Assembly (NCBI GenBank): GCA_963708025.1
Contig: CAVPSB010000023.1
Span: 98,000-161,999 of the forward strand
Length of the DNA stretch: 64,000 bases
From: an uncultured Candidatus Rokubacteria bacterium
Lineage (GTDB): Bacteria > Methylomirabilota > Methylomirabilia > Rokubacteriales > DASRDR01
Reading direction: 5' to 3'
In this document: in pieces, positions 1 to 64,000 of the stretch
Layout: the number at the start of each line of letters is the position of its first letter
Numbering within the stretch: the first letter of the stretch is position 1
Translations under genes and position numbers: made by a program
Notes under the pieces: generated by a model
Database searches by the model: none
What the model saw: the letters and a program-made list of their open reading frames with translations, nothing else
Told to the model about the DNA's origin: nothing

Positions 1-2
1 TC

Positions 3-935
3 ATCTCGGTCGTCACGCTCTTCGTCATCACGCTGATCGTCTTCACCGGCGTCCGCCTGATTCCCGGGGACCCGGCCCGGGTGATGGGCGGCACCGACGC
101 CGACCCGGCCGGCCTCGAGGAGATCCGGCAGAAGTACGGGCTGAAGGACCCGGTCCCCGTGCAGTACCTGCGCTGGATCGGGCTGGCGCTCCGGGGTGAC
201 CTGGGCGAGTCGATCCGCACCCGCGAATCGGTGGCGCACGTCGTCCGGCTGAAGCTCCCGATCACGCTGCAGCTGGCGGCCTACTCGCTGCTGATCGCCC
301 TCGTCATCGCCATCCCGGCCGGCGTGCTGGCCGCCGTCCGGCGGAACTCGGCGTGGGACTACCTCCTGAGCGGGGTGTCGCTGTGCGGGGTCTCGGTCCC
401 GAACTTCTGGCTGGGGATCATGCTCATCCTGCTGTTCGCCGTCCGCCTGGGCTGGCTGCCGGCTTCCGGCTACGTCTCCCCTACTCAGGACCCGCTCGGC
501 AACACGCTGCGCATGCTGATGCCCGCCTTCGTCCTCGGCAGCGCGCTGGCCGCGGCGCTCATGCGCCAGACCCGGAACAGCATGATCGAGGTGCTGAGCG
601 CGGACTACATCCGGACCGCCTACAGCAAGGGGCTGGCGGGGTCGGTGGTCGTCTTCCGTCACGCGATCCGGAACGGGCTGATCCCGGTGATCACGATCCT
701 CGGGCTCCAGCTGGGCGCGCTCATCAGCGGGGCGGTGGTCACCGAGCAGATCTTCGTGGTGCCCGGCTTCGGCCGGCTCATCGTCGAGGCCGTGTTCACA
801 CGCGACTATCCCCTGGTACAGGGCGTGGTGCTGATCACCGCCAGCGCCTACGTGCTGATCAATCTGCTGGTCGACGTCTCCTACTCCCTGCTCAACCCAC
901 GGATCCGCGTCAGGGGGACGGCCGGTGGCGCCTGA
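3..935 (+). CDS. Dipeptide/oligopeptide/nickel ABC transporter permease (DppB/OppB family), 5'-truncated by the window edge
   Basis: Frame open from position 3; PGDPA...GDLGES, multiple TM helices, EAA-like DYIRTAYSKGL, RDYPLVQG, LNPRIR end. Confidence 0.95.
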   Translation: MSVVTLFVITLIVFTGVRLIPGDPARVMGGTDADPAGLEEIRQKYGLKDPVPVQYLRWIGLALRGDLGESIRTRESVAHVVRLKLPITLQLAAYSLLIALVIAIPAGVLAAVRRNSAWDYLLSGVSLCGVSVPNFWLGIMLILLFAVRLGWLPASGYVSPTQDPLGNTLRMLMPAFVLGSALAAALMRQTRNSMIEVLSADYIRTAYSKGLAGSVVVFRHAIRNGLIPVITILGLQLGALISGAVVTEQIFVVPGFGRLIVEAVFTRDYPLVQGVVLITASAYVLINLLVDVSYSLLNPRIRVRGTAGGA

Positions 936-1839
936 CGGGCTGGGCGGCGGCCAGGCCCTCGGCGTTCCCGCCGAGCGGACCGCACCGGTCGCCACGAGTT
1001 CAGCTGGCCGGCTCCGGCGCGGCTGGCGGCGCCTCAGCCGGCGGCCCCCCGCGGTGGCCGGCGTGGCCGTCGTGCTGTTCTTCGTCGCCCTCGCGGTGGC
1101 CGCCCCCTGGCTCGCGCCCGCCGATCCGACGCGCACCGAGTGGAGCGCGATCCGGAAGGCCCCGAGCTGGGCCCACCCGTTCGGTACCGACGACCTCGGC
1201 CGGGACAACCTCTCGCGGGTGATCTGGGGCGCACGCATCTCGATGCGGGCCGGCGTCCTCTCGATCCTCCTCGCGATCGCGGTGGGCGTGCCGCTCGGCC
1301 TGGTCTCGGGCTACTACCGGGGCGCCGTCGATCTGGTGCTCATGCGCCTGACCGACGCCTGGCTGGCGTTTCCCTTCCTGATCCTGGCCATCGGGCTGGT
1401 GACGATCCTGGGACCCTCGCTCACCAACGCCACGCTGGCCATCGGGCTGGCAGCCACCCCGACGTTCATCCGGCTGACCCGGGGGCTCGTGCTGTCGACG
1501 CGGGAGGAGGACTACGTCCAGGGGGCGCGGGCCCTCGGCGCCGGCGACGCCCGCCTGATGGCCCACCACCTCTTGCCCAACATCGTCAGCTCGATCCTGG
1601 TGCAGGCCACGGTCTCCATTCCCGCCGCCATCATCGGGGAGGCGATCCTGTCCTTCCTCGGGCTCGGCGTGCAGCCGCCCGAGCCGAGCTGGGGCACCAT
1701 GCTGAACACCGCCCAGGCCTTCCTGGAGACGGCGCCCTGGATGGCCTGGTGGCCGGGGCTGGCGATCTTCGTCCTCACCCTGTCCTTCAATCTGGCGGGA
1801 GACGGGCTTCGCGACGTCCTGGACCCTCGGGACTACTAG
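925..1839 (+). CDS. Dipeptide/oligopeptide ABC transporter permease (DppC/OppC family)
   Basis: HPFGTDDLGRD, YVQGARALGA, LSFLGLG..PP.PSWG, GDGLRDVLDP motifs; overlaps the upstream permease. Confidence 0.95.
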   Translation: MAPDGLGGGQALGVPAERTAPVATSSAGRLRRGWRRLSRRPPAVAGVAVVLFFVALAVAAPWLAPADPTRTEWSAIRKAPSWAHPFGTDDLGRDNLSRVIWGARISMRAGVLSILLAIAVGVPLGLVSGYYRGAVDLVLMRLTDAWLAFPFLILAIGLVTILGPSLTNATLAIGLAATPTFIRLTRGLVLSTREEDYVQGARALGAGDARLMAHHLLPNIVSSILVQATVSIPAAIIGEAILSFLGLGVQPPEPSWGTMLNTAQAFLETAPWMAWWPGLAIFVLTLSFNLAGDGLRDVLDPRDY

Positions 1840-1846
1840 GGGGCGA

Positions 1847-2077
1847 GGCCGATGAGCTTCGCAACGTTCATCTCGGTCGAGACGCGCTCGGCCTACGTCG
1901 ATCGGACGGCCTTCGGCCTGGGGGCGTCCGTCCCGACCTAAAGGTCGTCCTCGGTCGTCGCCGATCCTCGGCGTACTCGGAGTACGCCTGCGGTCGGCGA
2001 CTCCCTGCGTCTTTCGGACGGCCTTCGGCCTGTGGGCGCTGCTCGCTCCTCGGCCCCGCCCGAGAACTTGACCCATC
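1847..2077. repeat. Family A palindromic intergenic repeat (MITE/REP-like), copy 1
   Basis: Near-identical to 33382-33604 and, in shortened form, 23397-23491; internal hairpins GGCGTACTCGGAGTACGCC and GGCCTTCGGCC. Confidence 0.9.
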
Positions 2078-2202
2078 TTCCGTGACTCTGGTGTTTCTAG
2101 CAGCCTTTAGGCAGAGAACGGCTCGAAGAGGGCCGGACGGCCCCGGGTCGGCCTTGCGGCACCCCGGCGCCCAGGGTGGCCGGCTGTGGTAGAGTGTCCG
2201 GC

Positions 2203-3139
2203 GTGCTGGGTCCGGCGAAGATCCGCATCGGTGTGATGCCCGGTCCCTGGCCGGAGGGACCGGCGGGGGGCGACCTGCTCTGGCGGCTCGCCTCGCTCTG
2301 CGAGGCGGGTCCGATCGACTCCCTCTGGCTCTCCGACCGCCTGCTCGGGCCGACCCTCGAGCCGCTCACCGCGATCGCCGCGGTGGCCGCCCGGACCCGG
2401 CGGCTCAAGTTCGGGACGTCCGTGCTCGTGTTGCCCGTTTCGGAGTCCGCTGCTCGCCGCCAAGACGCTGGCCACGCTCGACGTCCTCTCCCAGGGCCGG
2501 ATCTTCCCGGCGGTGGGGGTGGGCGTCGACCAGCGGCGCGAGTGGGAGGCGGCCGGCGTGCCGGCCGGCAGCCGGGGTGCCCGGACGGACGAGGCCATCG
2601 AGGTGATCCGACGACTCTGGGTCGAGGACGAGGTGAGCTACCGGGGCTCGTACTTCACGCTGGACCGGGTGCGGCTCGTCCCCCGGCCCGTGCAGACGCC
2701 GCCCCCGCTCTGGGTCGGCGGCACGACCGAGGCGGCCCTCCGCCGCGCCGGACGGCTCGGGGACGGCTGGCTCGCCTCCCTGATCGCGCCGGAGGCGTTC
2801 GGCCGCGGCGTCGAGCGCATCCAGGCCCACGCGGCCGCGGTCGGGCGCACGATCGACCCCGACCACTTCGGCACGATCGTCCCGTTCGTGCTCGCGGCCT
2901 CCCCGGCCGAGGGCTGGCGCGCGGCGGAGCCGTACCTGCCCCGTGACCGCGCCGACGAGGCCACCCTGCGGGCGGTGACCGCGGTGGGCCCGCCCGACGC
3001 GGTCGCGGAGGTCATCGAGGGCTACATCGCCCGGGGCGGCACCAAGTTCGTGCTCCGGCCGGCGGGCCCGTCCCCGACCATGCTCGACCAGCTCGACCGA
3101 CTGGCCGACGAAGTCATCCCGGCGTTCCATGCCCGATGA
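2203..3139 (+). CDS. LLM-class (luciferase-like) flavin-dependent oxidoreductase with a +1 frameshift at about 2434-2437
   Basis: DSLWLSDR...LKFGTSVLVLP in one frame continues as FRSPLLAAKTLATLD...PPLWVGG...RRAGRLGDGW in another; removing one C from TTGCCCG restores the frame. Confidence 0.85.
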
Positions 3140-3151
3140 GCTGATCGTGGC

Positions 3152-3286
3152 GGAGCGACCCCCGGGGGGGGGTCCAGGGGGGGAGTCGTCGGGACTCGCC
3201 CTGCCGAACCGGTCATCCCGAGGCCGATCGCGGCCGAGCGACCCCCAGGTGGGGGTCAGGGGTGGTGGGGACTCCCCCCCGCGACC
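3152..3286. repeat. Family C G/C-tract palindromic repeat, copy 1
   Basis: ACCCCCAGGTGGGGG and GGGACTCCCCCCC shared with 34443-34549 and 36255-36399. Confidence 0.75.
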
Positions 3287-3310
3287 GGTCATCCCGGCGT
3301 CCCATGCCCG

Positions 3311-5974
3311 ATGAGCCTCGACCCTCGCCCGTTCGACTCGGCCGAGGGCAAGCGCCTGACCGAGACCGACGCCCGGCGCGCCCACTGGCGTCGCTGGGGA
3401 CCGTACCTGTCCGAGCGGCAGTGGGGGACGGTGCGCGAGGACTACAGCCGGGACGGCACCGCCTGGGACTCCTTCCCGCACGAGCATGCCCGGTCGAGGG
3501 TCTACCGGTGGGGCGAGGATGGGATCGCCGGGCTGTCGGACCGCCACGGGCTGGTCTGCCTGGCCGTCGCGCTCTGGAACGGTCGGGACCCGATGCTGAA
3601 GGAGCGGCTGTTCGGGCTGACGGGGAACGAAGGCAACCACGGCGAGGACGTCAAGGAGTACTACTTCTACCTCGACAACACGCCGTCTCACAGCTACATG
3701 CGGTACCTCTACAAGTACCCGCAGGCCGAGTTCCCGTACCAGCGGCTCGCGGAGGAGAACCGGCGGCGCGACCGCAGCCAGCTCGAGTACGAGCTGATCG
3801 AGACGGGCGTCTTCGACGAGGACCGGTACTTCGACGTGTTCGTCGAGTACGCCAAGGCCACCGCCGAGGACATCCTGGTCCGGATCACGGCGATCAACCG
3901 CGGCCCCGATACTGCGCCGCTCGACCTCCTGCCCACCCTGTGGTTCCGCAACACCTGGTCGTGGGGAATCGACGCCCGGCGACCGCGCGTCCGGGCGACG
4001 GAGCCGGTCGAGGGCGGGCAGGCGGTGGAGATCAACCACGGGGCCTACGGTCGCCGGTGGCTCCTCTTCGAGGGGCCGCCGGCGCTCCTCTTCACCGAGA
4101 ACGAGACGAACGCGGCGCGGCTCTGGGGCGGCGAGAACCGGACCCAGTACGTGAAGGACGGGATCAACGACTTCGTCGTCCACGGCAACCCGGACGCGGT
4201 CAACGCGACGCCGCAGGGCACGAAGATGGCCGCTCGCTACTCCGTCCGGCTCGGCGCCGGGGAACAGGCGACGGTGCGGCTGCGACTCACGGACCGGCCG
4301 GGTCCGGCGCCGTTCGGTCCCGCCTTCGACGAGGTCTTCGCGGCCCGCCGGCGCGAGGCCGACGAGTTCTACGCGACGGTCATCCCGGACGAGCTCTCCC
4401 CCGACGCCCGGGCCGTCGCCCGGCAGGCGTTCGCGGGCCTCCTGTGGTCCAAGCAGGTCTATCAGTTCGACGTGTCACGCTGGCTCCGCGGCGACCCGGT
4501 GGGACCGCCGCCGCCCCCGGAGCGCGAGCACGGGCGCAACCACCGCTGGGTGCACCTCTACAACGAAGACGTTCTCTCGATGCCGGACAAGTGGGAGTAT
4601 CCGTGGTTCGCGGCCTGGGACCTCGCCTTCCACATGATCCCGTTCGCCCTGATCGACCCGAGCTTCGCGAAGGAGCAGCTCCTCCTGCTCCTCCGCGAGT
4701 GGTACATGCACCCGAACGGCCAGCTTCCCGCCTACGAGTGGGCCTTCAGCGACGTGAACCCGCCGGTCCACGCCTGGGCCGCCTGGCGGGTCTACAAGAT
4801 CGAGGGGCGGGTCCGCGGCCGGCTCGATCGCCGCTTCCTGGAGCGGGTCTTCCACAAGCTGCTTCTCAACTTCACGTGGTGGGTCAATCGCAAGGACACC
4901 GAGGGCCGCAACGTCTTCCAGGGTGGCTTCCTCGGCCTGGACAACATCGGCGTCTTCGACCGGTCGGCGCCGCTGCCGACCGGCGGACACCTCGAGCAGG
5001 CCGACGGCACCGCCTGGATGGGCATGTACTGCCTCAACATGCTGCGGATCGCGCTGGAGCTGGCGCGCGAGAACCCCGCGTACGAGGACGTGGCCTCGAA
5101 GTTCTTCGAGCACTTCGTCAACATCGCGCGGGCGATGAACGACGTGGCCGGTGAGGGCATCGAGCTCTGGAACGAGCGCGACGGCTTCTACTACGACGTC
5201 CTGCGCACGCCCGACGGCGGCGCGCGCCCGCTGCGGCTGCGGTCGCTGGTGGGGCTGATCCCGCTCTTCGCGGTGGAGACGCTCGAGCCGGACGTGGTGG
5301 ACGCGCTGCCGGGCTTCAAGCGGCGCATGCAGTGGTTTCTCGAGAACCGCCCCGAGCTGGCCCATCACGTGGAGACCACCAGCTACGAGGAGACCGGCGT
5401 CCGGCGGCTCTTGACCCTGGCCAACCGGACCCGCCTCGGCCGGATCCTCCGGTACATGCTCGACGAGGGCGAGTTCCTCTCGCCGTTCGGGGTCCGGGCG
5501 CTCTCCCGATACCACCACGAGCACCCGTATATCCTGAGAATGGACAGCGCGGAGTACCGCGTGGCCTACGAGCCGGCCGAGTCGTCCACCGGGCTGTTCG
5601 GCGGGAACTCGAACTGGCGGGGCCCGATCTGGTTCCCGGTGAACTACCTGCTGATCGAGTCGCTCCAGAAGTACCACTACTTCTTCGGGGACGGGCTGAA
5701 GGTGGAGTGCCCGAGCGGCTCCGGGAAGCGGCTCACCCTGTGGGAGGTCGCCGCCGAGCTCTCCCGTCGGCTCACCCGCCCCTTCCTGCGGGGGTCCGAC
5801 GGGCGGCGGCCGGTCTACGGCGGGACGGAGAAGTTCCAGACGGATCCCCACTGGCGGGACCACATCCTGTTCTACGAGTACTTCCAGGGCGACAACGGAG
5901 CCGGCGTCGGCGCCAGCCATCAGACGGGCTGGACCGCGCTGGTGGCGAAGCTCCTGCAGCAGTCCGGCGAGTAG
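3311..5974 (+). CDS. Glycoside hydrolase family 63 / MGH1-like glucosidase
   Basis: [58 protein letters not shown] conserved blocks. Confidence 0.9.
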
Positions 5975-5998
5975 CCTCCGGGGGGGCTGGCCGGCGGC

Positions 5999-6115
5999 TT
6001 ACTGCCGGCGCATCCTCCGGTCACAGCCGAAGGCGTCCCGGAGATCCCCGAGCACCAGCATCACGACCAGTCCGAGACCGAGGGCGAGCCCCACCTCGAC
6101 GAGAACGTGGGCCAT
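5999..6115 (-). CDS. Putative 38-aa single-TM small protein downstream of pal
   Basis: ATG 4 nt after the pal stop; MAHVLVEVGLALGLGLVVMLVLG hydrophobic stretch followed by a basic tail. Confidence 0.35.
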   Translation of the reverse strand: MAHVLVEVGLALGLGLVVMLVLGDLRDAFGCDRRMRRQ

Positions 6116-6119
6116 TGTG

Positions 6120-6791
6120 TCACTGGCGCACGAGGAAGTGGGCCCGCCGGTTCTGGCCCCAGCAGCTCTCCAACCGCTCGGCGCAGACCGGCCGCTCCTC
6201 CCCGTAGGTGAGCAGCGTGACCCGGGACCGATCGATCCCCAGCCCGGCCAGGTACTCCCGGGTGGCGGAGGCACGGCGCTCGCCGAGCGCCATGTTGTAC
6301 TCGTTGGTGCCCCGCTCGTCCGTGTGCCCCTCGATCAGGATGAGCGCGCGCGGGTTGACCTTCAGCCAGCGCGCGTTTTGCTCCAGGGCCGTCCCATCCT
6401 GCGCACGGATCGTGTAGCGGTCGAAGTCGAAGTGGACGTCCCGGAGGGCCGCGATCTCGGCGAAGGCGCTCGGGGACGGGAGCGCCGGAATCGTGGTCCC
6501 GGTCGCCCCTATCCCGCCGGCCGCTCCCATCCCCCCGGCCGCCCCTGACGCGCCGAGCGCGCCCGACGCGCCGTCGCGGCCCCCGCCGGCCAGTCCGGCC
6601 CCGCCGGTCCCGGCACTCGAGCCCGGACCGGAACCGGGCATCCCTGAGCCAGTGACCCCACCGGAGCCAGCCGCGCCCACGGCGGTGGTCCCGCCCGGGG
6701 CCCCGGCCTTCCTGGTGCACCCGCTCAGGAGCACGGAGGTGAGAGTGAGTGCCGCCAGCGCGAGCAGGATCGGCCAGGCTCGTCGTCGCAT
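6120..6791 (-). CDS. pal: Peptidoglycan-associated lipoprotein (OmpA-like C-terminal domain) with a long Gly/Ala linker
   Basis: Lipobox LSGC; VHFDFD, IEGHTDERGTNEYNMALGERRA, YGEERP, NRRAHF; SD GGAGGA. Confidence 0.9.
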   Translation of the reverse strand: MRRRAWPILLALAALTLTSVLLSGCTRKAGAPGGTTAVGAAGSGGVTGSGMPGSGPGSSAGTGGAGLAGGGRDGASGALGASGAAGGMGAAGGIGATGTTIPALPSPSAFAEIAALRDVHFDFDRYTIRAQDGTALEQNARWLKVNPRALILIEGHTDERGTNEYNMALGERRASATREYLAGLGIDRSRVTLLTYGEERPVCAERLESCWGQNRRAHFLVRQ

Positions 6792-7115
6792 TGGGTCCTC
6801 CCTGTATCAAGGATGGTCCGGCGAGACAGACCGCAGTGCAACAGGGCTGCCATTGGCGAGCCCGTGACCCATCGTGGTGATACCATGGCGATTCCGGCCA
6901 GATGGTGCGCTGGGCGGTGTGGCTCCGTGCGCCAGTGGTGCCAGGCTGGCACGCCCCGATGCCGAAAAAGGGCGGAAGCGCCCCCGCCACCGTTCCCGGT
7001 CCGCCGCACCCTTGACACCGGCCGCACCGCCCGCGCACCATCGGGGCGGAGTGGGTCAGGATTCCCTGCTGTGTCCGAACCCCAGCGAGCTCGTGGACCT
7101 GGATCGACCCCGTCC

Positions 7116-7681
7116 GTGCGAACGACCCTGCTGTCGCTGATCGGCCTCGTCGCCGCGGTGCTGGCGGCCGCGAACCCGCCCGGGCCGAACCCGCCGGCGC
7201 GCAAGACCGTGGTGACGATCCGCGGTGACGGGTTCCTCGTCAACGGCGAGCCGACGTACAAGGGCCGCACCTGGAACGGCAAGAGGGTCGAAGGCCTGCT
7301 GATGAACAGCCGGATGGTGCAGGCCACGTTCGACGACCTGAACCCGGACACCCGCGACCGGTGGGCGTACCCGGACACCCGGAAGTGGGACGCTGACCGC
7401 AACACGCGCGAGTTCGTCGCGGCCATGCCCGAGTGGCGCAAGCACGGCCTGCTGGCCATCACGCTCAACACGAGGACGACCACTTCGATTTCGACCAACC
7501 GGCGAACAACCTCGTCGCCGCGGTGGGAGAGTACGCCTCGTGGGGGTACTTCGACTACCGGATGAGGGGCGAGGGGTTCGACGACGGGTACCAGAGCGTG
7601 CCGGTGAGCTGGGGCCTCGGCAGTCCCCGCAAGAAGGCGTTCTTCAAGCTGCTCGCGGAGATCACCGGGGAGACGCCCTGA
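7116..7681 (+). pseudogene. Secreted hypothetical (possibly glycoside-hydrolase-like) protein, internally deleted and frameshifted
   Basis: Signal peptide plus GLLMNSRMVQATFDDLN...WDADRNTREF, joined out of frame at about 7466-7471 to EDDHFDF...YASWGYFDYR...YQSVPVSW; both halves have coding-like codon usage. Confidence 0.6.
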
Positions 7682-10187
7682 GCGGAGAACCCCGGTCGCC
7701 CGGCCGGGGTCGGGGCTTGTCGGCATCGCCGCGGATCGCGCGGATGGCCTCGGCGGCGGTGCGGCGGATGCGGCCCTCGACGTCGAGCGCCTCGACCAGC
7801 CGGCCGAGCCGGGGAAGAGCCCGGTCGTCGCCGAGGTGGCCCAGGGCGACGATGGCCGCGATCCGGACGCGGAGGTACGGGTCGGCCGTCAGCGCCAGCA
7901 GGGTCCGGAGGGTCGCCGCGTCGCCGCGCCCGATGCGGCCGAGGGTCCGGATCGCGGCCATGCGCGAGGGGTGGGGGAAGCCGTAACGGGTGCGCGCGCG
8001 AAGCCCGGGCAGGACGCCCGGCGCCCCCAGCTCCCCGAGCCCCTCGACCGCGCCGACCCGCACCGCGTCGTTCCAGGAGTCGCGCTCGCGGAGTGCGAGG
8101 GCGAGAACGGGCCCGGCCGATGCGTCACGAGTCCGGCCCAGGGCCCGCAGGGCTTCGGCGGCGACGAAGAACGATGCGTCCTCCCGCGCGAGCCGGGTGA
8201 AGAGCGGGAGGAGCGCCGCGCTCCGGAATTCCCCCAGCGCGCGGACGGCGGTCCGGCGCACCCGGGGATCGGCGGCGCGGACCGCCCGGAGCAGGGCGGC
8301 CAGCGCGGCGGGGCTGCGTGTCTGGCCGAGGGCCGCCGCGATCTCGCCGCGCACGACCCAGTGGGGCTCGCGGCGGAGCGCCGCGATCAGGTGGGCCGTC
8401 GCCTCCGCCGAGGCGGCGCGGCCGAGGGCCTGGGCCGCCGCGATCCGGCCGACCGGGTGCGGATCCCCGGCGAGCTGGGCGCGCCAGCATGCCGGCGGCA
8501 GCGTCACGTCGAACCGCCCGAGGAGCCAGTGATCGGGATCGACGCGGACCAGCTCGGGCTCGCGCGGCAGCCGGTACGTGAAGTGGTGCGCCTTCTCGTC
8601 CACCGTCTCGCGGACGCGCCGCCGGTCCGCCGCCCGGCGCCCCCAGGCGAACTCGACCTCGAGCGGCATGGCGAAGAGGGCGACGTCGTCGCCCGTCTTC
8701 TGCGTTTGCCGCATGACGACGTGGGCGCGCCGTCCCCGCGCCTCCCACCAGTAGGCGATCCGGTACTCCGGGTGTCCGGCCTTGAACACCCACTGGTCGA
8801 AGAAGCGCCGCAGGTTGCGCCCGGTTGCCTCCTCGATGGCGACCACCAGGTCGGCCGTCTCCACCGAGCCCCCCCGGTGCCTCCGGACGTAGTGGCGGAT
8901 GGCCCGCCAGAAATCCCGGTCGCCGAGGACGTAGCGCATCATGTGGAGGACGCAGGCGCCCTTCTCGTAGAGGTGGCGGTCGAAGAGGTCGGACGGGGTC
9001 CGCCAGAGGTTGGTGACGAGGGGCCGCCGGTAGCGCTCGCGGTCCTCCTCCAGGTAGCCGCGGGCGTTCTGCCACATCTCCAGGGCGAAGTCGTCGCGGC
9101 CCCGGTCGTGCTCGACGAAGAGCGCGTCGAAGTACGTCGCGAACGACTCGTTGAGCCAGGCCTGGCTCCAGTCCCGGCAGGTCAGGAGGTCTCCGAACCA
9201 CTGGTGAGCCAGCTCGTGGGCCATGAGCCCGGTGGCCATCGGCTCGACCTCGAGGTGCGCCCGCTCGTCGTGGAGGACCGTGTCGGTCTGGGTGGTGGCG
9301 GTGGTGTTCTCCATGCCGCCGTAGATGAACTCGGCGGCGGCGACCTGCGCGTACTTCTCGTACGGGTAGCGGAGGCCGGTCACCCGGGAGAAGAAGGCCA
9401 TGGCCTGCGGCGTCTTGCCGAAGGCGCGGCGGAGGTCGGCCTCGCGGCCCCGCTCGCCGTAGTAGGTGATGGGGATGCCCCGCCACGTCTCCCGGAGCTC
9501 GCGGAAGCGGCCGACGGCGAGCGTGACGAGGTAGGGCGAGTGCGGGGTGGCCAGCCGCCAGTGCCAGGTGACGCCGCCGCGCCCCGCACGCCGCCGGGCG
9601 ATCAGGCGGCCGTTCGACACCGCCACGAAGCCGTCCGGCACCGTCGCCAGCATCTCGGTCGTCGCCTTCTCACCGGGCGCGTCGTGGCACGGGAACCAGT
9701 AGCGGGCGTACTCGTCCTGGCACTGGCTCCAGACCTGGACGGGGCGTCGCGGGTAGGCGCGGTCGGGCCGGAGGAAGTAGAGGCCGAGCTTCGGGCGCGT
9801 CACCCGGTAGTCCACGCGGACGGTGACCACCTCGCCGGCGTCGAGCGGCTGCGGCAGCGTGACGGTCAGGCGCCGGCCGTCGTACCGGTAGGGCAGGCGC
9901 CGGCCGGTGGGGCCGGCGACGCGCAGGCCGCGGAAGCCGACGGCGTCGAAGGCGATCTCGCGGGCACCGTCCCGCAGCGCGGCCAGCGTCGTCGTGCACC
10001 GCGCCGTGGCCGCCCGAGCCCGGAGGTCGAGGGCGATGTCGAGCCGGATGTGGGTCGTGTCGAACGCCCGGTCGGGGGCGTAGCGAGGCTCGGTGCCGGG
10101 CAGCGCGTACCGCGGGTCGGCTCCGTGGCTCCCCGCCCGGCTCAGCTCGAAGTCGCCCAGATCCAGCCGCCGGCAGTAGTCCATCAT
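7662..10187 (-). CDS. pepN: M1 family aminopeptidase N with C-terminal HEAT repeats
   Basis: GGMEN, HELAHQWFG...WLNESFATY zinc motif, YEKGACVLHM; repeated R..A..ALG HEAT units. Confidence 0.92.
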   Translation of the reverse strand: MMDYCRRLDLGDFELSRAGSHGADPRYALPGTEPRYAPDRAFDTTHIRLDIALDLRARAATARCTTTLAALRDGAREIAFDAVGFRGLRVAGPTGRRLPYRYDGRRLTVTLPQPLDAGEVVTVRVDYRVTRPKLGLYFLRPDRAYPRRPVQVWSQCQDEYARYWFPCHDAPGEKATTEMLATVPDGFVAVSNGRLIARRRAGRGGVTWHWRLATPHSPYLVTLAVGRFRELRETWRGIPITYYGERGREADLRRAFGKTPQAMAFFSRVTGLRYPYEKYAQVAAAEFIYGGMENTTATTQTDTVLHDERAHLEVEPMATGLMAHELAHQWFGDLLTCRDWSQAWLNESFATYFDALFVEHDRGRDDFALEMWQNARGYLEEDRERYRRPLVTNLWRTPSDLFDRHLYEKGACVLHMMRYVLGDRDFWRAIRHYVRRHRGGSVETADLVVAIEEATGRNLRRFFDQWVFKAGHPEYRIAYWWEARGRRAHVVMRQTQKTGDDVALFAMPLEVEFAWGRRAADRRRVRETVDEKAHHFTYRLPREPELVRVDPDHWLLGRFDVTLPPACWRAQLAGDPHPVGRIAAAQALGRAASAEATAHLIAALRREPHWVVRGEIAAALGQTRSPAALAALLRAVRAADPRVRRTAVRALGEFRSAALLPLFTRLAREDASFFVAAEALRALGRTRDASAGPVLALALRERDSWNDAVRVGAVEGLGELGAPGVLPGLRARTRYGFPHPSRMAAIRTLGRIGRGDAATLRTLLALTADPYLRVRIAAIVALGHLGDDRALPRLGRLVEALDVEGRIRRTAAEAIRAIRGDADKPRPRPGDRGSPLRASPR

Positions 10188-10199
10188 CCGTTCCCCCGG

Positions 10200-10520
10200 C
10201 GGGTACCTGCCGCCCCGGCCCGGTCTTCCAGGCACGAGCCAGCGACCCGGCCAGCACGATGAGCGCCGTGCCCCAGCTCACGGCCAGGAGTCCGGGCCAG
10301 CCGGCGGGGTGATAGGCAAACCGGACCGCGTTCACCCCGGCCTGGACCGGCACCGCCCGGAAGATGAAGTTCGCCCCAGCCCGGCCGTATCGCGTTCACG
10401 GACGCCCGCCTCCCGGGAGCCTCTCGCCGTCACCAGGAGCGAGCCCGCGTCGGCGGACGACACTTCGAACTCGAGTCGGTCGGGCTCGTAGACGAGCAGG
10501 CGAGCCGTCAATCGCTTCGC
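10200..10520 (-). pseudogene. Degraded C-terminal fragment of a YfhO-like membrane protein
   Basis: YEPDRLEFEV...GSLLVT and GANFIFRAVPVQAGVNAVRFAYHP followed by a TM helix, in different frames, with no intact start. Confidence 0.5.
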
Positions 10521-10857
10521 CGGGCCGAGCCCGGAGATCGCTCGGCGTGGGCATCCTCGCGGGCTGCCGTACCTGGATTGTGGATGCGGGCCACTCGGTG
10601 AGATCGAGGACCAGGACGGGCGCCGATCCCCTCGTCTAGCGGCCGAGCCGCGTACCCCGCTGTCAAGGCGCCGCCGGCGCGGCATCATCGCGAGGTGACG
10701 CTCTCCCCGGTGGTCGATCCCTGGCGGCCGTCACCGGGGACCTGCTGGCGCCGGGCCCGTGTCGGCGATCTTCCACGACTACCGGGCGAGCCACCATCTG
10801 CCGTCCACGCTCCCTCGTGCGACACGCCCGGGCTCGGCGGTCGCCGATGCCGCCGGG

Positions 10858-11778
10858 CTGGGGACGATCGAGATCAAGGCCATGACCGACGAGGGCTACC
10901 CCGAGCGGCGGTGACGGCCGCCTCGGCCACGATCGGCCCCATCATCCCACCCAGCGTGCCCCTCCTCTTCTACGGGGTGATGGCCGACGTCTCCATCGGC
11001 CGCCTCTTCCTCGGCGGCTTCGTCCCGGGCCTGCTGATGGCGGCGGCGCTCATGGCCATGATCGTCGGGATACCGCCGCCGCGGCTATCCGCGGCACCCG
11101 GCGCCGACCTTCCGGGTCTTCGCGACGAAGACCCGCCGCGCCTTCCTCTCGCTCATGACCCCGGTGATCCTCTTCGGTGGGATGCTGAGCGGGGTCTTCA
11201 CGCCCACCGAGGCCGCCTTCGTGGCGGCGGTGTATGCGCTGGTGCTGGGCCTCTGGATCCATCGCGAGCTCCACTGGCGGGACCTGCCGCGGCTGTTCCT
11301 CGAGACGGTGGAGACCAACGCGGTCGTGCTCATGCTGGTGATGACGTCCTCGCTGTTCGGCTGGATCCTGGCCCGGGCCCAGGTCCCCCAGCAGCTCGGC
11401 GCCTGGATGCTCGGGGTCTCGCAGAGCCCGCTCGTGATCCTGCTGCTGATCAACGTCTTCCTGCTGATCGTCGGCTGCTTCATGGAGGCCTTGGCGGCGC
11501 TGGTCATCCTGGTGCCGGTCTTCCTGCCGGTGATCCAGCAGCTCGGGATCGACCCGGTGCACTTCGGGCTGGTCATGGTCCTCAACCTGATGATCGGCAC
11601 CCTGACCCCGCCGATCGGCATCGTCCTGTTCGTGGTGGCGCGCGTCGCCGACCTCCCCTTCGAGACGGTGACCCGGGCGACGGCGCCGTTCCTGGTGCCG
11701 CTCGTCGTCGTGCTGGGTCTGATCACCGTCTTTCCGTCGATGGTGCTGTTCGTCCCGCGGCTGGTCCTCGGCCCCTGA
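10858..11778 (+). pseudogene. TRAP transporter large permease (DctM) remnant, 5'-truncated with frameshifts
   Basis: LGTIEIKAMTDEGYP / AASATIGPIIPPS / FTPTEAA / LGIDPVHFG / TPPIG split over different frames; N-terminus and dctPQ absent. Confidence 0.8.
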
Positions 11779-11785
11779 GATTATC

Positions 11786-11872
11786 GGGACCTCCCTCCAC
11801 CCCCCCGGCCCCCCTCCCCCACCCACCGGGGGGAGGGGGGAGCCGGAGGCCCGATTCCTTTACAGGCTCTGA
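11786..11872. repeat. Family B palindromic repeat (GGGACCTCCC...GGGGAGGGGGAGCCGGAG)
   Basis: Matches 15211-15384, 25066-25140, 37033-37171 and 39668-39781. Confidence 0.85.
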
Positions 11873-11966
11873 AGCCGACGGGCGGAGGATTGACGCTGCC
11901 GGCATTGGCTGGCGGGCCCTGATCGCCGCGCGTGGCCGGGCGAACTGCGCTAGGATCGGGGGCGGG

Positions 11967-13502
11967 ATGGCCGAGCCGTTCAGCTACGACGTCATCGTCC
12001 TGGGGGGGGCCTTCAGCGGGGCCGCCACCGCCCTCCTCCTCCGCCGCGAGTGTCCCCAGCTTCGCCTGCTGATCGTGGAGAAGGCGCCGCGGTTCGACGA
12101 GAAGGTCGGCGAGGCCACCACCGAGATGTCCGGCCTCTTCCTGACCCGGCGGCTCGCCCTCTGGGAGCACCTCGAGCGGGAACAGCTGCCCAAGGAGGGC
12201 CTGCGCTACTGGTTCCACAACGAGCGGGTCCACGGGCACGCCGAGGCGAGCGAGACGGGCGCCTACCACCGGAGCGCGGTCCCCTCCTTCCAGCTCCGCC
12301 GCGACGCGCTGGACGAGCACCTGCTGGCGACCGCGGTGGCCGAGGGCGCGGCCCTCCTCCGCCCCGCGAAGGCACGTGACGTGACGCTGGGAGCGTTCGC
12401 CCACCAGGTGACGGTCGAGCGCGAGAGCGGGGAGACGGTGACCGCCCACTGCCGCTGGCTGCTGGACGCCACCGGCCGCGCCACGGTCCTCGGGCGGAAG
12501 CTCGGGCTGATCGACCGGAACGAGGCGCATCCGACCGCGGCGATCTGGGCGCGCTGGACCGACGTCCGCCACGTCGACGACCTGGTGTCCCGCGAGATCC
12601 CGGCGCTCGGCCGTCACGCTGTCGCCTCCCGGCGGCTGGCCACGAACCACTACGTGGGCTTCGGGTACTGGGTGTGGGTGATCCCCCTCGGCAACGGCGA
12701 GACGAGCATCGGGGTCGTCTTCGACAAGCGCCTGCTCCGCCTCCACGAGAGCCGGAGCCGGGAAGAGGATTTCCGGGGCTTCCTCGGGTCGATCCCGGCG
12801 CTGGCCGAGCTGCTCAAGGGCGCCACGCTGCGCCGCGAGGACCTCCGCTTCTACGCGCACCTGCCCTACGTGACCCGCCAGTACATGGGGGAGGGCTGGG
12901 CCCTCCTCGGTGACGCCGCCGCCTTCCTCGATCCCTATTACTCGCCGGGGCTCGACCACGCCGCCTTCACGGCCGAGGCGACCACCGCGATCGTCAAGGC
13001 CGACGCGGCCGGGGAGGACGTCGGTTCGCGAATCCGCGAGCACAACGCGACGTTCCTGCGCTCGTACCACCGCTTCTTCCGTGCGGTGTACCGGGACAAG
13101 TACTTCTACCTGGGCGAGCAGGACCTCTGCTCGGCGGCGTTCCTCCTCGACACCGTGCAGTACTATCTGTTCGTCGTCATCCCCGCCTACCGGAAGCCCG
13201 GCCGCTTTCCCTGGATGCCGGTCCTGGGTCCGAAGCCCGCGCTCCTGAGCTATCGCCTGATGGACGCCTACAACCGGCGGTTCAAGGCCCTCGCGCTGCT
13301 GCGGCGCGCCCGGGGCGAGGCCGGCCACCGGAACGACGGCCGCCACCTGAAGGCCTACTTCAACCTGCGGGGGGCGCCCTTCCGGATGCTCGGGCGCGGC
13401 CTGCGGCTGTGGCTCGCCGCGGAAGTGGATGGGCTGCGGCTCCGCGTCCGCGCGCGGTCCGGCGGGCCGCGTCCCACGGACGGCGAGGCGGTGGCTCCGT
13501 GA
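11967..13502 (+). CDS. Flavin-dependent halogenase-like protein (Trp-halogenase superfamily)
   Basis: Rossmann GGAFSG, KVGEAT, PKEGLRYWF, WVWVIP (WxWxIP halogenase motif), GDAAAFLDPYYSPG; true start is ATG 11967, not 10695. Confidence 0.8.
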   Translation: MAEPFSYDVIVLGGAFSGAATALLLRRECPQLRLLIVEKAPRFDEKVGEATTEMSGLFLTRRLALWEHLEREQLPKEGLRYWFHNERVHGHAEASETGAYHRSAVPSFQLRRDALDEHLLATAVAEGAALLRPAKARDVTLGAFAHQVTVERESGETVTAHCRWLLDATGRATVLGRKLGLIDRNEAHPTAAIWARWTDVRHVDDLVSREIPALGRHAVASRRLATNHYVGFGYWVWVIPLGNGETSIGVVFDKRLLRLHESRSREEDFRGFLGSIPALAELLKGATLRREDLRFYAHLPYVTRQYMGEGWALLGDAAAFLDPYYSPGLDHAAFTAEATTAIVKADAAGEDVGSRIREHNATFLRSYHRFFRAVYRDKYFYLGEQDLCSAAFLLDTVQYYLFVVIPAYRKPGRFPWMPVLGPKPALLSYRLMDAYNRRFKALALLRRARGEAGHRNDGRHLKAYFNLRGAPFRMLGRGLRLWLAAEVDGLRLRVRARSGGPRPTDGEAVAP

Positions 13503-14380
13503 GGGTGATCGCCCGGGGCGTGGGGATCGCGCTCCTGCTGGCGGGCTGCGCCGCCTCCGGACCCGTCGATCCCGGCGGCAGGCCCGAGCCGTCACCGGTC
13601 CAGCTTCGCCAGACCGTCGAGGACCTGGGCCGCGAGGTCCGCGACCTGCGCGCCCAGGTCGAGGCGACACGCCGGGTGGCGGTGGGATACCAGGATCTGG
13701 CCGGCCTGCGAGCCGAGCTGGAAGCGGTGCAGGCGGCGCTCCAGGCGCTCATCCGGGACCTGGAGCAGCGGCAGCTCGAGGCGTTCCAGGCGGTGGATCG
13801 CCGGCTGGCCACGATCGGAGGCCGGATCGGTGAGCTGGCGGCGGCCGCCCGCCGTGCCGATGCCGGAGCGGGGGAGCGGAGCCAGCCGAGCGGCCCGGCC
13901 GAGGGCCCGCCGGCGCCGCCGCCGTCCCCGGGTCCGGCGCGGGCCGAGGCGACGGCCCCGGCTCAGGCGACGGCGACCCCGGTCACGGCGCCGGCCGAGC
14001 CGGCCAGGGAGCCGGGCAAAGAGCCGGCCGAGGGGCCGGGGATACCGCGCGGGCGGACCATCCAGCGGGTCAGCCCCGCCGAGGCGTCCGGCGAGACCCG
14101 CGTCAGCGTCGAGGCCGACGGCCCGCTGAGTCCCCGAGCCTCCACGCTGGCCGATCCGCCGCGCGTCATCCTCGACTTCGAGAACGTCGCGTTCGGCTTC
14201 GGCCGGACTCCTGTCGAGGTGGATGGGCCCATCCTCGAGCGGATCCGCTTCATCCAGCTCCGGGCGGTCCCGACCCCGGTGATCCGGCTGGTCCTGACGC
14301 TCAAGCGGTCGGTGCCGTACTGGATCGAGCCACAGGCCCGTGGCCTGATCGTCCACCTCGGAAGCGCCCCGCCCCGGTAG
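13499..14380 (+). CDS. Lipoprotein with coiled coil, Pro-rich linker and C-terminal AMIN domain
   Basis: Lipobox LAGC; LADPPRVILDF...VIRLVLTL typical of AMIN domains; GTGA overlap with the halogenase stop. Confidence 0.75.
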   Translation: MRVIARGVGIALLLAGCAASGPVDPGGRPEPSPVQLRQTVEDLGREVRDLRAQVEATRRVAVGYQDLAGLRAELEAVQAALQALIRDLEQRQLEAFQAVDRRLATIGGRIGELAAAARRADAGAGERSQPSGPAEGPPAPPPSPGPARAEATAPAQATATPVTAPAEPAREPGKEPAEGPGIPRGRTIQRVSPAEASGETRVSVEADGPLSPRASTLADPPRVILDFENVAFGFGRTPVEVDGPILERIRFIQLRAVPTPVIRLVLTLKRSVPYWIEPQARGLIVHLGSAPPR

Positions 14381-14424
14381 CATCCCTCGGGGATCGCTCA
14401 CCCCTCTCATCCCACATCTTGCGG

Positions 14425-14455
14425 TTGCCCGTACTACCCAACGCGTGTTTAGTAT
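14425..14455 (+). promoter_or_regulatory. Candidate promoter and SOS/LexA-type operator upstream of imuA
   Basis: AT-richer dyad TACTA-N13-TAGTA enclosing CAAC-GCGT-GTTT (resembles GAAC-N4-GTTY) overlapping a -10-like TAGTAT. Confidence 0.4.
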
Positions 14456-14511
14456 GAGCACGCGGTCGCGCTGCCCCGTGGGCCGGGCGCCGGCCGCCCG
14501 ATCTCGAAGCC

Positions 14512-15210
14512 ATGAGCGTCTCACGCGTCGATCCGGCCGAGCTGGGCGCCCTCCCCGCCGTGGCGCCGTTCGTGGTCCGGCCCGGCTGCGTCCCCGGGCG
14601 ACTCCCGGCGGCCGCGACCGGGCTGTCGTCGCTCGATGCGCTCCTCGGCGGCGGCTTCCCCCGCGGACGGATCTCGGAGGTCGTGGGCCCCCGGGGCTCC
14701 GGGCGGACCAGCGTGCTCCTCGGGAGCCTGGCGCGCGCGACCGGGAGCGGCGCGCTCGCCGCCCTCGTGGACGTGACGGACCGGCTGGATCCCGCCTCGG
14801 CCCGGGCGGCTGGCCTGACGCTCGGGCAGCTCCTGTGGGTCCGGTGCGGCGGGGATCTCCGGACGGCGCTCCAGGCGGCCGATGTGATCGTGCGCGGCGG
14901 CGGCTTCGACCTGGTGGCCGTGGACCTCGGCGAGCTCCCCCCGTGGCGGCTCCAGCGCGTCCCGGCGGCCGTCTTCGTCCGGCTCCAGCGGGCGGTCGAG
15001 GGGACGCCGACGACGCTCGTTCTCGCCGGGACTCGACGGGTGGCGGGGAGCATGGCCACCGCGGCGGTCACCCTGTCCCGGACGCGACCCCGGTGGCAGC
15101 GTGGCGGCCCCGGCCTCCTGGCCGGGCTGGCGACGGAGGCGCGGCTCGTCCGCTCCCGCGAGCGCGCTCCGGGCGCCTCGGCGGCACTGGTGTGGACCGC
15201 GGGTGAATGA
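14512..15210 (+). CDS. imuA: ImuA / RecA-like translesion accessory protein
   Basis: TGLSSLDALLGGGFPRGRISEVVGPRGSGRTS; first gene of an imuA-imuB-dnaE2 cassette. Confidence 0.85.
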   Translation: MSVSRVDPAELGALPAVAPFVVRPGCVPGRLPAAATGLSSLDALLGGGFPRGRISEVVGPRGSGRTSVLLGSLARATGSGALAALVDVTDRLDPASARAAGLTLGQLLWVRCGGDLRTALQAADVIVRGGGFDLVAVDLGELPPWRLQRVPAAVFVRLQRAVEGTPTTLVLAGTRRVAGSMATAAVTLSRTRPRWQRGGPGLLAGLATEARLVRSRERAPGASAALVWTAGE

Positions 15211-15384
15211 ATGGGCGCCTCCGGCTCCCCCCTCCCCCCAGCCAAAGGCTCAAGGCCATCGAAGGATCGGGTAGGCGGGAGGTTCTACGATCCCCGGCTC
15301 CGCACATGAATGGGCGCGCCTCCGGCTCCCCCCTCCCCCCAGTGGGTGGGGGAGGGGGGCTGGGGGGGTAGGAGGGAGGTTCTA
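15211..15384. repeat. Two tandem family B repeat copies between imuA and imuB
   Basis: ATGAATGGGCGC(GC)CTCCGGCTCCCCCCTCCCCC occurs at about 15207 and 15306, each unit ending GGGAGGTTCTA. Confidence 0.85.
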
Positions 15385-15385
15385 A

Positions 15386-16864
15386 TTGTTCGCGTGTCTG
15401 TGGGCGCCCCACTTCGCGGCGGCGGCGCTGCTGCGGAGCGATCCCGGACTGCGCGACCGGCCGGTGGCCGCCCTCGCGGGGACCGAGACGACCCGCACGG
15501 TGTTCGAGCCGAGCCCGGAGGCGTGGGCCGCTGGCGTCCGGCCGGGCATGAGCGCCGGCGAGGCGGTCACGCGCGCCCCCGGCCTCGTCGGCCGGCTGCG
15601 TGACCTCGACGCCGAGCGCTCGGCGGCGGCCGCGCTCCTCGACGTCGCCATGGCCACCTCGCCGCGCGTCGAGGCCGCCGCGCCCGACCGCGTTCACCTC
15701 GACCTGACCGGGCTCGAGCTCTTCGGTGACGAGCGGCAGATCGGCGAGCGGCTCGCGCTGGGAGCCGCCAGCCTGGATCTGCCGGCGCGCGTTGGCATCG
15801 CGGGGAGCCGCACGGCCGCCGGCCTGGCGACGCGCGCGGCGGCGGGGGTGACGATCGTCCCGGCCGGGGAGGAAGCGGCCTTCCTCGCGCCGCTCCCGGT
15901 GGCGCTCCTCGACCCGCCGGCCGAGCTGGCGACGGCGCTCGAGCGGTGGGGAGTCCGCACCCTGGGCGAGCTGGCGGCGCTCCCGGCGGCCGGGCTTCTC
16001 GCGCGGCTCGGCGTGGAGGCCGCATCGCTCCGGGCCCGCGCGCGGGGTGGGGACGACCAGCCCTTCGTCCCGTACGTGGCCGCCGAGCCGTGCGTCGAGG
16101 CGCTCGCCCTGGACTGGGAGGTCACCCACCTCGACGGGCTCGTCTTCGTCCTTCGCCATCTCCTCGAGCGGCTGGCGGCGCGCCTGGCGCTCTCCGAGCA
16201 GGGCGCCCGCGCCCTCGCGCTGACCGTGGGCCTCGCCGATGGGGCCGTGCACCGGCGGCGACTCGCGCTCGTGGCGCCGCTCCGCGAGGCCCGGACGCTC
16301 CTGGCCCTCCTCCGGGCCGATCTCGACGGGCTCACGCTGCCCGCCCCCGTCGTCTCCCTCGCCGTGGAAGCTGAGCCGGCGCGACTCCGTCCGGCGCAGC
16401 CGGATCTGCTCACCCCGAAGCGCCCGAGCCCGCACGAGCTGGCCCGGACGCTCGGCCAGCTCGGCGCGCTCGTCGGCCCGGACCGGGTTGGCGCCCCCGC
16501 GCTGGGGGACACCCATCGGCCGGACGCGGTCGGCGTGGTCCCGTTCACCGGGGCGGTCGCGCGCCAGGCCGCGGTCGCGGCCCTGACGCTCTCCGACGCC
16601 GGCCGGCTGGCCTGCTGCCGCTTCGCCCCGCCGCTGCCGGCGGTGGTCACCGCGCGCGACGGCCAGCCGCGCCATGTCGAGGCGCCGGGGGTGGCGGGCG
16701 CGGTCGCCGCCTGCGCCGGGCCGTGGCGGACAGCGGGGGAGTGGTGGACCGACACCATCTGGTCGCGCGAGGAGTGGGACGTGGCCCTGGCCGACGGCGC
16801 CGTCTACCGCCTCGTCCTCGACCGCGCCCGCGGCGCCTGGACAGTCAACGCCGTCTACGACTGA
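15386..16864 (+). CDS. imuB: ImuB, catalytically inactive Y-family polymerase homologue
   Basis: GVRPGMS..EA, SPRVE, WGVRTLGEL, QPDLL clamp-like motif, DTHRPD, C-terminal GPWRTAGEWW...W; TTG start. Confidence 0.85.
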   Translation: MFACLWAPHFAAAALLRSDPGLRDRPVAALAGTETTRTVFEPSPEAWAAGVRPGMSAGEAVTRAPGLVGRLRDLDAERSAAAALLDVAMATSPRVEAAAPDRVHLDLTGLELFGDERQIGERLALGAASLDLPARVGIAGSRTAAGLATRAAAGVTIVPAGEEAAFLAPLPVALLDPPAELATALERWGVRTLGELAALPAAGLLARLGVEAASLRARARGGDDQPFVPYVAAEPCVEALALDWEVTHLDGLVFVLRHLLERLAARLALSEQGARALALTVGLADGAVHRRRLALVAPLREARTLLALLRADLDGLTLPAPVVSLAVEAEPARLRPAQPDLLTPKRPSPHELARTLGQLGALVGPDRVGAPALGDTHRPDAVGVVPFTGAVARQAAVAALTLSDAGRLACCRFAPPLPAVVTARDGQPRHVEAPGVAGAVAACAGPWRTAGEWWTDTIWSREEWDVALADGAVYRLVLDRARGAWTVNAVYD

Positions 16865-17069
16865 GCGGCCCCTCAGAATCCGACCGTTTTGTGGTGCATC
16901 AGGTGGGACCTGGCTCCGGCTGTGACGCAATCGCCGAGGATGGGTTAGCGCGGATAAGCCCGGATGGGGGTCCGCGGGCAGGGACCGTGAAGCGGGTGGG
17001 CGCAGCTCCCCCGGCCCGACTGAGCGCGAACGGCTCATGCACAGGCAGGGATAGGCACGGGAGGGCATC

Positions 17070-17585
17070 ATGACCGATCTCATCCCGATTGGGCGGATTG
17101 CGCGATCGATTCTCGTCATTCGTGGGCACCGCATCATGCTGGACGCGGATCTGGCTGAGCTCTACGGGGTCCGGACGAAGGCGCTCAATCAGGCTGTCAA
17201 GCGCAACCGAGAACGCTTTCCTGAGGATTTCATGTTCCGGCTGACTCGGGAGGAAAAGGACGAGGTGGTCACCGAGTGTGACCACCTCCGACGACTCAGG
17301 TTCTCCCCCGTGTTGCCCCACGCCTTTACCGAGCACGGTGCCATCATGCTCGCCAGCATCCTGAACAGCCCCGCTGCCGTCTACACCAGCATCCAAGTCG
17401 TCCGCGCGTTCGTACGGCTCCGAGAAGCGATGGCCTCCCACAAGGACCTGGCCCGCAAGCTCGAGGCGCTGGAAAAGAAGTACGACGCACAGTTCAAGGT
17501 AGTGTTCGATGCGATCCGGCGGCTGATGGAGCCACCTCCGCGACCGACGGTGAAGATCGGGTTTCGCCCGGAGAGCGACCGCTAG
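17070..17585 (+). CDS. ORF6N-domain DNA-binding protein (phage antirepressor-like)
   Basis: IRGHRIMLDADLAELYGV.TKALNQAVKRNRERFPEDFMFRLT..E, AFTEHG, LEKKYDAQFKVVFDAIR, KIGF; less GC-biased codons than neighbours. Confidence 0.9.
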   Translation: MTDLIPIGRIARSILVIRGHRIMLDADLAELYGVRTKALNQAVKRNRERFPEDFMFRLTREEKDEVVTECDHLRRLRFSPVLPHAFTEHGAIMLASILNSPAAVYTSIQVVRAFVRLREAMASHKDLARKLEALEKKYDAQFKVVFDAIRRLMEPPPRPTVKIGFRPESDR

Positions 17586-17881
17586 TGCCGTTCCAACTAG
17601 CCCCGATCGGCGATTACCGGAGACCGATCGCCATACTCGGACCGCTCGGACAGCGACGTTTGGGGGATCGCATGCGTTCGAATGACGGCCACCCACGGGG
17701 CGTTGACATCCACCCGTGGAGCGAGCTTGGCGCGGCGCCAGACCTGGGGCTCGCGTGGTCGCGATCATTCGACGAATCGCCGATCGGGGCTAGATGAGCC
17801 AAAATGGACAAGCGATTCTTGAAGCACCGACGTACCGCATTCCTCGAACGCACTGGCTAGAACAAGTTGGAACGGCACTAG
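17582..17881. mobile_element. Non-autonomous MITE with CTAG ends containing a second nested MITE (17597-17793)
   Basis: Perfect inverted repeats CTAGTGCCGTTCCAACT (17582-17598) / AGTTGGAACGGCACTAG (17865-17881); inner CTAGCCCCGATCGGCGATT (17597-17615) / AATCGCCGATCGGGGCTAG (17775-17793). Confidence 0.8.
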
Positions 17882-17894
17882 CCAAGCGGCGGCG

Positions 17895-20800
17895 ATGCCC
17901 TACGTCGAGCTCTCCGCCGCCAGCGCCTTCAGCTTCCTCGAGGGCGCCTCCCAGCCGGAGGCTCTTGCCGAGCAGGCGGCGGCGCTCGGCTACCCGGCCC
18001 TCGCGCTTGTCGACGCCGACGGGCTCTACGGCGCGGTGCGCTTCTACAAGGCCGCGACCGAGGCCGGCGTCCGCCCACTCGTCGGCACCGCGCTCACCCT
18101 CGACGACGGCGCGCGGCTGCCGGTCCTCGTCGAGACGGCGGAGGGCTACCGGAATCTCTGCCGCCTGCTCACCCGCGTCAAGTTCCGGGCGGCCAAGGGA
18201 AGGGCCCGCGCCCGGCTCGAGGACTTGGAGGGCGAGACCGGCGGGCTCGTCTGCCTGACCGGCGGGGTCGAGGGCCCGCTGGCGGCGGACCTCGGGGCCG
18301 GGCGCCGGGACGCGGCGCGCCGAGCCCTCGAGCGGCTGGTCGGCCTCTTCGGCCGCGGCCGGGTGTACGTGGAGCTCCAGCGGCACTGCACGCGCGAGAG
18401 CGAGCTGCGGACGCGCCGGCTCCTCGAGCTGGCCGGCACGCTCCGCCTGCCGGTGGTCGCGACCAACGGCGTCCGCTACGCCACGCCGCCCGAGCGCCGG
18501 GTCCTCGACGTCTTCACCGCGGTCCGCCACAAGACGACGCTGGACGCCGCCGGCCGGCGCCTCGAGCCGAACCTCGAGCGCTGGCTCAAGCCTCCCGCCG
18601 AGATGGCGCGGCTCTTCGCCGACCAGCCGGCGGCGGTGGCCGAGACGGCCGAGCTGGCCGCGCGCCTGACCTTCACGCTGAAGGACCTCGGTTACCGCTT
18701 CCCGGACTACCCGGTGCCCGGCGGCGGCTCCCCGGGCGCCCATCTGCGCGCGCTGACCGAGGCCGGGGCGCGCGAGCGCTACCGGACGGTCACCGAGCGC
18801 GTCCGCCGCCAGCTCGCCCGTGAGCTGGACCTGATCGAGACGCTCGACCTGGCGGGCTACTTCCTGATCGTCTGGGACATCGTCCGCGAGTGCCGGGCGC
18901 GCGGGATCCTCGTCCAGGGCCGCGGCTCGGCGGCCAACAGCGCGGTCTGCTACAGCCTCGGCATCACCGCGGTCGATCCCGTCGGGATGGATCTCCTCTT
19001 CGAGCGCTTCCTCTCCGAGGAGCGCCACGAGTGGCCGGACATCGACCTCGACCTGCCCTCCGGTGACCGCCGCGAGGCGATCATCCAGTACGTCTACGAG
19101 CGCTACGGGCGGACGGGCGCGGCGATGACGGCCAACGTCATCACCTACCAGCCGCGCCGCGCCGCCCGCGAGGTGGGGAAGGTCCTCGGCTTCCCGCCCG
19201 ACCTCCTCGACCGCCTCGCGAGGTTCCTGCCCAACTTCGAGTACCGCGACCCGACCGACCGGGACCCCGCCCGCCACCTCGCCCGGGTCGGCCTCGACCC
19301 CGCCCACCCGCGCGTCCGCGGCTTCGCTGAGCTGTGGGCACGCGTCCAGGGGCTGCCACGGCACCTCGGCCAGCATTCGGGAGGCCTGGTCCTCTGCGCC
19401 GGCCGTCTCGACGAGATCGTGCCGCTCGAGCCGGCGACCATGCCGGGGCGCACCGTGGTCCAGTGGGACAAGGACGACTGCGCCGACATGCGGATCGTGA
19501 AGGTGGACCTCCTGGGCCTCGGCATGATGGCGGTCCTCGAGGACGCCCTCGTCCTGTGCCGGGAGGCCGGCCACGACGTGGACCTCGCCCACCTGCCGCC
19601 GGACGACCCGGCGGTCTACGCCGCGCTCCAGCGGGCCGACACGATCGGCGTCTTCCAGGTGGAGAGCCGCGCCCAGATGGCGACCCTGCCGCGGCTCCGC
19701 CCCGAGCGCTTCTACGACCTGGTGGTGGAGGTCGCGATCATTCGCCCGGGCCCCATCGTCGGCGACATGGTGCATCCCTACCTCGCCCGCCGCGCGGGCC
19801 GGGCGCCGGTCGCGTATCCCCATCCATCGCTCGCGCCAATCCTCGAGCGCACGCTCGGCGTCCCGCTCTTCCAGGAGCAGCTCCTCCGTATGGCGATGGT
19901 CGCCGCCGGCTTCACCGGCGGCGAGGCCGAGGAGCTGCGCCGGGCCCTGGGCTTCCGGCGCTCGGAGGCGCGGATGAAGGCGGTCGAGGCGAAGCTCCGC
20001 GCCGGCATTGCGCGGAACGGGATCGCCGGCGAGGCGGCCGAGGAGATCGTGCGGGCCATTACCTCCTTCGCGGAGTACGGGTTCCCCGAGTGCGTGGTGG
20101 GCGATACGCGCGTGCTCGACGCCGACACCGGACGCCGAGTTCGGATCGATGATGTCGCGGCCGGACGCGTGCCGATTTCGAGCACGCTGGCCTGTGACGT
20201 GCACCTGCGACTCCAGAAGCGTCGTGTCCTCGGCGCTACGGCGAGCGGTCCCCGGATGGTCTACCGGCTCCGCACCGCTCTCGGCCGAGAGCTTCTGGCC
20301 ACGAGCGAGCACCCGCTGCTGACGATGAGCGGCTGGCGCCCACTCGGCGAGCTTCGCGTCGGCGATCATATCGCGGCGGCCCGCGCACTTCCTGGCCTGG
20401 GGCGGAAACGTTGGCCGCGCCACCACCTGATCGCTCTGGCCGACCTCATCGCCGAGGGCAACCTGTGTCACCCCACGACGATGTACTTCTACACGACAGA
20501 TTGCCGGCAACGCGACGAGTTCGTGGGCGCGGTCGAACAGTTCGACAACACGCGCGCTACCATTGCTCGTCACCGGAGCTGTTTCAGCGTGCACGTTCGC
20601 CGCCGGGACAGAGGGCGTTCCAACGGGGCGATCGAGTGGGCGAAGACGCTCGGAATCTGGGGGTGTGGCGCGCGGGAGAAATACCTGCCCGACGAGGTGT
20701 TCGAGTTACGGGACGCCGATCTCGCGCTGCTGCTCGCTCGTCTGTGGGAGGGCGACGGCTCGCTCTCGTCTAGGGGTCACGCCACATACGACACTGCGTC

Positions 20801-22265
20801 CCACCGGCTCGCTGAGGACGTTCAGCACCTCCTCCTCCGACTCGGGATCGTGTCTCGGCTCTACCGGCGTATTCGCCCGTATCGGGACCGGCAGGTTATC
20901 TGCTTCGTCGTCACCGTGACCGGCCGGGGTAACCTCCGACGGTTTTATCGTCGAATCGCGAGTCGATTTCTCGACTTCCGAAAGCGTCAGATGGCTCGAA
21001 CGCTGGCCGCGTCAGAGGCTCTTCGGGCCTCGCGGGACATCGTCCCCGTGGGGGTCAAGGCGCTCATCGATGCCGAACGTCGGCGCCACGGTATGACCTG
21101 GGAGGCTGTCGGCCATCGAGCCGAAGTGTCCGTGCGAGCCATCTGCTCGCCGGATCGGTCGAAGCGTGGGTATCGCCGGTGGGTAATTGTCCGGCTGGCC
21201 GAAGCCTTCGACTCGCCCGCGCTCGGCGACCTCGGGACATCCGACCTCTACTGGGACCGGATCACGGCGATCGAACCGATCGGCGTTCAGCCGACGTACG
21301 ACTTGCGCATCGAGGGCGATCACAACTTCCTGGCCAACGATCTCGTCGTCCACAACTCTCATGCCGCCAGCTTCGCGCTGCTGGCCTACGCCAGCGCGTA
21401 CCTCAAGGTCCACTACCCGGCCCAGTTCTACGCCGGGCTCCTCAACAACCAGCCGATGGGCTTCTACCACCCGGCCACCCTCGTCAAGGATGCCCAGCGC
21501 CACGGGCTCGAGATCCGGCCGGTCGACGTCAGCCGCTCGGAGTGGCCGTCGACCGTCGAGGACCGCGCGGTGCGGCTCGGCCTGATGACCGTGAAGGGCT
21601 TCCGCGAGGCGGCCGGCCGGCGGCTCGAGGACGCCCGGCGGGCGCGGCCCTTCGAGTCGGTGGACGACCTCGCGGCGCGGGCCGGGCTCGTGCGGGAGGA
21701 ACTGGTCACGCTCGCCGACATCGGGGCGCTCGGCGCGCTCGGGCTCACGCGGCGGGGTGCCTTGTGGGAGGTCGAGCGCGCGGCCCGGCCCCCGGGGCCC
21801 CTCTGGAGCGGGCAGGCCAGTCTCCAGGAGCCCTCCCCGCTCCGGGAGATGACCGCGGAGGAGCGGCTCGTCGCCGACTACCGGGGAACCGAGCTGACCG
21901 TGGGGCCGCATCCCATGGCCTTCCGGCGGGCCGACCTCGCGCGGCGGGGCGTCACGCCGGCGGCCGGCCTTCGCGCGCTGCCCGATGGCGAGCCGGTCCG
22001 GGTGGCCGGGCAGGTCATCGTCCGCCAGCGCCCCGGCACCGCCAAGGGCTTCGTGTTCCTCTCGCTGGAGGACGAGACCGGCGTCGCCAACGCGATCGTC
22101 CGCCCCCCGCTCTTCGACCGCGAGCGCGCGGTCATCGTCCACGAGCCGTTCCTGCTGGTCGAGGGGACCCTCCAGCACCAGGACGGCGTCGTCTCGATCC
22201 GCGCCCGGCGCGTCTGCCCGCTGCCCCCGCTCGGCGCCCGCGTCCCCTCCCACGACTTCCGCTGA
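17895..22265 (+). CDS. dnaE2: Error-prone DNA polymerase DnaE2 (ImuC), intein-containing precursor of 1456 aa (1034 aa after splicing)
   Basis: SAFSFLEGAS PHP start, GRGSAANS, WPDIDLD, PRHLGQHSGG, QRPGTAKG, C-terminal SHDFR signature of DnaE2. Confidence 0.95.
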   Translation: MPYVELSAASAFSFLEGASQPEALAEQAAALGYPALALVDADGLYGAVRFYKAATEAGVRPLVGTALTLDDGARLPVLVETAEGYRNLCRLLTRVKFRAAKGRARARLEDLEGETGGLVCLTGGVEGPLAADLGAGRRDAARRALERLVGLFGRGRVYVELQRHCTRESELRTRRLLELAGTLRLPVVATNGVRYATPPERRVLDVFTAVRHKTTLDAAGRRLEPNLERWLKPPAEMARLFADQPAAVAETAELAARLTFTLKDLGYRFPDYPVPGGGSPGAHLRALTEAGARERYRTVTERVRRQLARELDLIETLDLAGYFLIVWDIVRECRARGILVQGRGSAANSAVCYSLGITAVDPVGMDLLFERFLSEERHEWPDIDLDLPSGDRREAIIQYVYERYGRTGAAMTANVITYQPRRAAREVGKVLGFPPDLLDRLARFLPNFEYRDPTDRDPARHLARVGLDPAHPRVRGFAELWARVQGLPRHLGQHSGGLVLCAGRLDEIVPLEPATMPGRTVVQWDKDDCADMRIVKVDLLGLGMMAVLEDALVLCREAGHDVDLAHLPPDDPAVYAALQRADTIGVFQVESRAQMATLPRLRPERFYDLVVEVAIIRPGPIVGDMVHPYLARRAGRAPVAYPHPSLAPILERTLGVPLFQEQLLRMAMVAAGFTGGEAEELRRALGFRRSEARMKAVEAKLRAGIARNGIAGEAAEEIVRAITSFAEYGFPECVVGDTRVLDADTGRRVRIDDVAAGRVPISSTLACDVHLRLQKRRVLGATASGPRMVYRLRTALGRELLATSEHPLLTMSGWRPLGELRVGDHIAAARALPGLGRKRWPRHHLIALADLIAEGNLCHPTTMYFYTTDCRQRDEFVGAVEQFDNTRATIARHRSCFSVHVRRRDRGRSNGAIEWAKTLGIWGCGAREKYLPDEVFELRDADLALLLARLWEGDGSLSSRGHATYDTASHRLAEDVQHLLLRLGIVSRLYRRIRPYRDRQVICFVVTVTGRGNLRRFYRRIASRFLDFRKRQMARTLAASEALRASRDIVPVGVKALIDAERRRHGMTWEAVGHRAEVSVRAICSPDRSKRGYRRWVIVRLAEAFDSPALGDLGTSDLYWDRITAIEPIGVQPTYDLRIEGDHNFLANDLVVHNSHAASFALLAYASAYLKVHYPAQFYAGLLNNQPMGFYHPATLVKDAQRHGLEIRPVDVSRSEWPSTVEDRAVRLGLMTVKGFREAAGRRLEDARRARPFESVDDLAARAGLVREELVTLADIGALGALGLTRRGALWEVERAARPPGPLWSGQASLQEPSPLREMTAEERLVADYRGTELTVGPHPMAFRRADLARRGVTPAAGLRALPDGEPVRVAGQVIVRQRPGTAKGFVFLSLEDETGVANAIVRPPLFDRERAVIVHEPFLLVEGTLQHQDGVVSIRARRVCPLPPLGARVPSHDFR
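20091..21356 (+). mobile_element. Intein with LAGLIDADG homing endonuclease (422 aa) in dnaE2
   Basis: YGFPE|CVVGD...ATSEHPLL (block B)...LADLIAEG and LLARLWEGDG (LAGLIDADG)...YDLRIEGDHNFLANDLVVHN|SHAASF; codon usage visibly less GC-biased. Confidence 0.95.
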
Positions 22266-22306
22266 AGTGCCCTCAGCGCGCCATCGGCACGCCATCGGCA
22301 CGACGA

Positions 22307-22335
22307 TTGACGCCGGGAGATCGCCCGGGTAGACT
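22307..22335 (+). promoter_or_regulatory. Sigma70-type promoter for the TPP riboswitch operon
   Basis: TTGACG-17 nt-TAGACT immediately upstream of the aptamer. Confidence 0.75.
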
Positions 22336-22342
22336 GGCGGCG

Positions 22343-22450
22343 GATCGCGGGAGCTCGGGCAAGCCGAGCTGAGAGGGCAGCCAGGGGACGTGGAATCTCT
22401 CGCTGCCGACCGCTGGAACCTGACCTGGGTAATGCCAGCGCAGGGAGCTC
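22343..22450 (+). ncRNA. TPP (thiamine pyrophosphate) riboswitch aptamer
   Basis: GCGGGAG...GCTGAGAG, GGCAGC/GCTGCC stem, GACCGCTGGAACCTGACCTGGGTAATGCCAGCGCAGGGAG match the THI-box consensus. Confidence 0.92.
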
Positions 22451-22454
22451 GCCG

Positions 22455-22488
22455 ACGCCGTGCCGCGACTCCGCGGTGCGGCGTTTTT
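22455..22488 (+). terminator. Intrinsic terminator of the riboswitch expression platform
   Basis: ACGCCGTGCCGCG-ACTC-CGCGGTGCGGCGT hairpin followed by a T run, upstream of SD GAGGAG. Confidence 0.75.
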
Positions 22489-22506
22489 CGTTTCGAGGAG
22501 GAGACG

Positions 22507-23391
22507 ATGACCAGACGGTTCGTGCTCGTGGTTCTGGCGCTCGGGATCGGGGCGATGCTGACCGGAGGCGTGAGCACTGCTGACGCCCAGCCGAAGTCCC
22601 TCCACCTCGTGCTGACGCCATCGCAGAAGCCGACCGACCTCCTGGTGGCCGGCGAGAAATTCGGCGTCGCGCTCGGGAAGCTGGTCGGCATTCCGGTTCG
22701 GGTGACCGTCGCCTCCGACTACGCGGCCGTGGTGGAGGCGCTCCGTAACAAGACTGCCGACCTCGCGTTCCTGCATCCTGCCGGCTACGTGCTCGCCAAC
22801 CGCGAGGCGAAGGCGATGATCATCGCCCAGGACCAGTGGCACGGCAACACGTCGTACCGGTCCCGGATCTTCGTCCGCAAGGACTCGGGGATCAAGACCC
22901 TGGAGGAGCTTCGGGGCAAGACGATCGCCTTCGTCGATCCGACGAGCACGTCGGGATACGTGTGGCCGATGGTCCTGCTCATCAAGCGCGGCCTGGTCCA
23001 GAACCGCGATCCCAAGACGTTCTTCAGGGAGGCGGTCTTCTCCGGCGCCCACGATGCCGCGCTCCAGGCCCTGCTCAATGGCCACGTCGATGCGCTCGCG
23101 TCGTTCGATCAGGCGCGCGAGCAGTACCTGAAGGACCCGGCCGAGCGCGAGAAGGTGACCTGGGTGGCCGAGACCGATCCCATCCCGGAGGGCGGCATCG
23201 CGGGCCGCGAGGGCCTCGACCCCCCGGTCGTGGCGAAGGTCAAGGCGGCGCTGCTGCAGATGCGGGGACCCGAGTATGCCCAGCTCCTCAAGGACCTCTA
23301 CGACATCGACGGCTTCGAGCCCGTCGACGACCGGATCTACGAGCCGGTCCGGGCGGCCATGGACATGCTGGGCTGGCGGCCCAAGCGGTAG
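22507..23391 (+). CDS. phnD: PhnD-family (phosphate/phosphite/phosphonate) ABC substrate-binding protein
   Basis: Signal peptide; DYAAVVEALR, Y.SRIFVRKDSGI, AFVDPTSTSGY, GAHDAAL; SD GAGGAG before ATG 22507. Confidence 0.85.
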   Translation: MTRRFVLVVLALGIGAMLTGGVSTADAQPKSLHLVLTPSQKPTDLLVAGEKFGVALGKLVGIPVRVTVASDYAAVVEALRNKTADLAFLHPAGYVLANREAKAMIIAQDQWHGNTSYRSRIFVRKDSGIKTLEELRGKTIAFVDPTSTSGYVWPMVLLIKRGLVQNRDPKTFFREAVFSGAHDAALQALLNGHVDALASFDQAREQYLKDPAEREKVTWVAETDPIPEGGIAGREGLDPPVVAKVKAALLQMRGPEYAQLLKDLYDIDGFEPVDDRIYEPVRAAMDMLGWRPKR

Positions 23392-23396
23392 CGGGC

Positions 23397-23491
23397 GGGC
23401 CGATGAGCGTCGCATCGCGTCGTCGTTCGGATGGCCTTCGGCCTGTGGGCGCTGCTCGCTCCTCGGCCCGCCCCAGAGAACTTGACTCATC
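23397..23491. repeat. Family A repeat, internally shortened copy
   Basis: GATGAGCGTCGCA...GGCCTTCGGCCTGTGGGCGCTGCTCGCTCCTCGGCCC...GAACTTGACTCATC. Confidence 0.85.
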
Positions 23492-23556
23492 TGCCGTGAG
23501 GCCGGCGGTTCAAGGAACCTGAGGACGCCGCGGCGCGACGGGTCCCGGCACCGCCG

Positions 23557-24303
23557 ATGATCGAGGTGGAGGGCCTTCGTGTCGTCCTTCCGCCGGACAC
23601 CGTGGCGCTCTACGGCGTCGACCTCACCATCGAGGCCGGCGAGCGGGTGATGATCATCGGCCGGAGCGGCGCGGGCAAGACGACCTTTCTCCGCTCGATC
23701 AACCGGCTCGTCGAGCCGACCGCCGGGACCATCCGGGTCGCCGGGCGTCCGGTGACGGGCGCCGGGCCCACCGAGCTCCGTCAGGTCCGGCGCCAGATCG
23801 GGATGATCTTCCAGCAGTTCAACCTGGTTCGCCGGGTCTCGGTGCTGACCAACGTCCTGGCCGGGCGGCTCGGCTACGTGCCGCCGCTGCCGAGCCTCCT
23901 CGGCCGCTTCCCACCGGCGGACCGGGCGCTCGCGTTGGACTGCCTGGCCCAGGTGGGGCTGGCCGACTTCGCGGACCGCCGGGCCGACACCCTCTCCGGC
24001 GGCGAGCAGCAGCGGGTAGCGATCGCTCGCGCGCTGGCCCAGTCGCCGAGCGTGATCCTGGCCGACGAGCCGACGGCGAGCCTCGACCCGCAGCTCACCG
24101 GGAGCATCATGGGAATCCTCAAGCGGATCAACGAGACGCGCGGGCTCACCCTGGTGGTGAGCCAGCACCAGCTCGAGACCGCGCTCGACTACGCCACGCG
24201 CATCGTGGGGTTCCGGGCGGGGCACGTCTGCTTCGATGGGCCGCCGGCCGGGGTCACGTCCGCGGTGGTCGAGGCCATCTACGGGGAGGAAGCGCGGAGA
24301 TGA
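23557..24303 (+). CDS. phnC: PhnC-family ABC ATP-binding protein
   Basis: [53 protein letters not shown]. Confidence 0.9.
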
Positions 24304-25047
24304 CGCGCTGGCGGGCAGCGCTCCTGGTCGGCGTCGCGGCACTCGCCTGGGCTGCCTGGGACACCGGCGCCGATCCGGTGCGCTTCGTCTATGGCACCCC
24401 GTGGATGCTCGACTTCGTCCGGCGCTCGCTGCCGCCGGACTTCCGGGTGTTGAGGCCGGCCCTGGAGGGCGCCGTCAAGACGTTCGAGATCGCGCTCCTC
24501 GGCACCGCCGCCGCGGCGGCCCTCGCGGTGCCGCTCGGCTTCCTGTCGGCCCGGAACGTCGCTCCGCCGGCGCTCTTCTACCCCGCCCGGGCCGCGCTCA
24601 ACTTCCTGCGGAGCATCGACACGCTGGTGTACGCCCTCCTGTTCGTGGCGGCGGTGGGGCTGGGCCCCTTCCCCGGGGTGCTGGCCGTCGTGGCGTACAC
24701 GACGACCTCGCTGGCCAAGCTCTACTCGGAGACGATCGAGGGGATCGACCCGGGGCCCGGCGCCGCGATCACGGCGACCGGCGCGACGCGCCTGCAGGTG
24801 CTGCGCTTCGGCGTGCTGCCCCAGGTGCTGCCGCTGTTCCTCTCCTATATCCTCTACCGGCTGGAGTCGAACATCCGGGCGGCGACCGTGCTCGGGTTCG
24901 TCGGCGCGGGCGGGATCGGGTTCTACCTCCAGACCTACCTGCGCATGATCGACTACCCGGCGGCGTCGACGGTGCTGCTCGTCACCATCGTCATGGTGAT
25001 GGTGGTTGAACTTCGCCAGCTCGCGCCTCCGCGCCCGCCTCATCTAG
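24300..25047 (+). CDS. phnE: PhnE-family ABC permease; +1 frameshift at about 25009, natural stop probably TAG 25045-25047
   Basis: AVGLGPFPG, KLYSETIE, LESNIRAATVLGFVGAGGIG; deleting one A gives the usual end VDFASSRLRARLI*. Confidence 0.85.
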
Positions 25048-25065
25048 TCCTTTTCGAGGGAGCTC

Positions 25066-25140
25066 GGATCAGGTCCTCCGGCTCCCCCCTCCCCCCAGTG
25101 GGTGGGGGAGGGGGGCTGGGGGGGTGGGAGGGAGGTCTCA
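25066..25140. repeat. Family B repeat between convergent phnE and pncA
   Basis: CTCCGGCTCCCCCCTCCCCCCAGTGGGTGGGGGAGGGGGGCTGGGGGG...GGAGGGAGGT, nearly identical to 15320-15380. Confidence 0.85.
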
Positions 25141-25866
25141 AAAGTCGATGTCGGCCGACTGGATGCGCTTGACGCCGGCGCCCGTCATGTCCTGCCACGC
25201 CTTGCCCAGGGAGCCCCCGGCGTCGATGCCGCGGGTGGCGTCCTCGATGACGTAGGCCTCGAAACCGGCCTTCCGCGCGTCGAGGGCCGACCAGGCCACG
25301 CAGAAGTCGGTGGCGAGCCCCACGAAGAACGTGCGCCCGAGACCACGCTCCTTCAGATAGCCGGCCAGCCCCGTCGGCGTCTTGCCGTCGGCCTCGTAGA
25401 AGGCCGAGTACGAGTCCACCTGCTGGCGATAGCCCTTCCGGATGATGAGCTGGGCGTGCGGAATCTGGACGTCCTTGTGCAGGTCGGCCCCCGACGTTCC
25501 CTGGATGCAGTGGTCGGGCCAGAGGACCTGGGTGCCGTAGGGGAGCTGGATCGTCTCGAACGGCTTCTTGCCGGGATGCGACGACGCGAACGAGACGTGG
25601 CCTGGTGTGTGCCAGTCCTGGGTGAGCACGACGTTCGGGAAGGCCCGGCCGAGCCGGTTGACGAGGGGGATGATCTGGTCCCCTTCCTTGACCGGCAGGC
25701 TGCCGCCGGGGACGAAGCAGTTCTGGACGTCGATGACGAGCAACACGTCCTGAGCGCCCGGCTTGGTCTTGCCCTGGGCGAACGCGGCCCGGAGGCCTCC
25801 CATGCCGGTCAGGACGAGGGTGCCGGCGGCGCACGTGAGGAACTGGCGGCGAGTCGGCATGTTCAT
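25138..25866 (-). CDS. pncA: Nicotinamidase/pyrazinamidase with twin-arginine (Tat) signal peptide
   Basis: TRRQFL...AFA signal; IDVQN, TQDWH..H, WPDHC, RKG...DSYSAF, GLATDFCV catalytic motifs. Confidence 0.9.
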   Translation of the reverse strand: MNMPTRRQFLTCAAGTLVLTGMGGLRAAFAQGKTKPGAQDVLLVIDVQNCFVPGGSLPVKEGDQIIPLVNRLGRAFPNVVLTQDWHTPGHVSFASSHPGKKPFETIQLPYGTQVLWPDHCIQGTSGADLHKDVQIPHAQLIIRKGYRQQVDSYSAFYEADGKTPTGLAGYLKERGLGRTFFVGLATDFCVAWSALDARKAGFEAYVIEDATRGIDAGGSLGKAWQDMTGAGVKRIQSADIDF

Positions 25867-26012
25867 GGTGTCCTCCCCTTCCAGGTGCGCGGTGGATCAG
25901 CTAGGCCGAGAATCGATCAAAGGCCGGGCGCCGTCAAGACCTCCGTCCGGTCCTCCGTCCGGTCGGCGCCCGGCGGCGCCTGGCCCGGCCGGGAGCCCCT
26001 CCCAGCTCGCGG

Positions 26013-26201
26013 ATGGCCGTGCGGAGGGCCTCCCAGGAGGCGGCGCAGTGGGCGCTCGAGAAGGTGAAGGTCGGACATCCGACCGAGAGCCACCACGTGA
26101 TGGCCCGGGTGACGCAGTTCCAGGAGCTCGAGCGCCGGTTCATCCCGGGGGCGGCCGCCCGGCAGGGGCGGTCGGCCGGCTTCGGCGAGGCGTCGCACTA
26201 G
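26013..26201 (+). pseudogene. Probable C-terminal remnant of an isocitrate lyase directly upstream of malate synthase
   Basis: HPTESHH...FQELERRF.P...GF resembles, from memory, the C-terminus of short haloarchaeal-type isocitrate lyases; position fits aceA-aceB. Confidence 0.5.
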
Positions 26202-26360
26202 CGCCGTTCCGAGCATCGGGGCCACCGACGGACCGGCGCGCCGTGATTGGCCGTGATTGGCCTTCCCGAGCGCGCCGGTTCGTCGTATCCTCTGAAGCGA
26301 GGTCGTCCGACCATCCGGCAGGATCGCCGAACCCACACCTGTCACCGAGGAGCCGCTGCC

Positions 26361-27959
<1,599 letters not shown>

Positions 27960-28090
27960 GATCGTCGCGGGCCCTCGGGAGCCCCGATGCCCCCCCTCGG
28001 GGTTCGCGGCTCGGCGTGGAACGCCACGCCCGAGCCGGCGCCGGCCTTGGATCGGGCCGGGCCCGCCCGCGTGGTACAATCGCCCGCGTC

Positions 28091-29668
28091 ATGCCGTGGC
28101 TCGTCGTCAACGAGGAAGGTGAGGCTCCCCGCGTCCTCGAGATCGCGGCCAGCCCGTTCCGCATCGGCCGCCGGGCCGGGAACGATCTGGTCCTGTCGGA
28201 CTACGGGGCCTCCCGCGACCACAGCCGCATCGAGCAGAGCGGCACGGACTGGCGGCTGGTCGACCTCGGCGCGGCCAACGGCACCTACCTGAACGGCCGG
28301 CGTCTCCCGGCGAACAACCCGGAGCCCCTCGATCCGGGCGACGAGATCCAGATCGGGCGGGCCCGGCTCCACTTCTTCGAGAAGCCCCCCGGGACGGCGG
28401 TGATCGACCCCAGCACCCCCGATCTCGCCGACGCGACGCGCATGATGGCGACCGACCGGCTGCCGAGCTTTGCGCGGAGCCCGGACGTGGTCCGCGCCCT
28501 CGAGCAGGTGGCGCTCCCCAAGAAGGTCGAGTACTTCACGGTGCTGCACGAGCTGGCCAAGATGCTGCTCGGCGCCACTGAGCTACGGGAGATCGGCCGC
28601 ACGGCGCTCGACCTGCTCTTCCGGGTGTTGCCGGTCGAGCGGGGGGCGATCGCCCTGGTCGGGGCCGGGGAGTCGGGCCTGGCCACCCTGGTCGAGCAAC
28701 GGCGGAAGGGCGACGAGCAGGTGACGATCAGCCAGACCATCGCCAACTGGGTGCTCCGCGAGCGGGTGGCGGTCATCACCTCCGACGCCCGGCACGATCC
28801 CCGGTTCCAGCGCGGCGAGAGCATCCACATGTACCACATCCGCTCGGCCATGTGCGTGCCGCTCTGGTCGGAGACGGACACGCTCGGGGTCATGTACCTG
28901 GACAACCTCTACGAGGCGCATCCCTTCACCGAGGAGGAGCTGGAGCTCGTCGCCGCCGTCGCCAACCAGGTCGCCATCGGCATGCGCCAGATCCGGCTGA
29001 CCGACCAGCTCCGGGACGAGGCGGTCATCCGGGCCAACCTGGCCGGCTACCACTCCCCCGATGTCGTGGAGATGATCCTGCAGAAGTCGCTCGGCGGCCG
29101 GAGCGTGAGCATCGAGGTGACCGAGCAGGTGGTGACCGTCCTCTTCTGCGACATCGTCGGCTTCACCTCGATGTCCGAGCGGCTGACGGCGGGCGAGGTG
29201 GCCGGCTTCCTCAACACGTTCTTCGACCGGATGACCCGCACGATCTTCAGCTTCAAGGGCTCCGTCAACAAGTACATCGGGGACGCCATCATGGCGATCT
29301 TCGGCGCCCCGCTGCCCATGGGCAACCACAGCGAGCAGGCGGTCCGGGCCGCGCTCGCGATGCAGGCCGAGGCCGAGAGCATCCAGCCGGGCCTGCCCGC
29401 CGACCAGCGGTTCAAGGTCCGGATCGGCGTGAACACCGGCCGCGTGGTCGTCGGGAACATCGGCTCCGCCCAGCGCATGGAGTTCACGGTCCTGGGCGAT
29501 CCGGTCAACGTGGCCCAGCGGCTGGAGTCGATCTGCAAGCCGGGCAAGGTGTACGTGGGGGAGGAGACGTACGAGGCGACGGAGCGGCTGTTCCAGTTCA
29601 AGGACCTCGGCGCCACCTCTCTGAAGGGCCGGCAGCGGCCGCTGCGGGTCTACGAGGTGGTGGCCTGA
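28091..29668 (+). CDS. FHA-GAF-class III adenylate cyclase
   Basis: FHA IGRRAGND...SRDH...NGTYLNG; GAF IRSAMCVPL; cyclase FCDIVGFT, KYIGDAIMA, FTVLGDPVNVAQRLE; -10 TACAAT at 28075. Confidence 0.9.
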   Translation: MPWLVVNEEGEAPRVLEIAASPFRIGRRAGNDLVLSDYGASRDHSRIEQSGTDWRLVDLGAANGTYLNGRRLPANNPEPLDPGDEIQIGRARLHFFEKPPGTAVIDPSTPDLADATRMMATDRLPSFARSPDVVRALEQVALPKKVEYFTVLHELAKMLLGATELREIGRTALDLLFRVLPVERGAIALVGAGESGLATLVEQRRKGDEQVTISQTIANWVLRERVAVITSDARHDPRFQRGESIHMYHIRSAMCVPLWSETDTLGVMYLDNLYEAHPFTEEELELVAAVANQVAIGMRQIRLTDQLRDEAVIRANLAGYHSPDVVEMILQKSLGGRSVSIEVTEQVVTVLFCDIVGFTSMSERLTAGEVAGFLNTFFDRMTRTIFSFKGSVNKYIGDAIMAIFGAPLPMGNHSEQAVRAALAMQAEAESIQPGLPADQRFKVRIGVNTGRVVVGNIGSAQRMEFTVLGDPVNVAQRLESICKPGKVYVGEETYEATERLFQFKDLGATSLKGRQRPLRVYEVVA

Positions 29669-29742
29669 TGGCCGCGCATTCGTTGACAGAACCGTTTCCG
29701 ACATGCCACAATCGACGCGCTTAGGCCCGCACGGGAACCAGG

Positions 29743-30501
29743 ATGCTCATCGCGCACGGTGAGTCCGACATCGGCAAGCGGCGAAAGATCAATGAAGACA
29801 GCATCTTCGCCGCCAATGGCCTGTTCGTGGTCTGTGACGGGATGGGGGGGCACAAGGCCGGCGAGGTGGCCTCCGGCCTGGCGGTCGAGGTGATCTCCCA
29901 GTTCGTGGAGCGCTCGGACGAGGACCGCGAGCTGACCTGGCCATTCGGCTTCAACCCTCAGGTCTCCTTCAACGGGAACCGGCTCCGCACCGCGATCAAG
30001 CTCGCCAACCGGGCCGTCTACCGCCAGGCCAACTCCCGCGAGGCGTACACCGGTATGGGGACGACGGTGGTGGCCGCGCTGATCTCCTCGCTCAAGGCCC
30101 GGATGACCTACGCCAACGTCGGGGACAGCCGCATCTACCTGGTCCACGAGGGGGCGATCGCGCAGCTCACGCGCGACGACTCGTGGGCCAACCTGGCGTG
30201 GAGCGAGAACCCGGACGACGACCCCACCTCGACTGGCGGGATGAAGAACATCCTGACCAAGGCGCTGGGCGCCCGGGACGACGTCGAGTTCGACGTCGTA
30301 GACCAGACCCTCCAGGAAGGCGACACGGTGGTGCTCTGCTCCGACGGCTTGACGAACATGCTCGCCGACCCGCGCATCCTCGAGGTGATCGCGGCCCACC
30401 CCAACGATCTTCCGGGCGCCTGCCGCCAACTCGTCGCCGAGGCCAATGGCCAGGGTGGCCGCGACAATATCAGCGTGATCCTCGTCGAATACCGGCGCTG
30501 A
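29743..30501 (+). CDS. PP2C-family Ser/Thr phosphatase (Stp1/PrpC-like)
   Basis: RKINED, VCDGMGGH.AGE.AS, GMGTT, NVGDSRIY, LCSDGL, GGRDNIS. Confidence 0.95.
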   Translation: MLIAHGESDIGKRRKINEDSIFAANGLFVVCDGMGGHKAGEVASGLAVEVISQFVERSDEDRELTWPFGFNPQVSFNGNRLRTAIKLANRAVYRQANSREAYTGMGTTVVAALISSLKARMTYANVGDSRIYLVHEGAIAQLTRDDSWANLAWSENPDDDPTSTGGMKNILTKALGARDDVEFDVVDQTLQEGDTVVLCSDGLTNMLADPRILEVIAAHPNDLPGACRQLVAEANGQGGRDNISVILVEYRR

Positions 30502-30529
30502 GCGCGCCGGCGTCGCCGTCTCCGCCGCC

Positions 30530-33379
30530 ATGCCCGAGCATATCGGCAAGTACCGCATCGTCGAGCGGATCGGTCGCGGGGGTATGGGGACGGTCTACAA
30601 GGCCCACGATCCCGTCCTCGACCGCATGGTCGCCCTCAAGGTCATCTCCAGCGAGGGCGACGTCACCGAGGAGCTGAAGGCCCGGTTCTATCGCGAGGCC
30701 CAGGCCTGCGCCAAGCTCAACCACCCGAACATCGTGGTGGTCCACGACCTGGGCGAAGACAGTGGCCAGCTCTTCATCGTCATGGAGTTCCTGGACGGGC
30801 AGGAGCTGAAGTACCTGATCGAGCGGCAGCGGCTCTCGCTCGAGGAGAAGCTGTCGTTGATGGTCCAGGTGTGTGACGGCTTCCACTTCGCCCACCAGAA
30901 GGGCATCATTCACCGGGACATCAAGCCCGGCAACATCTTCGTCCTCCGCAACGGCCAGGTGAAGATCCTCGACTTCGGCATCGCCCGGATCGCGGCCGGT
31001 ACCGACCCCGGCCTCACGCGGACGGGGCTCATCATGGGCACGCTCCGCTACATGTCACCGGAGCAGGCGCGGGGCCGCGTCGACCACCGCTCGGACATCT
31101 TCTCCATCGGCGCCGTCTTCTACGAGCTGCTCGGCGGCCGGCCGGTCTTCGACAGCCCGGACCCCATGGAGATCCTCGAGAAGATCCGGTCCGAGCAGCC
31201 GGTTCCTCTCGTCGAGCTGGACTCGACGATCCCGCCCGGCCTGGCCAGCCTCGTCGAGCGGGCAATCCGCAAGGATCCGGCGCAGCGCTTTCCCGACCTC
31301 GGCCAGATGCGGGCGCAGCTCGAGGGTGTGCGCCGGGGTTTCACCAACGAGGGCGATCGCCTGCAGGAACAGGTGGGCGAACAGTTCGATCGGCTCCGCG
31401 AGCTCCGGGCGACGCTCGAGCGCCTGCTGGGCCGGTCGCTCGACGACGAGACGACGCCGCTGCTCCCCGACAGCGCCGGGCTCGACGAGCTGAGGACGCT
31501 GTCCGAGGCGTTGGCCGGCCGGATCGAGGACGTGGAAGCCCGCGTCTTCCAGGCCGAGGCCCTCGAGTCGCACATCGCCCGGGGCCAGGAGCTGCTGCGT
31601 GCCGGCGACCCATCCGCGGCCGCCGAGGAGTTCGAGCGGGTCCTGCAGGAGGCCCCGGAGCACGTTCGGGCGCAGGAGGGCCTCCGCCAGGCCCGGAGCA
31701 CGGCGGCCGCGCCCGTGGTGCGGAGCGCGGGACCGGCCGCCACGAAGGCGCCGGAGCCAGCCCTGCCGAAGGCGCCCGAGCCCGTGCTACCGAAGGCGCC
31801 CGAGGGCCCCCGCCCGGCCGCGCCGGCGGTCCGGGCCCCGAGCCGATCGGCCCCGCCGCCGGCGCCCGACGCGCCGATGAGGGACGCTCCGGCGCCGCGC
31901 TCCCGGCCAGGTGGACGCGGCCTCGTCGCGGCGGGCGTCCTGGGCGCGCTGGTCGTGCTCGGATTCGGAGTCTATTTCTTCTATCCGTCGGCGCCCCCGA
32001 CACCGGCCCCGATGGTCGTCGCGCCGACGCCGATCCCGGCGCCCGCTCCGACCCCGGCCCTGCCCGCGCCGGGCGCCCCCGGCCGCGAGGCGGCCGAGAA
32101 TCTCCGGAAGCTCGCCGTGACGTCGCGGGAGGCGGCGACGAGGCTGGAGGCGGAACGGCTGGCGCCCACGCTCTGGGCGTCGGCGGTCGCCAAGGAACGC
32201 GAGGCGGACCGGGCCTTCGGCCAGCAGGCGTTCCCGCAGGCGGAGGCGGCGTACAAGGACGCCCAGCGGGGGTACGAGCAAGCCGCCGTCCAGGCGCAGG
32301 AGGCCGTCGTCCTGGTGGCCAAGGAGTTCGAGGCGCGCAAGGTCCAGGAGCGCGCCCAGGAGGCGCGACAGGGAGCCGAGCAGGCCGAGGCGCCGAAGCT
32401 CGCGCCTCCGCAGTGGGCCAGGGCGACCGGGATCGAGCGCGACGCCGAGGCGGCCCTCAAGCGCCGGGAGTTCGACCGCGCGAAGACCCTGTGGGGCCAG
32501 GCCGAGGAGGCGTATCGGCGGGCCGAAGCCGAGGCCCGGCAGAAGGCCACAGCGGCGCTCCCCCCGCCCAAGGCGGTACCCGCGCCCACCCCGGCGCCGG
32601 ACACCTCGGCCGCCCGGCAGGCGGTCGAGCGCGCCCGCGCTGCGGTGGTGTCGAACCGGGAGCAGGCGCTGCGGAGCGGAGCCGACCGGCTGGCCAAAGA
32701 GGTGATCGACGTGGCCCGCGCGAAGGAGGCCGAGGCCTCCGCCCTCGAGGGGCAACAGCAGTTCGCCGCCGCCACCCAGGCCTACCAGGACGCCGCCCAG
32801 CGCTACGGGGAGGCGGTGAGCCGGGCCCGGGTCGCGCGCGTGGCCCAGAGTGAGGCCGACCAGGCGCGGGGGCGCATGCTCGCCGAGAAGCAGCGGGCGC
32901 GCCCCGACGCCTGGGATTTCCGGGCGGGTGTCGAGGAAGAGCAGAAGGGTGATGCCAGCTACGAGGCCGCGGCCTTCAAGGAGGCGGCGGCCCACTTCCG
33001 GGTCGCTCGTGGCCTCTTCGCTCGGGCCGTCGGCACCGCCGCCGATGCCCCCCCCGCCGGCGGCGATCCGCGGGCCGAGATCCGCGCCGTGCTGGACAGC
33101 TACCGGCAGGCGATCGAGCGGAAGGACACGGCACTGCTCCAGAAGGTGCGGCCGGGCCTGAACCCGGCCGACATCCGCGCCTCCTTCGACCAGACCAAGA
33201 GCCACCAGGTGGAGCTGGCCATCCAGAGCATCGACGTCAACGGGGACCAGGCCGAGGCCAAGGGCCGTCGGCGCGACGTCGTCGTCCAGCCCGACGGCCG
33301 GACCTTCCGCAACGAGTCGGCGTTCGCGTTCAAGCTCCGGCGGATCCCGGGGGGCTGGGTGATCGACGCGGTCAACTAG
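30530..33379 (+). CDS. Hanks-type membrane Ser/Thr protein kinase with extracytoplasmic helical repeats and C-terminal NTF2-like domain
   Basis: IGRGGMGTVY, VALK, HRDIKPGN, DFG, YMSPEQ; Pro-rich linker; TM GVLGALVVLGFGVYFF; repeated Ala/Glu-rich helical units. Confidence 0.92.
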   Translation: MPEHIGKYRIVERIGRGGMGTVYKAHDPVLDRMVALKVISSEGDVTEELKARFYREAQACAKLNHPNIVVVHDLGEDSGQLFIVMEFLDGQELKYLIERQRLSLEEKLSLMVQVCDGFHFAHQKGIIHRDIKPGNIFVLRNGQVKILDFGIARIAAGTDPGLTRTGLIMGTLRYMSPEQARGRVDHRSDIFSIGAVFYELLGGRPVFDSPDPMEILEKIRSEQPVPLVELDSTIPPGLASLVERAIRKDPAQRFPDLGQMRAQLEGVRRGFTNEGDRLQEQVGEQFDRLRELRATLERLLGRSLDDETTPLLPDSAGLDELRTLSEALAGRIEDVEARVFQAEALESHIARGQELLRAGDPSAAAEEFERVLQEAPEHVRAQEGLRQARSTAAAPVVRSAGPAATKAPEPALPKAPEPVLPKAPEGPRPAAPAVRAPSRSAPPPAPDAPMRDAPAPRSRPGGRGLVAAGVLGALVVLGFGVYFFYPSAPPTPAPMVVAPTPIPAPAPTPALPAPGAPGREAAENLRKLAVTSREAATRLEAERLAPTLWASAVAKEREADRAFGQQAFPQAEAAYKDAQRGYEQAAVQAQEAVVLVAKEFEARKVQERAQEARQGAEQAEAPKLAPPQWARATGIERDAEAALKRREFDRAKTLWGQAEEAYRRAEAEARQKATAALPPPKAVPAPTPAPDTSAARQAVERARAAVVSNREQALRSGADRLAKEVIDVARAKEAEASALEGQQQFAAATQAYQDAAQRYGEAVSRARVARVAQSEADQARGRMLAEKQRARPDAWDFRAGVEEEQKGDASYEAAAFKEAAAHFRVARGLFARAVGTAADAPPAGGDPRAEIRAVLDSYRQAIERKDTALLQKVRPGLNPADIRASFDQTKSHQVELAIQSIDVNGDQAEAKGRRRDVVVQPDGRTFRNESAFAFKLRRIPGGWVIDAVN

Positions 33380-33381
33380 GC

Positions 33382-33604
33382 GGCAGGGCCGATGAGCGTC
33401 GCAACGTTCATCTCGGTCGGGACGCGCTCGGCCTGCGGCCTCGCGTCCGTCCCGACCTATGGTCGTCCTCGGTCGTCGCCGATCCTCGGCGTACTCGGAG
33501 TACGCCTGCGGTCGGCGACTCCCTGCGTCCTTCGGACGGCCTTCGGCCTGTGGGCGCTGCTCGCTCCTCGGCCCTGCCGTGCGATGCTCGTCATTTGGCC
33601 CCGC
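33382..33604. repeat. Family A repeat, copy between convergent genes
   Basis: Core nearly identical to 1847-2077; imperfect terminal inverted repeats GGGCCGATGAGCGTCGCA / TGCGATGCTCGTCATTTGGCCC. Confidence 0.9.
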
Positions 33605-33606
33605 GC

Positions 33607-34434
33607 TTAGCGGCTCGAGCAGGACAAATCACCGTCGGGCGCAATCAGTGTCGTGATCGCGGGGAACCTGGCGGCCGGGTGATCGCGAAGTCGCGTCAGC
33701 CATTCCTCCACGAACTTCCAGGAGTCCGGCGTCATGTCCCGGTGATGCGTCAGGAGGCCGGTCGGCTCGGTCGGGTCCACCCGCCCCTCGCGACGCGCGA
33801 CCAGGTGATCGCGGAGCCGCTCGAGCGTGGCGGCGCAGCCCGCGAACCGCTTGCCGTCGCGCCAGAGGACGGGGTCGGCATGGCAGTTGAGGCGCTGGAG
33901 GCCGGGCGCGGACTCTCGCGGGTCACGGGGCCCGAAGGCGGAGAGCGCGCGATAGCCGGCCGCGGGCAGTCCCGCCAGGACCGTGGGCGCGATCCGGTTC
34001 CAGGGGGGCACGAAGACGGGAAGCAGGCGGGCGCTCACGGCGGTCGAGAGCCGGTCCCACCCGGCCGCCGCTTCGGCGAGGACGACGGCCGGTGGGCGGG
34101 CCGCCCCGCACTCGGCGGGCTTCGGTTTCCCGGCGCCGGGGGACGACGCCGTCTCGTGGTTCGCGTGAGCCCACCCGTGCTGGAGCACGGCGACGTGGTG
34201 GGGCGCGTCGCGAAGTGCCCCCGCGACCTCCGGCGTGAGCCAGGCCGGCACGACCGCGAGCCCGAGCGGCTGTCCGGTCTTCGCCGTCAGCGCCACGAGC
34301 TGCTCGAAGCCGGGATGGGGGCGGCCGGTGTCGTCATCGCGCCACCAGAACGTCGCCACGCGTCCCGCGTCCTGCCAGGCGCGGAGCTCCCCCGCGAAGG
34401 CGGCCCAGGCGGCCTCGTCCCACGCCGCGGTCAT
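33607..34434 (-). CDS. Polysaccharide deacetylase-family protein
   Basis: FWWRDDD, LAVVP, LQHGWAHANH, FVPPWNRI, GLLTHH. Confidence 0.8.
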   Translation of the reverse strand: MTAAWDEAAWAAFAGELRAWQDAGRVATFWWRDDDTGRPHPGFEQLVALTAKTGQPLGLAVVPAWLTPEVAGALRDAPHHVAVLQHGWAHANHETASSPGAGKPKPAECGAARPPAVVLAEAAAGWDRLSTAVSARLLPVFVPPWNRIAPTVLAGLPAAGYRALSAFGPRDPRESAPGLQRLNCHADPVLWRDGKRFAGCAATLERLRDHLVARREGRVDPTEPTGLLTHHRDMTPDSWKFVEEWLTRLRDHPAARFPAITTLIAPDGDLSCSSR

Positions 34435-34442
34435 GGCAGGAG

Positions 34443-34549
34443 CTCGGAACCCCCAGGTGGGGGGGGTCCCGGGGGGGGACCGCCGGAGGGGCGGGACGCA
34501 CCGAGGCGTCCTGGCGACCCGAAGGTTGGGACTCCCCCCCCCGTGGAAC
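34443..34549. repeat. Family C repeat filling the divergent intergenic gap
   Basis: ACCCCCAGGTGGGGGGG...GGTTGGGACTCCCCCCCC. Confidence 0.8.
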
Positions 34550-34550
34550 G

Positions 34551-35060
34551 ATGAGCCGGCTGGATTCGCACATCCGCCAGAAGATCGCCCAGCGGGATGC
34601 CATCGACCTTGCCGCCCGCTGGCTCGGCGACCGCGAGGGCCTGATCGTCGAGTTCGGCCTCGGCACCGGCCGCTCGTACTCGCACCTGGCCGAGCGCTTC
34701 CCGGGCCGCGAGATCTTCTGCTTCGACCGCCGTGACGTGGCGCACCCGCGCTCGCGGCCCCCGGCCGACCACTTCTACATCGGGGAGCTGTCGGCGGTGC
34801 TGGCCGACCCCGCGCTCCACCACCGCTTCGTGCGGCGAGTGCTGCTGCTGCACCTCGACCTCGGCTCCGGTGGACCGGAGGACGAGACCGTGCCCGAGCT
34901 CGTGGTCGAGCGAACCCATGGCTGGCTCGCCCCGGGCGCGGTCGTGCTCAGCGACCAGGAGCTGACGCTGGCCACCGCGTGGCGCCTCGACCCGGTCGAC
35001 ACCCGCGGTCAGGTCCAGCACACCGACCGCTACCACGTCTACCGGCGTCCTGAAGGCTGA
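34551..35060 (+). CDS. Putative class I SAM-dependent methyltransferase (Methyltransf_17-like)
   Basis: MSRLDSHIR...AQR, VEFGLGTGRSYSHL, FDR, HLDLGSG, VLSDQ. Confidence 0.75.
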   Translation: MSRLDSHIRQKIAQRDAIDLAARWLGDREGLIVEFGLGTGRSYSHLAERFPGREIFCFDRRDVAHPRSRPPADHFYIGELSAVLADPALHHRFVRRVLLLHLDLGSGGPEDETVPELVVERTHGWLAPGAVVLSDQELTLATAWRLDPVDTRGQVQHTDRYHVYRRPEG

Positions 35061-36415
35061 CCGGCGCGCGCGGCGGCGACGGGCCCCACCAGCGCGCCCA
35101 GGAGCTCGGCCGACCGCCGGGCGCCATCGAGGTCCAGCTTCACCGGCGCCGGGAAGTCGGACCGCGAAAGCCCCGACTCGATGGCGGCGGCGAGCCGGGC
35201 CGGCGACAGCTCTCCGGCGGGGACGACGATCAGCACGCCGCGCTCGGCGAGGAGCCGGGCGCGGAGCGGCTGCTCGTCGCCGCTTCCCTCGTACGGGACC
35301 ACCACCGCCCGGACCCTGGCCCGCACGACGTCGAGCACAGTGTTGTAGCCGGCCTGGCTCACGGAGAGGGCGGCCCCGCGAAGGCGGTCCGGGAAGTCGT
35401 CGCGAAACGTCTCCACCACGATCGGCGGCCGGCCGGCGCCGCGCGCCTCCGCCTCGAGCGCGGCCCGCTCCTCCGCCGGGAGGTACGGTCCGGTGACGAG
35501 CCGCCACGGCCGCGTCGCCGCCGTGGGCGCCAGCGCGCGGGCGGCCAGCGCCGCGCGAAAGAGCGGACCGGCCACCCGGCCGCCGCCCCCGGAGACCAGC
35601 ACCTCCCCGGTCGAGGCCTCCGCCAGGGATGTCGGCGCCTCGGCCGCAACGTAGCCCGTGTAGACGAGACGGCCGCCCAGGCGGCCGGCCAGCCCGAAGG
35701 TCCGTTCGAGCGAGATCAGGTCGGGGCTGCCGTGGACGAGGACGCAATCGACGAAGCGTTCGACGACTCCCAGCACGGCCAGCTCGTACCACGGCTGGTT
35801 CGTCTTGCTGACCACGATGTCGCGCAGGCTCACCGCGACCCGCGCGGCGGCCGGCCCCCGGCGGGCGCGATCGTCGGCGAGGGCCAGCAGCAGCGGTCCG
35901 AGCTCGAAGGCGAGGGTGTGGCGGCCGAAAGGAAACAGCTCGAGGAGCACTAGGGCGGGGTCGTGCTCGACGAGCAGCGCGCGCAGGCGCGCCGCCCGCG
36001 CCTCGAGGTACGCGGCGTCCGGCGCGCCGCCCCCGGGTAACGCGAGGCGGCTCGCCGCCTCGTCGGCCGCGACGAGCGGGGGCAGCGCGACGGGCTCGGC
36101 GCCGCCCGTGTCCAGACCGGGGACGGGTAGCCCCCCGCTGACGAAGAGGACCCGCTCGCCCGCCGCAACGAGCGCGCGGGCCACCCGGGCCGACCGCTGG
36201 GCGTGTCCGAGCCCCAGCAGATGCTGGCAGTAGAACAGAACCGGGGGCCGGAATTTTCCGACAGGGGAGGAGTCCCAACCGTCGTCTCGTCGCGACGCGC
36301 TCGGCCTCCGGCTGTTCGACGGCCTTCGGCCTTTGGGCGCCCGTCGCGCCCTTCCGGGGGTCCCCCCCTGGCCCCCCCCACCTGGGGGTCTCTCGTCCTT
36401 GGGGCGCGGCTCCAC
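35039..36415 (-). CDS. Glycosyltransferase (GT28 C-terminal-like) with repeat-derived N-terminal insert
   Basis: YCQHLLGLGH, ELFPFGR, VSGGGG, SQAGYNT, EQ..RA; the nearest in-frame start upstream of the conserved domain is GTG 36415. Confidence 0.8.
   Translation of the reverse strand: MEPRPKDERPPGGGGQGGTPGRARRAPKGRRPSNSRRPSASRRDDGWDSSPVGKFRPPVLFYCQHLLGLGHAQRSARVARALVAAGERVLFVSGGLPVPGLDTGGAEPVALPPLVAADEAASRLALPGGGAPDAAYLEARAARLRALLVEHDPALVLLELFPFGRHTLAFELGPLLLALADDRARRGPAAARVAVSLRDIVVSKTNQPWYELAVLGVVERFVDCVLVHGSPDLISLERTFGLAGRLGGRLVYTGYVAAEAPTSLAEASTGEVLVSGGGGRVAGPLFRAALAARALAPTAATRPWRLVTGPYLPAEERAALEAEARGAGRPPIVVETFRDDFPDRLRGAALSVSQAGYNTVLDVVRARVRAVVVPYEGSGDEQPLRARLLAERGVLIVVPAGELSPARLAAAIESGLSRSDFPAPVKLDLDGARRSAELLGALVGPVAAARAGQPSGRR
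36255..36399. repeat. Family C repeat lying inside the glycosyltransferase reading frame
   Basis: Reverse complement matches 34443-34549; also carries the GACGGCCTTCGGCCT module. Confidence 0.8.
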
Positions 36416-36417
36416 AG

Positions 36418-37020
36418 TCAATCGGGCACCAGCGGCTCGTTGAGGGTCACGAGCTGGAGCCGGCCGTCGGCGCGCCGCCGGATCCGGTGGAGCCGCTCGG
36501 GCAGGAGCCGCCAGGGCGCGGGCGGGCGGAGGTCCCACCGGATGGCGGCGGCCAGCAGGACGCGGATCACGCCGCCGTGGGTGACCGCCACCCAGGTCTC
36601 GGGCCCTGGCCTCGCCGCCAGCTCGTCCAGCCACGCCCGGGCTCGCGTGAGCACGTCGGCCGGCGACTCGCCAGCCGGGGCTCGACCGTCCCAGCCGGTC
36701 TCTCGGGTGAGGTCATCGATCTCGTCGAAGCCGAGGCCCTGCCAGCCGCCGTAGTCCATCTCGATGAGCCGCGACTCGACCACCGGCGCCACCGCGCCGA
36801 GCCGGCCCGCGGTATCGAACGCGCGCCGGAGCGGGCTCACGGCCCAGCCGAGCCGCCCGTCGGCCTGGAATCGGCTGAGATCCGCGGGTAGCCGCCAGCG
36901 CGCCACTTGGGCCTCGCCCTCCGGGGAGAGCGGGTGATCCGCGCGACCCTGGACGCGGCGCTCGGCGGTCCACGCCGTGGCCGCGTGCCGGACGAGCGCG
37001 ACGAACACCGAGCGGCTCAT
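36418..37020 (-). CDS. Histidine phosphatase (phosphoglycerate mutase-like) family protein
   Basis: LVRHA.T.W, QGRAD.PL, SPLRRA..TA, E.DYGGWQG, GES, VTHGGV. Confidence 0.9.
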   Translation of the reverse strand: MSRSVFVALVRHAATAWTAERRVQGRADHPLSPEGEAQVARWRLPADLSRFQADGRLGWAVSPLRRAFDTAGRLGAVAPVVESRLIEMDYGGWQGLGFDEIDDLTRETGWDGRAPAGESPADVLTRARAWLDELAARPGPETWVAVTHGGVIRVLLAAAIRWDLRPPAPWRLLPERLHRIRRRADGRLQLVTLNEPLVPD

Positions 37021-37032
37021 GAGGCAACCTTC

Positions 37033-37171
37033 CGTTCGGGACCTCCCGCCCACCCGATCCGTTCGAACGGCCTTCGGCCTTTGGCCCCCCTCCCCCACCG
37101 TTGGACGGCCTTCGGCCTTTGGCCGGGGGGAGGGGGGAGCCGGAGCACCCCATTCCTTCACACCCTCTCAG
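37033..37171. repeat. Family B repeat with two GGCCTTCGGCC modules
   Basis: CGTTCGGGACCTCCCGCCCACCC...GGGGAGCCGGAGCACCCCATTCCTTCACACCCTCTCAG; near-identical ends at 39668-39781. Confidence 0.9.
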
Positions 37172-37202
37172 GTCGGACACGGCAGCCTGCGTGGCGGGAG
37201 GC

Positions 37203-38354
37203 TCACGGTAGCCCGAGCCGGCTCAACCCGTCCATCAGCCGGCGCTCGAAGGCCGCCTGGCTACGCTCGGCGACCACGAAGCGTCGGGCCGCCTCGCCGA
37301 GGCCCTGCCGGCGCTCGGGATCGCCGACGAGCGCGGCCAGCCCGGCGGCGAAGGCGGCCGGGCTGGGCTCGGTGAGCACGCTGCCGTCCGGCGCGACCAT
37401 GGCGCTCGGGCCCGGTCCCCGGCACGCCACCACCGGCAGCCCGGCGGCGGCGGCTTCGAGGTAAACCAGGCCGAGCGCCTCGCCGAGCCCGGGGAAGGCG
37501 AGCAGGTCCGCGCCCAGGTAGAAGGGCGGGAGGCACTCCGGTTCCACGGCGCCGACCAGCGTGACCCGCGCGGGCGGTAGTCCCGCGAGCGCGGCCTCCA
37601 CGTCGGCCCGGGCCGGCCCATCGCCGACCACGACGAGTCGCCACGGGCCGGGGAGCTCGGCCAGCGCGGCGGCGAGGAGGCGGTAGGAGTCGAGCTTGTC
37701 GGCGGTCCGCATCATCGCCACGCAGAGGAGGAGGGCGCCGTCGGTCGCGGAGACGCGCGCCGCGAGCGCCGCCCGGTGGTGGGCCCGCGTAACGGTGTCG
37801 GCGTCGAAGCGGACCGGATCGACGGCGGGCGGCAGCAGGACGAAGTGCTCGGCGGCGAAGCGCGCGCCGCGCAGGGTCGCCAGCCGCGGCAGGTCGCGCG
37901 GGCTCATGGCAAACACGAGATCGGCACGGCGGATGGCCTGGCGCGCGGCGCTGACCCACGGGCGAAACGGCGTCCGCCGGCTCTTGCCGGAGACGGCGGT
38001 CTCGACGAGGACGTACGGGATGTCGAGCGCGGTCGCCACGACCGGCCCGACGAGGTCGGGACACCGGTAGTAGTTCTGGTACGTCAGCCAGAAGCGGGGC
38101 CGGTTGACAGGCGCCCGCCGCCGGTAGCGGCGCACGAGCAGGTCGGCCACCAGGGCCGCGCGGCGCTCCAGCCGCTCGGCCTCCGCGGGCTCGAAGCGCC
38201 GGCGCCAGGTCAGGAGCCGGCTGGCCACCTCGGGCGCCAGGCCGCACGCCACCAGCCCCCGAAGGAGGGCGCGCGCGATCTCGCGGTCTCCGGACGCCTC
38301 GGGCTCGAACGGGTGCTTGAGCGGCGTGTAGAAGGCGGCGCGCGGCTCGCTCAC
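37203..38354 (-). CDS. Glycosyltransferase family 4
   Basis: FYTPLK...SGDR, WLTY..YY..PD, VAMMR..DKL.SY, EALGLVYLEAAAAGLPVV (EX7E). Confidence 0.85.
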   Translation of the reverse strand: MSEPRAAFYTPLKHPFEPEASGDREIARALLRGLVACGLAPEVASRLLTWRRRFEPAEAERLERRAALVADLLVRRYRRRAPVNRPRFWLTYQNYYRCPDLVGPVVATALDIPYVLVETAVSGKSRRTPFRPWVSAARQAIRRADLVFAMSPRDLPRLATLRGARFAAEHFVLLPPAVDPVRFDADTVTRAHHRAALAARVSATDGALLLCVAMMRTADKLDSYRLLAAALAELPGPWRLVVVGDGPARADVEAALAGLPPARVTLVGAVEPECLPPFYLGADLLAFPGLGEALGLVYLEAAAAGLPVVACRGPGPSAMVAPDGSVLTEPSPAAFAAGLAALVGDPERRQGLGEAARRFVVAERSQAAFERRLMDGLSRLGLP

Positions 38355-38405
38355 GGGTCTACCCTGGCGTAGGAGACGGCCGGCAGGTTGACCCACCCGG
38401 CCCGC

Positions 38406-39764
38406 TCATGCGGTGACCACCGGCGCCGCGGCCGGGGAATGCGGATGGAGAATCGGATCGAAGAGGGCGACGAGCCGGTCCACGCCGGCCTCGAGGTCCC
38501 AGCCCTCGGCCACGCGCCGGAGCGCCGCCACCCCGAAGCGCCGCCGGGCGGCCGGATCGCCGGCCAGCGCGTTGATCGCGTCGGCCAGCCCGGCTGGGTC
38601 CTCCGGGGGAACGAGCCGGCCGGTCACACCGTCCTCGACGATCTCGCCCAGGGCCGCGACGGCCGTCGCCACGACGGGCAGGCCCTGGGAGAGCGCTTCC
38701 ACGACGACGTTGGGGAGGCCGTCCCGGTCGCCGTCGGGAGCGACCCGAGGCGCCAGCACGAAGAGGTCGGACTCCCGGTAGAGGGCCCGCACGGCCGGCT
38801 GATCGAGCTGGCCGGTCCAGCGGACGCGACCGGCGACGCCCAGCCGCGCGGCCTGCTCCCGGAGGGGGGCCTCGCGCGGCCCGTAGCCGACGACGGTCAG
38901 CACGACGTGGCCGGGGAGGCGGGCGAATGCCTCCAGCAGGACGTCGAAGCCCTTCTTCGGCTGGAACCGGCCCACCGAGAGGAGCCGCACCGGGTGGGCG
39001 GGATCCGATCCGTCCCGGCCGGAGCCGAACGAGGGCGGTGGCGCGAAGAGCCGGCGGTCGAGGCCGTGATAGAGCAGCGCGACCGGCGCACCGGGCGCGA
39101 GCTCGACGAGATATCGCCGGTTCTCGGCCGTGCACGTCACGCAGAAGCGCGCGCCGAGGAGCTTCTCGCGGAGCTCCCAGGCCGGACGCGTCCAGACGTC
39201 CTTCGCGTGGGCCGACAGGCTGTACGGCAGGTCGAGCATCGCGGCGGCGTAGCGGGCCACGGAGGCCGGCGTGTGAAGGAAGTGGGCGTGGAGGAGGCGG
39301 GCACCGGGCGCCAGCTCGGCCGCCAGGACCCCGGCCTGGCCGAAGCGCCGCCCCCGGTTCGGTGTGGGGTCGCGGACGAGGTCACGGAGCCAGAGCCGGA
39401 GGCTCCGCCGGTACCCGACCGGGGACCGGCGCCAGGCGCGCCAGTGCCCGCGCAGCACGCGCAGGGGCGCCTCCACGAGGTACTCCGGCAGATACAGGAG
39501 CGGGGCGCGGATCTCGCGGTGGACCGGGTGCGTCAGGCCGTCATACGGGCGGCGGAGCGACACGATCCGGAGCGCCAGGCCGCGCCGCTCGAGGGCCGCC
39601 AGCTCCTGGGCGACGAAGGTCTCCGAGACGCGCGGGTAACCTTTGACGACGACGACGAGGGGTGTGACGTTCGGGACCTCCCGCCCACCCCCCCACCCCC
39701 CTCCCCTCTTGTTGGACGGCCTTCGGCCCTTGGCCGGGGGGAGGGGGGAGCCGGAGCACGCCAT
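38406..39764 (-). CDS. Glycosyltransferase family 4; current start codon lies inside a family B repeat
   Basis: KGYPRVSETF, HAHFLHTP, SAHAKD, VGR..PKKG, DRDGLPNVVVEA. Confidence 0.88.
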   Translation of the reverse strand: MACSGSPLPPAKGRRPSNKRGGGWGGGREVPNVTPLVVVVKGYPRVSETFVAQELAALERRGLALRIVSLRRPYDGLTHPVHREIRAPLLYLPEYLVEAPLRVLRGHWRAWRRSPVGYRRSLRLWLRDLVRDPTPNRGRRFGQAGVLAAELAPGARLLHAHFLHTPASVARYAAAMLDLPYSLSAHAKDVWTRPAWELREKLLGARFCVTCTAENRRYLVELAPGAPVALLYHGLDRRLFAPPPSFGSGRDGSDPAHPVRLLSVGRFQPKKGFDVLLEAFARLPGHVVLTVVGYGPREAPLREQAARLGVAGRVRWTGQLDQPAVRALYRESDLFVLAPRVAPDGDRDGLPNVVVEALSQGLPVVATAVAALGEIVEDGVTGRLVPPEDPAGLADAINALAGDPAARRRFGVAALRRVAEGWDLEAGVDRLVALFDPILHPHSPAAAPVVTA

Positions 39765-39781
39765 TCCCTCACGCTCTCAGA
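39668..39781. repeat. Family B repeat at the 5' end of the GT4 gene
   Basis: Shares both ends with 37033-37171; GACG occurs at both boundaries (39666-39669 and 39780-39783). Confidence 0.9.
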
Positions 39782-39920
39782 CGCCTGGAGCCATGATCAA
39801 CTGTGAACCAATGCGTGCGGCTCCCAATCCCACCGCCCCTCGGCTTCTCGCAACCCTTTGACTCCTGGCCACGCGGCCGTGGCGTTCCACTTCGAGCCGT
39901 GGCTTTGCCGCGGCCTCTGC

Positions 39921-39954
39921 GGGGGGCTTCGGGGGGTCTTCCGAGACCCCCCCG
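39921..39954. repeat. Family D short hairpin repeat (GGGGGGTCTTCCGAGACCCCCC)
   Basis: Related reverse-oriented copies at 49189-49226 and 52243-52276; each lies just after a stop codon. Confidence 0.75.
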
Positions 39955-39958
39955 ATGA

Positions 39959-41239
39959 TCAGACGACGGCCCGGCGGACCTCCTGCCGGTCCAGGCGCCA
40001 GCGGGCCACCTCGCCGGTGATGTACCGGAGCCCGTTCAGGAGGCCCGGGATCCGGTGGCGGGCGGGCAGGGGCTGGTCCGGGAGCTGCGTCAGGGCCTCC
40101 GCGAGTGTCTCGGGCGTAAGGCGCTCGGGGTGCAACACCTGGACCAGCCCCAGTGCGTGCGCCGCCTCGGCCCGGAGGAGCTGCTCCGCCCGGGGCGTGA
40201 CGCGAGGGACGATGAGGCTGCGCTTGTTCAGCGACAGCACCTCGCAGAACGTGTTGTAGCCCCCGAGGCACACGACGCCGGCGGCCTTCTCCATGAGGTC
40301 CTCGAGGTGCTCGTGGAAGGTGAGCGTCGTGACCCGCGGCAGGCGGGCCGCCCGGCGCTCGAACGCGGTCCGCTGGCGGGCCGGCAGGAAGGGCCCGTAG
40401 ACGATCAGGGCCGGCCACGGCAGCCGGCCGTTGAAGCGCTCGTAGGCCGAGAGCACGGCGTTGACCAGATCGGCGCCGTCGCCGCCGCCGCCCGGCGTGA
40501 CGAGCAGGAAGGGCCGCCGGTCCAGGGCCTCGCCGAGCGCCGCCGGGAGCTGGGGCTCGGGCTGCGGCTCGCGCCGGAGGTAGCCGGTGAAGACCGTCTT
40601 GGCCGCCACGGCCGGCGGGAACCGGTAGGCGCTGATCGGATCGTAGATCTGGGGCAATCCGTACACCCAGATGTGATCGTAGAATCGCTCGAGGGCGGGC
40701 AGGACCCGCTTGCGGCGCCACTCCTGCTCGAGCGAGCCGGGCTCGTCCATGATGTCCCGCAGCCCCAGCACCAGCCGGCAGCCGCCCCGGCGCTTCAGCA
40801 TCCGGAGCGTCTTCGCCACCTCGCCGAGCAGGCCCAGCGGCTCCTTGTCCACGAGGAACAGGTGCGGCTCGAAGACCTGGGCGGTGTGCTCGATGATGGA
40901 CGCCCGCAGGGCGAGCGTGTGCTCGACATTGACGTCGAGGCTCAGGCTGGTGTAATCCCCGTTCCGGAGCTTGATGATGCCGGGGACCCGGACGAAGTCC
41001 ACCCGTGCCCGGAAGCTGAAGCGCCCGATGATGGGCGAGCCGGACAGGATGAGGACGTTGAGCTTCTTGTGCTGCTCGACGAGGGCGTGCGCGATTGCCT
41101 GGCACCGGCGCAGGTGGCCGAGCCCGAAGGAGTCGTGGCTATAGATCAGCACCCGGTAGCTGGACGCGCCCGACACGGGCTCCGGGCGGCCCCCGGGGGC
41201 GGTGTCCTCCGGACCCATACTGTGTCGTGGTGTCGCCAT
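39959..41239 (-). CDS. Glycosyltransferase (GT28 C-terminal-like, COG4671 type)
   Basis: YSHDSFGLGHLRR, LVDKEPLG, GLRDIMD, TPGGGGDG, GGYNTFCE, VPR..PR.EQ..RA; SD GGAGG. Confidence 0.85.
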   Translation of the reverse strand: MATPRHSMGPEDTAPGGRPEPVSGASSYRVLIYSHDSFGLGHLRRCQAIAHALVEQHKKLNVLILSGSPIIGRFSFRARVDFVRVPGIIKLRNGDYTSLSLDVNVEHTLALRASIIEHTAQVFEPHLFLVDKEPLGLLGEVAKTLRMLKRRGGCRLVLGLRDIMDEPGSLEQEWRRKRVLPALERFYDHIWVYGLPQIYDPISAYRFPPAVAAKTVFTGYLRREPQPEPQLPAALGEALDRRPFLLVTPGGGGDGADLVNAVLSAYERFNGRLPWPALIVYGPFLPARQRTAFERRAARLPRVTTLTFHEHLEDLMEKAAGVVCLGGYNTFCEVLSLNKRSLIVPRVTPRAEQLLRAEAAHALGLVQVLHPERLTPETLAEALTQLPDQPLPARHRIPGLLNGLRYITGEVARWRLDRQEVRRAVV

Positions 41240-41528
41240 GTGTCCCGCCCTCCCTCTACCGCGGGCCCTCGAGATTCCGATGACGAGCCTGGCCACGGTC
41301 TCCACGCCCTCGCGCCGCGACACCAAGCGGCTGTATTGCCAGCGTTTGTGAGCCGTTCCGATGGTAGGATTCGTATGCCGATTGCCCGGGCGCCGCGAGA
41401 GGCGTGTCCCGCCGTCGGCGGGGCTCTTCGCGGGGCCGTGCGGCCGCCAAGTCCACGCATTATGTCACAATCTAGGGGGGAACAGAAGGCCTTGCTGAAG
41501 GCAGGTCACGTCGTCGGGCCAGTCCATC

Positions 41529-42542
41529 ATGGGTGAGCCCCTCCTCCGGGTCGAGGGGCTGCGGACGCACATCTACCTGGACGAGGGGATTGTCCGGGCC
41601 GTGGACGGGGTCTCCTTCTCGGTGGATCGGGGCCAGACCATGGCCCTGGTGGGCGAGTCGGGCTCGGGCAAGAGCGTCGTGGCCCAGTCCATTCTCCGCA
41701 TCCTGCCGGACCGGGCCCGCATCGTGGGCGGGCGCATTCTCCTCTCGCCGGACGGCGGGCCGACGCAGGACCTGGCCGCCCTGCCGGCCAACGGGAAGGC
41801 CATGCGGGCCATCCGGGGCGGTGCGATCAGCATGGTCTTCCAGGAGCCGATGACCTCATTCTCGCCGGTCCATACCATCGGCGACCAGATCGGGGAGACC
41901 GTCCGGCTCCACCGGAGCGCCGGCCGGGCGGAGGCCCGGGCCGTCGCGATCGACACCCTGCGGGCGGTCGGCTTCCCCGATCCCGAGCGCAAGGTGGACG
42001 CCTATCCGTTCGAGCTGTCCGGCGGCCTCCGGCAGCGGGCGATGATCGCGATGGCCATCGCCTGCCGGCCGGCCCTCCTGATCGCCGACGAGCCGACCTC
42101 CGCGCTCGACGTCACGATCCAGGCGCAGATCCTCGACCTCCTCTTGTTCCTGCAGAAGAACTACGGGATGGCGCTCCTGATCATCACCCACGACCCCGGC
42201 GTGGTCGCCTACGTCGCCGACCTGGTGACGGTGATGTACTGCGGCAAGGTCATGGAGACTGGCCCGGTGGCGAGCTTGTTCGAGGATCCCCGGCATCCCT
42301 ACCTCCAGGCGCTGCTCCGCAGCACGCCCCACTTCGGGCTTCCCGAGGGCGAGCGGCTCCAGGCGATCGCCGGCACCGTCCCCGATCCCCTGGCGCCCAT
42401 CAGAGGGTGCCCCTTTCTCTCGCGCTGCCCGGAAGGGGAGCCCGAGCTGTGTGGCCAGAGCATGCCATCCCTGAAGGAGCTGACGCCCGATCGCCTGGTG
42501 GCATGCTACAAGCGTGGCTCCGTACCCGAGGGCGAATCGTGA
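41529..42542 (+). CDS. Dipeptide/oligopeptide ABC ATP-binding protein (DppD-like)
   Basis: [36 protein letters not shown]-terminal Cys motif. Confidence 0.92.
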
Positions 42543-43627
42543 CCCGGGACGGGACCGGGAGGCCGGCCGACGAGGGCCGTGACCCGGGCGCGCTCCTAAC
42601 GGTCCAGGGTCTCACTAAGCACTTTCCGCTCTACCAGCCCTGGCTGCTCGGCCTGGCCCGCCGGCAGGTGGGCGTGGTGCCGGCGGTCGAGGACGTGAGC
42701 TTCACCGTCTCCCGGGGGGAGACGCTCGGCCTGGTCGGGGAGAGCGGCTGCGGCAAGACGACGACCGCGCGGCTCATCCTGCGCGCGCTCCGACCGACCC
42801 GGGGCGAGATCGTATTCAATCTCGACGGCCGGCCGGTCCGCGTGGACCAGCTCGAGGGGAAGGCGCTGCGCGCCCTCCGCCGGCACATCCAGCTCATCTT
42901 CCAGGACCCGGTCTCTTCGCTGAACCCCCGCATGCCCGTTGGCGAGATTATCGGCGAGCCGCTCCGACTGAACCGAGCCGGCACCTCGAGCGAGATCACC
43001 GCGCGGGTCAAGGCTCTCATGACCATGGTCGGCCTCGACGTGCAGTACCTGCGTCGCTACCCGCACTCGTTTTCCGGCGGTCAGCGCCAGCGGATCGGCA
43101 TCGCCCGGGCCCTGGCGCTCAGCCCGGAGTTGGTCGTCTGTGACGAGCCGGTCTCGGCCCTGGACGTCTCGATCCAGGCTCAGGTGCTGAACCTGCTCAA
43201 GGACCTACAGGCGAGTCTGGGCCTGACCTATCTCTTCATCTCGCACAACCTGGCCGTGGTCGACTACGTCGCCGACCGGGTGGCGGTCATGTACGCCGGC
43301 CGGATCGTCGAGATGGCGCCCAAGCGGGAGCTGTTCGCCCACCCGAAGCACCCGTACACGGAGGCGTTGCTGGCCGCCGTGCTCCAGCCCGATCCCAAGG
43401 TCCGGCCCGACCATGAGGTCCTGTCCGGCAACGGGCAGGTCGAGACGCTGGCGGTCGGGTGCGCCTACGCGCCGCGCTGCCGCTACGCCATCGAGCGGTG
43501 CCGGGTGGAGCCGCCCCAGCTGGCCAGCGTCACGGCGGACCACCGCGCCCGCTGCCACCGGATGAACGAGATCCAGCTCACCCCGCTGTCGCGCCGGCCC
43601 CGGCGAATCGAAGGGAAGCCGGCGTGA
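42539..43627 (+). CDS. Dipeptide/oligopeptide ABC ATP-binding protein (DppF-like)
   Basis: GESGCGKT, FQDP.SSLNPR, FSGGQRQRIGIARAL, DEPVSALDVS; GTGA overlap with upstream gene. Confidence 0.92.
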   Translation: MTRDGTGRPADEGRDPGALLTVQGLTKHFPLYQPWLLGLARRQVGVVPAVEDVSFTVSRGETLGLVGESGCGKTTTARLILRALRPTRGEIVFNLDGRPVRVDQLEGKALRALRRHIQLIFQDPVSSLNPRMPVGEIIGEPLRLNRAGTSSEITARVKALMTMVGLDVQYLRRYPHSFSGGQRQRIGIARALALSPELVVCDEPVSALDVSIQAQVLNLLKDLQASLGLTYLFISHNLAVVDYVADRVAVMYAGRIVEMAPKRELFAHPKHPYTEALLAAVLQPDPKVRPDHEVLSGNGQVETLAVGCAYAPRCRYAIERCRVEPPQLASVTADHRARCHRMNEIQLTPLSRRPRRIEGKPA

Positions 43628-43683
43628 AGCCCGGCCGGCGGAGCCGCCCGGCGCCTGGCCGCGGTCGGCGCTAGGAGTCCAGC

Positions 43684-44682
43684 GTGTTCCGGTACATCGT
43701 CCACCGGCTCCTCCTGATGATCCCGACGCTGCTGGCGATCTCCATCATGACCTTCGTGATCATCCAGCTTCCGCCCGGGAACTACCTCGACACGCTGATC
43801 ACCGAGCTCCGGGCGGCGGGGGAGACGGCCGACCTCCAGAAGGTCGAATTTCTCCGAAAGCAGTACGGCCTGGATCAGTCGGTGTGGATGCAGTACGGGA
43901 TCTGGCTCGCCGGGCTGCTCCAGGGGGATCTCGGCTACTCCTTCGAGTACGACCGGCCGGTGACGGCGATCATCGGGGAGCGCCTCGCCCTCACGTTCGT
44001 CGTCTCGTTCGGGGCGATCCTCTTCACTTGGCTCGTCGCCTTCCCGATCGGGGTCTACTCGGCGACCCACCAGTACAGCTGGGGCGACCACGGGCTCACC
44101 TTCCTCGGGTTCCTGGGCCTGGCGACGCCGAACTTCCTGCTGGCGCTGGTGCTGATGTTCGTCTCCTTCTCCTACTTCGGAGTCAGCGTCGGCGGCCTTT
44201 TCTCTCCGGAGCTGCAGGAGGCGCCGTGGAGCTGGGCCAAGATCGTCGACCTGCTCGAGCACCTCTGGATCCCGGTCGTCGTCATCGGCACCGCCGGCAC
44301 CGCCGGCATGATCCGGAGGCTCCGGGCCAACCTGCTCGACGAGCTGAAGAAGCAGTACGTGGTGACGGCCCGCGCCAAGGGTGTCCCCCCGGGCCGGCTG
44401 CTCGTGAAGTACCCGCTTCGGATCGCCCTGAACCCGTTCATCAGCGACATCGGCAACCTCCTGCCGGAGGTGATCTCCGGCTCGGTGATCGTGTCGATCG
44501 TGCTGTCCCTCCCGACCACCGGCCCCATGCTGCTCCGCGCGCTCCGGACCCAGGACATGTACCTGGCCGGCTCCTTCTTGATGCTGCTGGCCGTGCTCAC
44601 GGTGATCGGCGTGTTCCTGTCCGACCTCGCGCTGGCGGTGCTGGATCCGCGGATCCGGCAGGGAGCGGAGCGCAGCCGGTGA
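43684..44682 (+). CDS. ABC permease (DppB-like)
   Basis: IQLPPG, GDLGYSF, YVVTARAKG, QDMYLAG, LDPRIR. Confidence 0.92.
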   Translation: MFRYIVHRLLLMIPTLLAISIMTFVIIQLPPGNYLDTLITELRAAGETADLQKVEFLRKQYGLDQSVWMQYGIWLAGLLQGDLGYSFEYDRPVTAIIGERLALTFVVSFGAILFTWLVAFPIGVYSATHQYSWGDHGLTFLGFLGLATPNFLLALVLMFVSFSYFGVSVGGLFSPELQEAPWSWAKIVDLLEHLWIPVVVIGTAGTAGMIRRLRANLLDELKKQYVVTARAKGVPPGRLLVKYPLRIALNPFISDIGNLLPEVISGSVIVSIVLSLPTTGPMLLRALRTQDMYLAGSFLMLLAVLTVIGVFLSDLALAVLDPRIRQGAERSR

Positions 44683-44693
44683 GCTCGGCCGAT

Positions 44694-44985
44694 ACCCGCT
44701 CGTTCCGCCGACCTCGTACTGCGTCGGGACTGCGGGGCGCCACCCGGCCTCGGGCCCGACGGCCCGCGGGCCGCAGGCCCGAGGCGTCGGGGCGGGTCCG
44801 GGGGTCGGGACCGCCCACCGGAAGGGCCCGACGGCCCGCGGGCCGCAGGCCCGAGGCGTCGGGGCGAGACGAATGAGACACCCTGGGTCAACCCGCTCGT
44901 TCCGCCGACCTCGTACTGCGTCGGGACTGCGGGGCGCCCCCCCTCCCCCCGGCGGGTGGGGAGGGGTCGGGGGTGGGGGTGGACC
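44694..44985. repeat. Composite repeat X-Y-Y-X plus family-B-like stem
   Basis: 48-bp unit exact at 44694-44741 and 44891-44938; 43-bp unit exact at 44752-44794 and 44824-44866. Confidence 0.9.
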
Positions 44986-44988
44986 CAA

Positions 44989-46128
44989 ATGAGTGTGCCG
45001 GCGGTCCTCCCGGCGCCCGCCGTTCCCGAGCGGGCGCTGACCCCCGAGCAGGAGCGGTATTTCTTCGCCTCCCAGTGGCGGCTCATCTGGCTGCGGCTCC
45101 GGAAGCACCGCCTGGCGATGATCTCCCTCTGGTTCCTGGTCGGTCTCTACGGGATCATCCCGTTCGTCGAAGTGCTGGCGCCGTACGCGCTTCGCACGCG
45201 GCACCCGGACTACGTCTTCTCGCCGCCCCAGCGCGTCCACCTCTTCCACGAGGGACGGCTGGTGGGACCCTTCGTGTTCGGGCACACGATGACGCTCGAC
45301 ATGCAGACCCTCAAGCGCCAGTATCGGGAGGATCGCTCCCGCCTCTACCGGGTGCGGTTCCTGACCCGGGGCGAGGACTACCAGTTCTGGGGCCTGTGGT
45401 CGGCGAACTGGCACCTGGTGGGCGTCGAGGAGGGCGGGACCCTGTTCCTCCTGGGGACCGACCGGCTCGGCCGGGACATGCTCTCGCGGATCATCTACGG
45501 GGCCCGGATCTCCCTGACGGTCGGGCTGATCGGCATCTCGGTGAGCTTCGTCCTGGCCCTGATCCTCGGCGGGCTGTCGGGCTACTACGGCGGCAAGCTC
45601 GACATGGTGATCCAGCGACTGATCGAGGTGATCCGGTCCTTCCCGGAGCTGCCCTTGTGGATGGCCCTGTCCGCCGCGCTGCCCGCCCGGCTGGACCCGA
45701 TTCTGGTGTACGTCGGCATCACGATCATTCTCGGCGTGATCGACTGGACCGGGCTGGCCCGCAGCGTTCGTGGCAAGCTCTTGTCGCTGCGGGAGGAGGA
45801 CTTCGCCACCGCGGCGCTCCTGATGGGCGGCTCGCCGGCCTACGTCATCCGGAAGCACCTCCTGCCCGCCTTCACCAGCCACCTCATCGTCTCGGCGACG
45901 CTCAGCATTCCGAAGATGATCCTTGGCGAGACCGCGCTTTCTTTCCTCGGGCTCGGCCTCCGCCCGCCGATCACCAGCTGGGGGGTTCTGCTCACGGAGG
46001 CCCAGAACATGAACGCGGTCGCCCTCTACCCCTGGCTGATGGCCCCCGTGCTGGCGGTCGTGCTGACCGTCCTCGCCTTCAACTTCCTGGGCGACGGGAT
46101 GCGCGACGCGGCCGATCCCTATGCCTGA
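44989..46128 (+). CDS. ABC permease (DppC-like, with large periplasmic loop)
   Basis: ASQWRLIWLR, LLGTDRLGRD, ETALSFLGLGLRPP..SWG, GDGMRDAADPY. Confidence 0.92.
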   Translation: MSVPAVLPAPAVPERALTPEQERYFFASQWRLIWLRLRKHRLAMISLWFLVGLYGIIPFVEVLAPYALRTRHPDYVFSPPQRVHLFHEGRLVGPFVFGHTMTLDMQTLKRQYREDRSRLYRVRFLTRGEDYQFWGLWSANWHLVGVEEGGTLFLLGTDRLGRDMLSRIIYGARISLTVGLIGISVSFVLALILGGLSGYYGGKLDMVIQRLIEVIRSFPELPLWMALSAALPARLDPILVYVGITIILGVIDWTGLARSVRGKLLSLREEDFATAALLMGGSPAYVIRKHLLPAFTSHLIVSATLSIPKMILGETALSFLGLGLRPPITSWGVLLTEAQNMNAVALYPWLMAPVLAVVLTVLAFNFLGDGMRDAADPYA

Positions 46129-46147
46129 CGGGCGGGAGGCGAGCGGC

Positions 46148-48718
46148 ATGGAGACCAACCTCTATCGCTACATCATCCGGCGCAGCCTGAAGCAGCAGCT
46201 CGTCCTGGTCGCCATCATCTTCGTGCTGGCGCTCCTGAACCCCTGGATGCTGAGCCTGACCAAGCAGATCATCAACAAGGCGATCGGCAAGGGCGACCTC
46301 AACCTGCTGGTCTGGCTCTGCTCACTGTACCTGGGGGCGGTGCTGGCGTCGGGAGCGCTCAAGTACATCCGCCAGAACCTCGAAGGGCTCATCTCGGAGC
46401 GGATGCTGCGGAATCTTCGGAGCGAGCTGTACGAGCGGATCCTGCGCTTCCCGCTGCCCCACTTCCGCAACACCTCCACCGGCCAACTGGTGGCGATGAT
46501 CCTCGGGGAGGTGGAGGACCTCGGCAACTTCTTCGGGGAGGCGCTCTCGGTCCCGGCGTTCCAGGGCTCGATGCTGCTCGGCACGCTGGGGTTCATGGTG
46601 TACCAGAATCCAGTGATGGCCGTAGCGGCGCTGGTGCTCTTCCCCGTCCAGGTCTACTTCGTGCGGAAGCTCCAGCGGCGCGTCACCCAGCTCTCCCGGG
46701 AGCGCGTCCGCCTGGTCCGTCGGCTGTCGGACAAGATCCAGGAGTCGGTCGGCGGCATCCAGGAGATCTACGCGAACGACACCGTGGCGTACGAGACGAC
46801 GGGCTTCCGGGATCAGCTCCAGAACATCTTCGTGGTCCGCCTGCGGATCTACAACCTCAAGTACCTCGTGAAGTGGATCAACAACTTCCTGGAGAAGTTC
46901 GGCGTGTTCGTGCTCCTCCTGATCGGCGGCTGGCTGATCGTCGCGCGGCCGGGCTCGTTCGACGTCGGCGGCCTCGTCGCCTTCCTCCAGGCCTACAACC
47001 AGCTCAACGAGCCCTGGCGGGAGCTGATCAACTACTTCCAGCAGAAGGAGAACGCCCGGGTCAAGTACGAGCAGGTCATCGCCAACTTCGACCCCCCCGG
47101 CCTCCGACCGGAGTTCGCGGTGGAGGAGCGGCTGCCGGAGCCGACCCCGGAGCTGGCCGGCGCCTACGACCTGCGGGGCGCCACCGTCGTCCTCGACGGC
47201 TCCTCCCGGGCCCTGGACCAGCTCCAGCTCTCGCTCCAGGCCCACCAGCACGTCGCGGTCATCGGCACCGCCGGCAGCGGGAAGACGACGCTGGCCATGC
47301 TGCTGGCCCGGCTGTATGCCTACAACGGAACGGTGCTGCTCGACAGCATCGAGCTGGCCCAGCTCCCATCCCTGGTCGCCGGGCGCCAGATCGCCTACGT
47401 GGGCAGTGAGCCCCGCCTGTTCACGGGCACGGTTCTCGAGAACCTGGTCTACGGGCTCCGCCATCGCCCGGCCGGCGGGAACGGCGCCAGCCCGGTCCCG
47501 GCCGCCGCCGACGAGTGGCTGGACCTCTTGCCAGTGGGCGCCGCCGATCGGGCGGGCCTGGTGGCGTCGGTGCTGGAGGGGACCCGACTGGTGGGGCTGG
47601 AGGACGACCTCTTCGCGTTCGGCCTGCGGACGACGATCGATCCCACCCAGCGGCCCGAGATCGCCAGCCGCCTGCTCACCGCGCGGCGCCTGGTGGCCGA
47701 GCGGTTCGAGCGGGCCGGCGGCGAGCCGGTGGTCGAGTTCTTCGACCGCGATCGCTTCGCCGCCTACGCGTCGATCGGCGAGAACATCCTCTTCGGCCAG
47801 AGCTCGCTCCCCGCCCTGGCCCTGGACCGGCTCGTCGAGAACACCCACTTCCGGCGGGTCATCGCCGAGGTCGGGCTCCGGGAAGACCTGCTGCGGCTCG
47901 GCGCCGAGATCGCCCGCGAGATGGTGGAGATCTTCCGCGACATCGCCCCCGACAACGAGCTGTTCGCCAACTTCAGCCTCATCTCTGCCAGCGAGCTGCC
48001 CGAGTACACGCGGCTCGTCTCGCGGCTGGAGCGCGCCGGTCCCGAGACCCTGCCGCCCGCGGACCAGGAGCGGCTGATCACGCTGTCCTTGCGGCTGATC
48101 CCGGCCCGACACCGCCTGGGCCGGATCGACGACGCCTTCCGGGAGAAGGTCGTCGCCGCCCGCCGCCGCTTCGCCGAGACGCTGCCGCCGGCCATCGCCG
48201 AGGGATTCGCCCCTTACGACCGCGAGCGCTACTTCGCGGGTGGCACCCTCCTCGAGAACATGCTGTTCGGCAAGGTCCTGGCGACGAGCAGCCTGGCGGT
48301 GAAGAAGGTCAACGCCGTCGTGGAGCAGGTGATCGTCGAGCACGGGCTCCGGGAGGTCGTGCTGGAGGCGGGCCTCGAGTTCCCGGTCGGCCTGGCCGGA
48401 AGCCGGCTCTCCTCCGTGCAGCGACAGCGGGTGGCCCTGGCCCGCGCCCTGCTGAAGCGCCCGCACATCCTGATCCTGGACCAGGCGGTCAGCGCCCTGG
48501 AGCCGGACCGGCGCGCCGAGATCCACCAGCGCATCGCCGTCGTCATGAAGGGCCGCACGACCATCGCGGTGGTCGAACGGCTGGACCTCGCCCGCCACTA
48601 CGACCGGGTGGTGGTCCTCGATGCCGGCAAGGTCGCCGAGCTCGGCACGTACCAGGAGCTGGCCGCCCGGCCGGGCCTGTTCCGCCAGCTGGCCACCCAG
48701 GCCGGCATCACCACCTGA
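46148..48718 (+). CDS. ABC exporter (TMD + NBD) with large NBD insertion and degenerate catalytic motifs
   Basis: 6-TM exporter domain; Walker A GTAGSGKT; roughly 300-aa insert; LSSVQRQR signature; Walker B ILILDQA. Confidence 0.85.
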   Translation: METNLYRYIIRRSLKQQLVLVAIIFVLALLNPWMLSLTKQIINKAIGKGDLNLLVWLCSLYLGAVLASGALKYIRQNLEGLISERMLRNLRSELYERILRFPLPHFRNTSTGQLVAMILGEVEDLGNFFGEALSVPAFQGSMLLGTLGFMVYQNPVMAVAALVLFPVQVYFVRKLQRRVTQLSRERVRLVRRLSDKIQESVGGIQEIYANDTVAYETTGFRDQLQNIFVVRLRIYNLKYLVKWINNFLEKFGVFVLLLIGGWLIVARPGSFDVGGLVAFLQAYNQLNEPWRELINYFQQKENARVKYEQVIANFDPPGLRPEFAVEERLPEPTPELAGAYDLRGATVVLDGSSRALDQLQLSLQAHQHVAVIGTAGSGKTTLAMLLARLYAYNGTVLLDSIELAQLPSLVAGRQIAYVGSEPRLFTGTVLENLVYGLRHRPAGGNGASPVPAAADEWLDLLPVGAADRAGLVASVLEGTRLVGLEDDLFAFGLRTTIDPTQRPEIASRLLTARRLVAERFERAGGEPVVEFFDRDRFAAYASIGENILFGQSSLPALALDRLVENTHFRRVIAEVGLREDLLRLGAEIAREMVEIFRDIAPDNELFANFSLISASELPEYTRLVSRLERAGPETLPPADQERLITLSLRLIPARHRLGRIDDAFREKVVAARRRFAETLPPAIAEGFAPYDRERYFAGGTLLENMLFGKVLATSSLAVKKVNAVVEQVIVEHGLREVVLEAGLEFPVGLAGSRLSSVQRQRVALARALLKRPHILILDQAVSALEPDRRAEIHQRIAVVMKGRTTIAVVERLDLARHYDRVVVLDAGKVAELGTYQELAARPGLFRQLATQAGITT

Positions 48719-48731
48719 GGGGGCGCACGCC

Positions 48732-49184
48732 ATGCAGCCGCTGGAGAAGGACGTCGAGACGCTCCGGAACATCCCGCTGTTCGCCGGGCTGCCGACCGCC
48801 CGGCTCAAGCTCATCGCGTACACCGCCGAGATCGTGAGCTTCGAGCCGGGGGAGGTCATCGTCCGGCAGGGCGACCCGGCGGACGCCGTCTACATCATCA
48901 CGGAGGGGGAGGCCGAGGTGCTCCTCACCAACGACGAGGGTCGCGAGATATCCCTCAATCCCATGGGCCGGAACACGCTGTTCGGCGAGATCGCCGTCCT
49001 CTGCCAGGGGCGGCGCACGACCACGGTCAAGGCGAAGGAGCGGGTGGTGACCTTCAAGATCTCGGCCCGGCTCTTCCTCGACCTGGTCCGGACCAGCCCC
49101 GAGATCGGGTTGCAGGTGATGACGGTCCTCGCCCAGCGACTCGAGCGGAGCACCCACATGCTCACGCAGCACGAGCGCCGCTGA
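48732..49184 (+). CDS. Stand-alone cyclic nucleotide-binding domain protein
   Basis: LRNIPLF, IVRQGD.AD..YII..G, FGEIAVL...RTTTV. Confidence 0.9.
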   Translation: MQPLEKDVETLRNIPLFAGLPTARLKLIAYTAEIVSFEPGEVIVRQGDPADAVYIITEGEAEVLLTNDEGREISLNPMGRNTLFGEIAVLCQGRRTTTVKAKERVVTFKISARLFLDLVRTSPEIGLQVMTVLAQRLERSTHMLTQHERR

Positions 49185-49188
49185 GCTC

Positions 49189-49262
49189 TTCGGGGGGTCT
49201 CGGAAGGCCCCCCGAGGCCCCCCCGGTGGAGGCCGCGACTGTTGGACGGCCTTCGGCCTCTG
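49189..49262. repeat. Family D hairpin plus GACGGCCTTCGGCCT module
   Basis: CGGGGGGTCTCGGAAGGCCCCCCG followed by GTTGGACGGCCTTCGGCCT. Confidence 0.75.
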
Positions 49263-49348
49263 GGCCGCGGCTCGGAGCGGAACGCCCCGGCCGTGTGGCC
49301 CGTGCGGGAGGGTTGCGAGAATCTTGCGGCCGGACGCGCCGGCTGCGC

Positions 49349-49802
49349 CTACGGCTTCTCGACGATGTCGGCCTTGAGGGTGGCCAGGAGGGCCACGACC
49401 TCGCCCTTCTCCTTGGCCGGAACCTTGAACTTGTCGAGCGTGGCGCCCGCGTGGTTCACGAAGCTCGTCCAGTTCGCCTCGGTGATCCCGCTGCCCGCGT
49501 GCGAGGCCTTCATCGTCCGCCCCGTGTACACGCACGACCCGCCGGTCGCCATGCAGAGCTGCTCGACCAGCCGCTGGCGGATCCGGGCGCGGGAGTCGGT
49601 GCTGAAGGGGTCGAAGAAGCGCTTGAGCTCCGGATCGGCGATCAGCCGGCCGATCAGGTCATCCGACGGCGGCGATCGCGTCGTAGCCGCCGAGGCGCTT
49701 GTACAGGCTGTCGGCCGACTGTTCCGAGGCCGGCGCGGGGCCGAGGCCGACCACCAGCACGATCAGGGCGAGAGTGCACCAGAAGACCGGGGATCGCCGC
49801 AT
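49349..49802 (-). CDS. Group I truncated hemoglobin with signal peptide; frameshift at about 49664
   Basis: SD AGGAG; signal peptide; SLYKRLGGYDAIAAV | DDLIGRL..DP.L.RFF...LCMATGG.C.YTGR.MK.SH...LDKF.V. Confidence 0.8.
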
Positions 49803-49936
49803 GAGACTCTCCTTTCCGTGAGGGGGCTGGAGTGCCACGCCGGATGGGGGCCGTCATCCCGAAGCTACGGGCTACGGTCCCGGCCCGGATTGCCTGACGA
49901 GCCGGCCAACCCGGCCCGGGTGCCCGCCGCGAGGCC

Positions 49937-50401
49937 ATGGAGCTGGTGATCCTGGTCGGCGTGCCGGCCTCGGGCAAGTCGAGCTTCGTCCGCGCTCGCC
50001 TCGCCGCGACACACCAGCACGTGAGTCAGGACCTTCAGCCACCCGCCGGGCGGGGAGACGCTCGCCAGCGCGAGCTGATCGCGGCCGCCCTTCGGGCCGG
50101 CCGATCGGTCGTCGTCGACAACGTGAGCGCCACGGCGGCCGTCCGGGCGCCGCTGATCCGTCTCGGGCGCGAGCACGGCGCCCGGATCGTCGGCTACTAC
50201 CTGCCGACGGCCGTGGCGGAGGCGGTGGCGCGGAACCGGCAGCGGATCGCCGCCGAGCGGGTGCCGGACGTGGCGATCTATGCCGCCGCGAAGCGGCTCC
50301 AGCCGCCCGCACGGGACGAGGGATTCGATGAGCTCTGGGAAGTGCGTCTCGGGCCGGACGGAGGCTTCGACGTGACTGCCGCGCCGCCTGTCGGGGGCTG
50401 A
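49937..50401 (+). CDS. AAA_33 / polynucleotide-kinase-like P-loop protein
   Basis: VILVGVPASGKSSF, VVVDN, RNRQR...VP, EGFDE. Confidence 0.8.
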   Translation: MELVILVGVPASGKSSFVRARLAATHQHVSQDLQPPAGRGDARQRELIAAALRAGRSVVVDNVSATAAVRAPLIRLGREHGARIVGYYLPTAVAEAVARNRQRIAAERVPDVAIYAAAKRLQPPARDEGFDELWEVRLGPDGGFDVTAAPPVGG

Positions 50402-50422
50402 CGCGAGTCCGCGGGGACCCGG

Positions 50423-50692
50423 TTAGCCGGCCTCGGTCGCCAGGTCGGAGGGCGGCTGGAGCGCCTCGACCACGATGAAGCCGTGGGTGTACCACATGGG
50501 GTCGGGCGCCGTCCGGCGCTCGCTGCGCCGGCGCTCCAGCGTCACCGGGCGGATCATGACGCGGCGCTCCCGTTCCCGGCGATCCCAGATCGCCCGGGTT
50601 CCCTTCGGCCAGCGATCGAGGTTGTCCTGGATGGCTTGAAAGATTCCCGCCTCGCCTCGGCGCACGATGATGAGCCGGTGTGGCAGGCGCAT
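50423..50692 (-). CDS. Small hypothetical protein with DRR..ERR...ERR motif
   Basis: IIVRR...IWDRRERERR...ERRRSERR...W..HGFIVV; similar layout to 51306-51587; start uncertain. Confidence 0.6.
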   Translation of the reverse strand: MRLPHRLIIVRRGEAGIFQAIQDNLDRWPKGTRAIWDRRERERRVMIRPVTLERRRSERRTAPDPMWYTHGFIVVEALQPPSDLATEAG

Positions 50693-51305
50693 GCCAGGAG
50701 GGCGCAGCATCTGCCGTGCCAGCGACGACGAGGGACGCGAGCGCAATCGCGACGCGACCTTGGCCCTCGCCCTCGCGCCGCCGCGCCCGGGGGCCGGTCA
50801 GTTTCCCACCGGAGTGGCTCCGCTCCGCTGGTCACAAGCTGAGCGTAGGTCAGTCCGCAGAACCGGAGACCGCGACCAGGAGGGGGCGGTCGCGACACGC
50901 GGGAGTGATAGCGCCGCCCCGTGCGCGGTCGCAACTTCCGCGACCCGGCGGCCCCGCCGTGACGGTCGAGTCCCGGCGGGCCCCCGACGTGAGGCGATCG
51001 AGCAGCGCCCCGGCCTCGCGCAGCAGGGGGTCGAGGCCGTTCTACCAGTCGGGCTGTCCTCGGGGGCGGTCTGACGGGCCGTATGGCGGAGGCCGGACCA
51101 GCGTGCCAGGATGGCCACGAATGAGCCAGCCTGGGCTCGAGATTGCTCAGAGTCTTGCCGGCCGGCCTCCCATACGCGCTGCCCCACCCCGAAAATCCGC
51201 GCCATGACGGGCCTCGCGCGACGAGGCGTCGTGGCACGCTCCGTGCTGGGATTCCCGATCCCGGGAGCGGCCGAGCACGGAAAGGACCGGGCATGGGGGA
51301 GTCGG

Positions 51306-51587
51306 GTGATCGTCGTCGTTGACCGCCAGCGCCGGGATCTCCATGCCTTCCTGCGGCGAGAGCTCGCCGGCCGGGCGCTTGTCCTCCTCGACCGGCGCAC
51401 CCGGACCGGATCCGCGGAGATGCCCAGCGAGCGCCGGCACACCCCCTCGGTGGCCGATGCCGTCTTGTGGCAGGACCACGGGTGTTTCGTGGTCGGCACG
51501 CTCGGCGGCGCCTCGGGTGACGTCGCGAGCCTTCGCGCCGAGGTGCGGCGTCTGGCCCGGCAGCTCCTCCCACAGGTGGCCGGCTGA
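51306..51587 (+). CDS. Small hypothetical protein with DRR...ERR motif
   Basis: SD GGGGAG before GTG; IVVVDR...LLDRR...ERR...W.DHG.FVV; start uncertain. Confidence 0.55.
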   Translation: MIVVVDRQRRDLHAFLRRELAGRALVLLDRRTRTGSAEMPSERRHTPSVADAVLWQDHGCFVVGTLGGASGDVASLRAEVRRLARQLLPQVAG

Positions 51588-51790
51588 AGGCGAACGCCGC
51601 TCGTGCGTCTCGATTCTCAGCCTGGTCTGGCCCTATCCGATGCAGGGTGCGGCTGGGTCCGTGTGACGTGCGATGCCAGATACGGGAGGGGTGAGTGGTA
51701 GAGAGACGGACGCTCGCGGGTCCCGAGTCCTTCTTGGACCGCACGCTGGCCGCGATCCTGGCCGCGTACGATCACCCGGACGAAGCGGAT

Positions 51791-52196
51791 GTGACGTCGC
51801 GGCGTTCCCGGGTGCTCCTCGTTCGACGACTCGCGCACGATGCGCGGTGCCGTCCTGGGGGCGCTCGAGGCCGCCGGCTTCGAGACGATCGCCGTGGGCG
51901 ACGTCACCGAAGCGCTGGACGCGCTCGCCCAGCGACGCTTCGACGTCGTGCTGGCCGACTACCTCCTTCCCGGGTTCAGCGGGCTCGAGCTGCTGGCCGC
52001 GATCAAGAACGCGGCCCCTCGCACGCCGCTGATCTTGTACTCCGGCTCGATGACGAAGGCGCTCGCCGCCGAGGCTCAAGACTCCGGCGTCGCCGCGGTG
52101 CTGGAGACGCCGATTTCCGTCGAGCGGCTGGTGGAGGCCGTCCGAGCGGCGCTGCCTCGTGACGGTGGCCGCCAGGCTTCGGGCGTCCAGCGGTGA
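51791..52196 (+). CDS. Single-domain response regulator receiver; +1 frameshift at about 51822
   Basis: RVLLV|DDSRTMR, FDVVLADYLLPGFSGLEL, LILYSG; conserved KP replaced by TP. Confidence 0.75.
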
Positions 52197-52242
52197 GCAC
52201 CCGGGCGGGGTCACCGTGACCCCGCGGCCCGCCTAGTTTCTT

Positions 52243-52276
52243 CCGGGGGCTCTCGGAAGACCCCCCGATCCCCCCC
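52243..52276. repeat. Family D short hairpin repeat
   Basis: CCGGGGGCTCTCGGAAGACCCCCCGATCCCCCC. Confidence 0.7.
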
Positions 52277-52481
52277 TTGGTTGCGGCGGCAAGCCGCCGC
52301 TCGGACGCTGCATGCGGCCGAGCACGGCCGGCCGCAGCCGTTCCCGATACTCCGACAGGCTCTTGGGCGCGCGATCGGCGTCTGCCCGCTGGCGACGGCC
52401 CCGGATCCCGGACGGTCACAGTCTGGCCGGCTCGCCACCGGGGTCTGGATTTGGCCCGGCCCCACGGCTATGATCGGTCCC

Positions 52482-52784
52482 GTGCGAGTCTGTCCCGGCT
52501 GGGCCCGCTTCGTCACGGTGACGCTCCTGCTGTGTATTGGCATCGGCCTGGTCTCCATCGTCCTGCCCGAGGCGCTCGAGCCGTCGGGATACTATGACGG
52601 GGACGAGGACGACGCCGCCGCGACGCCCGAACGCAGCTCGGACCTCGTCCCCCGGGTCGCGACCGCGAGGCTGGCCTTCCTGCCGGCCCTGACATCAGCC
52701 CCCCTCGCGCTCCCGGTCAGTCCCGTGAGCCCGCCCGCTCCCGGTCGGTCTCAGCCCCCGCCTTTCCGCGCGCCGCCCGCGTAG
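52482..52784 (+). CDS. Small membrane protein with acidic patch and C-terminal RAPP motif (candidate translation-arrest leader peptide)
   Basis: TM FVTVTLLLCIGIGLVSIVL; GYYDGDEDDA; Pro-rich tail ending FRAPPA*; TATGAT -10 ending 7 nt before the GTG (alternative start ATG 52470). Confidence 0.7.
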   Translation: MRVCPGWARFVTVTLLLCIGIGLVSIVLPEALEPSGYYDGDEDDAAATPERSSDLVPRVATARLAFLPALTSAPLALPVSPVSPPAPGRSQPPPFRAPPA

Positions 52785-53086
52785 CCCGTTCGCGTCCCCA
52801 CCACCGCGCCCTCACCGCTCGGCCCCGTCCGAGCACGCGGTCGGAATCGTGGCCTCTGGCCGGCGTGAACCACGTCTATTGAGCGAACACGGGCAAGGAG
52901 CACGAGTGCCCGGGTGGCAAGCGTTCGGGAGTCTGGAAGGAGTTCAGGACCTGACGGGAGTTGCGAGTGTGTGCGCGCTGGTGCTGCTGGTGACTCGCCG
53001 CACAAGGGCGACTCGGGCCGGAGCACCCCCTGGGAAGTGCACCCCGTGACCCGGATCGAGGTGTGCTGCTGGCGGGAGCTCGCGTG

Positions 53087-53896
53087 ATGGGGATCCTGGG
53101 CTTGGTCGACGACCTGCCGAAAGCCATCCTGGTGGTCGTCGTCGCGACCGTGGGCCTGTTCGCCGCGTGGATCGTCGTCGATCGCCGCGGCCCGACCGCC
53201 AGCGCGATCCGGCGGGCGTTCCGGCGCTCCCCGTGGCCCGGGCGCGGCCTCGTCGTCCTCCTCGCGGTGCCGCTGCTCGTCGCTTTGGCCGAGGACGTCG
53301 TCGAGCGAGAACACGACGAGACGGTGCTCCAGTTCGACCAGTGGGTCCGGGAAGCGGTCCGGACGGCCAGCAGCCAGGATCCGGTCCGGACCGGGGCGGG
53401 GCTGGTGAGCTGGCTGACGGGTCCAGGGCTGGTCGCGGCCGTGCTGATCCTCGCGGCCGGTCTCGCCGGCGCCCGGCGGCGATGGGACGCCGCGGCGCTG
53501 GTGCTCGGCACGGCGAGCGCCTGGCTCCTCTCGGCGGGCCTCAAGGTCCTGTTTGGCGTGATGCGGCCCCGGGCGCATCACAGCATCTACGAGATCAGCC
53601 GCTACGGCTTCCCGAGCGCGCACGTGCTGGTCACGATCGTCGCCGGGGGGCTCCTGGCCTGGGTCTTCGGCCGCGACGCTCCACGGCCCGTGCGGGTCAC
53701 CCTGTACCTGGGGGCGTGCGCGGTGGCGACCGGTGCGGGCCTGGCCCGGATGATCCTTGACGCGCACTGGCTGAGCGACGTCGTCGCGGGCTTTGCGGTG
53801 GGGCTCATGTGGCTGACCCTCGTCACCTCCGTGCTGGCCCGGCGATGCGATCCCCGCCCGGTGGCGGGAGCCGCGCCGCGAGCCGGCCGCGAGTGA
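53087..53896 (+). CDS. PAP2-family phosphatase (undecaprenyl-PP/lipid phosphatase-like)
   Basis: K......RP, GFPSAH, ARM...AHW.SDV..G motifs; multi-TM; start uncertain (53063-53087). Confidence 0.85.
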   Translation: MGILGLVDDLPKAILVVVVATVGLFAAWIVVDRRGPTASAIRRAFRRSPWPGRGLVVLLAVPLLVALAEDVVEREHDETVLQFDQWVREAVRTASSQDPVRTGAGLVSWLTGPGLVAAVLILAAGLAGARRRWDAAALVLGTASAWLLSAGLKVLFGVMRPRAHHSIYEISRYGFPSAHVLVTIVAGGLLAWVFGRDAPRPVRVTLYLGACAVATGAGLARMILDAHWLSDVVAGFAVGLMWLTLVTSVLARRCDPRPVAGAAPRAGRE

Positions 53897-53996
53897 GACA
53901 GAACGGGTGAGCGGTGTCGGTTGACGCCTCCCACCGCTCGACGTGGTCATCCCGGCCATCGGGAGGTGTTCAGAGGACGACGTCGGCCCCGCCCGC

Positions 53997-55214
53997 CTAC
54001 GCCTTGGTGTACTTCCGCGCGTAGGCGCGGCGGCACGCCGTCTTCAGCTCGGCGGCGTCGTCGGTCCGGCCGCGGAACCGCTCGATCGAGAACTCGCCGA
54101 GATCGAGCTCGCAGGAGCCGTCCAGGATCAGGTCCGCCAGCGAGCGGCCGATCACGGGGGAGATGGACAGGCCTCCCACGTTGCACGCGGAGGCGATGTA
54201 GAAGCCCGGGAGATGGGCGACCGGCCCGATGATGTGCTGGCCGTCCGGCGACATCGTCGGCAAGCCACCGCGATGCTCGCGGATCTTCGCGTGCTCGAGG
54301 GCGGGGAAGTGCGTCTGCACCTCCCGGTAGAGGCCCCACAGCACCTCGACGTCGAGGGGCAGGTCCGCGATCTGGAATCCCTCGGGCTGGCTCCGCATGT
54401 CGAGCTGCAGCGGGGTGTCCTCGTAGCCGCCCAGCATCAGCCCGCCCGCCTCGGGGCGCGTGTATATGCTCGGCTCGTGAATTCGCACGATCGGATGGTG
54501 CGGCTCGATCCCGGGGATCGGCTCCGTGATGAAGAGCTGGTGTCGGGTCGGGATCACCGGCACCCGGATCCCGACCTCGTCCCCCAGGAGGGCCGACCAG
54601 GCGCCCGCCGCGTCCAGGACGGCGACGCAGCGGATCTCGCCGCCGGGCGTGCGCACGCCGGTGATGCGTCCCTGCTCGTGCAGGATCGCGGTGACCGGCG
54701 TGTGGGGTCGCACTGCCACCCCCAGATCGGCGGCGGCCGCCGCGAAGGCGCTGGCAACGAGCGGGGGATGGAAGTACCCGTCCTCGGGCGAGAAGAGGAT
54801 AGCGCGGGCCGCGCCGGCCCGAAAGTGCGGGGCCAGCCGCTCGGCCTCCCCGCCCGACAGGAACTGGACCTCGACCCCCAGGCGCTGGGCGTGGGCGGCG
54901 TCCCGCCGCATCCGGGCCTCGCCCTCGGGGGTGAGGAGGACCCGCATGGCGCCCACGCGCGTGAACCGGATCGAGCGCCCGGTGGCCTTCTCGAACCCGG
55001 CCAGCGCCTCCACGGTCTCGTCCATCAGCCGGATCATCAGCTCGGTCGACGCGATCTTCGAGGTGAGGCCGGCGGCGCGTGGGGACGTCTGCGAACCGAG
55101 GGCGTGTCGGTCGAGCAGGACGACGTCGCGGGCGCCGCGCCGGGCCAGGTGATAGGCGGTGCTCGCTCCGAATCCCCCCGATCCGATGACGACGACGCGG
55201 GCTTCTTCCACCAT
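53997..55214 (-). CDS. FAD-dependent oxidoreductase (DAO / sarcosine oxidase beta / DMGDH N-terminal family)
   Basis: VIGSGGFGAS.AYHL, TSPRAAG, DAAGAW, GGLPTMSPDG. Confidence 0.9.
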   Translation of the reverse strand: MVEEARVVVIGSGGFGASTAYHLARRGARDVVLLDRHALGSQTSPRAAGLTSKIASTELMIRLMDETVEALAGFEKATGRSIRFTRVGAMRVLLTPEGEARMRRDAAHAQRLGVEVQFLSGGEAERLAPHFRAGAARAILFSPEDGYFHPPLVASAFAAAAADLGVAVRPHTPVTAILHEQGRITGVRTPGGEIRCVAVLDAAGAWSALLGDEVGIRVPVIPTRHQLFITEPIPGIEPHHPIVRIHEPSIYTRPEAGGLMLGGYEDTPLQLDMRSQPEGFQIADLPLDVEVLWGLYREVQTHFPALEHAKIREHRGGLPTMSPDGQHIIGPVAHLPGFYIASACNVGGLSISPVIGRSLADLILDGSCELDLGEFSIERFRGRTDDAAELKTACRRAYARKYTKA

Positions 55215-55242
55215 GACGGCTCCCTTCCCTGATACGGAACCC

Positions 55243-55950
55243 TTACAGCTCACCGAGGTAGGCGCGGCGAATCCCTTCGCTCTTCAAGAGCTCGGCCGCC
55301 GGCCCCGCCATGACGATCTCACCGATCCGTAGCACGTAGCCGCGGTGGGCGATGGACAGCGCCATCGCCGCGTTCTGCTCCACCATGAACACCGTGACGC
55401 CGTTCCGGTTGATGTCCTGGATCAGCCGGAAGTTCCGCTCGACCAGGGCCGGCGAGAGGCCCATCGACGGCTCGTCCATGAGCAGGAGCCGAGGCCGCGA
55501 CATGAGCGCGCGCGCCATCGCGAGCATCTGCTGCTCGCCGCCCGAGAGCGTCCCGGCCTGCTGGCCGAGCCGCTCGCGCAGCCGCGGGAACAGCCCGAGC
55601 ACGCGCTCCAGATCGGTGCGGACCGCTGGCCGATCCGTCCGGAGGAAGGCGCCCATCTCCAGGTTCTCGCGGATGGTCATCCGGGGGAACACGCGGCGGT
55701 TCTCCGGCACGATGGCGAGGCCCATCTCGATCCGCCGCGCGGTGCGGGCGTCGTTGATCACCCGGCCCTCGAACTCCACGGTGCCGTGCGTCGGGCGGAC
55801 CGCGCCCAGGATGGTCTTCATGGTCGTCGACTTGCCCGAGGCGTTCCCGCCGAGCAGGCAGACGATCTCGCCCTCGGTGACCTCCAGGCTCACGGCGCGC
55901 AGAACCTGGATGCGGCCGTAGTGGGTGTCGACCTCACGGAGTCGGAGCAC
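55243..55950 (-). CDS. livF: Branched-chain amino acid-type ABC ATP-binding protein
   Basis: GGNASGKST, VPENRRVF, LSGGEQQMLAMARALM, DEPSMGL, AYLG. Confidence 0.9.
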   Translation of the reverse strand: MLRLREVDTHYGRIQVLRAVSLEVTEGEIVCLLGGNASGKSTTMKTILGAVRPTHGTVEFEGRVINDARTARRIEMGLAIVPENRRVFPRMTIRENLEMGAFLRTDRPAVRTDLERVLGLFPRLRERLGQQAGTLSGGEQQMLAMARALMSRPRLLLMDEPSMGLSPALVERNFRLIQDINRNGVTVFMVEQNAAMALSIAHRGYVLRIGEIVMAGPAAELLKSEGIRRAYLGEL

Positions 55951-56743
55951 CCGTCTCCACCTTTCCCAGGTACGCCTCGACGACCGCCGGATGGCGTGCG
56001 ACGTCCTCGGGCCGCCCTTCGGCGATCCGCTCCCCGTAGTTCAGCGCGATCACGCGATCGGCGGCCTCCATGACGACCCGCATGTCGTGCTCGATGAGCA
56101 GCACCGTGACCCCGCGATCCCGGATCGCCCGGATCACGCCGGTCATCTCGCGCTTCTCGGAGGGGTTCATGCCCGCCGTCGGCTCGTCCAGGAGCAGGAG
56201 CCGCGGCTGCGTCGCGAGGGCGCGGGCGATCTCCAGCCGCCGCCGATTGGCGTACGACAGGCTGCGGGCCGGCCAGTCTCGCCGCGGCAGCAGGCGGTCG
56301 CCGAAGAACCCGAGCAGCGTCTCGGCCATCCGCTCGGCCGCCGTCGCTTCCTCGACCACCCAGGCGGGGCGGAAGATCGCCGCGATCACACCGGCCCGGC
56401 GCCGGCAGTGGCGGCCGACCAGGACGTTCTCCAGCACGCTCAGGTTCGGAAACACGCGCAAGGTCTGAAACGTGCGCGAGATGCCCAGCTCGGCGATCCG
56501 GTGCGGCTCCCGGCGACCCAGGTCCACCGGTGGCGCTCCGAAGAGGATGCGGCCGGCGCTGACCGGGTACAGCCCGGTGACGCAGTTGAAGAGCGTGGTC
56601 TTCCCCGAGCCGTTGGGGCCGATCAACCCCAGGATCTCGCCCTCCAGGGCCTCGAAGGACAGGCCGGCCAGGGCGCGCAACCCGCCGAAGCTCTTGGTCA
56701 CCTGCTCGACGCTCAGCAGAGCGGCCACTGGAGGGTCAGGCAT
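55934..56743 (-). CDS. livG: Branched-chain amino acid-type ABC ATP-binding protein
   Basis: FGGL.AL, GPNGSGKTT, RTFQ, LEIARAL, DEPTAGMN, IEHDM. Confidence 0.9.
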   Translation of the reverse strand: MPDPPVAALLSVEQVTKSFGGLRALAGLSFEALEGEILGLIGPNGSGKTTLFNCVTGLYPVSAGRILFGAPPVDLGRREPHRIAELGISRTFQTLRVFPNLSVLENVLVGRHCRRRAGVIAAIFRPAWVVEEATAAERMAETLLGFFGDRLLPRRDWPARSLSYANRRRLEIARALATQPRLLLLDEPTAGMNPSEKREMTGVIRAIRDRGVTVLLIEHDMRVVMEAADRVIALNYGERIAEGRPEDVARHPAVVEAYLGKVETGAPTP

Positions 56744-57755
56744 CAGGGACCAGCGCCGGGGCGCGGGCGGGCTCGTCCTCCGGCCGGCCCGGCTCGCCGA
56801 CCCACACGCGGCCGAGGATCCCCTGGGGCCGGGCGTACATGATCGCCACCATCGCCAGCCCGAACGCGAGCAACCGGAACCGGGCCGCCTCGCGCAGGAG
56901 CTCGGGCAGCCCGATGAAGACGACGGCGCCCACGATGACCCCCGGGATGCTGGCGGACCCGCCGATGACGACGATGCAAACCACCAGGATCGACTCCACG
57001 AAGGTGAAGCTCTCCGGCGAGACGAAGCCGGTGCGACCGGCGAAGAAGCTGCCGGCGCCCCCCGCGAAGCTCGCCCCCAGGGCGAACGCCAGCAGCTTCG
57101 CGCGCCGGACGTTCACGCCCATCGCGCCGGCGGCCAGCTCGTCCTCGCGGATCGCGGTCCAGGCGAGCCCGACGCGCGAGTTGACCAGCCGGACGACCAC
57201 GAAGACGGCGAGGACGTCCAGGGCCAGGATCAGGAAGTAGTACGCCTGGAGATTCAGCCCGAAATCGAACGTCCCGCCGCCGGGGATCGGGAGCCGCGGG
57301 TGCGGGACGTTCATGATGCCCATGGGGCCGTTGGTGAGGGCGCGCCAGTTGTTGAGCGTGATCCGGATGATCTCCCCGAATCCGAGGGTGACGATGGCGA
57401 GGTAGTCTCCGCTGAGCCGCAGCGTCGGATAGCCCAGGAGGACCCCGAAGACGGCCGCCAGCGCGGCGCCGGTCGGCAGGAGCACCCAGAAGCTGACGCC
57501 GAAGTGCGTGGAGAGGAGGGCGGTCCAGTACGCCCCGATCGCGTAGAACGCGATGTAGCCGAGGTCCAGCAGCCCGGCCTGGCCGATGACGATGCCGAGC
57601 CCCAGGCCGAGGATCGAGTAGATGCCGACCAGGACCGCGACGTCGAGCAGGTAGTCGTCGGCCACCAGACCGAAGCCGAGGAGGCCCGCCAGCAGGAGGC
57701 CGAGCAAGAGGCGACGATGCCGCCGGCGGGGCGACGGTCCGGAAGACGCGACCAC
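56736..57755 (-). CDS. livM: Branched-chain amino acid-type ABC permease
   Basis: GLLDLGY.AF..IGAY, LRLSGDYLAIVTLGFGEI, AIREDE.AA. Confidence 0.9.
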   Translation of the reverse strand: MVASSGPSPRRRHRRLLLGLLLAGLLGFGLVADDYLLDVAVLVGIYSILGLGLGIVIGQAGLLDLGYIAFYAIGAYWTALLSTHFGVSFWVLLPTGAALAAVFGVLLGYPTLRLSGDYLAIVTLGFGEIIRITLNNWRALTNGPMGIMNVPHPRLPIPGGGTFDFGLNLQAYYFLILALDVLAVFVVVRLVNSRVGLAWTAIREDELAAGAMGVNVRRAKLLAFALGASFAGGAGSFFAGRTGFVSPESFTFVESILVVCIVVIGGSASIPGVIVGAVVFIGLPELLREAARFRLLAFGLAMVAIMYARPQGILGRVWVGEPGRPEDEPARAPALVPDA

Positions 57756-57761
57756 GCGCGG

Positions 57762-58688
57762 TCAGACCTTCTGCGGGAGCTGTTGGCCCAGCAGCCCGGC
57801 GGGCCGCAAGACCAGCACGGCGATGAGCACCGCGAAGGCGATGACGTCGCGCCAGTGGGCGCCGACGAACCCGGCACCGAAGCTCTCCACCACGCCGAGC
57901 AGCAACCCGCCCACCATGGCCCCGCGCAGGTTGCCGATCCCGCCGAGGACGGCCGCGGTGAAGGCCTTGAGCCCGGCGACGTACCCCATGAAGAAGTCGA
58001 TGATGCCGTAGTAGAGGCCGACCATGACGCCCGCTCCGGCGGCCAGGACGGATCCCATCAGGAAGGTCAGCGCGATCACCCGGTTGACCTCCACGCCCAT
58101 GAAGCCGGCCGCCTCGGCGTCCTGGGCGACCGCGCGCATGGCCTTCCCCCAGCGCGTGCGCCGGACGAACTGGTCGAGCCCGACCATCAGGAGCAGCGCG
58201 GTCGCCAGCAGGAGGAGCTGGACGTTGGTGAACACCGCCCCGCCGGCGTGGTAGAGCTGCTTGGGAATGAGCTGGGGGAACGCCTTGGGCCGGGCCCCCA
58301 CCAGCAGCATGACCGCGTTCTGGATGAACAGCGAGACGCCGAGGGCGGAGATGAGGGGGCCGAGCCGGGACGCGCTCCGGACGGGCCGGTAGGCCACCCG
58401 CTCGATGGCGACGCCGAGCACCCCGCAGCCGACCATGGCGCCCAGGTACACGGCGGCGAGCACGATGGCCAGGCCGCCGGCGGCGGCGGGCGGTCCCAGG
58501 AGCGCCAGCACCACCAGGCCGAGAAAGCTACCGACCATGAACACGTCGCCGTGGGCGAAGTTGATCATCTCGAGCACGCCATAGACCATCGTGTACCCGA
58601 GGGCGATCAGGGCGTAGAGGGCGCCGACCGTCAGCCCGTTGATGAGCTGTTGCAGGTAGAGCGCGCCGAGCGATCCGTCCATAAGCAC
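57762..58688 (-). CDS. livH: Branched-chain amino acid-type ABC permease
   Basis: YALIALGYTMVYGVL.MINFAHG, KAFTAAVLGGIG. Confidence 0.9.
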   Translation of the reverse strand: MLMDGSLGALYLQQLINGLTVGALYALIALGYTMVYGVLEMINFAHGDVFMVGSFLGLVVLALLGPPAAAGGLAIVLAAVYLGAMVGCGVLGVAIERVAYRPVRSASRLGPLISALGVSLFIQNAVMLLVGARPKAFPQLIPKQLYHAGGAVFTNVQLLLLATALLLMVGLDQFVRRTRWGKAMRAVAQDAEAAGFMGVEVNRVIALTFLMGSVLAAGAGVMVGLYYGIIDFFMGYVAGLKAFTAAVLGGIGNLRGAMVGGLLLGVVESFGAGFVGAHWRDVIAFAVLIAVLVLRPAGLLGQQLPQKV

Positions 58689-58763
58689 TCCTGGGGACTC
58701 GGAGCGGAGCGAGGGAGGGCGCCGCCGGGCAGCGCCCGTCCGCTCACCGTCCGGAGGACAGGC

Positions 58764-59927
58764 CTACTTGGGAAGCCGATCAGCGGGGATGTTGGCGGCC
58801 TTCACGTACTCCCACTTCCCGTTCTTCACGCAGAAGATGCCGATGACCTGGTTGACGGTGTCGCCCCGGTCGTTGAAGACCGTCTTGCCGAGCGCGCCTT
58901 CATAAGGCGTGACCTGGCGCACGGCCTTGAGGATCTCGGCCCGGTCCTTCTTGCCGACCTTCTCGGTGGCCCGCACGAGTATGTGCATCGCCTCGTACGC
59001 GAACACGCTGTACTGCTGGGGGCTTTCATTGTACTTCTTCTTGAACCCCTCGACGAACTTCGAGGCCGTCGGCAGCTTGTTGACGTCGGCTCCCAGCGCG
59101 GTCGCGCAGACGCCCTCGACCGCGGGGCCGCCCAGCTTGATGAGGTCGTCCGAGTACAGGCCGTCCGGCCCCAGGACGTCGAGCTTGAGGCCGAGGTCCT
59201 TCGCCTGCTTCATGGCCAGCGCGACGTCCGCGAAGACGGTGACCAGGTAGAGGGCATCGGGGTTCTTCTGCTTCAGGCTGGTGAGCACGGGGGTCCAGTC
59301 GCGCTCCCCCCAGTTCACACCCTCGAAGGTCAGGATCTCGGCGCCGTCCTTCTTGGCGAGGTCCCGGAACATCTCGCCGATGGTCACCCCCGGGATCGTG
59401 TTGTCGTGGATGATGGCGATCCGCTTCTTCTTCCATTCGCCGACCATGTACGCTTCCCCGCCGACGGCCTGGAAGTCGTTGGTCGAGCCGACCCGGAAGA
59501 TGTTGGTGAAGCCCTGCCGCGTCAGCTTGGGATCGCTGGCGACCGCGAACAGCGGCAGCTTCGCCTCCGAGTAAATCGGCGACGCCGGGATGGCCACCCC
59601 GCTGTTCCACGGGCCGATCACGCCCATCACGTCGTTGCTCACCTTCAGCTTGTTGGCGACCGTGATGCCGACCTTGGGATCGGCCTGGTCGTCCATGGGC
59701 AGGATCTCGTACTTGAACTTGAGCTTGGCCGGGTCGTACTCCGCGAGCGCCAGCTCGGCCCCCCGGATCAGCTCGGTCCCCCAGGCTGCCTGGGGCCCCG
59801 ACTGGGGGCTGGTGACGGCGATGACGACCTTGGGTTGCTGCGCCACCGCGCCGGTCACCAGAGCCAGCATCACCGTCACGCCGACGACCGCCAGCCACGC
59901 GCCGCGCGCTCTACCGTGCCTCATCAT
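58764..59927 (-). CDS. Branched-chain amino acid-type ABC substrate-binding protein (LivJ/LivK family)
   Basis: SD AAGGAGG; signal peptide; DDQADP, VIGPWNSGVAIP, FND.GD. Confidence 0.9.
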   Translation of the reverse strand: MMRHGRARGAWLAVVGVTVMLALVTGAVAQQPKVVIAVTSPQSGPQAAWGTELIRGAELALAEYDPAKLKFKYEILPMDDQADPKVGITVANKLKVSNDVMGVIGPWNSGVAIPASPIYSEAKLPLFAVASDPKLTRQGFTNIFRVGSTNDFQAVGGEAYMVGEWKKKRIAIIHDNTIPGVTIGEMFRDLAKKDGAEILTFEGVNWGERDWTPVLTSLKQKNPDALYLVTVFADVALAMKQAKDLGLKLDVLGPDGLYSDDLIKLGGPAVEGVCATALGADVNKLPTASKFVEGFKKKYNESPQQYSVFAYEAMHILVRATEKVGKKDRAEILKAVRQVTPYEGALGKTVFNDRGDTVNQVIGIFCVKNGKWEYVKAANIPADRLPK

Positions 59928-60077
59928 GCTGTCCTCCTTGGGCTCGACGGGGCCCTTCATGCTCCGAAACCAGGCGCCGGCGCCGGTCCTCCAGCGGCGG
60001 CGTTCACGCCGGACCGTAGCCCGGGCCGGCCCCACTGTCAAGACGTGGGGTGATGCGGTAGACTCCTCGGAGCCGGG

Positions 60078-61325
60078 ATGAATCGCGTCGCCGACGCCGT
60101 CGTCATCGGGTCCGGCGCGCTGGGCGCCAGCACCGCGTTCCACCTCGCCTCGCGCGGCCGCGCGGTCGTGCTGGTGGACAAGTCCGGCCTCGCGTCGCAG
60201 AGCTCGGCCCGGGCAGCGGGCCTCGCCCAGCAGGTGCAGGTGGACGACGTGCTCGCCGCGCTCGCGATCCGCGGCGTGCGAACCCTCACGAGCTTCCAGG
60301 CGCTCACGGGCCAGCCCCTCGACGTGGTCGTGAACGGCAGCGTGAAGCTGGCGCGCCTGGAGGGCGACGCGGCGCAGCTCGAGCAGGAGGTGCGCCGCGG
60401 CCAGGCGCTCGGCGTCGAGATCGCGCTGGTCTCCGCCGCCGCCGCCAGAACGGTCGCGCCGTGGCTGCATGGCGACCGGGCCGTCGCGATCTCGCACTGT
60501 CCCGGCGACACCTACCTCGAAGATCCCGGGACCCTGCCCCGGGCGTTCATCCGGGCGCTCGTGGAGCGCGGCGGCGTGGCGCTCGACCACGCCGGGGTCA
60601 CGGCGATCCTCGTCGAGGACCGGGCGGTCGCTGGCGTGATCACCTCGAAGGGACGGATCGAGGCGCCGGTCGTGGTCGATGCGGCGGGCGCCTGGGCTCG
60701 GAGGGTCGGCGACCTCGTCGGGTGGGCCATTCCGCTCTGGCCGGTGCGCACCCAGCTCTGCATCACCGAGCCGCTCGCGGAGGTGGACCCGCGGCACGCG
60801 ACCGTCCGCGTGATGGACGCCAAGGCGTACGTCCGGCCCGCCGGCGGCGGGCTGATGTTCGGCGCCTACGAGCCCGACCCTCTCGACCTCGATCCGCGCG
60901 AGCGGCCCGCCGGCTTCGAGATCCGGGATCTCCCCCTCGATCTCCATCCGCTGCGCCGCGCGATGGCCGGAGTGCGTGCGGAGCTTCCCCTCCTCGAGCG
61001 CGCCCGGATCGTGGAGCTGCGAGGCGGCCTGCCGACGATGACGCCCGACGGCCATTTCCTGATCGACCGGCTACCCGGTGTCGCCGGCTTCTACGTCGCC
61101 AGCGGCTGCAACGTGGGCGGGCTATCGATCTCACCGCCCATCGGCGAGGACCTGGCGGCCTGGATCGTCGCCGGCGGCGAGCGTCCGGCGCCCCTGGCGC
61201 CGTTCCGCATCGGCCGGTTCGACGGCCGGTTCGCGAGCGACGCGGAGCTGCGCCCGGCCTGTCTCGCGACCTACGTCCACAAGTACGACGAGCAGGAGGT
61301 GCGGCCCGGCCGATCGAGCCGGTAG
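60078..61325 (+). CDS. FAD-dependent oxidoreductase, paralogue of 53997-55214
   Basis: VIGSGALGAS.AFHL, SARAAG, DAAGAW, GGLPTMTPDG, CNVGGLSISP. Confidence 0.9.
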   Translation: MNRVADAVVIGSGALGASTAFHLASRGRAVVLVDKSGLASQSSARAAGLAQQVQVDDVLAALAIRGVRTLTSFQALTGQPLDVVVNGSVKLARLEGDAAQLEQEVRRGQALGVEIALVSAAAARTVAPWLHGDRAVAISHCPGDTYLEDPGTLPRAFIRALVERGGVALDHAGVTAILVEDRAVAGVITSKGRIEAPVVVDAAGAWARRVGDLVGWAIPLWPVRTQLCITEPLAEVDPRHATVRVMDAKAYVRPAGGGLMFGAYEPDPLDLDPRERPAGFEIRDLPLDLHPLRRAMAGVRAELPLLERARIVELRGGLPTMTPDGHFLIDRLPGVAGFYVASGCNVGGLSISPPIGEDLAAWIVAGGERPAPLAPFRIGRFDGRFASDAELRPACLATYVHKYDEQEVRPGRSSR

Positions 61326-61461
61326 CGCGATTGCCGAGACGACAGCGCGGAGGACCGGCGATGGTCCGAAAGCTCCCCTCCGGGCAGTTGTGCGGTGCGA
61401 GATCACCCCCGAACGCTGGCCCACGGACCTCCGGGTCCTGGACGACGTGCGAGACCCCCGC

Positions 61462-61587
61462 GCGCGCGAAGTCGAGCCCGGCCGCCGGCAACAGCCTGGG
61501 GACGGCCGGTGTGCGCATCATCGTGATCCACGTCCCGAGCTGCACCTCGCCACGTTCGGCGCGCGTCCGGTAGGCGTTCGGGTTCAC
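61462..61587 (-). pseudogene. N-terminal remnant of an HpcH/HpaI aldolase-family gene
   Basis: MNPNAYR.R.ERGEVQLGTWITM.RTP......AAGLDF then loss of coding character. Confidence 0.55.
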
Positions 61588-61688
61588 GTTGGGCCTCCGT
61601 GTGCCGCCACTGTAGCACCGCGGCGCAGACATTTGGATTCGACGTGCCGTGAAACATCCGGCATCGGACGGCGGTAAGCTGGGGCTCG

Positions 61689-62387
61689 ATGACGGAAGCC
61701 AACATCGCGTTCGTGGCGGGTCTCCTGGCCGATCCGACCCGCGCGGCCATGTGCCTGGCCCTGGCGGGCGGCGAGGCCAGGCCGGCGGGCGAGCTGGCCG
61801 CCCGCGCCGGGGTCTCCGCGCAGACGGCTAGCAACCATCTGGCCAAGCTGATCGCCGGCCGCATCCTGCGCGTCGAGCAGCAGGGGCGCTGGCGCTACTA
61901 CCGCCTGGCCGGCGCCGACGTGGGCCATGCCGTCGAGGCGCTGGCCGTCGTGGCGCCGCCGCTGCCCAACCGGTTCGCCGGCGACGACATGAGCGGCGCG
62001 GCGCGGCGCCTCAGGGACGCGCGCACCTGCTATAGCCACTTGGCGGGCCGGTTGGGCGTGGCGCTGGCCGACGCGCTGGTCGCCGAACGATGGATGGAGG
62101 AAGACGGTCGCAGCTATCGGCTCACACCGGCCGGTACTCGCTCGCTACGCGCGCTCGGGATCGAAGTGCGCGGTGGCCCGGCGCAGGCCGTGGCGCGGCG
62201 GTGTCTGGACTGGACGGAGCGCCGGCCGCACGTCGCCGGCCCGGTGGGCACGGCGCTGGCGAGTCTCGCCCTCGACCGTGGCTGGGTGCGACGCGTGCGG
62301 GGGACGCGAGCGGTGGTCGTCACGCCGGCGGGGCGCGCGCAGCTCAAGAAGGTCTTCAACATGCGATGGGAGGAGAGAATGCCATGA
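61689..62387 (+). CDS. ArsR/SmtB-family winged-helix regulator with C-terminal ARTCY.HLAG / CLDWTERR.H domain
   Basis: LADPTRA.M, AGELA..AGVS.QTAS.HL, QGR.RYY, ARTCYSHLAG, CLDWTERRPH. Confidence 0.88.
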   Translation: MTEANIAFVAGLLADPTRAAMCLALAGGEARPAGELAARAGVSAQTASNHLAKLIAGRILRVEQQGRWRYYRLAGADVGHAVEALAVVAPPLPNRFAGDDMSGAARRLRDARTCYSHLAGRLGVALADALVAERWMEEDGRSYRLTPAGTRSLRALGIEVRGGPAQAVARRCLDWTERRPHVAGPVGTALASLALDRGWVRRVRGTRAVVVTPAGRAQLKKVFNMRWEERMP

Positions 62388-62689
62388 TCACCCTGAGCAT
62401 TCGCTACACGATCGACGCGCGGAAGCGCCAGGATTTCGAGCGGTACGCGCGGGCTCTGGGCAGCGTCATCCCGCGCTGCGGCGGCGAGCTCGTCGGCTAC
62501 TGGCTGCCGACCAAGTTCGCCGGCCCGACCAACTCCGCGCTGGCCCTGATCGACTTCCCGAACCTCGCGGCGTACGAGCAGTACCGCGAGCGTCTCGCCA
62601 AGGACAACGAGAACATCGACAGCGTGCGGCGCGCCGACGAGAGCGGCTGCATCCTTGTCGAGGACCGCGCGGTCCTCGAACGCGTCTAG
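62384..62689 (+). CDS. NIPSNAP family protein
   Basis: MIT..IRY.ID...FE.YA...IPRCGG.L.GY.LP...FP.LAAYE.YR; ATGA overlap with the regulator. Confidence 0.85.
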   Translation: MITLSIRYTIDARKRQDFERYARALGSVIPRCGGELVGYWLPTKFAGPTNSALALIDFPNLAAYEQYRERLAKDNENIDSVRRADESGCILVEDRAVLERV

Positions 62690-62926
62690 CGACTCACCGC
62701 GCTACGCCGGGGGGCGCGCGGGCTCCGGATGGGCGAGGCTTATGTCGCGGTAGACGACTGGACAAGCAGGGAAGCGCCGGCACGTCGGCCGCAGTCAAGC
62801 GACGACGGAGGAACAGTTTCAGGCCGTTGGATTCCACTGCCGAGAGACGCTGATCTCGCTCGCCGAACAGATCTACGTGGCGATCTTGTAGCGATTGCGG
62901 CGCACGAATCCCGCGAGCATCTAAAC

Positions 62927-63424
62927 CTAGCGCGGGCCTTCGTTGAGATATACGATGAGATCGATGTCGCCGGGGGAATGTCCCATGTCGGTCAGCATGG
63001 CGGCGGCCTCGGAGCGATGCTGCGTTCCGTGATTGACCATGTGCGCCATCGCCTCCCACAGCACGCGTCGATGCTGGCCGCCCTCGGTCGAGGTGTAATC
63101 GAACTCCGCTTTGAGTTTCTTGTCGGTCAGGCCGGCGACGAATTCCATCAGCAGGATCTCTTCCTCCAGCCAGCGCGTCTTGAGGGACGCAAAGGTCGGG
63201 AAATCTTCCGGCTTCAAGCGGAAATTTGGCGGCGATCCTTGCCAGCGCATTCGCCAGACCCATTCGGCGAACACAGTGTGTACCAGCGTGCCGCGCAAAC
63301 CGCCGTGCGGAAAATCGTCGGGGGCGAGGAATTGCGCGTCGCTGATCTGCGCCGCCGCGCCGAGGATGCGCGCATTGGCCCAGCAGTTGTACTCGTACAG
63401 CATTCGAATATCTCGTTTGTTCAT
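62927..63424 (-). CDS. DinB/YfiT family protein
   Basis: YN.WAN, TLVH...AE..W, HMVNHGTQHRSE metal-binding His set; SD AAGGA; lower GC than surroundings. Confidence 0.88.
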   Translation of the reverse strand: MNKRDIRMLYEYNCWANARILGAAAQISDAQFLAPDDFPHGGLRGTLVHTVFAEWVWRMRWQGSPPNFRLKPEDFPTFASLKTRWLEEEILLMEFVAGLTDKKLKAEFDYTSTEGGQHRRVLWEAMAHMVNHGTQHRSEAAAMLTDMGHSPGDIDLIVYLNEGPR

Positions 63425-63544
63425 GGATTCTTATCCTTTCTCTAAAACAGAATTGGATTCAGCCGGGATTCTACCCTGCCCGCCCAGGGGAGAGCCATTA
63501 CCTCCGAGGTAATTGAAACCGGGGACGCCGCGCGCTCGGGGTTG

Positions 63545-63724
63545 CCCGTCTTCGTACGAGCGTTTGCGATCGACGTGTTGGCCTGCCCGAACTGGGGTGG
63601 GCGACTGCGCGTGATCGCCACGGTCGAGGACCCGCTCGCCGTGCGCCAGATCCTCGCCGCCCAACGGTTGGCCCAGCCGCTCGGGCCCGGCCCGCCGGGC
63701 GGTGCCTCCGCCATGACCACCTGA
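63545..63724 (+). mobile_element. C-terminal remnant of an IS91-like (Y2/HUH) transposase
   Basis: RAFAIDVLACPN(W)GGRLRVIATVEDP..VRQIL matches the C-terminal zinc-ribbon block; second Cys lost; no upstream body. Confidence 0.65.
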
Positions 63725-64000
63725 CCTCCCTCGACTGAGCTCCATGAGCGGAACCCGGCCTCTCGATCCGCGGCGGCGGATCGGGGCCAGCCGCGTCTCC
63801 CTGCCCCTCGCCTGAGGACGCCCAAGTCCGGGGCGCGGCGGGGCCGCCCGGTGCGGTCCTTGACGCTGCCCGCGCCGGCCGCGCACCATCGATGTCGAGT
63901 GGGTCAGGGCTGCCTTCGTCCGCCAGCCCCCTTGGGGAACGGGGAAACGGCCGAGAAAGGCCATTATGTCAACTACCCTCAGCAGGCTGACGACGTCACG

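Follow-up and report, generated by a model that had tools for sequence, protein, structure and literature searches.

The question raised by this locus is why an operon of the type annotated as a phosphonate transporter should stand behind a TPP riboswitch, and what it would carry. Few markers of a thiamine-related function are as dependable as a TPP riboswitch and, to our knowledge, whenever such a switch has led to a new transporter family, the family has proved to carry thiamine or a precursor. The operon lies in a 64-kb stretch of DNA, called the window hereafter, from G000, a 99.7% complete MAG of an uncultured soil bacterium of the Methylomirabilota (Rokubacteria). The initial annotation had read it as a Phn-fold importer repurposed for phosphorylated thiamine compounds that would be mis-annotated as phosphonate transport; indeed, every database source name shown for it says phosphonate or phosphite. 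The model that we propose, and that its sequence features make moderately probable in our judgement, is an ABC importer under repression by TPP, whose cargo would belong to the thiamine pathway and would most likely be a phosphate ester with a bulky tail.

The promoter, the THI-box aptamer, the terminator and the succession of phnD, phnC and phnE homologues described in the initial annotation were all recovered, at or near the places where it had put them (Table 1). The promoter-like site is unique within 22150-23650 (one found against 0.1 expected from shuffled sequences), neither of its hexamers varies among the 13 leaders aligned, and the same TTGACG/TAGACT site is present in loci L004 and L025. 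It is located 8 nt upstream of the aptamer, which is itself followed after 4 nt by the terminator, all three on the same strand. The comparison with the Rfam TPP model is positive: the aptamer passes the gathering score by 1 bit, a genome-wide search returns the same match, and RF00059 is the sole Rfam family over its gathering score within the window. What lowers the score is an insert in the P3 loop, about 14 nt long. When the leader is folded at minimum free energy (z -3.04), the terminator hairpin forms, and a near-identical hairpin is carried by the L025 leader; a by-eye search for an antiterminator, as a segment complementary to the 5' arm of the terminator, gave none that was convincing. 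In the metatranscriptome run X18, a contig of 219 nt covers 22396-22611 and a second one lies at 22826-23071; in view of their small word share and of possible DNA carry-over, they were not counted as expression.

Table 1. Features of the leader and of the operon, in window coordinates.
Feature	Coordinates	Strand	Details
Sigma-70-type promoter-like site	22307..22335	+	TTGACG, 17-nt spacer, TAGACT
TPP riboswitch aptamer, RF00059	22343..22450	+	55.3 bits, gathering score 54.3, E 4.2e-8
Intrinsic-terminator-like hairpin and T-run (expression platform)	22454..22495	+	hairpin 22454-22485, 14 pairs, 10 G-C
Shine-Dalgarno GAGGAGGAG	22495..22503	+	read from sequence; 4 nt before ATG 22507
PhnD/PtxB-family periplasmic binding protein P0003, 294 aa, signal peptide	22507..23391	+	PF12974
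phnD-phnC spacer, 165 nt, with genome-wide repeated element	23392..23556	+	303 blastn-short matches in genome
PhnC-type ABC ATPase, 248 aa	23557..24303	+	TIGR02315, 302.3 against cut-off 266.1; PF00005
PhnE-type permease	24300..25047	+	TIGR01097, 265.9 against cut-off 216.7; canonical stop 25045-25047
G/C-rich palindromic repeated element past phnE, outside operon coding capacity	25060..25145	.	389 genome matches

From this arrangement we infer that phnD, phnC and phnE would form a single operon, transcribed from the conserved sigma-70-type promoter through the TPP riboswitch. A high cellular TPP level would make the aptamer fold and the downstream terminator form, thereby turning the operon off. 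In most relatives, the Shine-Dalgarno sequence and the ATG are placed at the 3' end of the aptamer, which would instead bury the ribosome-binding site and the start codon. In the case of genus g4, the ATG is found within a few bases of the aptamer's 3' GGGAGG and, in the fold of the g4-type leader, the start-codon region is paired with the 5' leader; this adjacency and this fold suggest that the switch is built into the translation start of the phnD homologue. Depending on the genus, the same aptamer is predicted to act on transcription or on translation, and in a few cases it is seen to decay.

The binding protein P0003, whose mature part would span about residues 27-294, matches PF12974 over profile positions 2-241 of 242 (215.1 bits) and lies above the cut-off of subfamily TIGR01098 (203.9 against 112), while staying under that of the TIGR03431 PhnD equivalog for alkylphosphonate binding (172.5 against 261.1). 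The end assigned to the operon in the initial annotation, 25047, coincides with the canonical phnE stop, although the reading frame as assembled reaches 25172, owing to one extra A at about 25008-25009, some 13 codons before the normal stop. The phnE products of relatives end 12 residues past the shift point, the +1 frame of the window reproduces that end, and the extra A is missing from one contig each in the independent runs X1 and X5. The phnD-phnC spacer is about 50 nt long in the relative G242, and contig depth is very high at 23367-23463; at the repeated element past phnE it amounts to about 2000, while the flanks have about 50. The operon is preceded by imuA/imuB-like genes and an intein-containing dnaE2, and followed by an isochorismatase-family gene and malate synthase.

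The expectation that orthologues would also carry TPP switches is borne out in three families and fails in the largest one. Orthologues of the binding protein occur in 138 genomes. In f1, the family of the window, a TPP element precedes the binding-protein orthologue in 14 of 18 genomes: the window and 13 of its 17 relatives reach the Rfam gathering score, with orthologous leaders scoring 60.8-71.3 bits. Family f7 has the switch in 7 of 12, all of them sub-threshold (42-47 bits, E 2e-6 to 3e-5), with one further weak aptamer match (32 bits), and family f12 has it in 1 of 1 (79 bits). The metagenome loci were searched with a covariance model (R1) that captures only 14 base pairs, so that weak or divergent aptamers may escape it, and that recovered 11 of 11 positive controls, two of them weakly; it detected a TPP element in 4 of 80 loci, all four within the same protein clade, and in none of the 35 outgroup loci (sister clade and more distant PhnD homologues), each with at least 150 nt upstream. 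For the eight nearest of these outgroup loci, Rfam gave no TPP element either. Furthermore, orthologues lacking the riboswitch, an outcome that the initial annotation had taken as adverse, do occur in part: none of the 40 loci of f2 (24 at 67-78% identity, 16 at 53-60%) has the element, and four of the 18 f1 genomes are without it, namely G245, the closest relative of the window, G247, G231, and G240, in which just the 3' half of the aptamer remains. The link can thus be dispensed with, and several losses of it have occurred. It is real, and at least three families of the phylum, as well as one additional lineage known from metagenomes, have conserved it.

The orthologues of P0003 do form a clade of their own inside the PhnD/PtxB family (SH-aLRT 100), a point that the initial annotation had raised. 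The phosphoryl-binding residues to which it had drawn attention are kept, the S-T-S-G motif being residues 147-150: in the alignment with Te_PtxB and E. coli PhnD, the residues Y72, Y117, S147, T148, S149 and H182 match the STS-H + Tyr head site. Among 20 sequences of f1, f7 and the first SBP of f12, which represent the switch-bearing lineages (four of them being without a detectable switch), Y72, S147, S149 and H182 never change, and the only replacements of T148 are Ala and Ser. The capping Tyr208 of PtxB and its partner D22 are replaced by G229 and S39, position 229 being Gly or Ala across the whole clade, and the amine-binding pair E177/D205 of E. coli PhnD by Q202/G229. Since all phosph(on)ate-head contacts are kept and a Gly occupies the pocket-closing position, the cargo would most likely be a phosphate ester with a bulky tail. 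Its phosphate would be expected in the STS-H site, and its pyrimidine or thiazolium against W111, Y151 and F200 and the acidic residues D109, D201 and E228. In the same pocket region, all 14 f2 sequences have N109 and F117, where f1, f7 and the first SBP of f12 have D109 and Y117; on the tree, this change from D/Y to N/F took place once. P0003 also shows a partial match to the NMT1/THI5-like family PF09084 (26.1 bits, residues 61-146), which was rejected as a discriminating sign because the switch-less f2 orthologues show it too; its 8 NCBIfam matches include no ThiB or TbpA model.

The thiamine pathway gives the operon a possible purpose. ThiC was not found in G000, and an imported thiamine-pathway compound would thus compensate for the missing pyrimidine branch. 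ThiC is present in 119 of the 159 f2 genomes but in only 3 of the 20 of f1, so that most genomes of family f1 appear to be HMP auxotrophs. Among f1 and f7 genomes, 19 of the 21 that bear the switch are without a ThiC match, and 5 of the 9 without a clear switch have one. The association is not strict, since ThiC is present despite the switch in the f1 genomes G241 and G246, and also in G048; the genomes being kin, it may reflect few evolutionary events. Switch-bearing genomes retain ThiD, ThiE, ThiG and ThiL wherever these were checked, and in f1 ThiE and ThiG are each found in 17 of 20 genomes. The thiazole phosphate that the initial annotation had listed among the possible cargoes is left unsupported by this retention of ThiG. 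In G000 we found ThiD, ThiL and TenA, whereas ThiM, TPK, ThiT and PnuT were not found, no ThiB-type binding protein reached the cut-off, and cytX is reduced to a C-terminal remnant. With just two TPP switches in total in this genome, the phnDCE-type operon is its sole TPP-controlled transporter. Of the five genomes checked, four, G000 among them, gave neither TPK nor ThiM, and the fifth, G245, has weak matches only to these two enzymes; the presence of ThiL without them would make TMP directly usable and leave free thiamine without a known entry route in these five genomes. On the other hand, the retention of ThiE and ThiG implies that import of the whole vitamin cannot be the sole supply route, which fits HMP-P equally with TMP. 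Two further observations were made on these genes: thiS-thiG-thiE-thiO on contig C7 contain frameshifts, attributable either to a real pseudogene or to an assembly error, and the phylum also has an unexplained TPP-controlled ADH-LuxE-LuxC-ThiZXY operon.

The ThiC-loss pattern, which points to a demand for the pyrimidine, together with the presence of TenA, ThiD and ThiE and the weak partial match to PF09084, the family of ThiY, could also be accommodated by a TPP-repressed importer of an unphosphorylated cargo, HMP, AmMP, FAMP or free thiamine, working as an analogue of ThiXYZ with its head site holding another polar group or a co-bound anion. Unphosphorylated forms are, moreover, those usually reported among the thiamine-related compounds of the environment. 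We hold this explanation to be unlikely, though worth keeping in mind. The conserved phosphoryl-head residues of the switch-bearing lineages would make little sense without an oxyanion head, the switch-less f2 orthologues have the NMT1 match to the same degree, and free thiamine would be left without a kinase route in the five genomes checked. Furthermore, switch-bearing genomes have separate TPP-controlled pyrimidine-type importers, CytX-like in G242 (f1) and ThiZXY-type in G003 and G023 (f7), which argues that the PhnD-type cargo is another compound.

No gene for C-P lyase, phosphonatase or phosphite dehydrogenase was found within about 10 kb of the operon, in agreement with the initial annotation, the C-P lyase PhnJ is absent from 5 of 5 genomes checked, and G000 possesses a second complete PhnD-family ABC system (C30) without a switch. 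These observations count against an ordinary importer of phosphite, phosphonate or organophosphate for phosphorus nutrition, behind which the riboswitch would be a leftover, for instance of a thiC leader. Such an importer is quite improbable in our opinion, even though PhnC and PhnE exceed their equivalog cut-offs, the head site has been retained, the phnD-type aptamer hardly differs in sequence from those of the thiC and cytX types in the phylum, and the switch is decayed or gone in several lineages, the f2 orthologues working without it. Indeed, the switch has been kept before the same gene between proteins that share only 60-80% identity and in at least three families, the phnD homologue is served by two expression platforms of different kinds, both intact, and the capping Tyr of PtxB and the amine-binding pair of PhnD are both absent. 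Very improbable, finally, is a cargo among unconsidered thiamine-related compounds (a phosphonate- or phosphate-bearing breakdown product, or an antivitamin), with the variant that f2 shifted its ligand after losing the switch, since the data yield no specific candidate and the D/Y to N/F change, which with the ADH-LuxE-LuxC-ThiZXY operon and its hint of unconventional salvage chemistry is what would speak for it, occurred only once on the tree.

The phosphate ester of our model is thus the reading we retain, and we infer an inward transport with TMP/TPP as the most likely cargo, followed by HMP-P; the scheme presumes the presence of extracellular phosphorylated thiamine or HMP-P in soil. Of the original proposal, the repurposing of a Phn-fold importer for phosphorylated thiamine compounds is supported in part by the conserved switch link, the absence of ThiC, the lack of linked phosphonate catabolism and the separate clade, whereas its thiazole-P option is not, and the switch-less f2 family does not conform to it.

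In its presumed working, the system is closest to the enterobacterial ThiBPQ (TbpA-ThiP-ThiQ), an ABC importer that depends on a binding protein, is controlled by a TPP riboswitch and imports thiamine, TMP and TPP, so that its cargo includes phosphorylated thiamine. The present system differs from it in that P0003 belongs to PF12974, with no ThiB/TbpA match, and in that its partners are a PhnE-equivalog permease and a PhnC-equivalog ATPase. With ThiXYZ, which imports precursors of the pyrimidine, it would share TPP-riboswitch control of an ABC system in genomes needing the HMP moiety and a binding protein of the type II fold class, the families of ThiY (NMT1/THI5-like) and P0003 presumably belonging to the same Pfam clan; the partial NMT1 match of P0003 reaches 26 bits, however, against 170 bits for the true ThiY-type proteins of the phylum, which coexist in the same genomes. 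The importers of phosphite and phosphonate, PtxB/PtxABC and E. coli PhnD/PhnCDE, have the same family, fold and STS-H + Tyr head site, PtxB (5lv1) being the best solved match of P0003 (94.7 bits), but P0003 is without the capping Tyr and the E177/D205 pair and under the PhnD equivalog cut-off, and the present operon has a TPP riboswitch and no catabolic partner genes. A precedent for a PhnD-family protein that has lost its cap and binds a phosphate ester is GpxB (PhnT family 3.A.1.9): it binds glycerol-1-phosphate/glycerol-3-phosphate, with the aromatic cap lost and the pocket enlarged (PMC12718374). Its tail contacts are Arg223 and Thr247 (PMC12718374), against Q202 and G229 in P0003 (mapped via E. 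coli positions only), and its regulation is unlike that of the present operon. A search of the full-text literature, with subscription papers and curated regulon databases outside its scope, returned no description of a PhnD-type thiamine-related importer.

In conclusion, if our model is true, the PhnD/PtxB family (TCDB 3.A.1.9), whose characterised substrates have so far been almost only oxyanions of phosphorus and arsenic, phosphonates and glycerol phosphates, gains a thiamine-related cargo, and a systematic phosphonate/phosphite annotation error is corrected. The occurrence of one aptamer with two types of platform among genera, and its decay in a few, constitutes a natural experiment. The Rokubacteria are a major, abundant and uncultivated soil phylum, and the locus provides a testable handle on their vitamin dependence. 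Could the rokubacterial PhnD-like clade be the first PhnT-family binding protein specific for TMP/TPP or HMP-P, and the chief means for ThiC-less Rokubacteria to obtain their B1 units in soil? We put this forward tentatively, as a possibility rather than an expectation. If the clade has this specificity, thousands of "phosphonate-binding" proteins of soil metagenomes would be mislabelled, and the phosphorylated forms of thiamine would be an exchanged public good in soil.

The arrangement described in the initial annotation, a promoter, a TPP aptamer and a terminator ahead of phnD-phnC-phnE homologues, is confirmed by the Rfam, promoter, hairpin and profile searches summarized in the table below. 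The aptamer lies above the cut-off of the Rfam TPP model, and no other Rfam family exceeds its gathering score anywhere in the 64 kb of the window. Just one sigma-70-like site is present in the surrounding 1.5 kb, where shuffles give 0.1 expected, and the leader's predicted minimum-free-energy structure (z -3.04) contains the terminator hairpin. The binding protein scores above the TIGR01098 subfamily cut-off and under that of the PhnD equivalog (172.5 vs 261.1).

Features of the riboswitch-phnDCE operon and of its surroundings in the window
Feature	Position	Strand	Remarks
TRAP transporter DctM gene	10695-11775		seemingly in two frames (profile positions 133-187, 218-413)
Mutagenesis cassette	13409-22262		imuA-like (RecA fold), imuB-like (IMS), dnaE2
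Sigma-70-like promoter site	22307-22335		TTGACG, 17 nt, TAGACT; 8 nt upstream of aptamer
TPP riboswitch aptamer	22343-22450	+	Rfam 55.3 bits vs gathering score 54.3, E 4.2e-8
Terminator-like hairpin	22454-22485		14 pairs (10 G-C), then T-run; 4 nt downstream of aptamer
Shine-Dalgarno and start	ATG 22507		GAGGAGGAG, 3' of terminator hairpin
PhnD/PtxB-family binding protein	22507-23391	+	PF12974, 215 bits
Intergenic element	23392-23556		303 short-blast matches genome-wide; explains the long phnD-phnC spacer
PhnC equivalog	23557-24303	+	profile match
PhnE equivalog	from 24300; normal stop 25045-25047	+	profile match
G/C-rich palindrome after phnE	25060-25145		389 short-blast matches genome-wide

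The end of phnE at 25047 stands as the normal stop. An additional A near 25008-25009 in this assembly, however, causes a frameshift, and the open reading frame continues into a repeated element as far as 25172. The PhnE of the relatives terminates 12 residues past the shift point, the +1 frame of the window gives the same ending, and the extra A is absent from one contig in each of two independent public runs; we attribute it to an error in the assembly or to a private mutation. The split DctM gene is another possible assembly indel. The bin containing the window comprises 8.17 Mb in 49 contigs (completeness 99.7%, contamination 8.2%). With hundreds of copies each across the genome, the two intergenic elements are REP- or MITE-like, and contig depth over both is very high in soil runs. 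The operon is flanked upstream by the imuA/imuB/dnaE2-type cassette, whose DnaE2 (1456 aa) contains an intein that includes a LAGLIDADG endonuclease domain, and downstream by an isochorismatase-family gene and malate synthase. None of these neighbours is a phosphonate or phosphite catabolic gene, and the earlier statement that no C-P lyase or phosphite dehydrogenase gene is adjacent holds. PhnJ is absent from all five genomes checked; contig C30 of the window's genome carries a second complete PhnD-family ABC system, devoid of a switch.

The orthologous binding protein (E <= 1e-30) is encoded in 138 of the 251 genomes of the phylum, with 17/20 in f1, the family of the window, 105/159 in f2, 12/21 in f7, 1/1 in f12 and 0/20 in f13. 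In f1, whose loci were assigned to genomes via identical proteins, a TPP match of 60.8-71.3 bits lies immediately upstream of the gene in 13 of 17 relatives, hence 14/18 including the window. The four f1 genomes where Rfam detects no switch are the nearest relative, G245 (81% identity), with no TPP match upstream of the gene at E <= 0.1; G247, with none upstream of its phnD orthologue; G231, with an aptamer-like sequence altered in the P4/P5 region (16.6 bits with our own covariance model); and G240, where all that remains is the promoter together with the aptamer's 3' half. In f7, seven of the 12 loci have a TPP match, scoring 42-47 bits with E between 2e-6 and 3e-5. These matches all fall under the Rfam cut-off and span about 160 nt, which exceeds the model length; one further locus has a weak match of 32 bits and four have no TPP match, one of them with just 231 nt of upstream sequence. 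The sole f12 genome (L063 2237-4349, G048:C192) has the aptamer with the highest score, 79 bits, and downstream of it a tandem pair of binding-protein genes whose products share 65% and 56% identity with the window protein. The prediction that orthologues share the switch is thus borne out in f1, f12 and, below threshold, f7, and not in those four f1 genomes or in f2, where 0/40 loci (24 at 67-78% identity, 16 at 53-60%) have a TPP match at E <= 0.1.

The only annotated low-identity f2 locus (L059 5339-7683, G183:C6) has the gene after a sigma-54 response regulator and no adjoining ABC genes; this 53-60% identity subclade, common in soil metagenomes, may have a sensory role. In two other f2 genomes, G083 and G079, a c-di-GMP-I-GGC riboswitch of about 73 bits (L043 2526-2608; L048 2515-2597, the same as L056 4220-4302) separates the phnD orthologue from the adjacent gene, which is on the opposite strand and annotated as an AMP-binding enzyme in one of the two loci. 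Among 80 metagenome loci, collected with the sister clade as seed and scanned with our covariance model and then Rfam, four (L115-L118) carry TPP elements; all belong to the same protein clade, with 86-100% identity to f7 sequences or 68-70% to the f12 sequence. No TPP match came from the 35 outgroup loci having 150 nt or more upstream, from the 24 sigma-54-type loci, or from ten other clade loci with identities like those of f2, of which 8 are closest to the f2 query and 2 to the window. Two distant homologues from family f8 likewise have no TPP element.

The expression platform is of two types, as judged from the leader sequences. The window and G246 share a 14-pair terminator hairpin downstream of the aptamer, with a separate Shine-Dalgarno; G228 has only a weak 6-pair terminator-like site. 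In genus g4, the aptamer's own 3' GGGAGG is the Shine-Dalgarno, with the ATG no more than a few bases further on, and the start-codon region is paired with the 5' leader in the fold. The g4 switch is therefore built into the translation start of the phnD orthologue, which disfavours a chance juxtaposition. The phnD-type aptamer is near-identical in sequence to the f2 thiC-type and f1 cytX-type aptamers.

That the orthologues form their own PhnD clade is supported by a rapid maximum-likelihood tree built from 125 sequences, which unites all Rokubacterial orthologues (SH-aLRT 100, stem length 0.36), and by a search of 1.84 billion cluster representatives, in which group members extend down to 330 bits (56% identity) and the next full-length proteins reach at most 182 bits and 40% identity. 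Inside the clade, f12 and f7, which have the switch, are basal, and f2, which lacks it, is sister to switch-bearing f1. Most simply, the link would be ancestral, with losses in f2, in the sigma-54 group and in a handful of f1 genomes; repeated independent gains could instead account for this distribution.

HMMER and BLASTP alignments onto the window protein show that all the phosphoryl-head contacts are kept (Y72, Y117, S147-T148-S149, H182), including the STSG/His residues noted initially. By the residue roles given in Bisson et al. 2017 (PMC5700983) and in a 2025 paper on GpxB (PMC12718374), the phosphite specificity of PtxB comes from a capping tyrosine, Te_PtxB Y208, with its partner D22, and E177 and D205 of E. 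coli PhnD hold the amine of 2-AEP. The window protein, a member of the PhnD/PtxB family, differs from the phosphite-specific type by the missing cap (G229 and S39 at these positions), and from the alkylphosphonate-specific PhnD by its equivalog score and the absence of the amine-binding pair (Q202 and G229 there). Position 229 is Gly or Ala across the clade, D201 is invariant, and E228 is invariant bar the second f12 binding protein. The PhnT-family GpxB, which lacks the cap, binds phosphate esters, as the 2025 paper shows; our mapping of its tail residues is indirect. All 14 f2 sequences have N109 and F117, one change on the tree, where all switch-bearing groups have D109 and Y117. The cargo would probably combine a phosphate head with a bulky tail that may be cationic or an aminopyrimidine.

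The window's genome has just two TPP switches, the second (53.2 bits, slightly below cut-off) preceding thiS-thiG-thiE-thiO on contig C7 (C7:44559-47600; L003 1060-4100). This operon carries one frameshift in thiS, three in thiG and at least one in thiE, and thiO is split, while the flanking genes are full-length; ThiG is intact in all relatives, unlike this copy, and either decay or local assembly errors would account for it. The genome possesses ThiD, a second ThiE, ThiL and several TenA homologues; ThiM, TPK, ThiT and PnuT are absent, no ThiB-type protein exceeds the cut-off, and the CytX-like (HMP) permease is reduced to a C-terminal remnant (C16:34585-34807; last ~85 codons over two frames, unrelated sequence upstream). 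ThiC, searched with PF01964, was not found in it; the enzyme is present in 3/20 genomes of f1 vs 119/159 of f2 and 16/20 of f13. Among the 30 orthologue-bearing f1 and f7 genomes, 19 of 21 with a clear switch lack ThiC, as against 4 of 9 without one, and none of the seven switch-bearing f7 genomes (completeness 76-97%) gave a ThiC match; these genomes are mutually related, so the pattern possibly rests on few events. The association is not strict, since G241, G246 and G048 combine switch and ThiC. Our counts, including the ThiC tally, take in genomes marked as unpublished (G034, G044, G076, G217, G218), on which no individual claim depends.

Other switches control thiC and thiG-thiE in G079 and, in the f1 genome G242, thiD-thiE-thiO-thiSG and an intact CytX-like permease. 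Two f7 genomes without ThiC, G003 and G023, have a third switch ahead of genes for a Zn-ADH, a LuxE-like acyl-protein synthetase, a LuxC-like acyl-CoA reductase, an ABC ATPase, a permease and an NMT1/THI5-like binding protein (L189, L191, L194, L195; G003:C204:18800-28500, G023:C168:250-8450); G005 (L190) shows the riboswitch and ADH only before the contig end. This operon could serve salvage, by converting an imported carboxylate to the aldehyde and then to an alcohol such as HMP. Because switch-bearing genomes already own an importer of the pyrimidine type, controlled by a switch of its own, the PhnD-type system is suggested to carry another compound.

The model we propose resembles ThiBPQ and ThiXYZ in its way of working, that of a TPP-controlled ABC salvage importer, here deduced from sequence, and the window protein falls outside both binding-protein families in profile searches. 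Full-text searches of the accessible literature found no description of a TPP riboswitch-PhnD-type link. When TPP is low, transcripts initiated at the conserved promoter would extend through the leader, and the resulting periplasmic binding protein, permease and ATPase would import a thiamine-pathway compound; at high TPP, the aptamer would close and the terminator would abort the transcript or, in g4, the Shine-Dalgarno and start would be buried instead. The initial annotation proposed TMP/TPP or HMP-P/thiazole-P as the cargo. HMP-P, which would enter the pathway via ThiD, accords equally well with the ThiC pattern and with the retention of ThiE and ThiG, each in 17/20 genomes of f1. Since separate pyrimidine importers coexist and no kinase is visible for free thiamine, we place TMP or TPP slightly ahead: TMP would enter the pathway via ThiL, and TPP would need no additional step.
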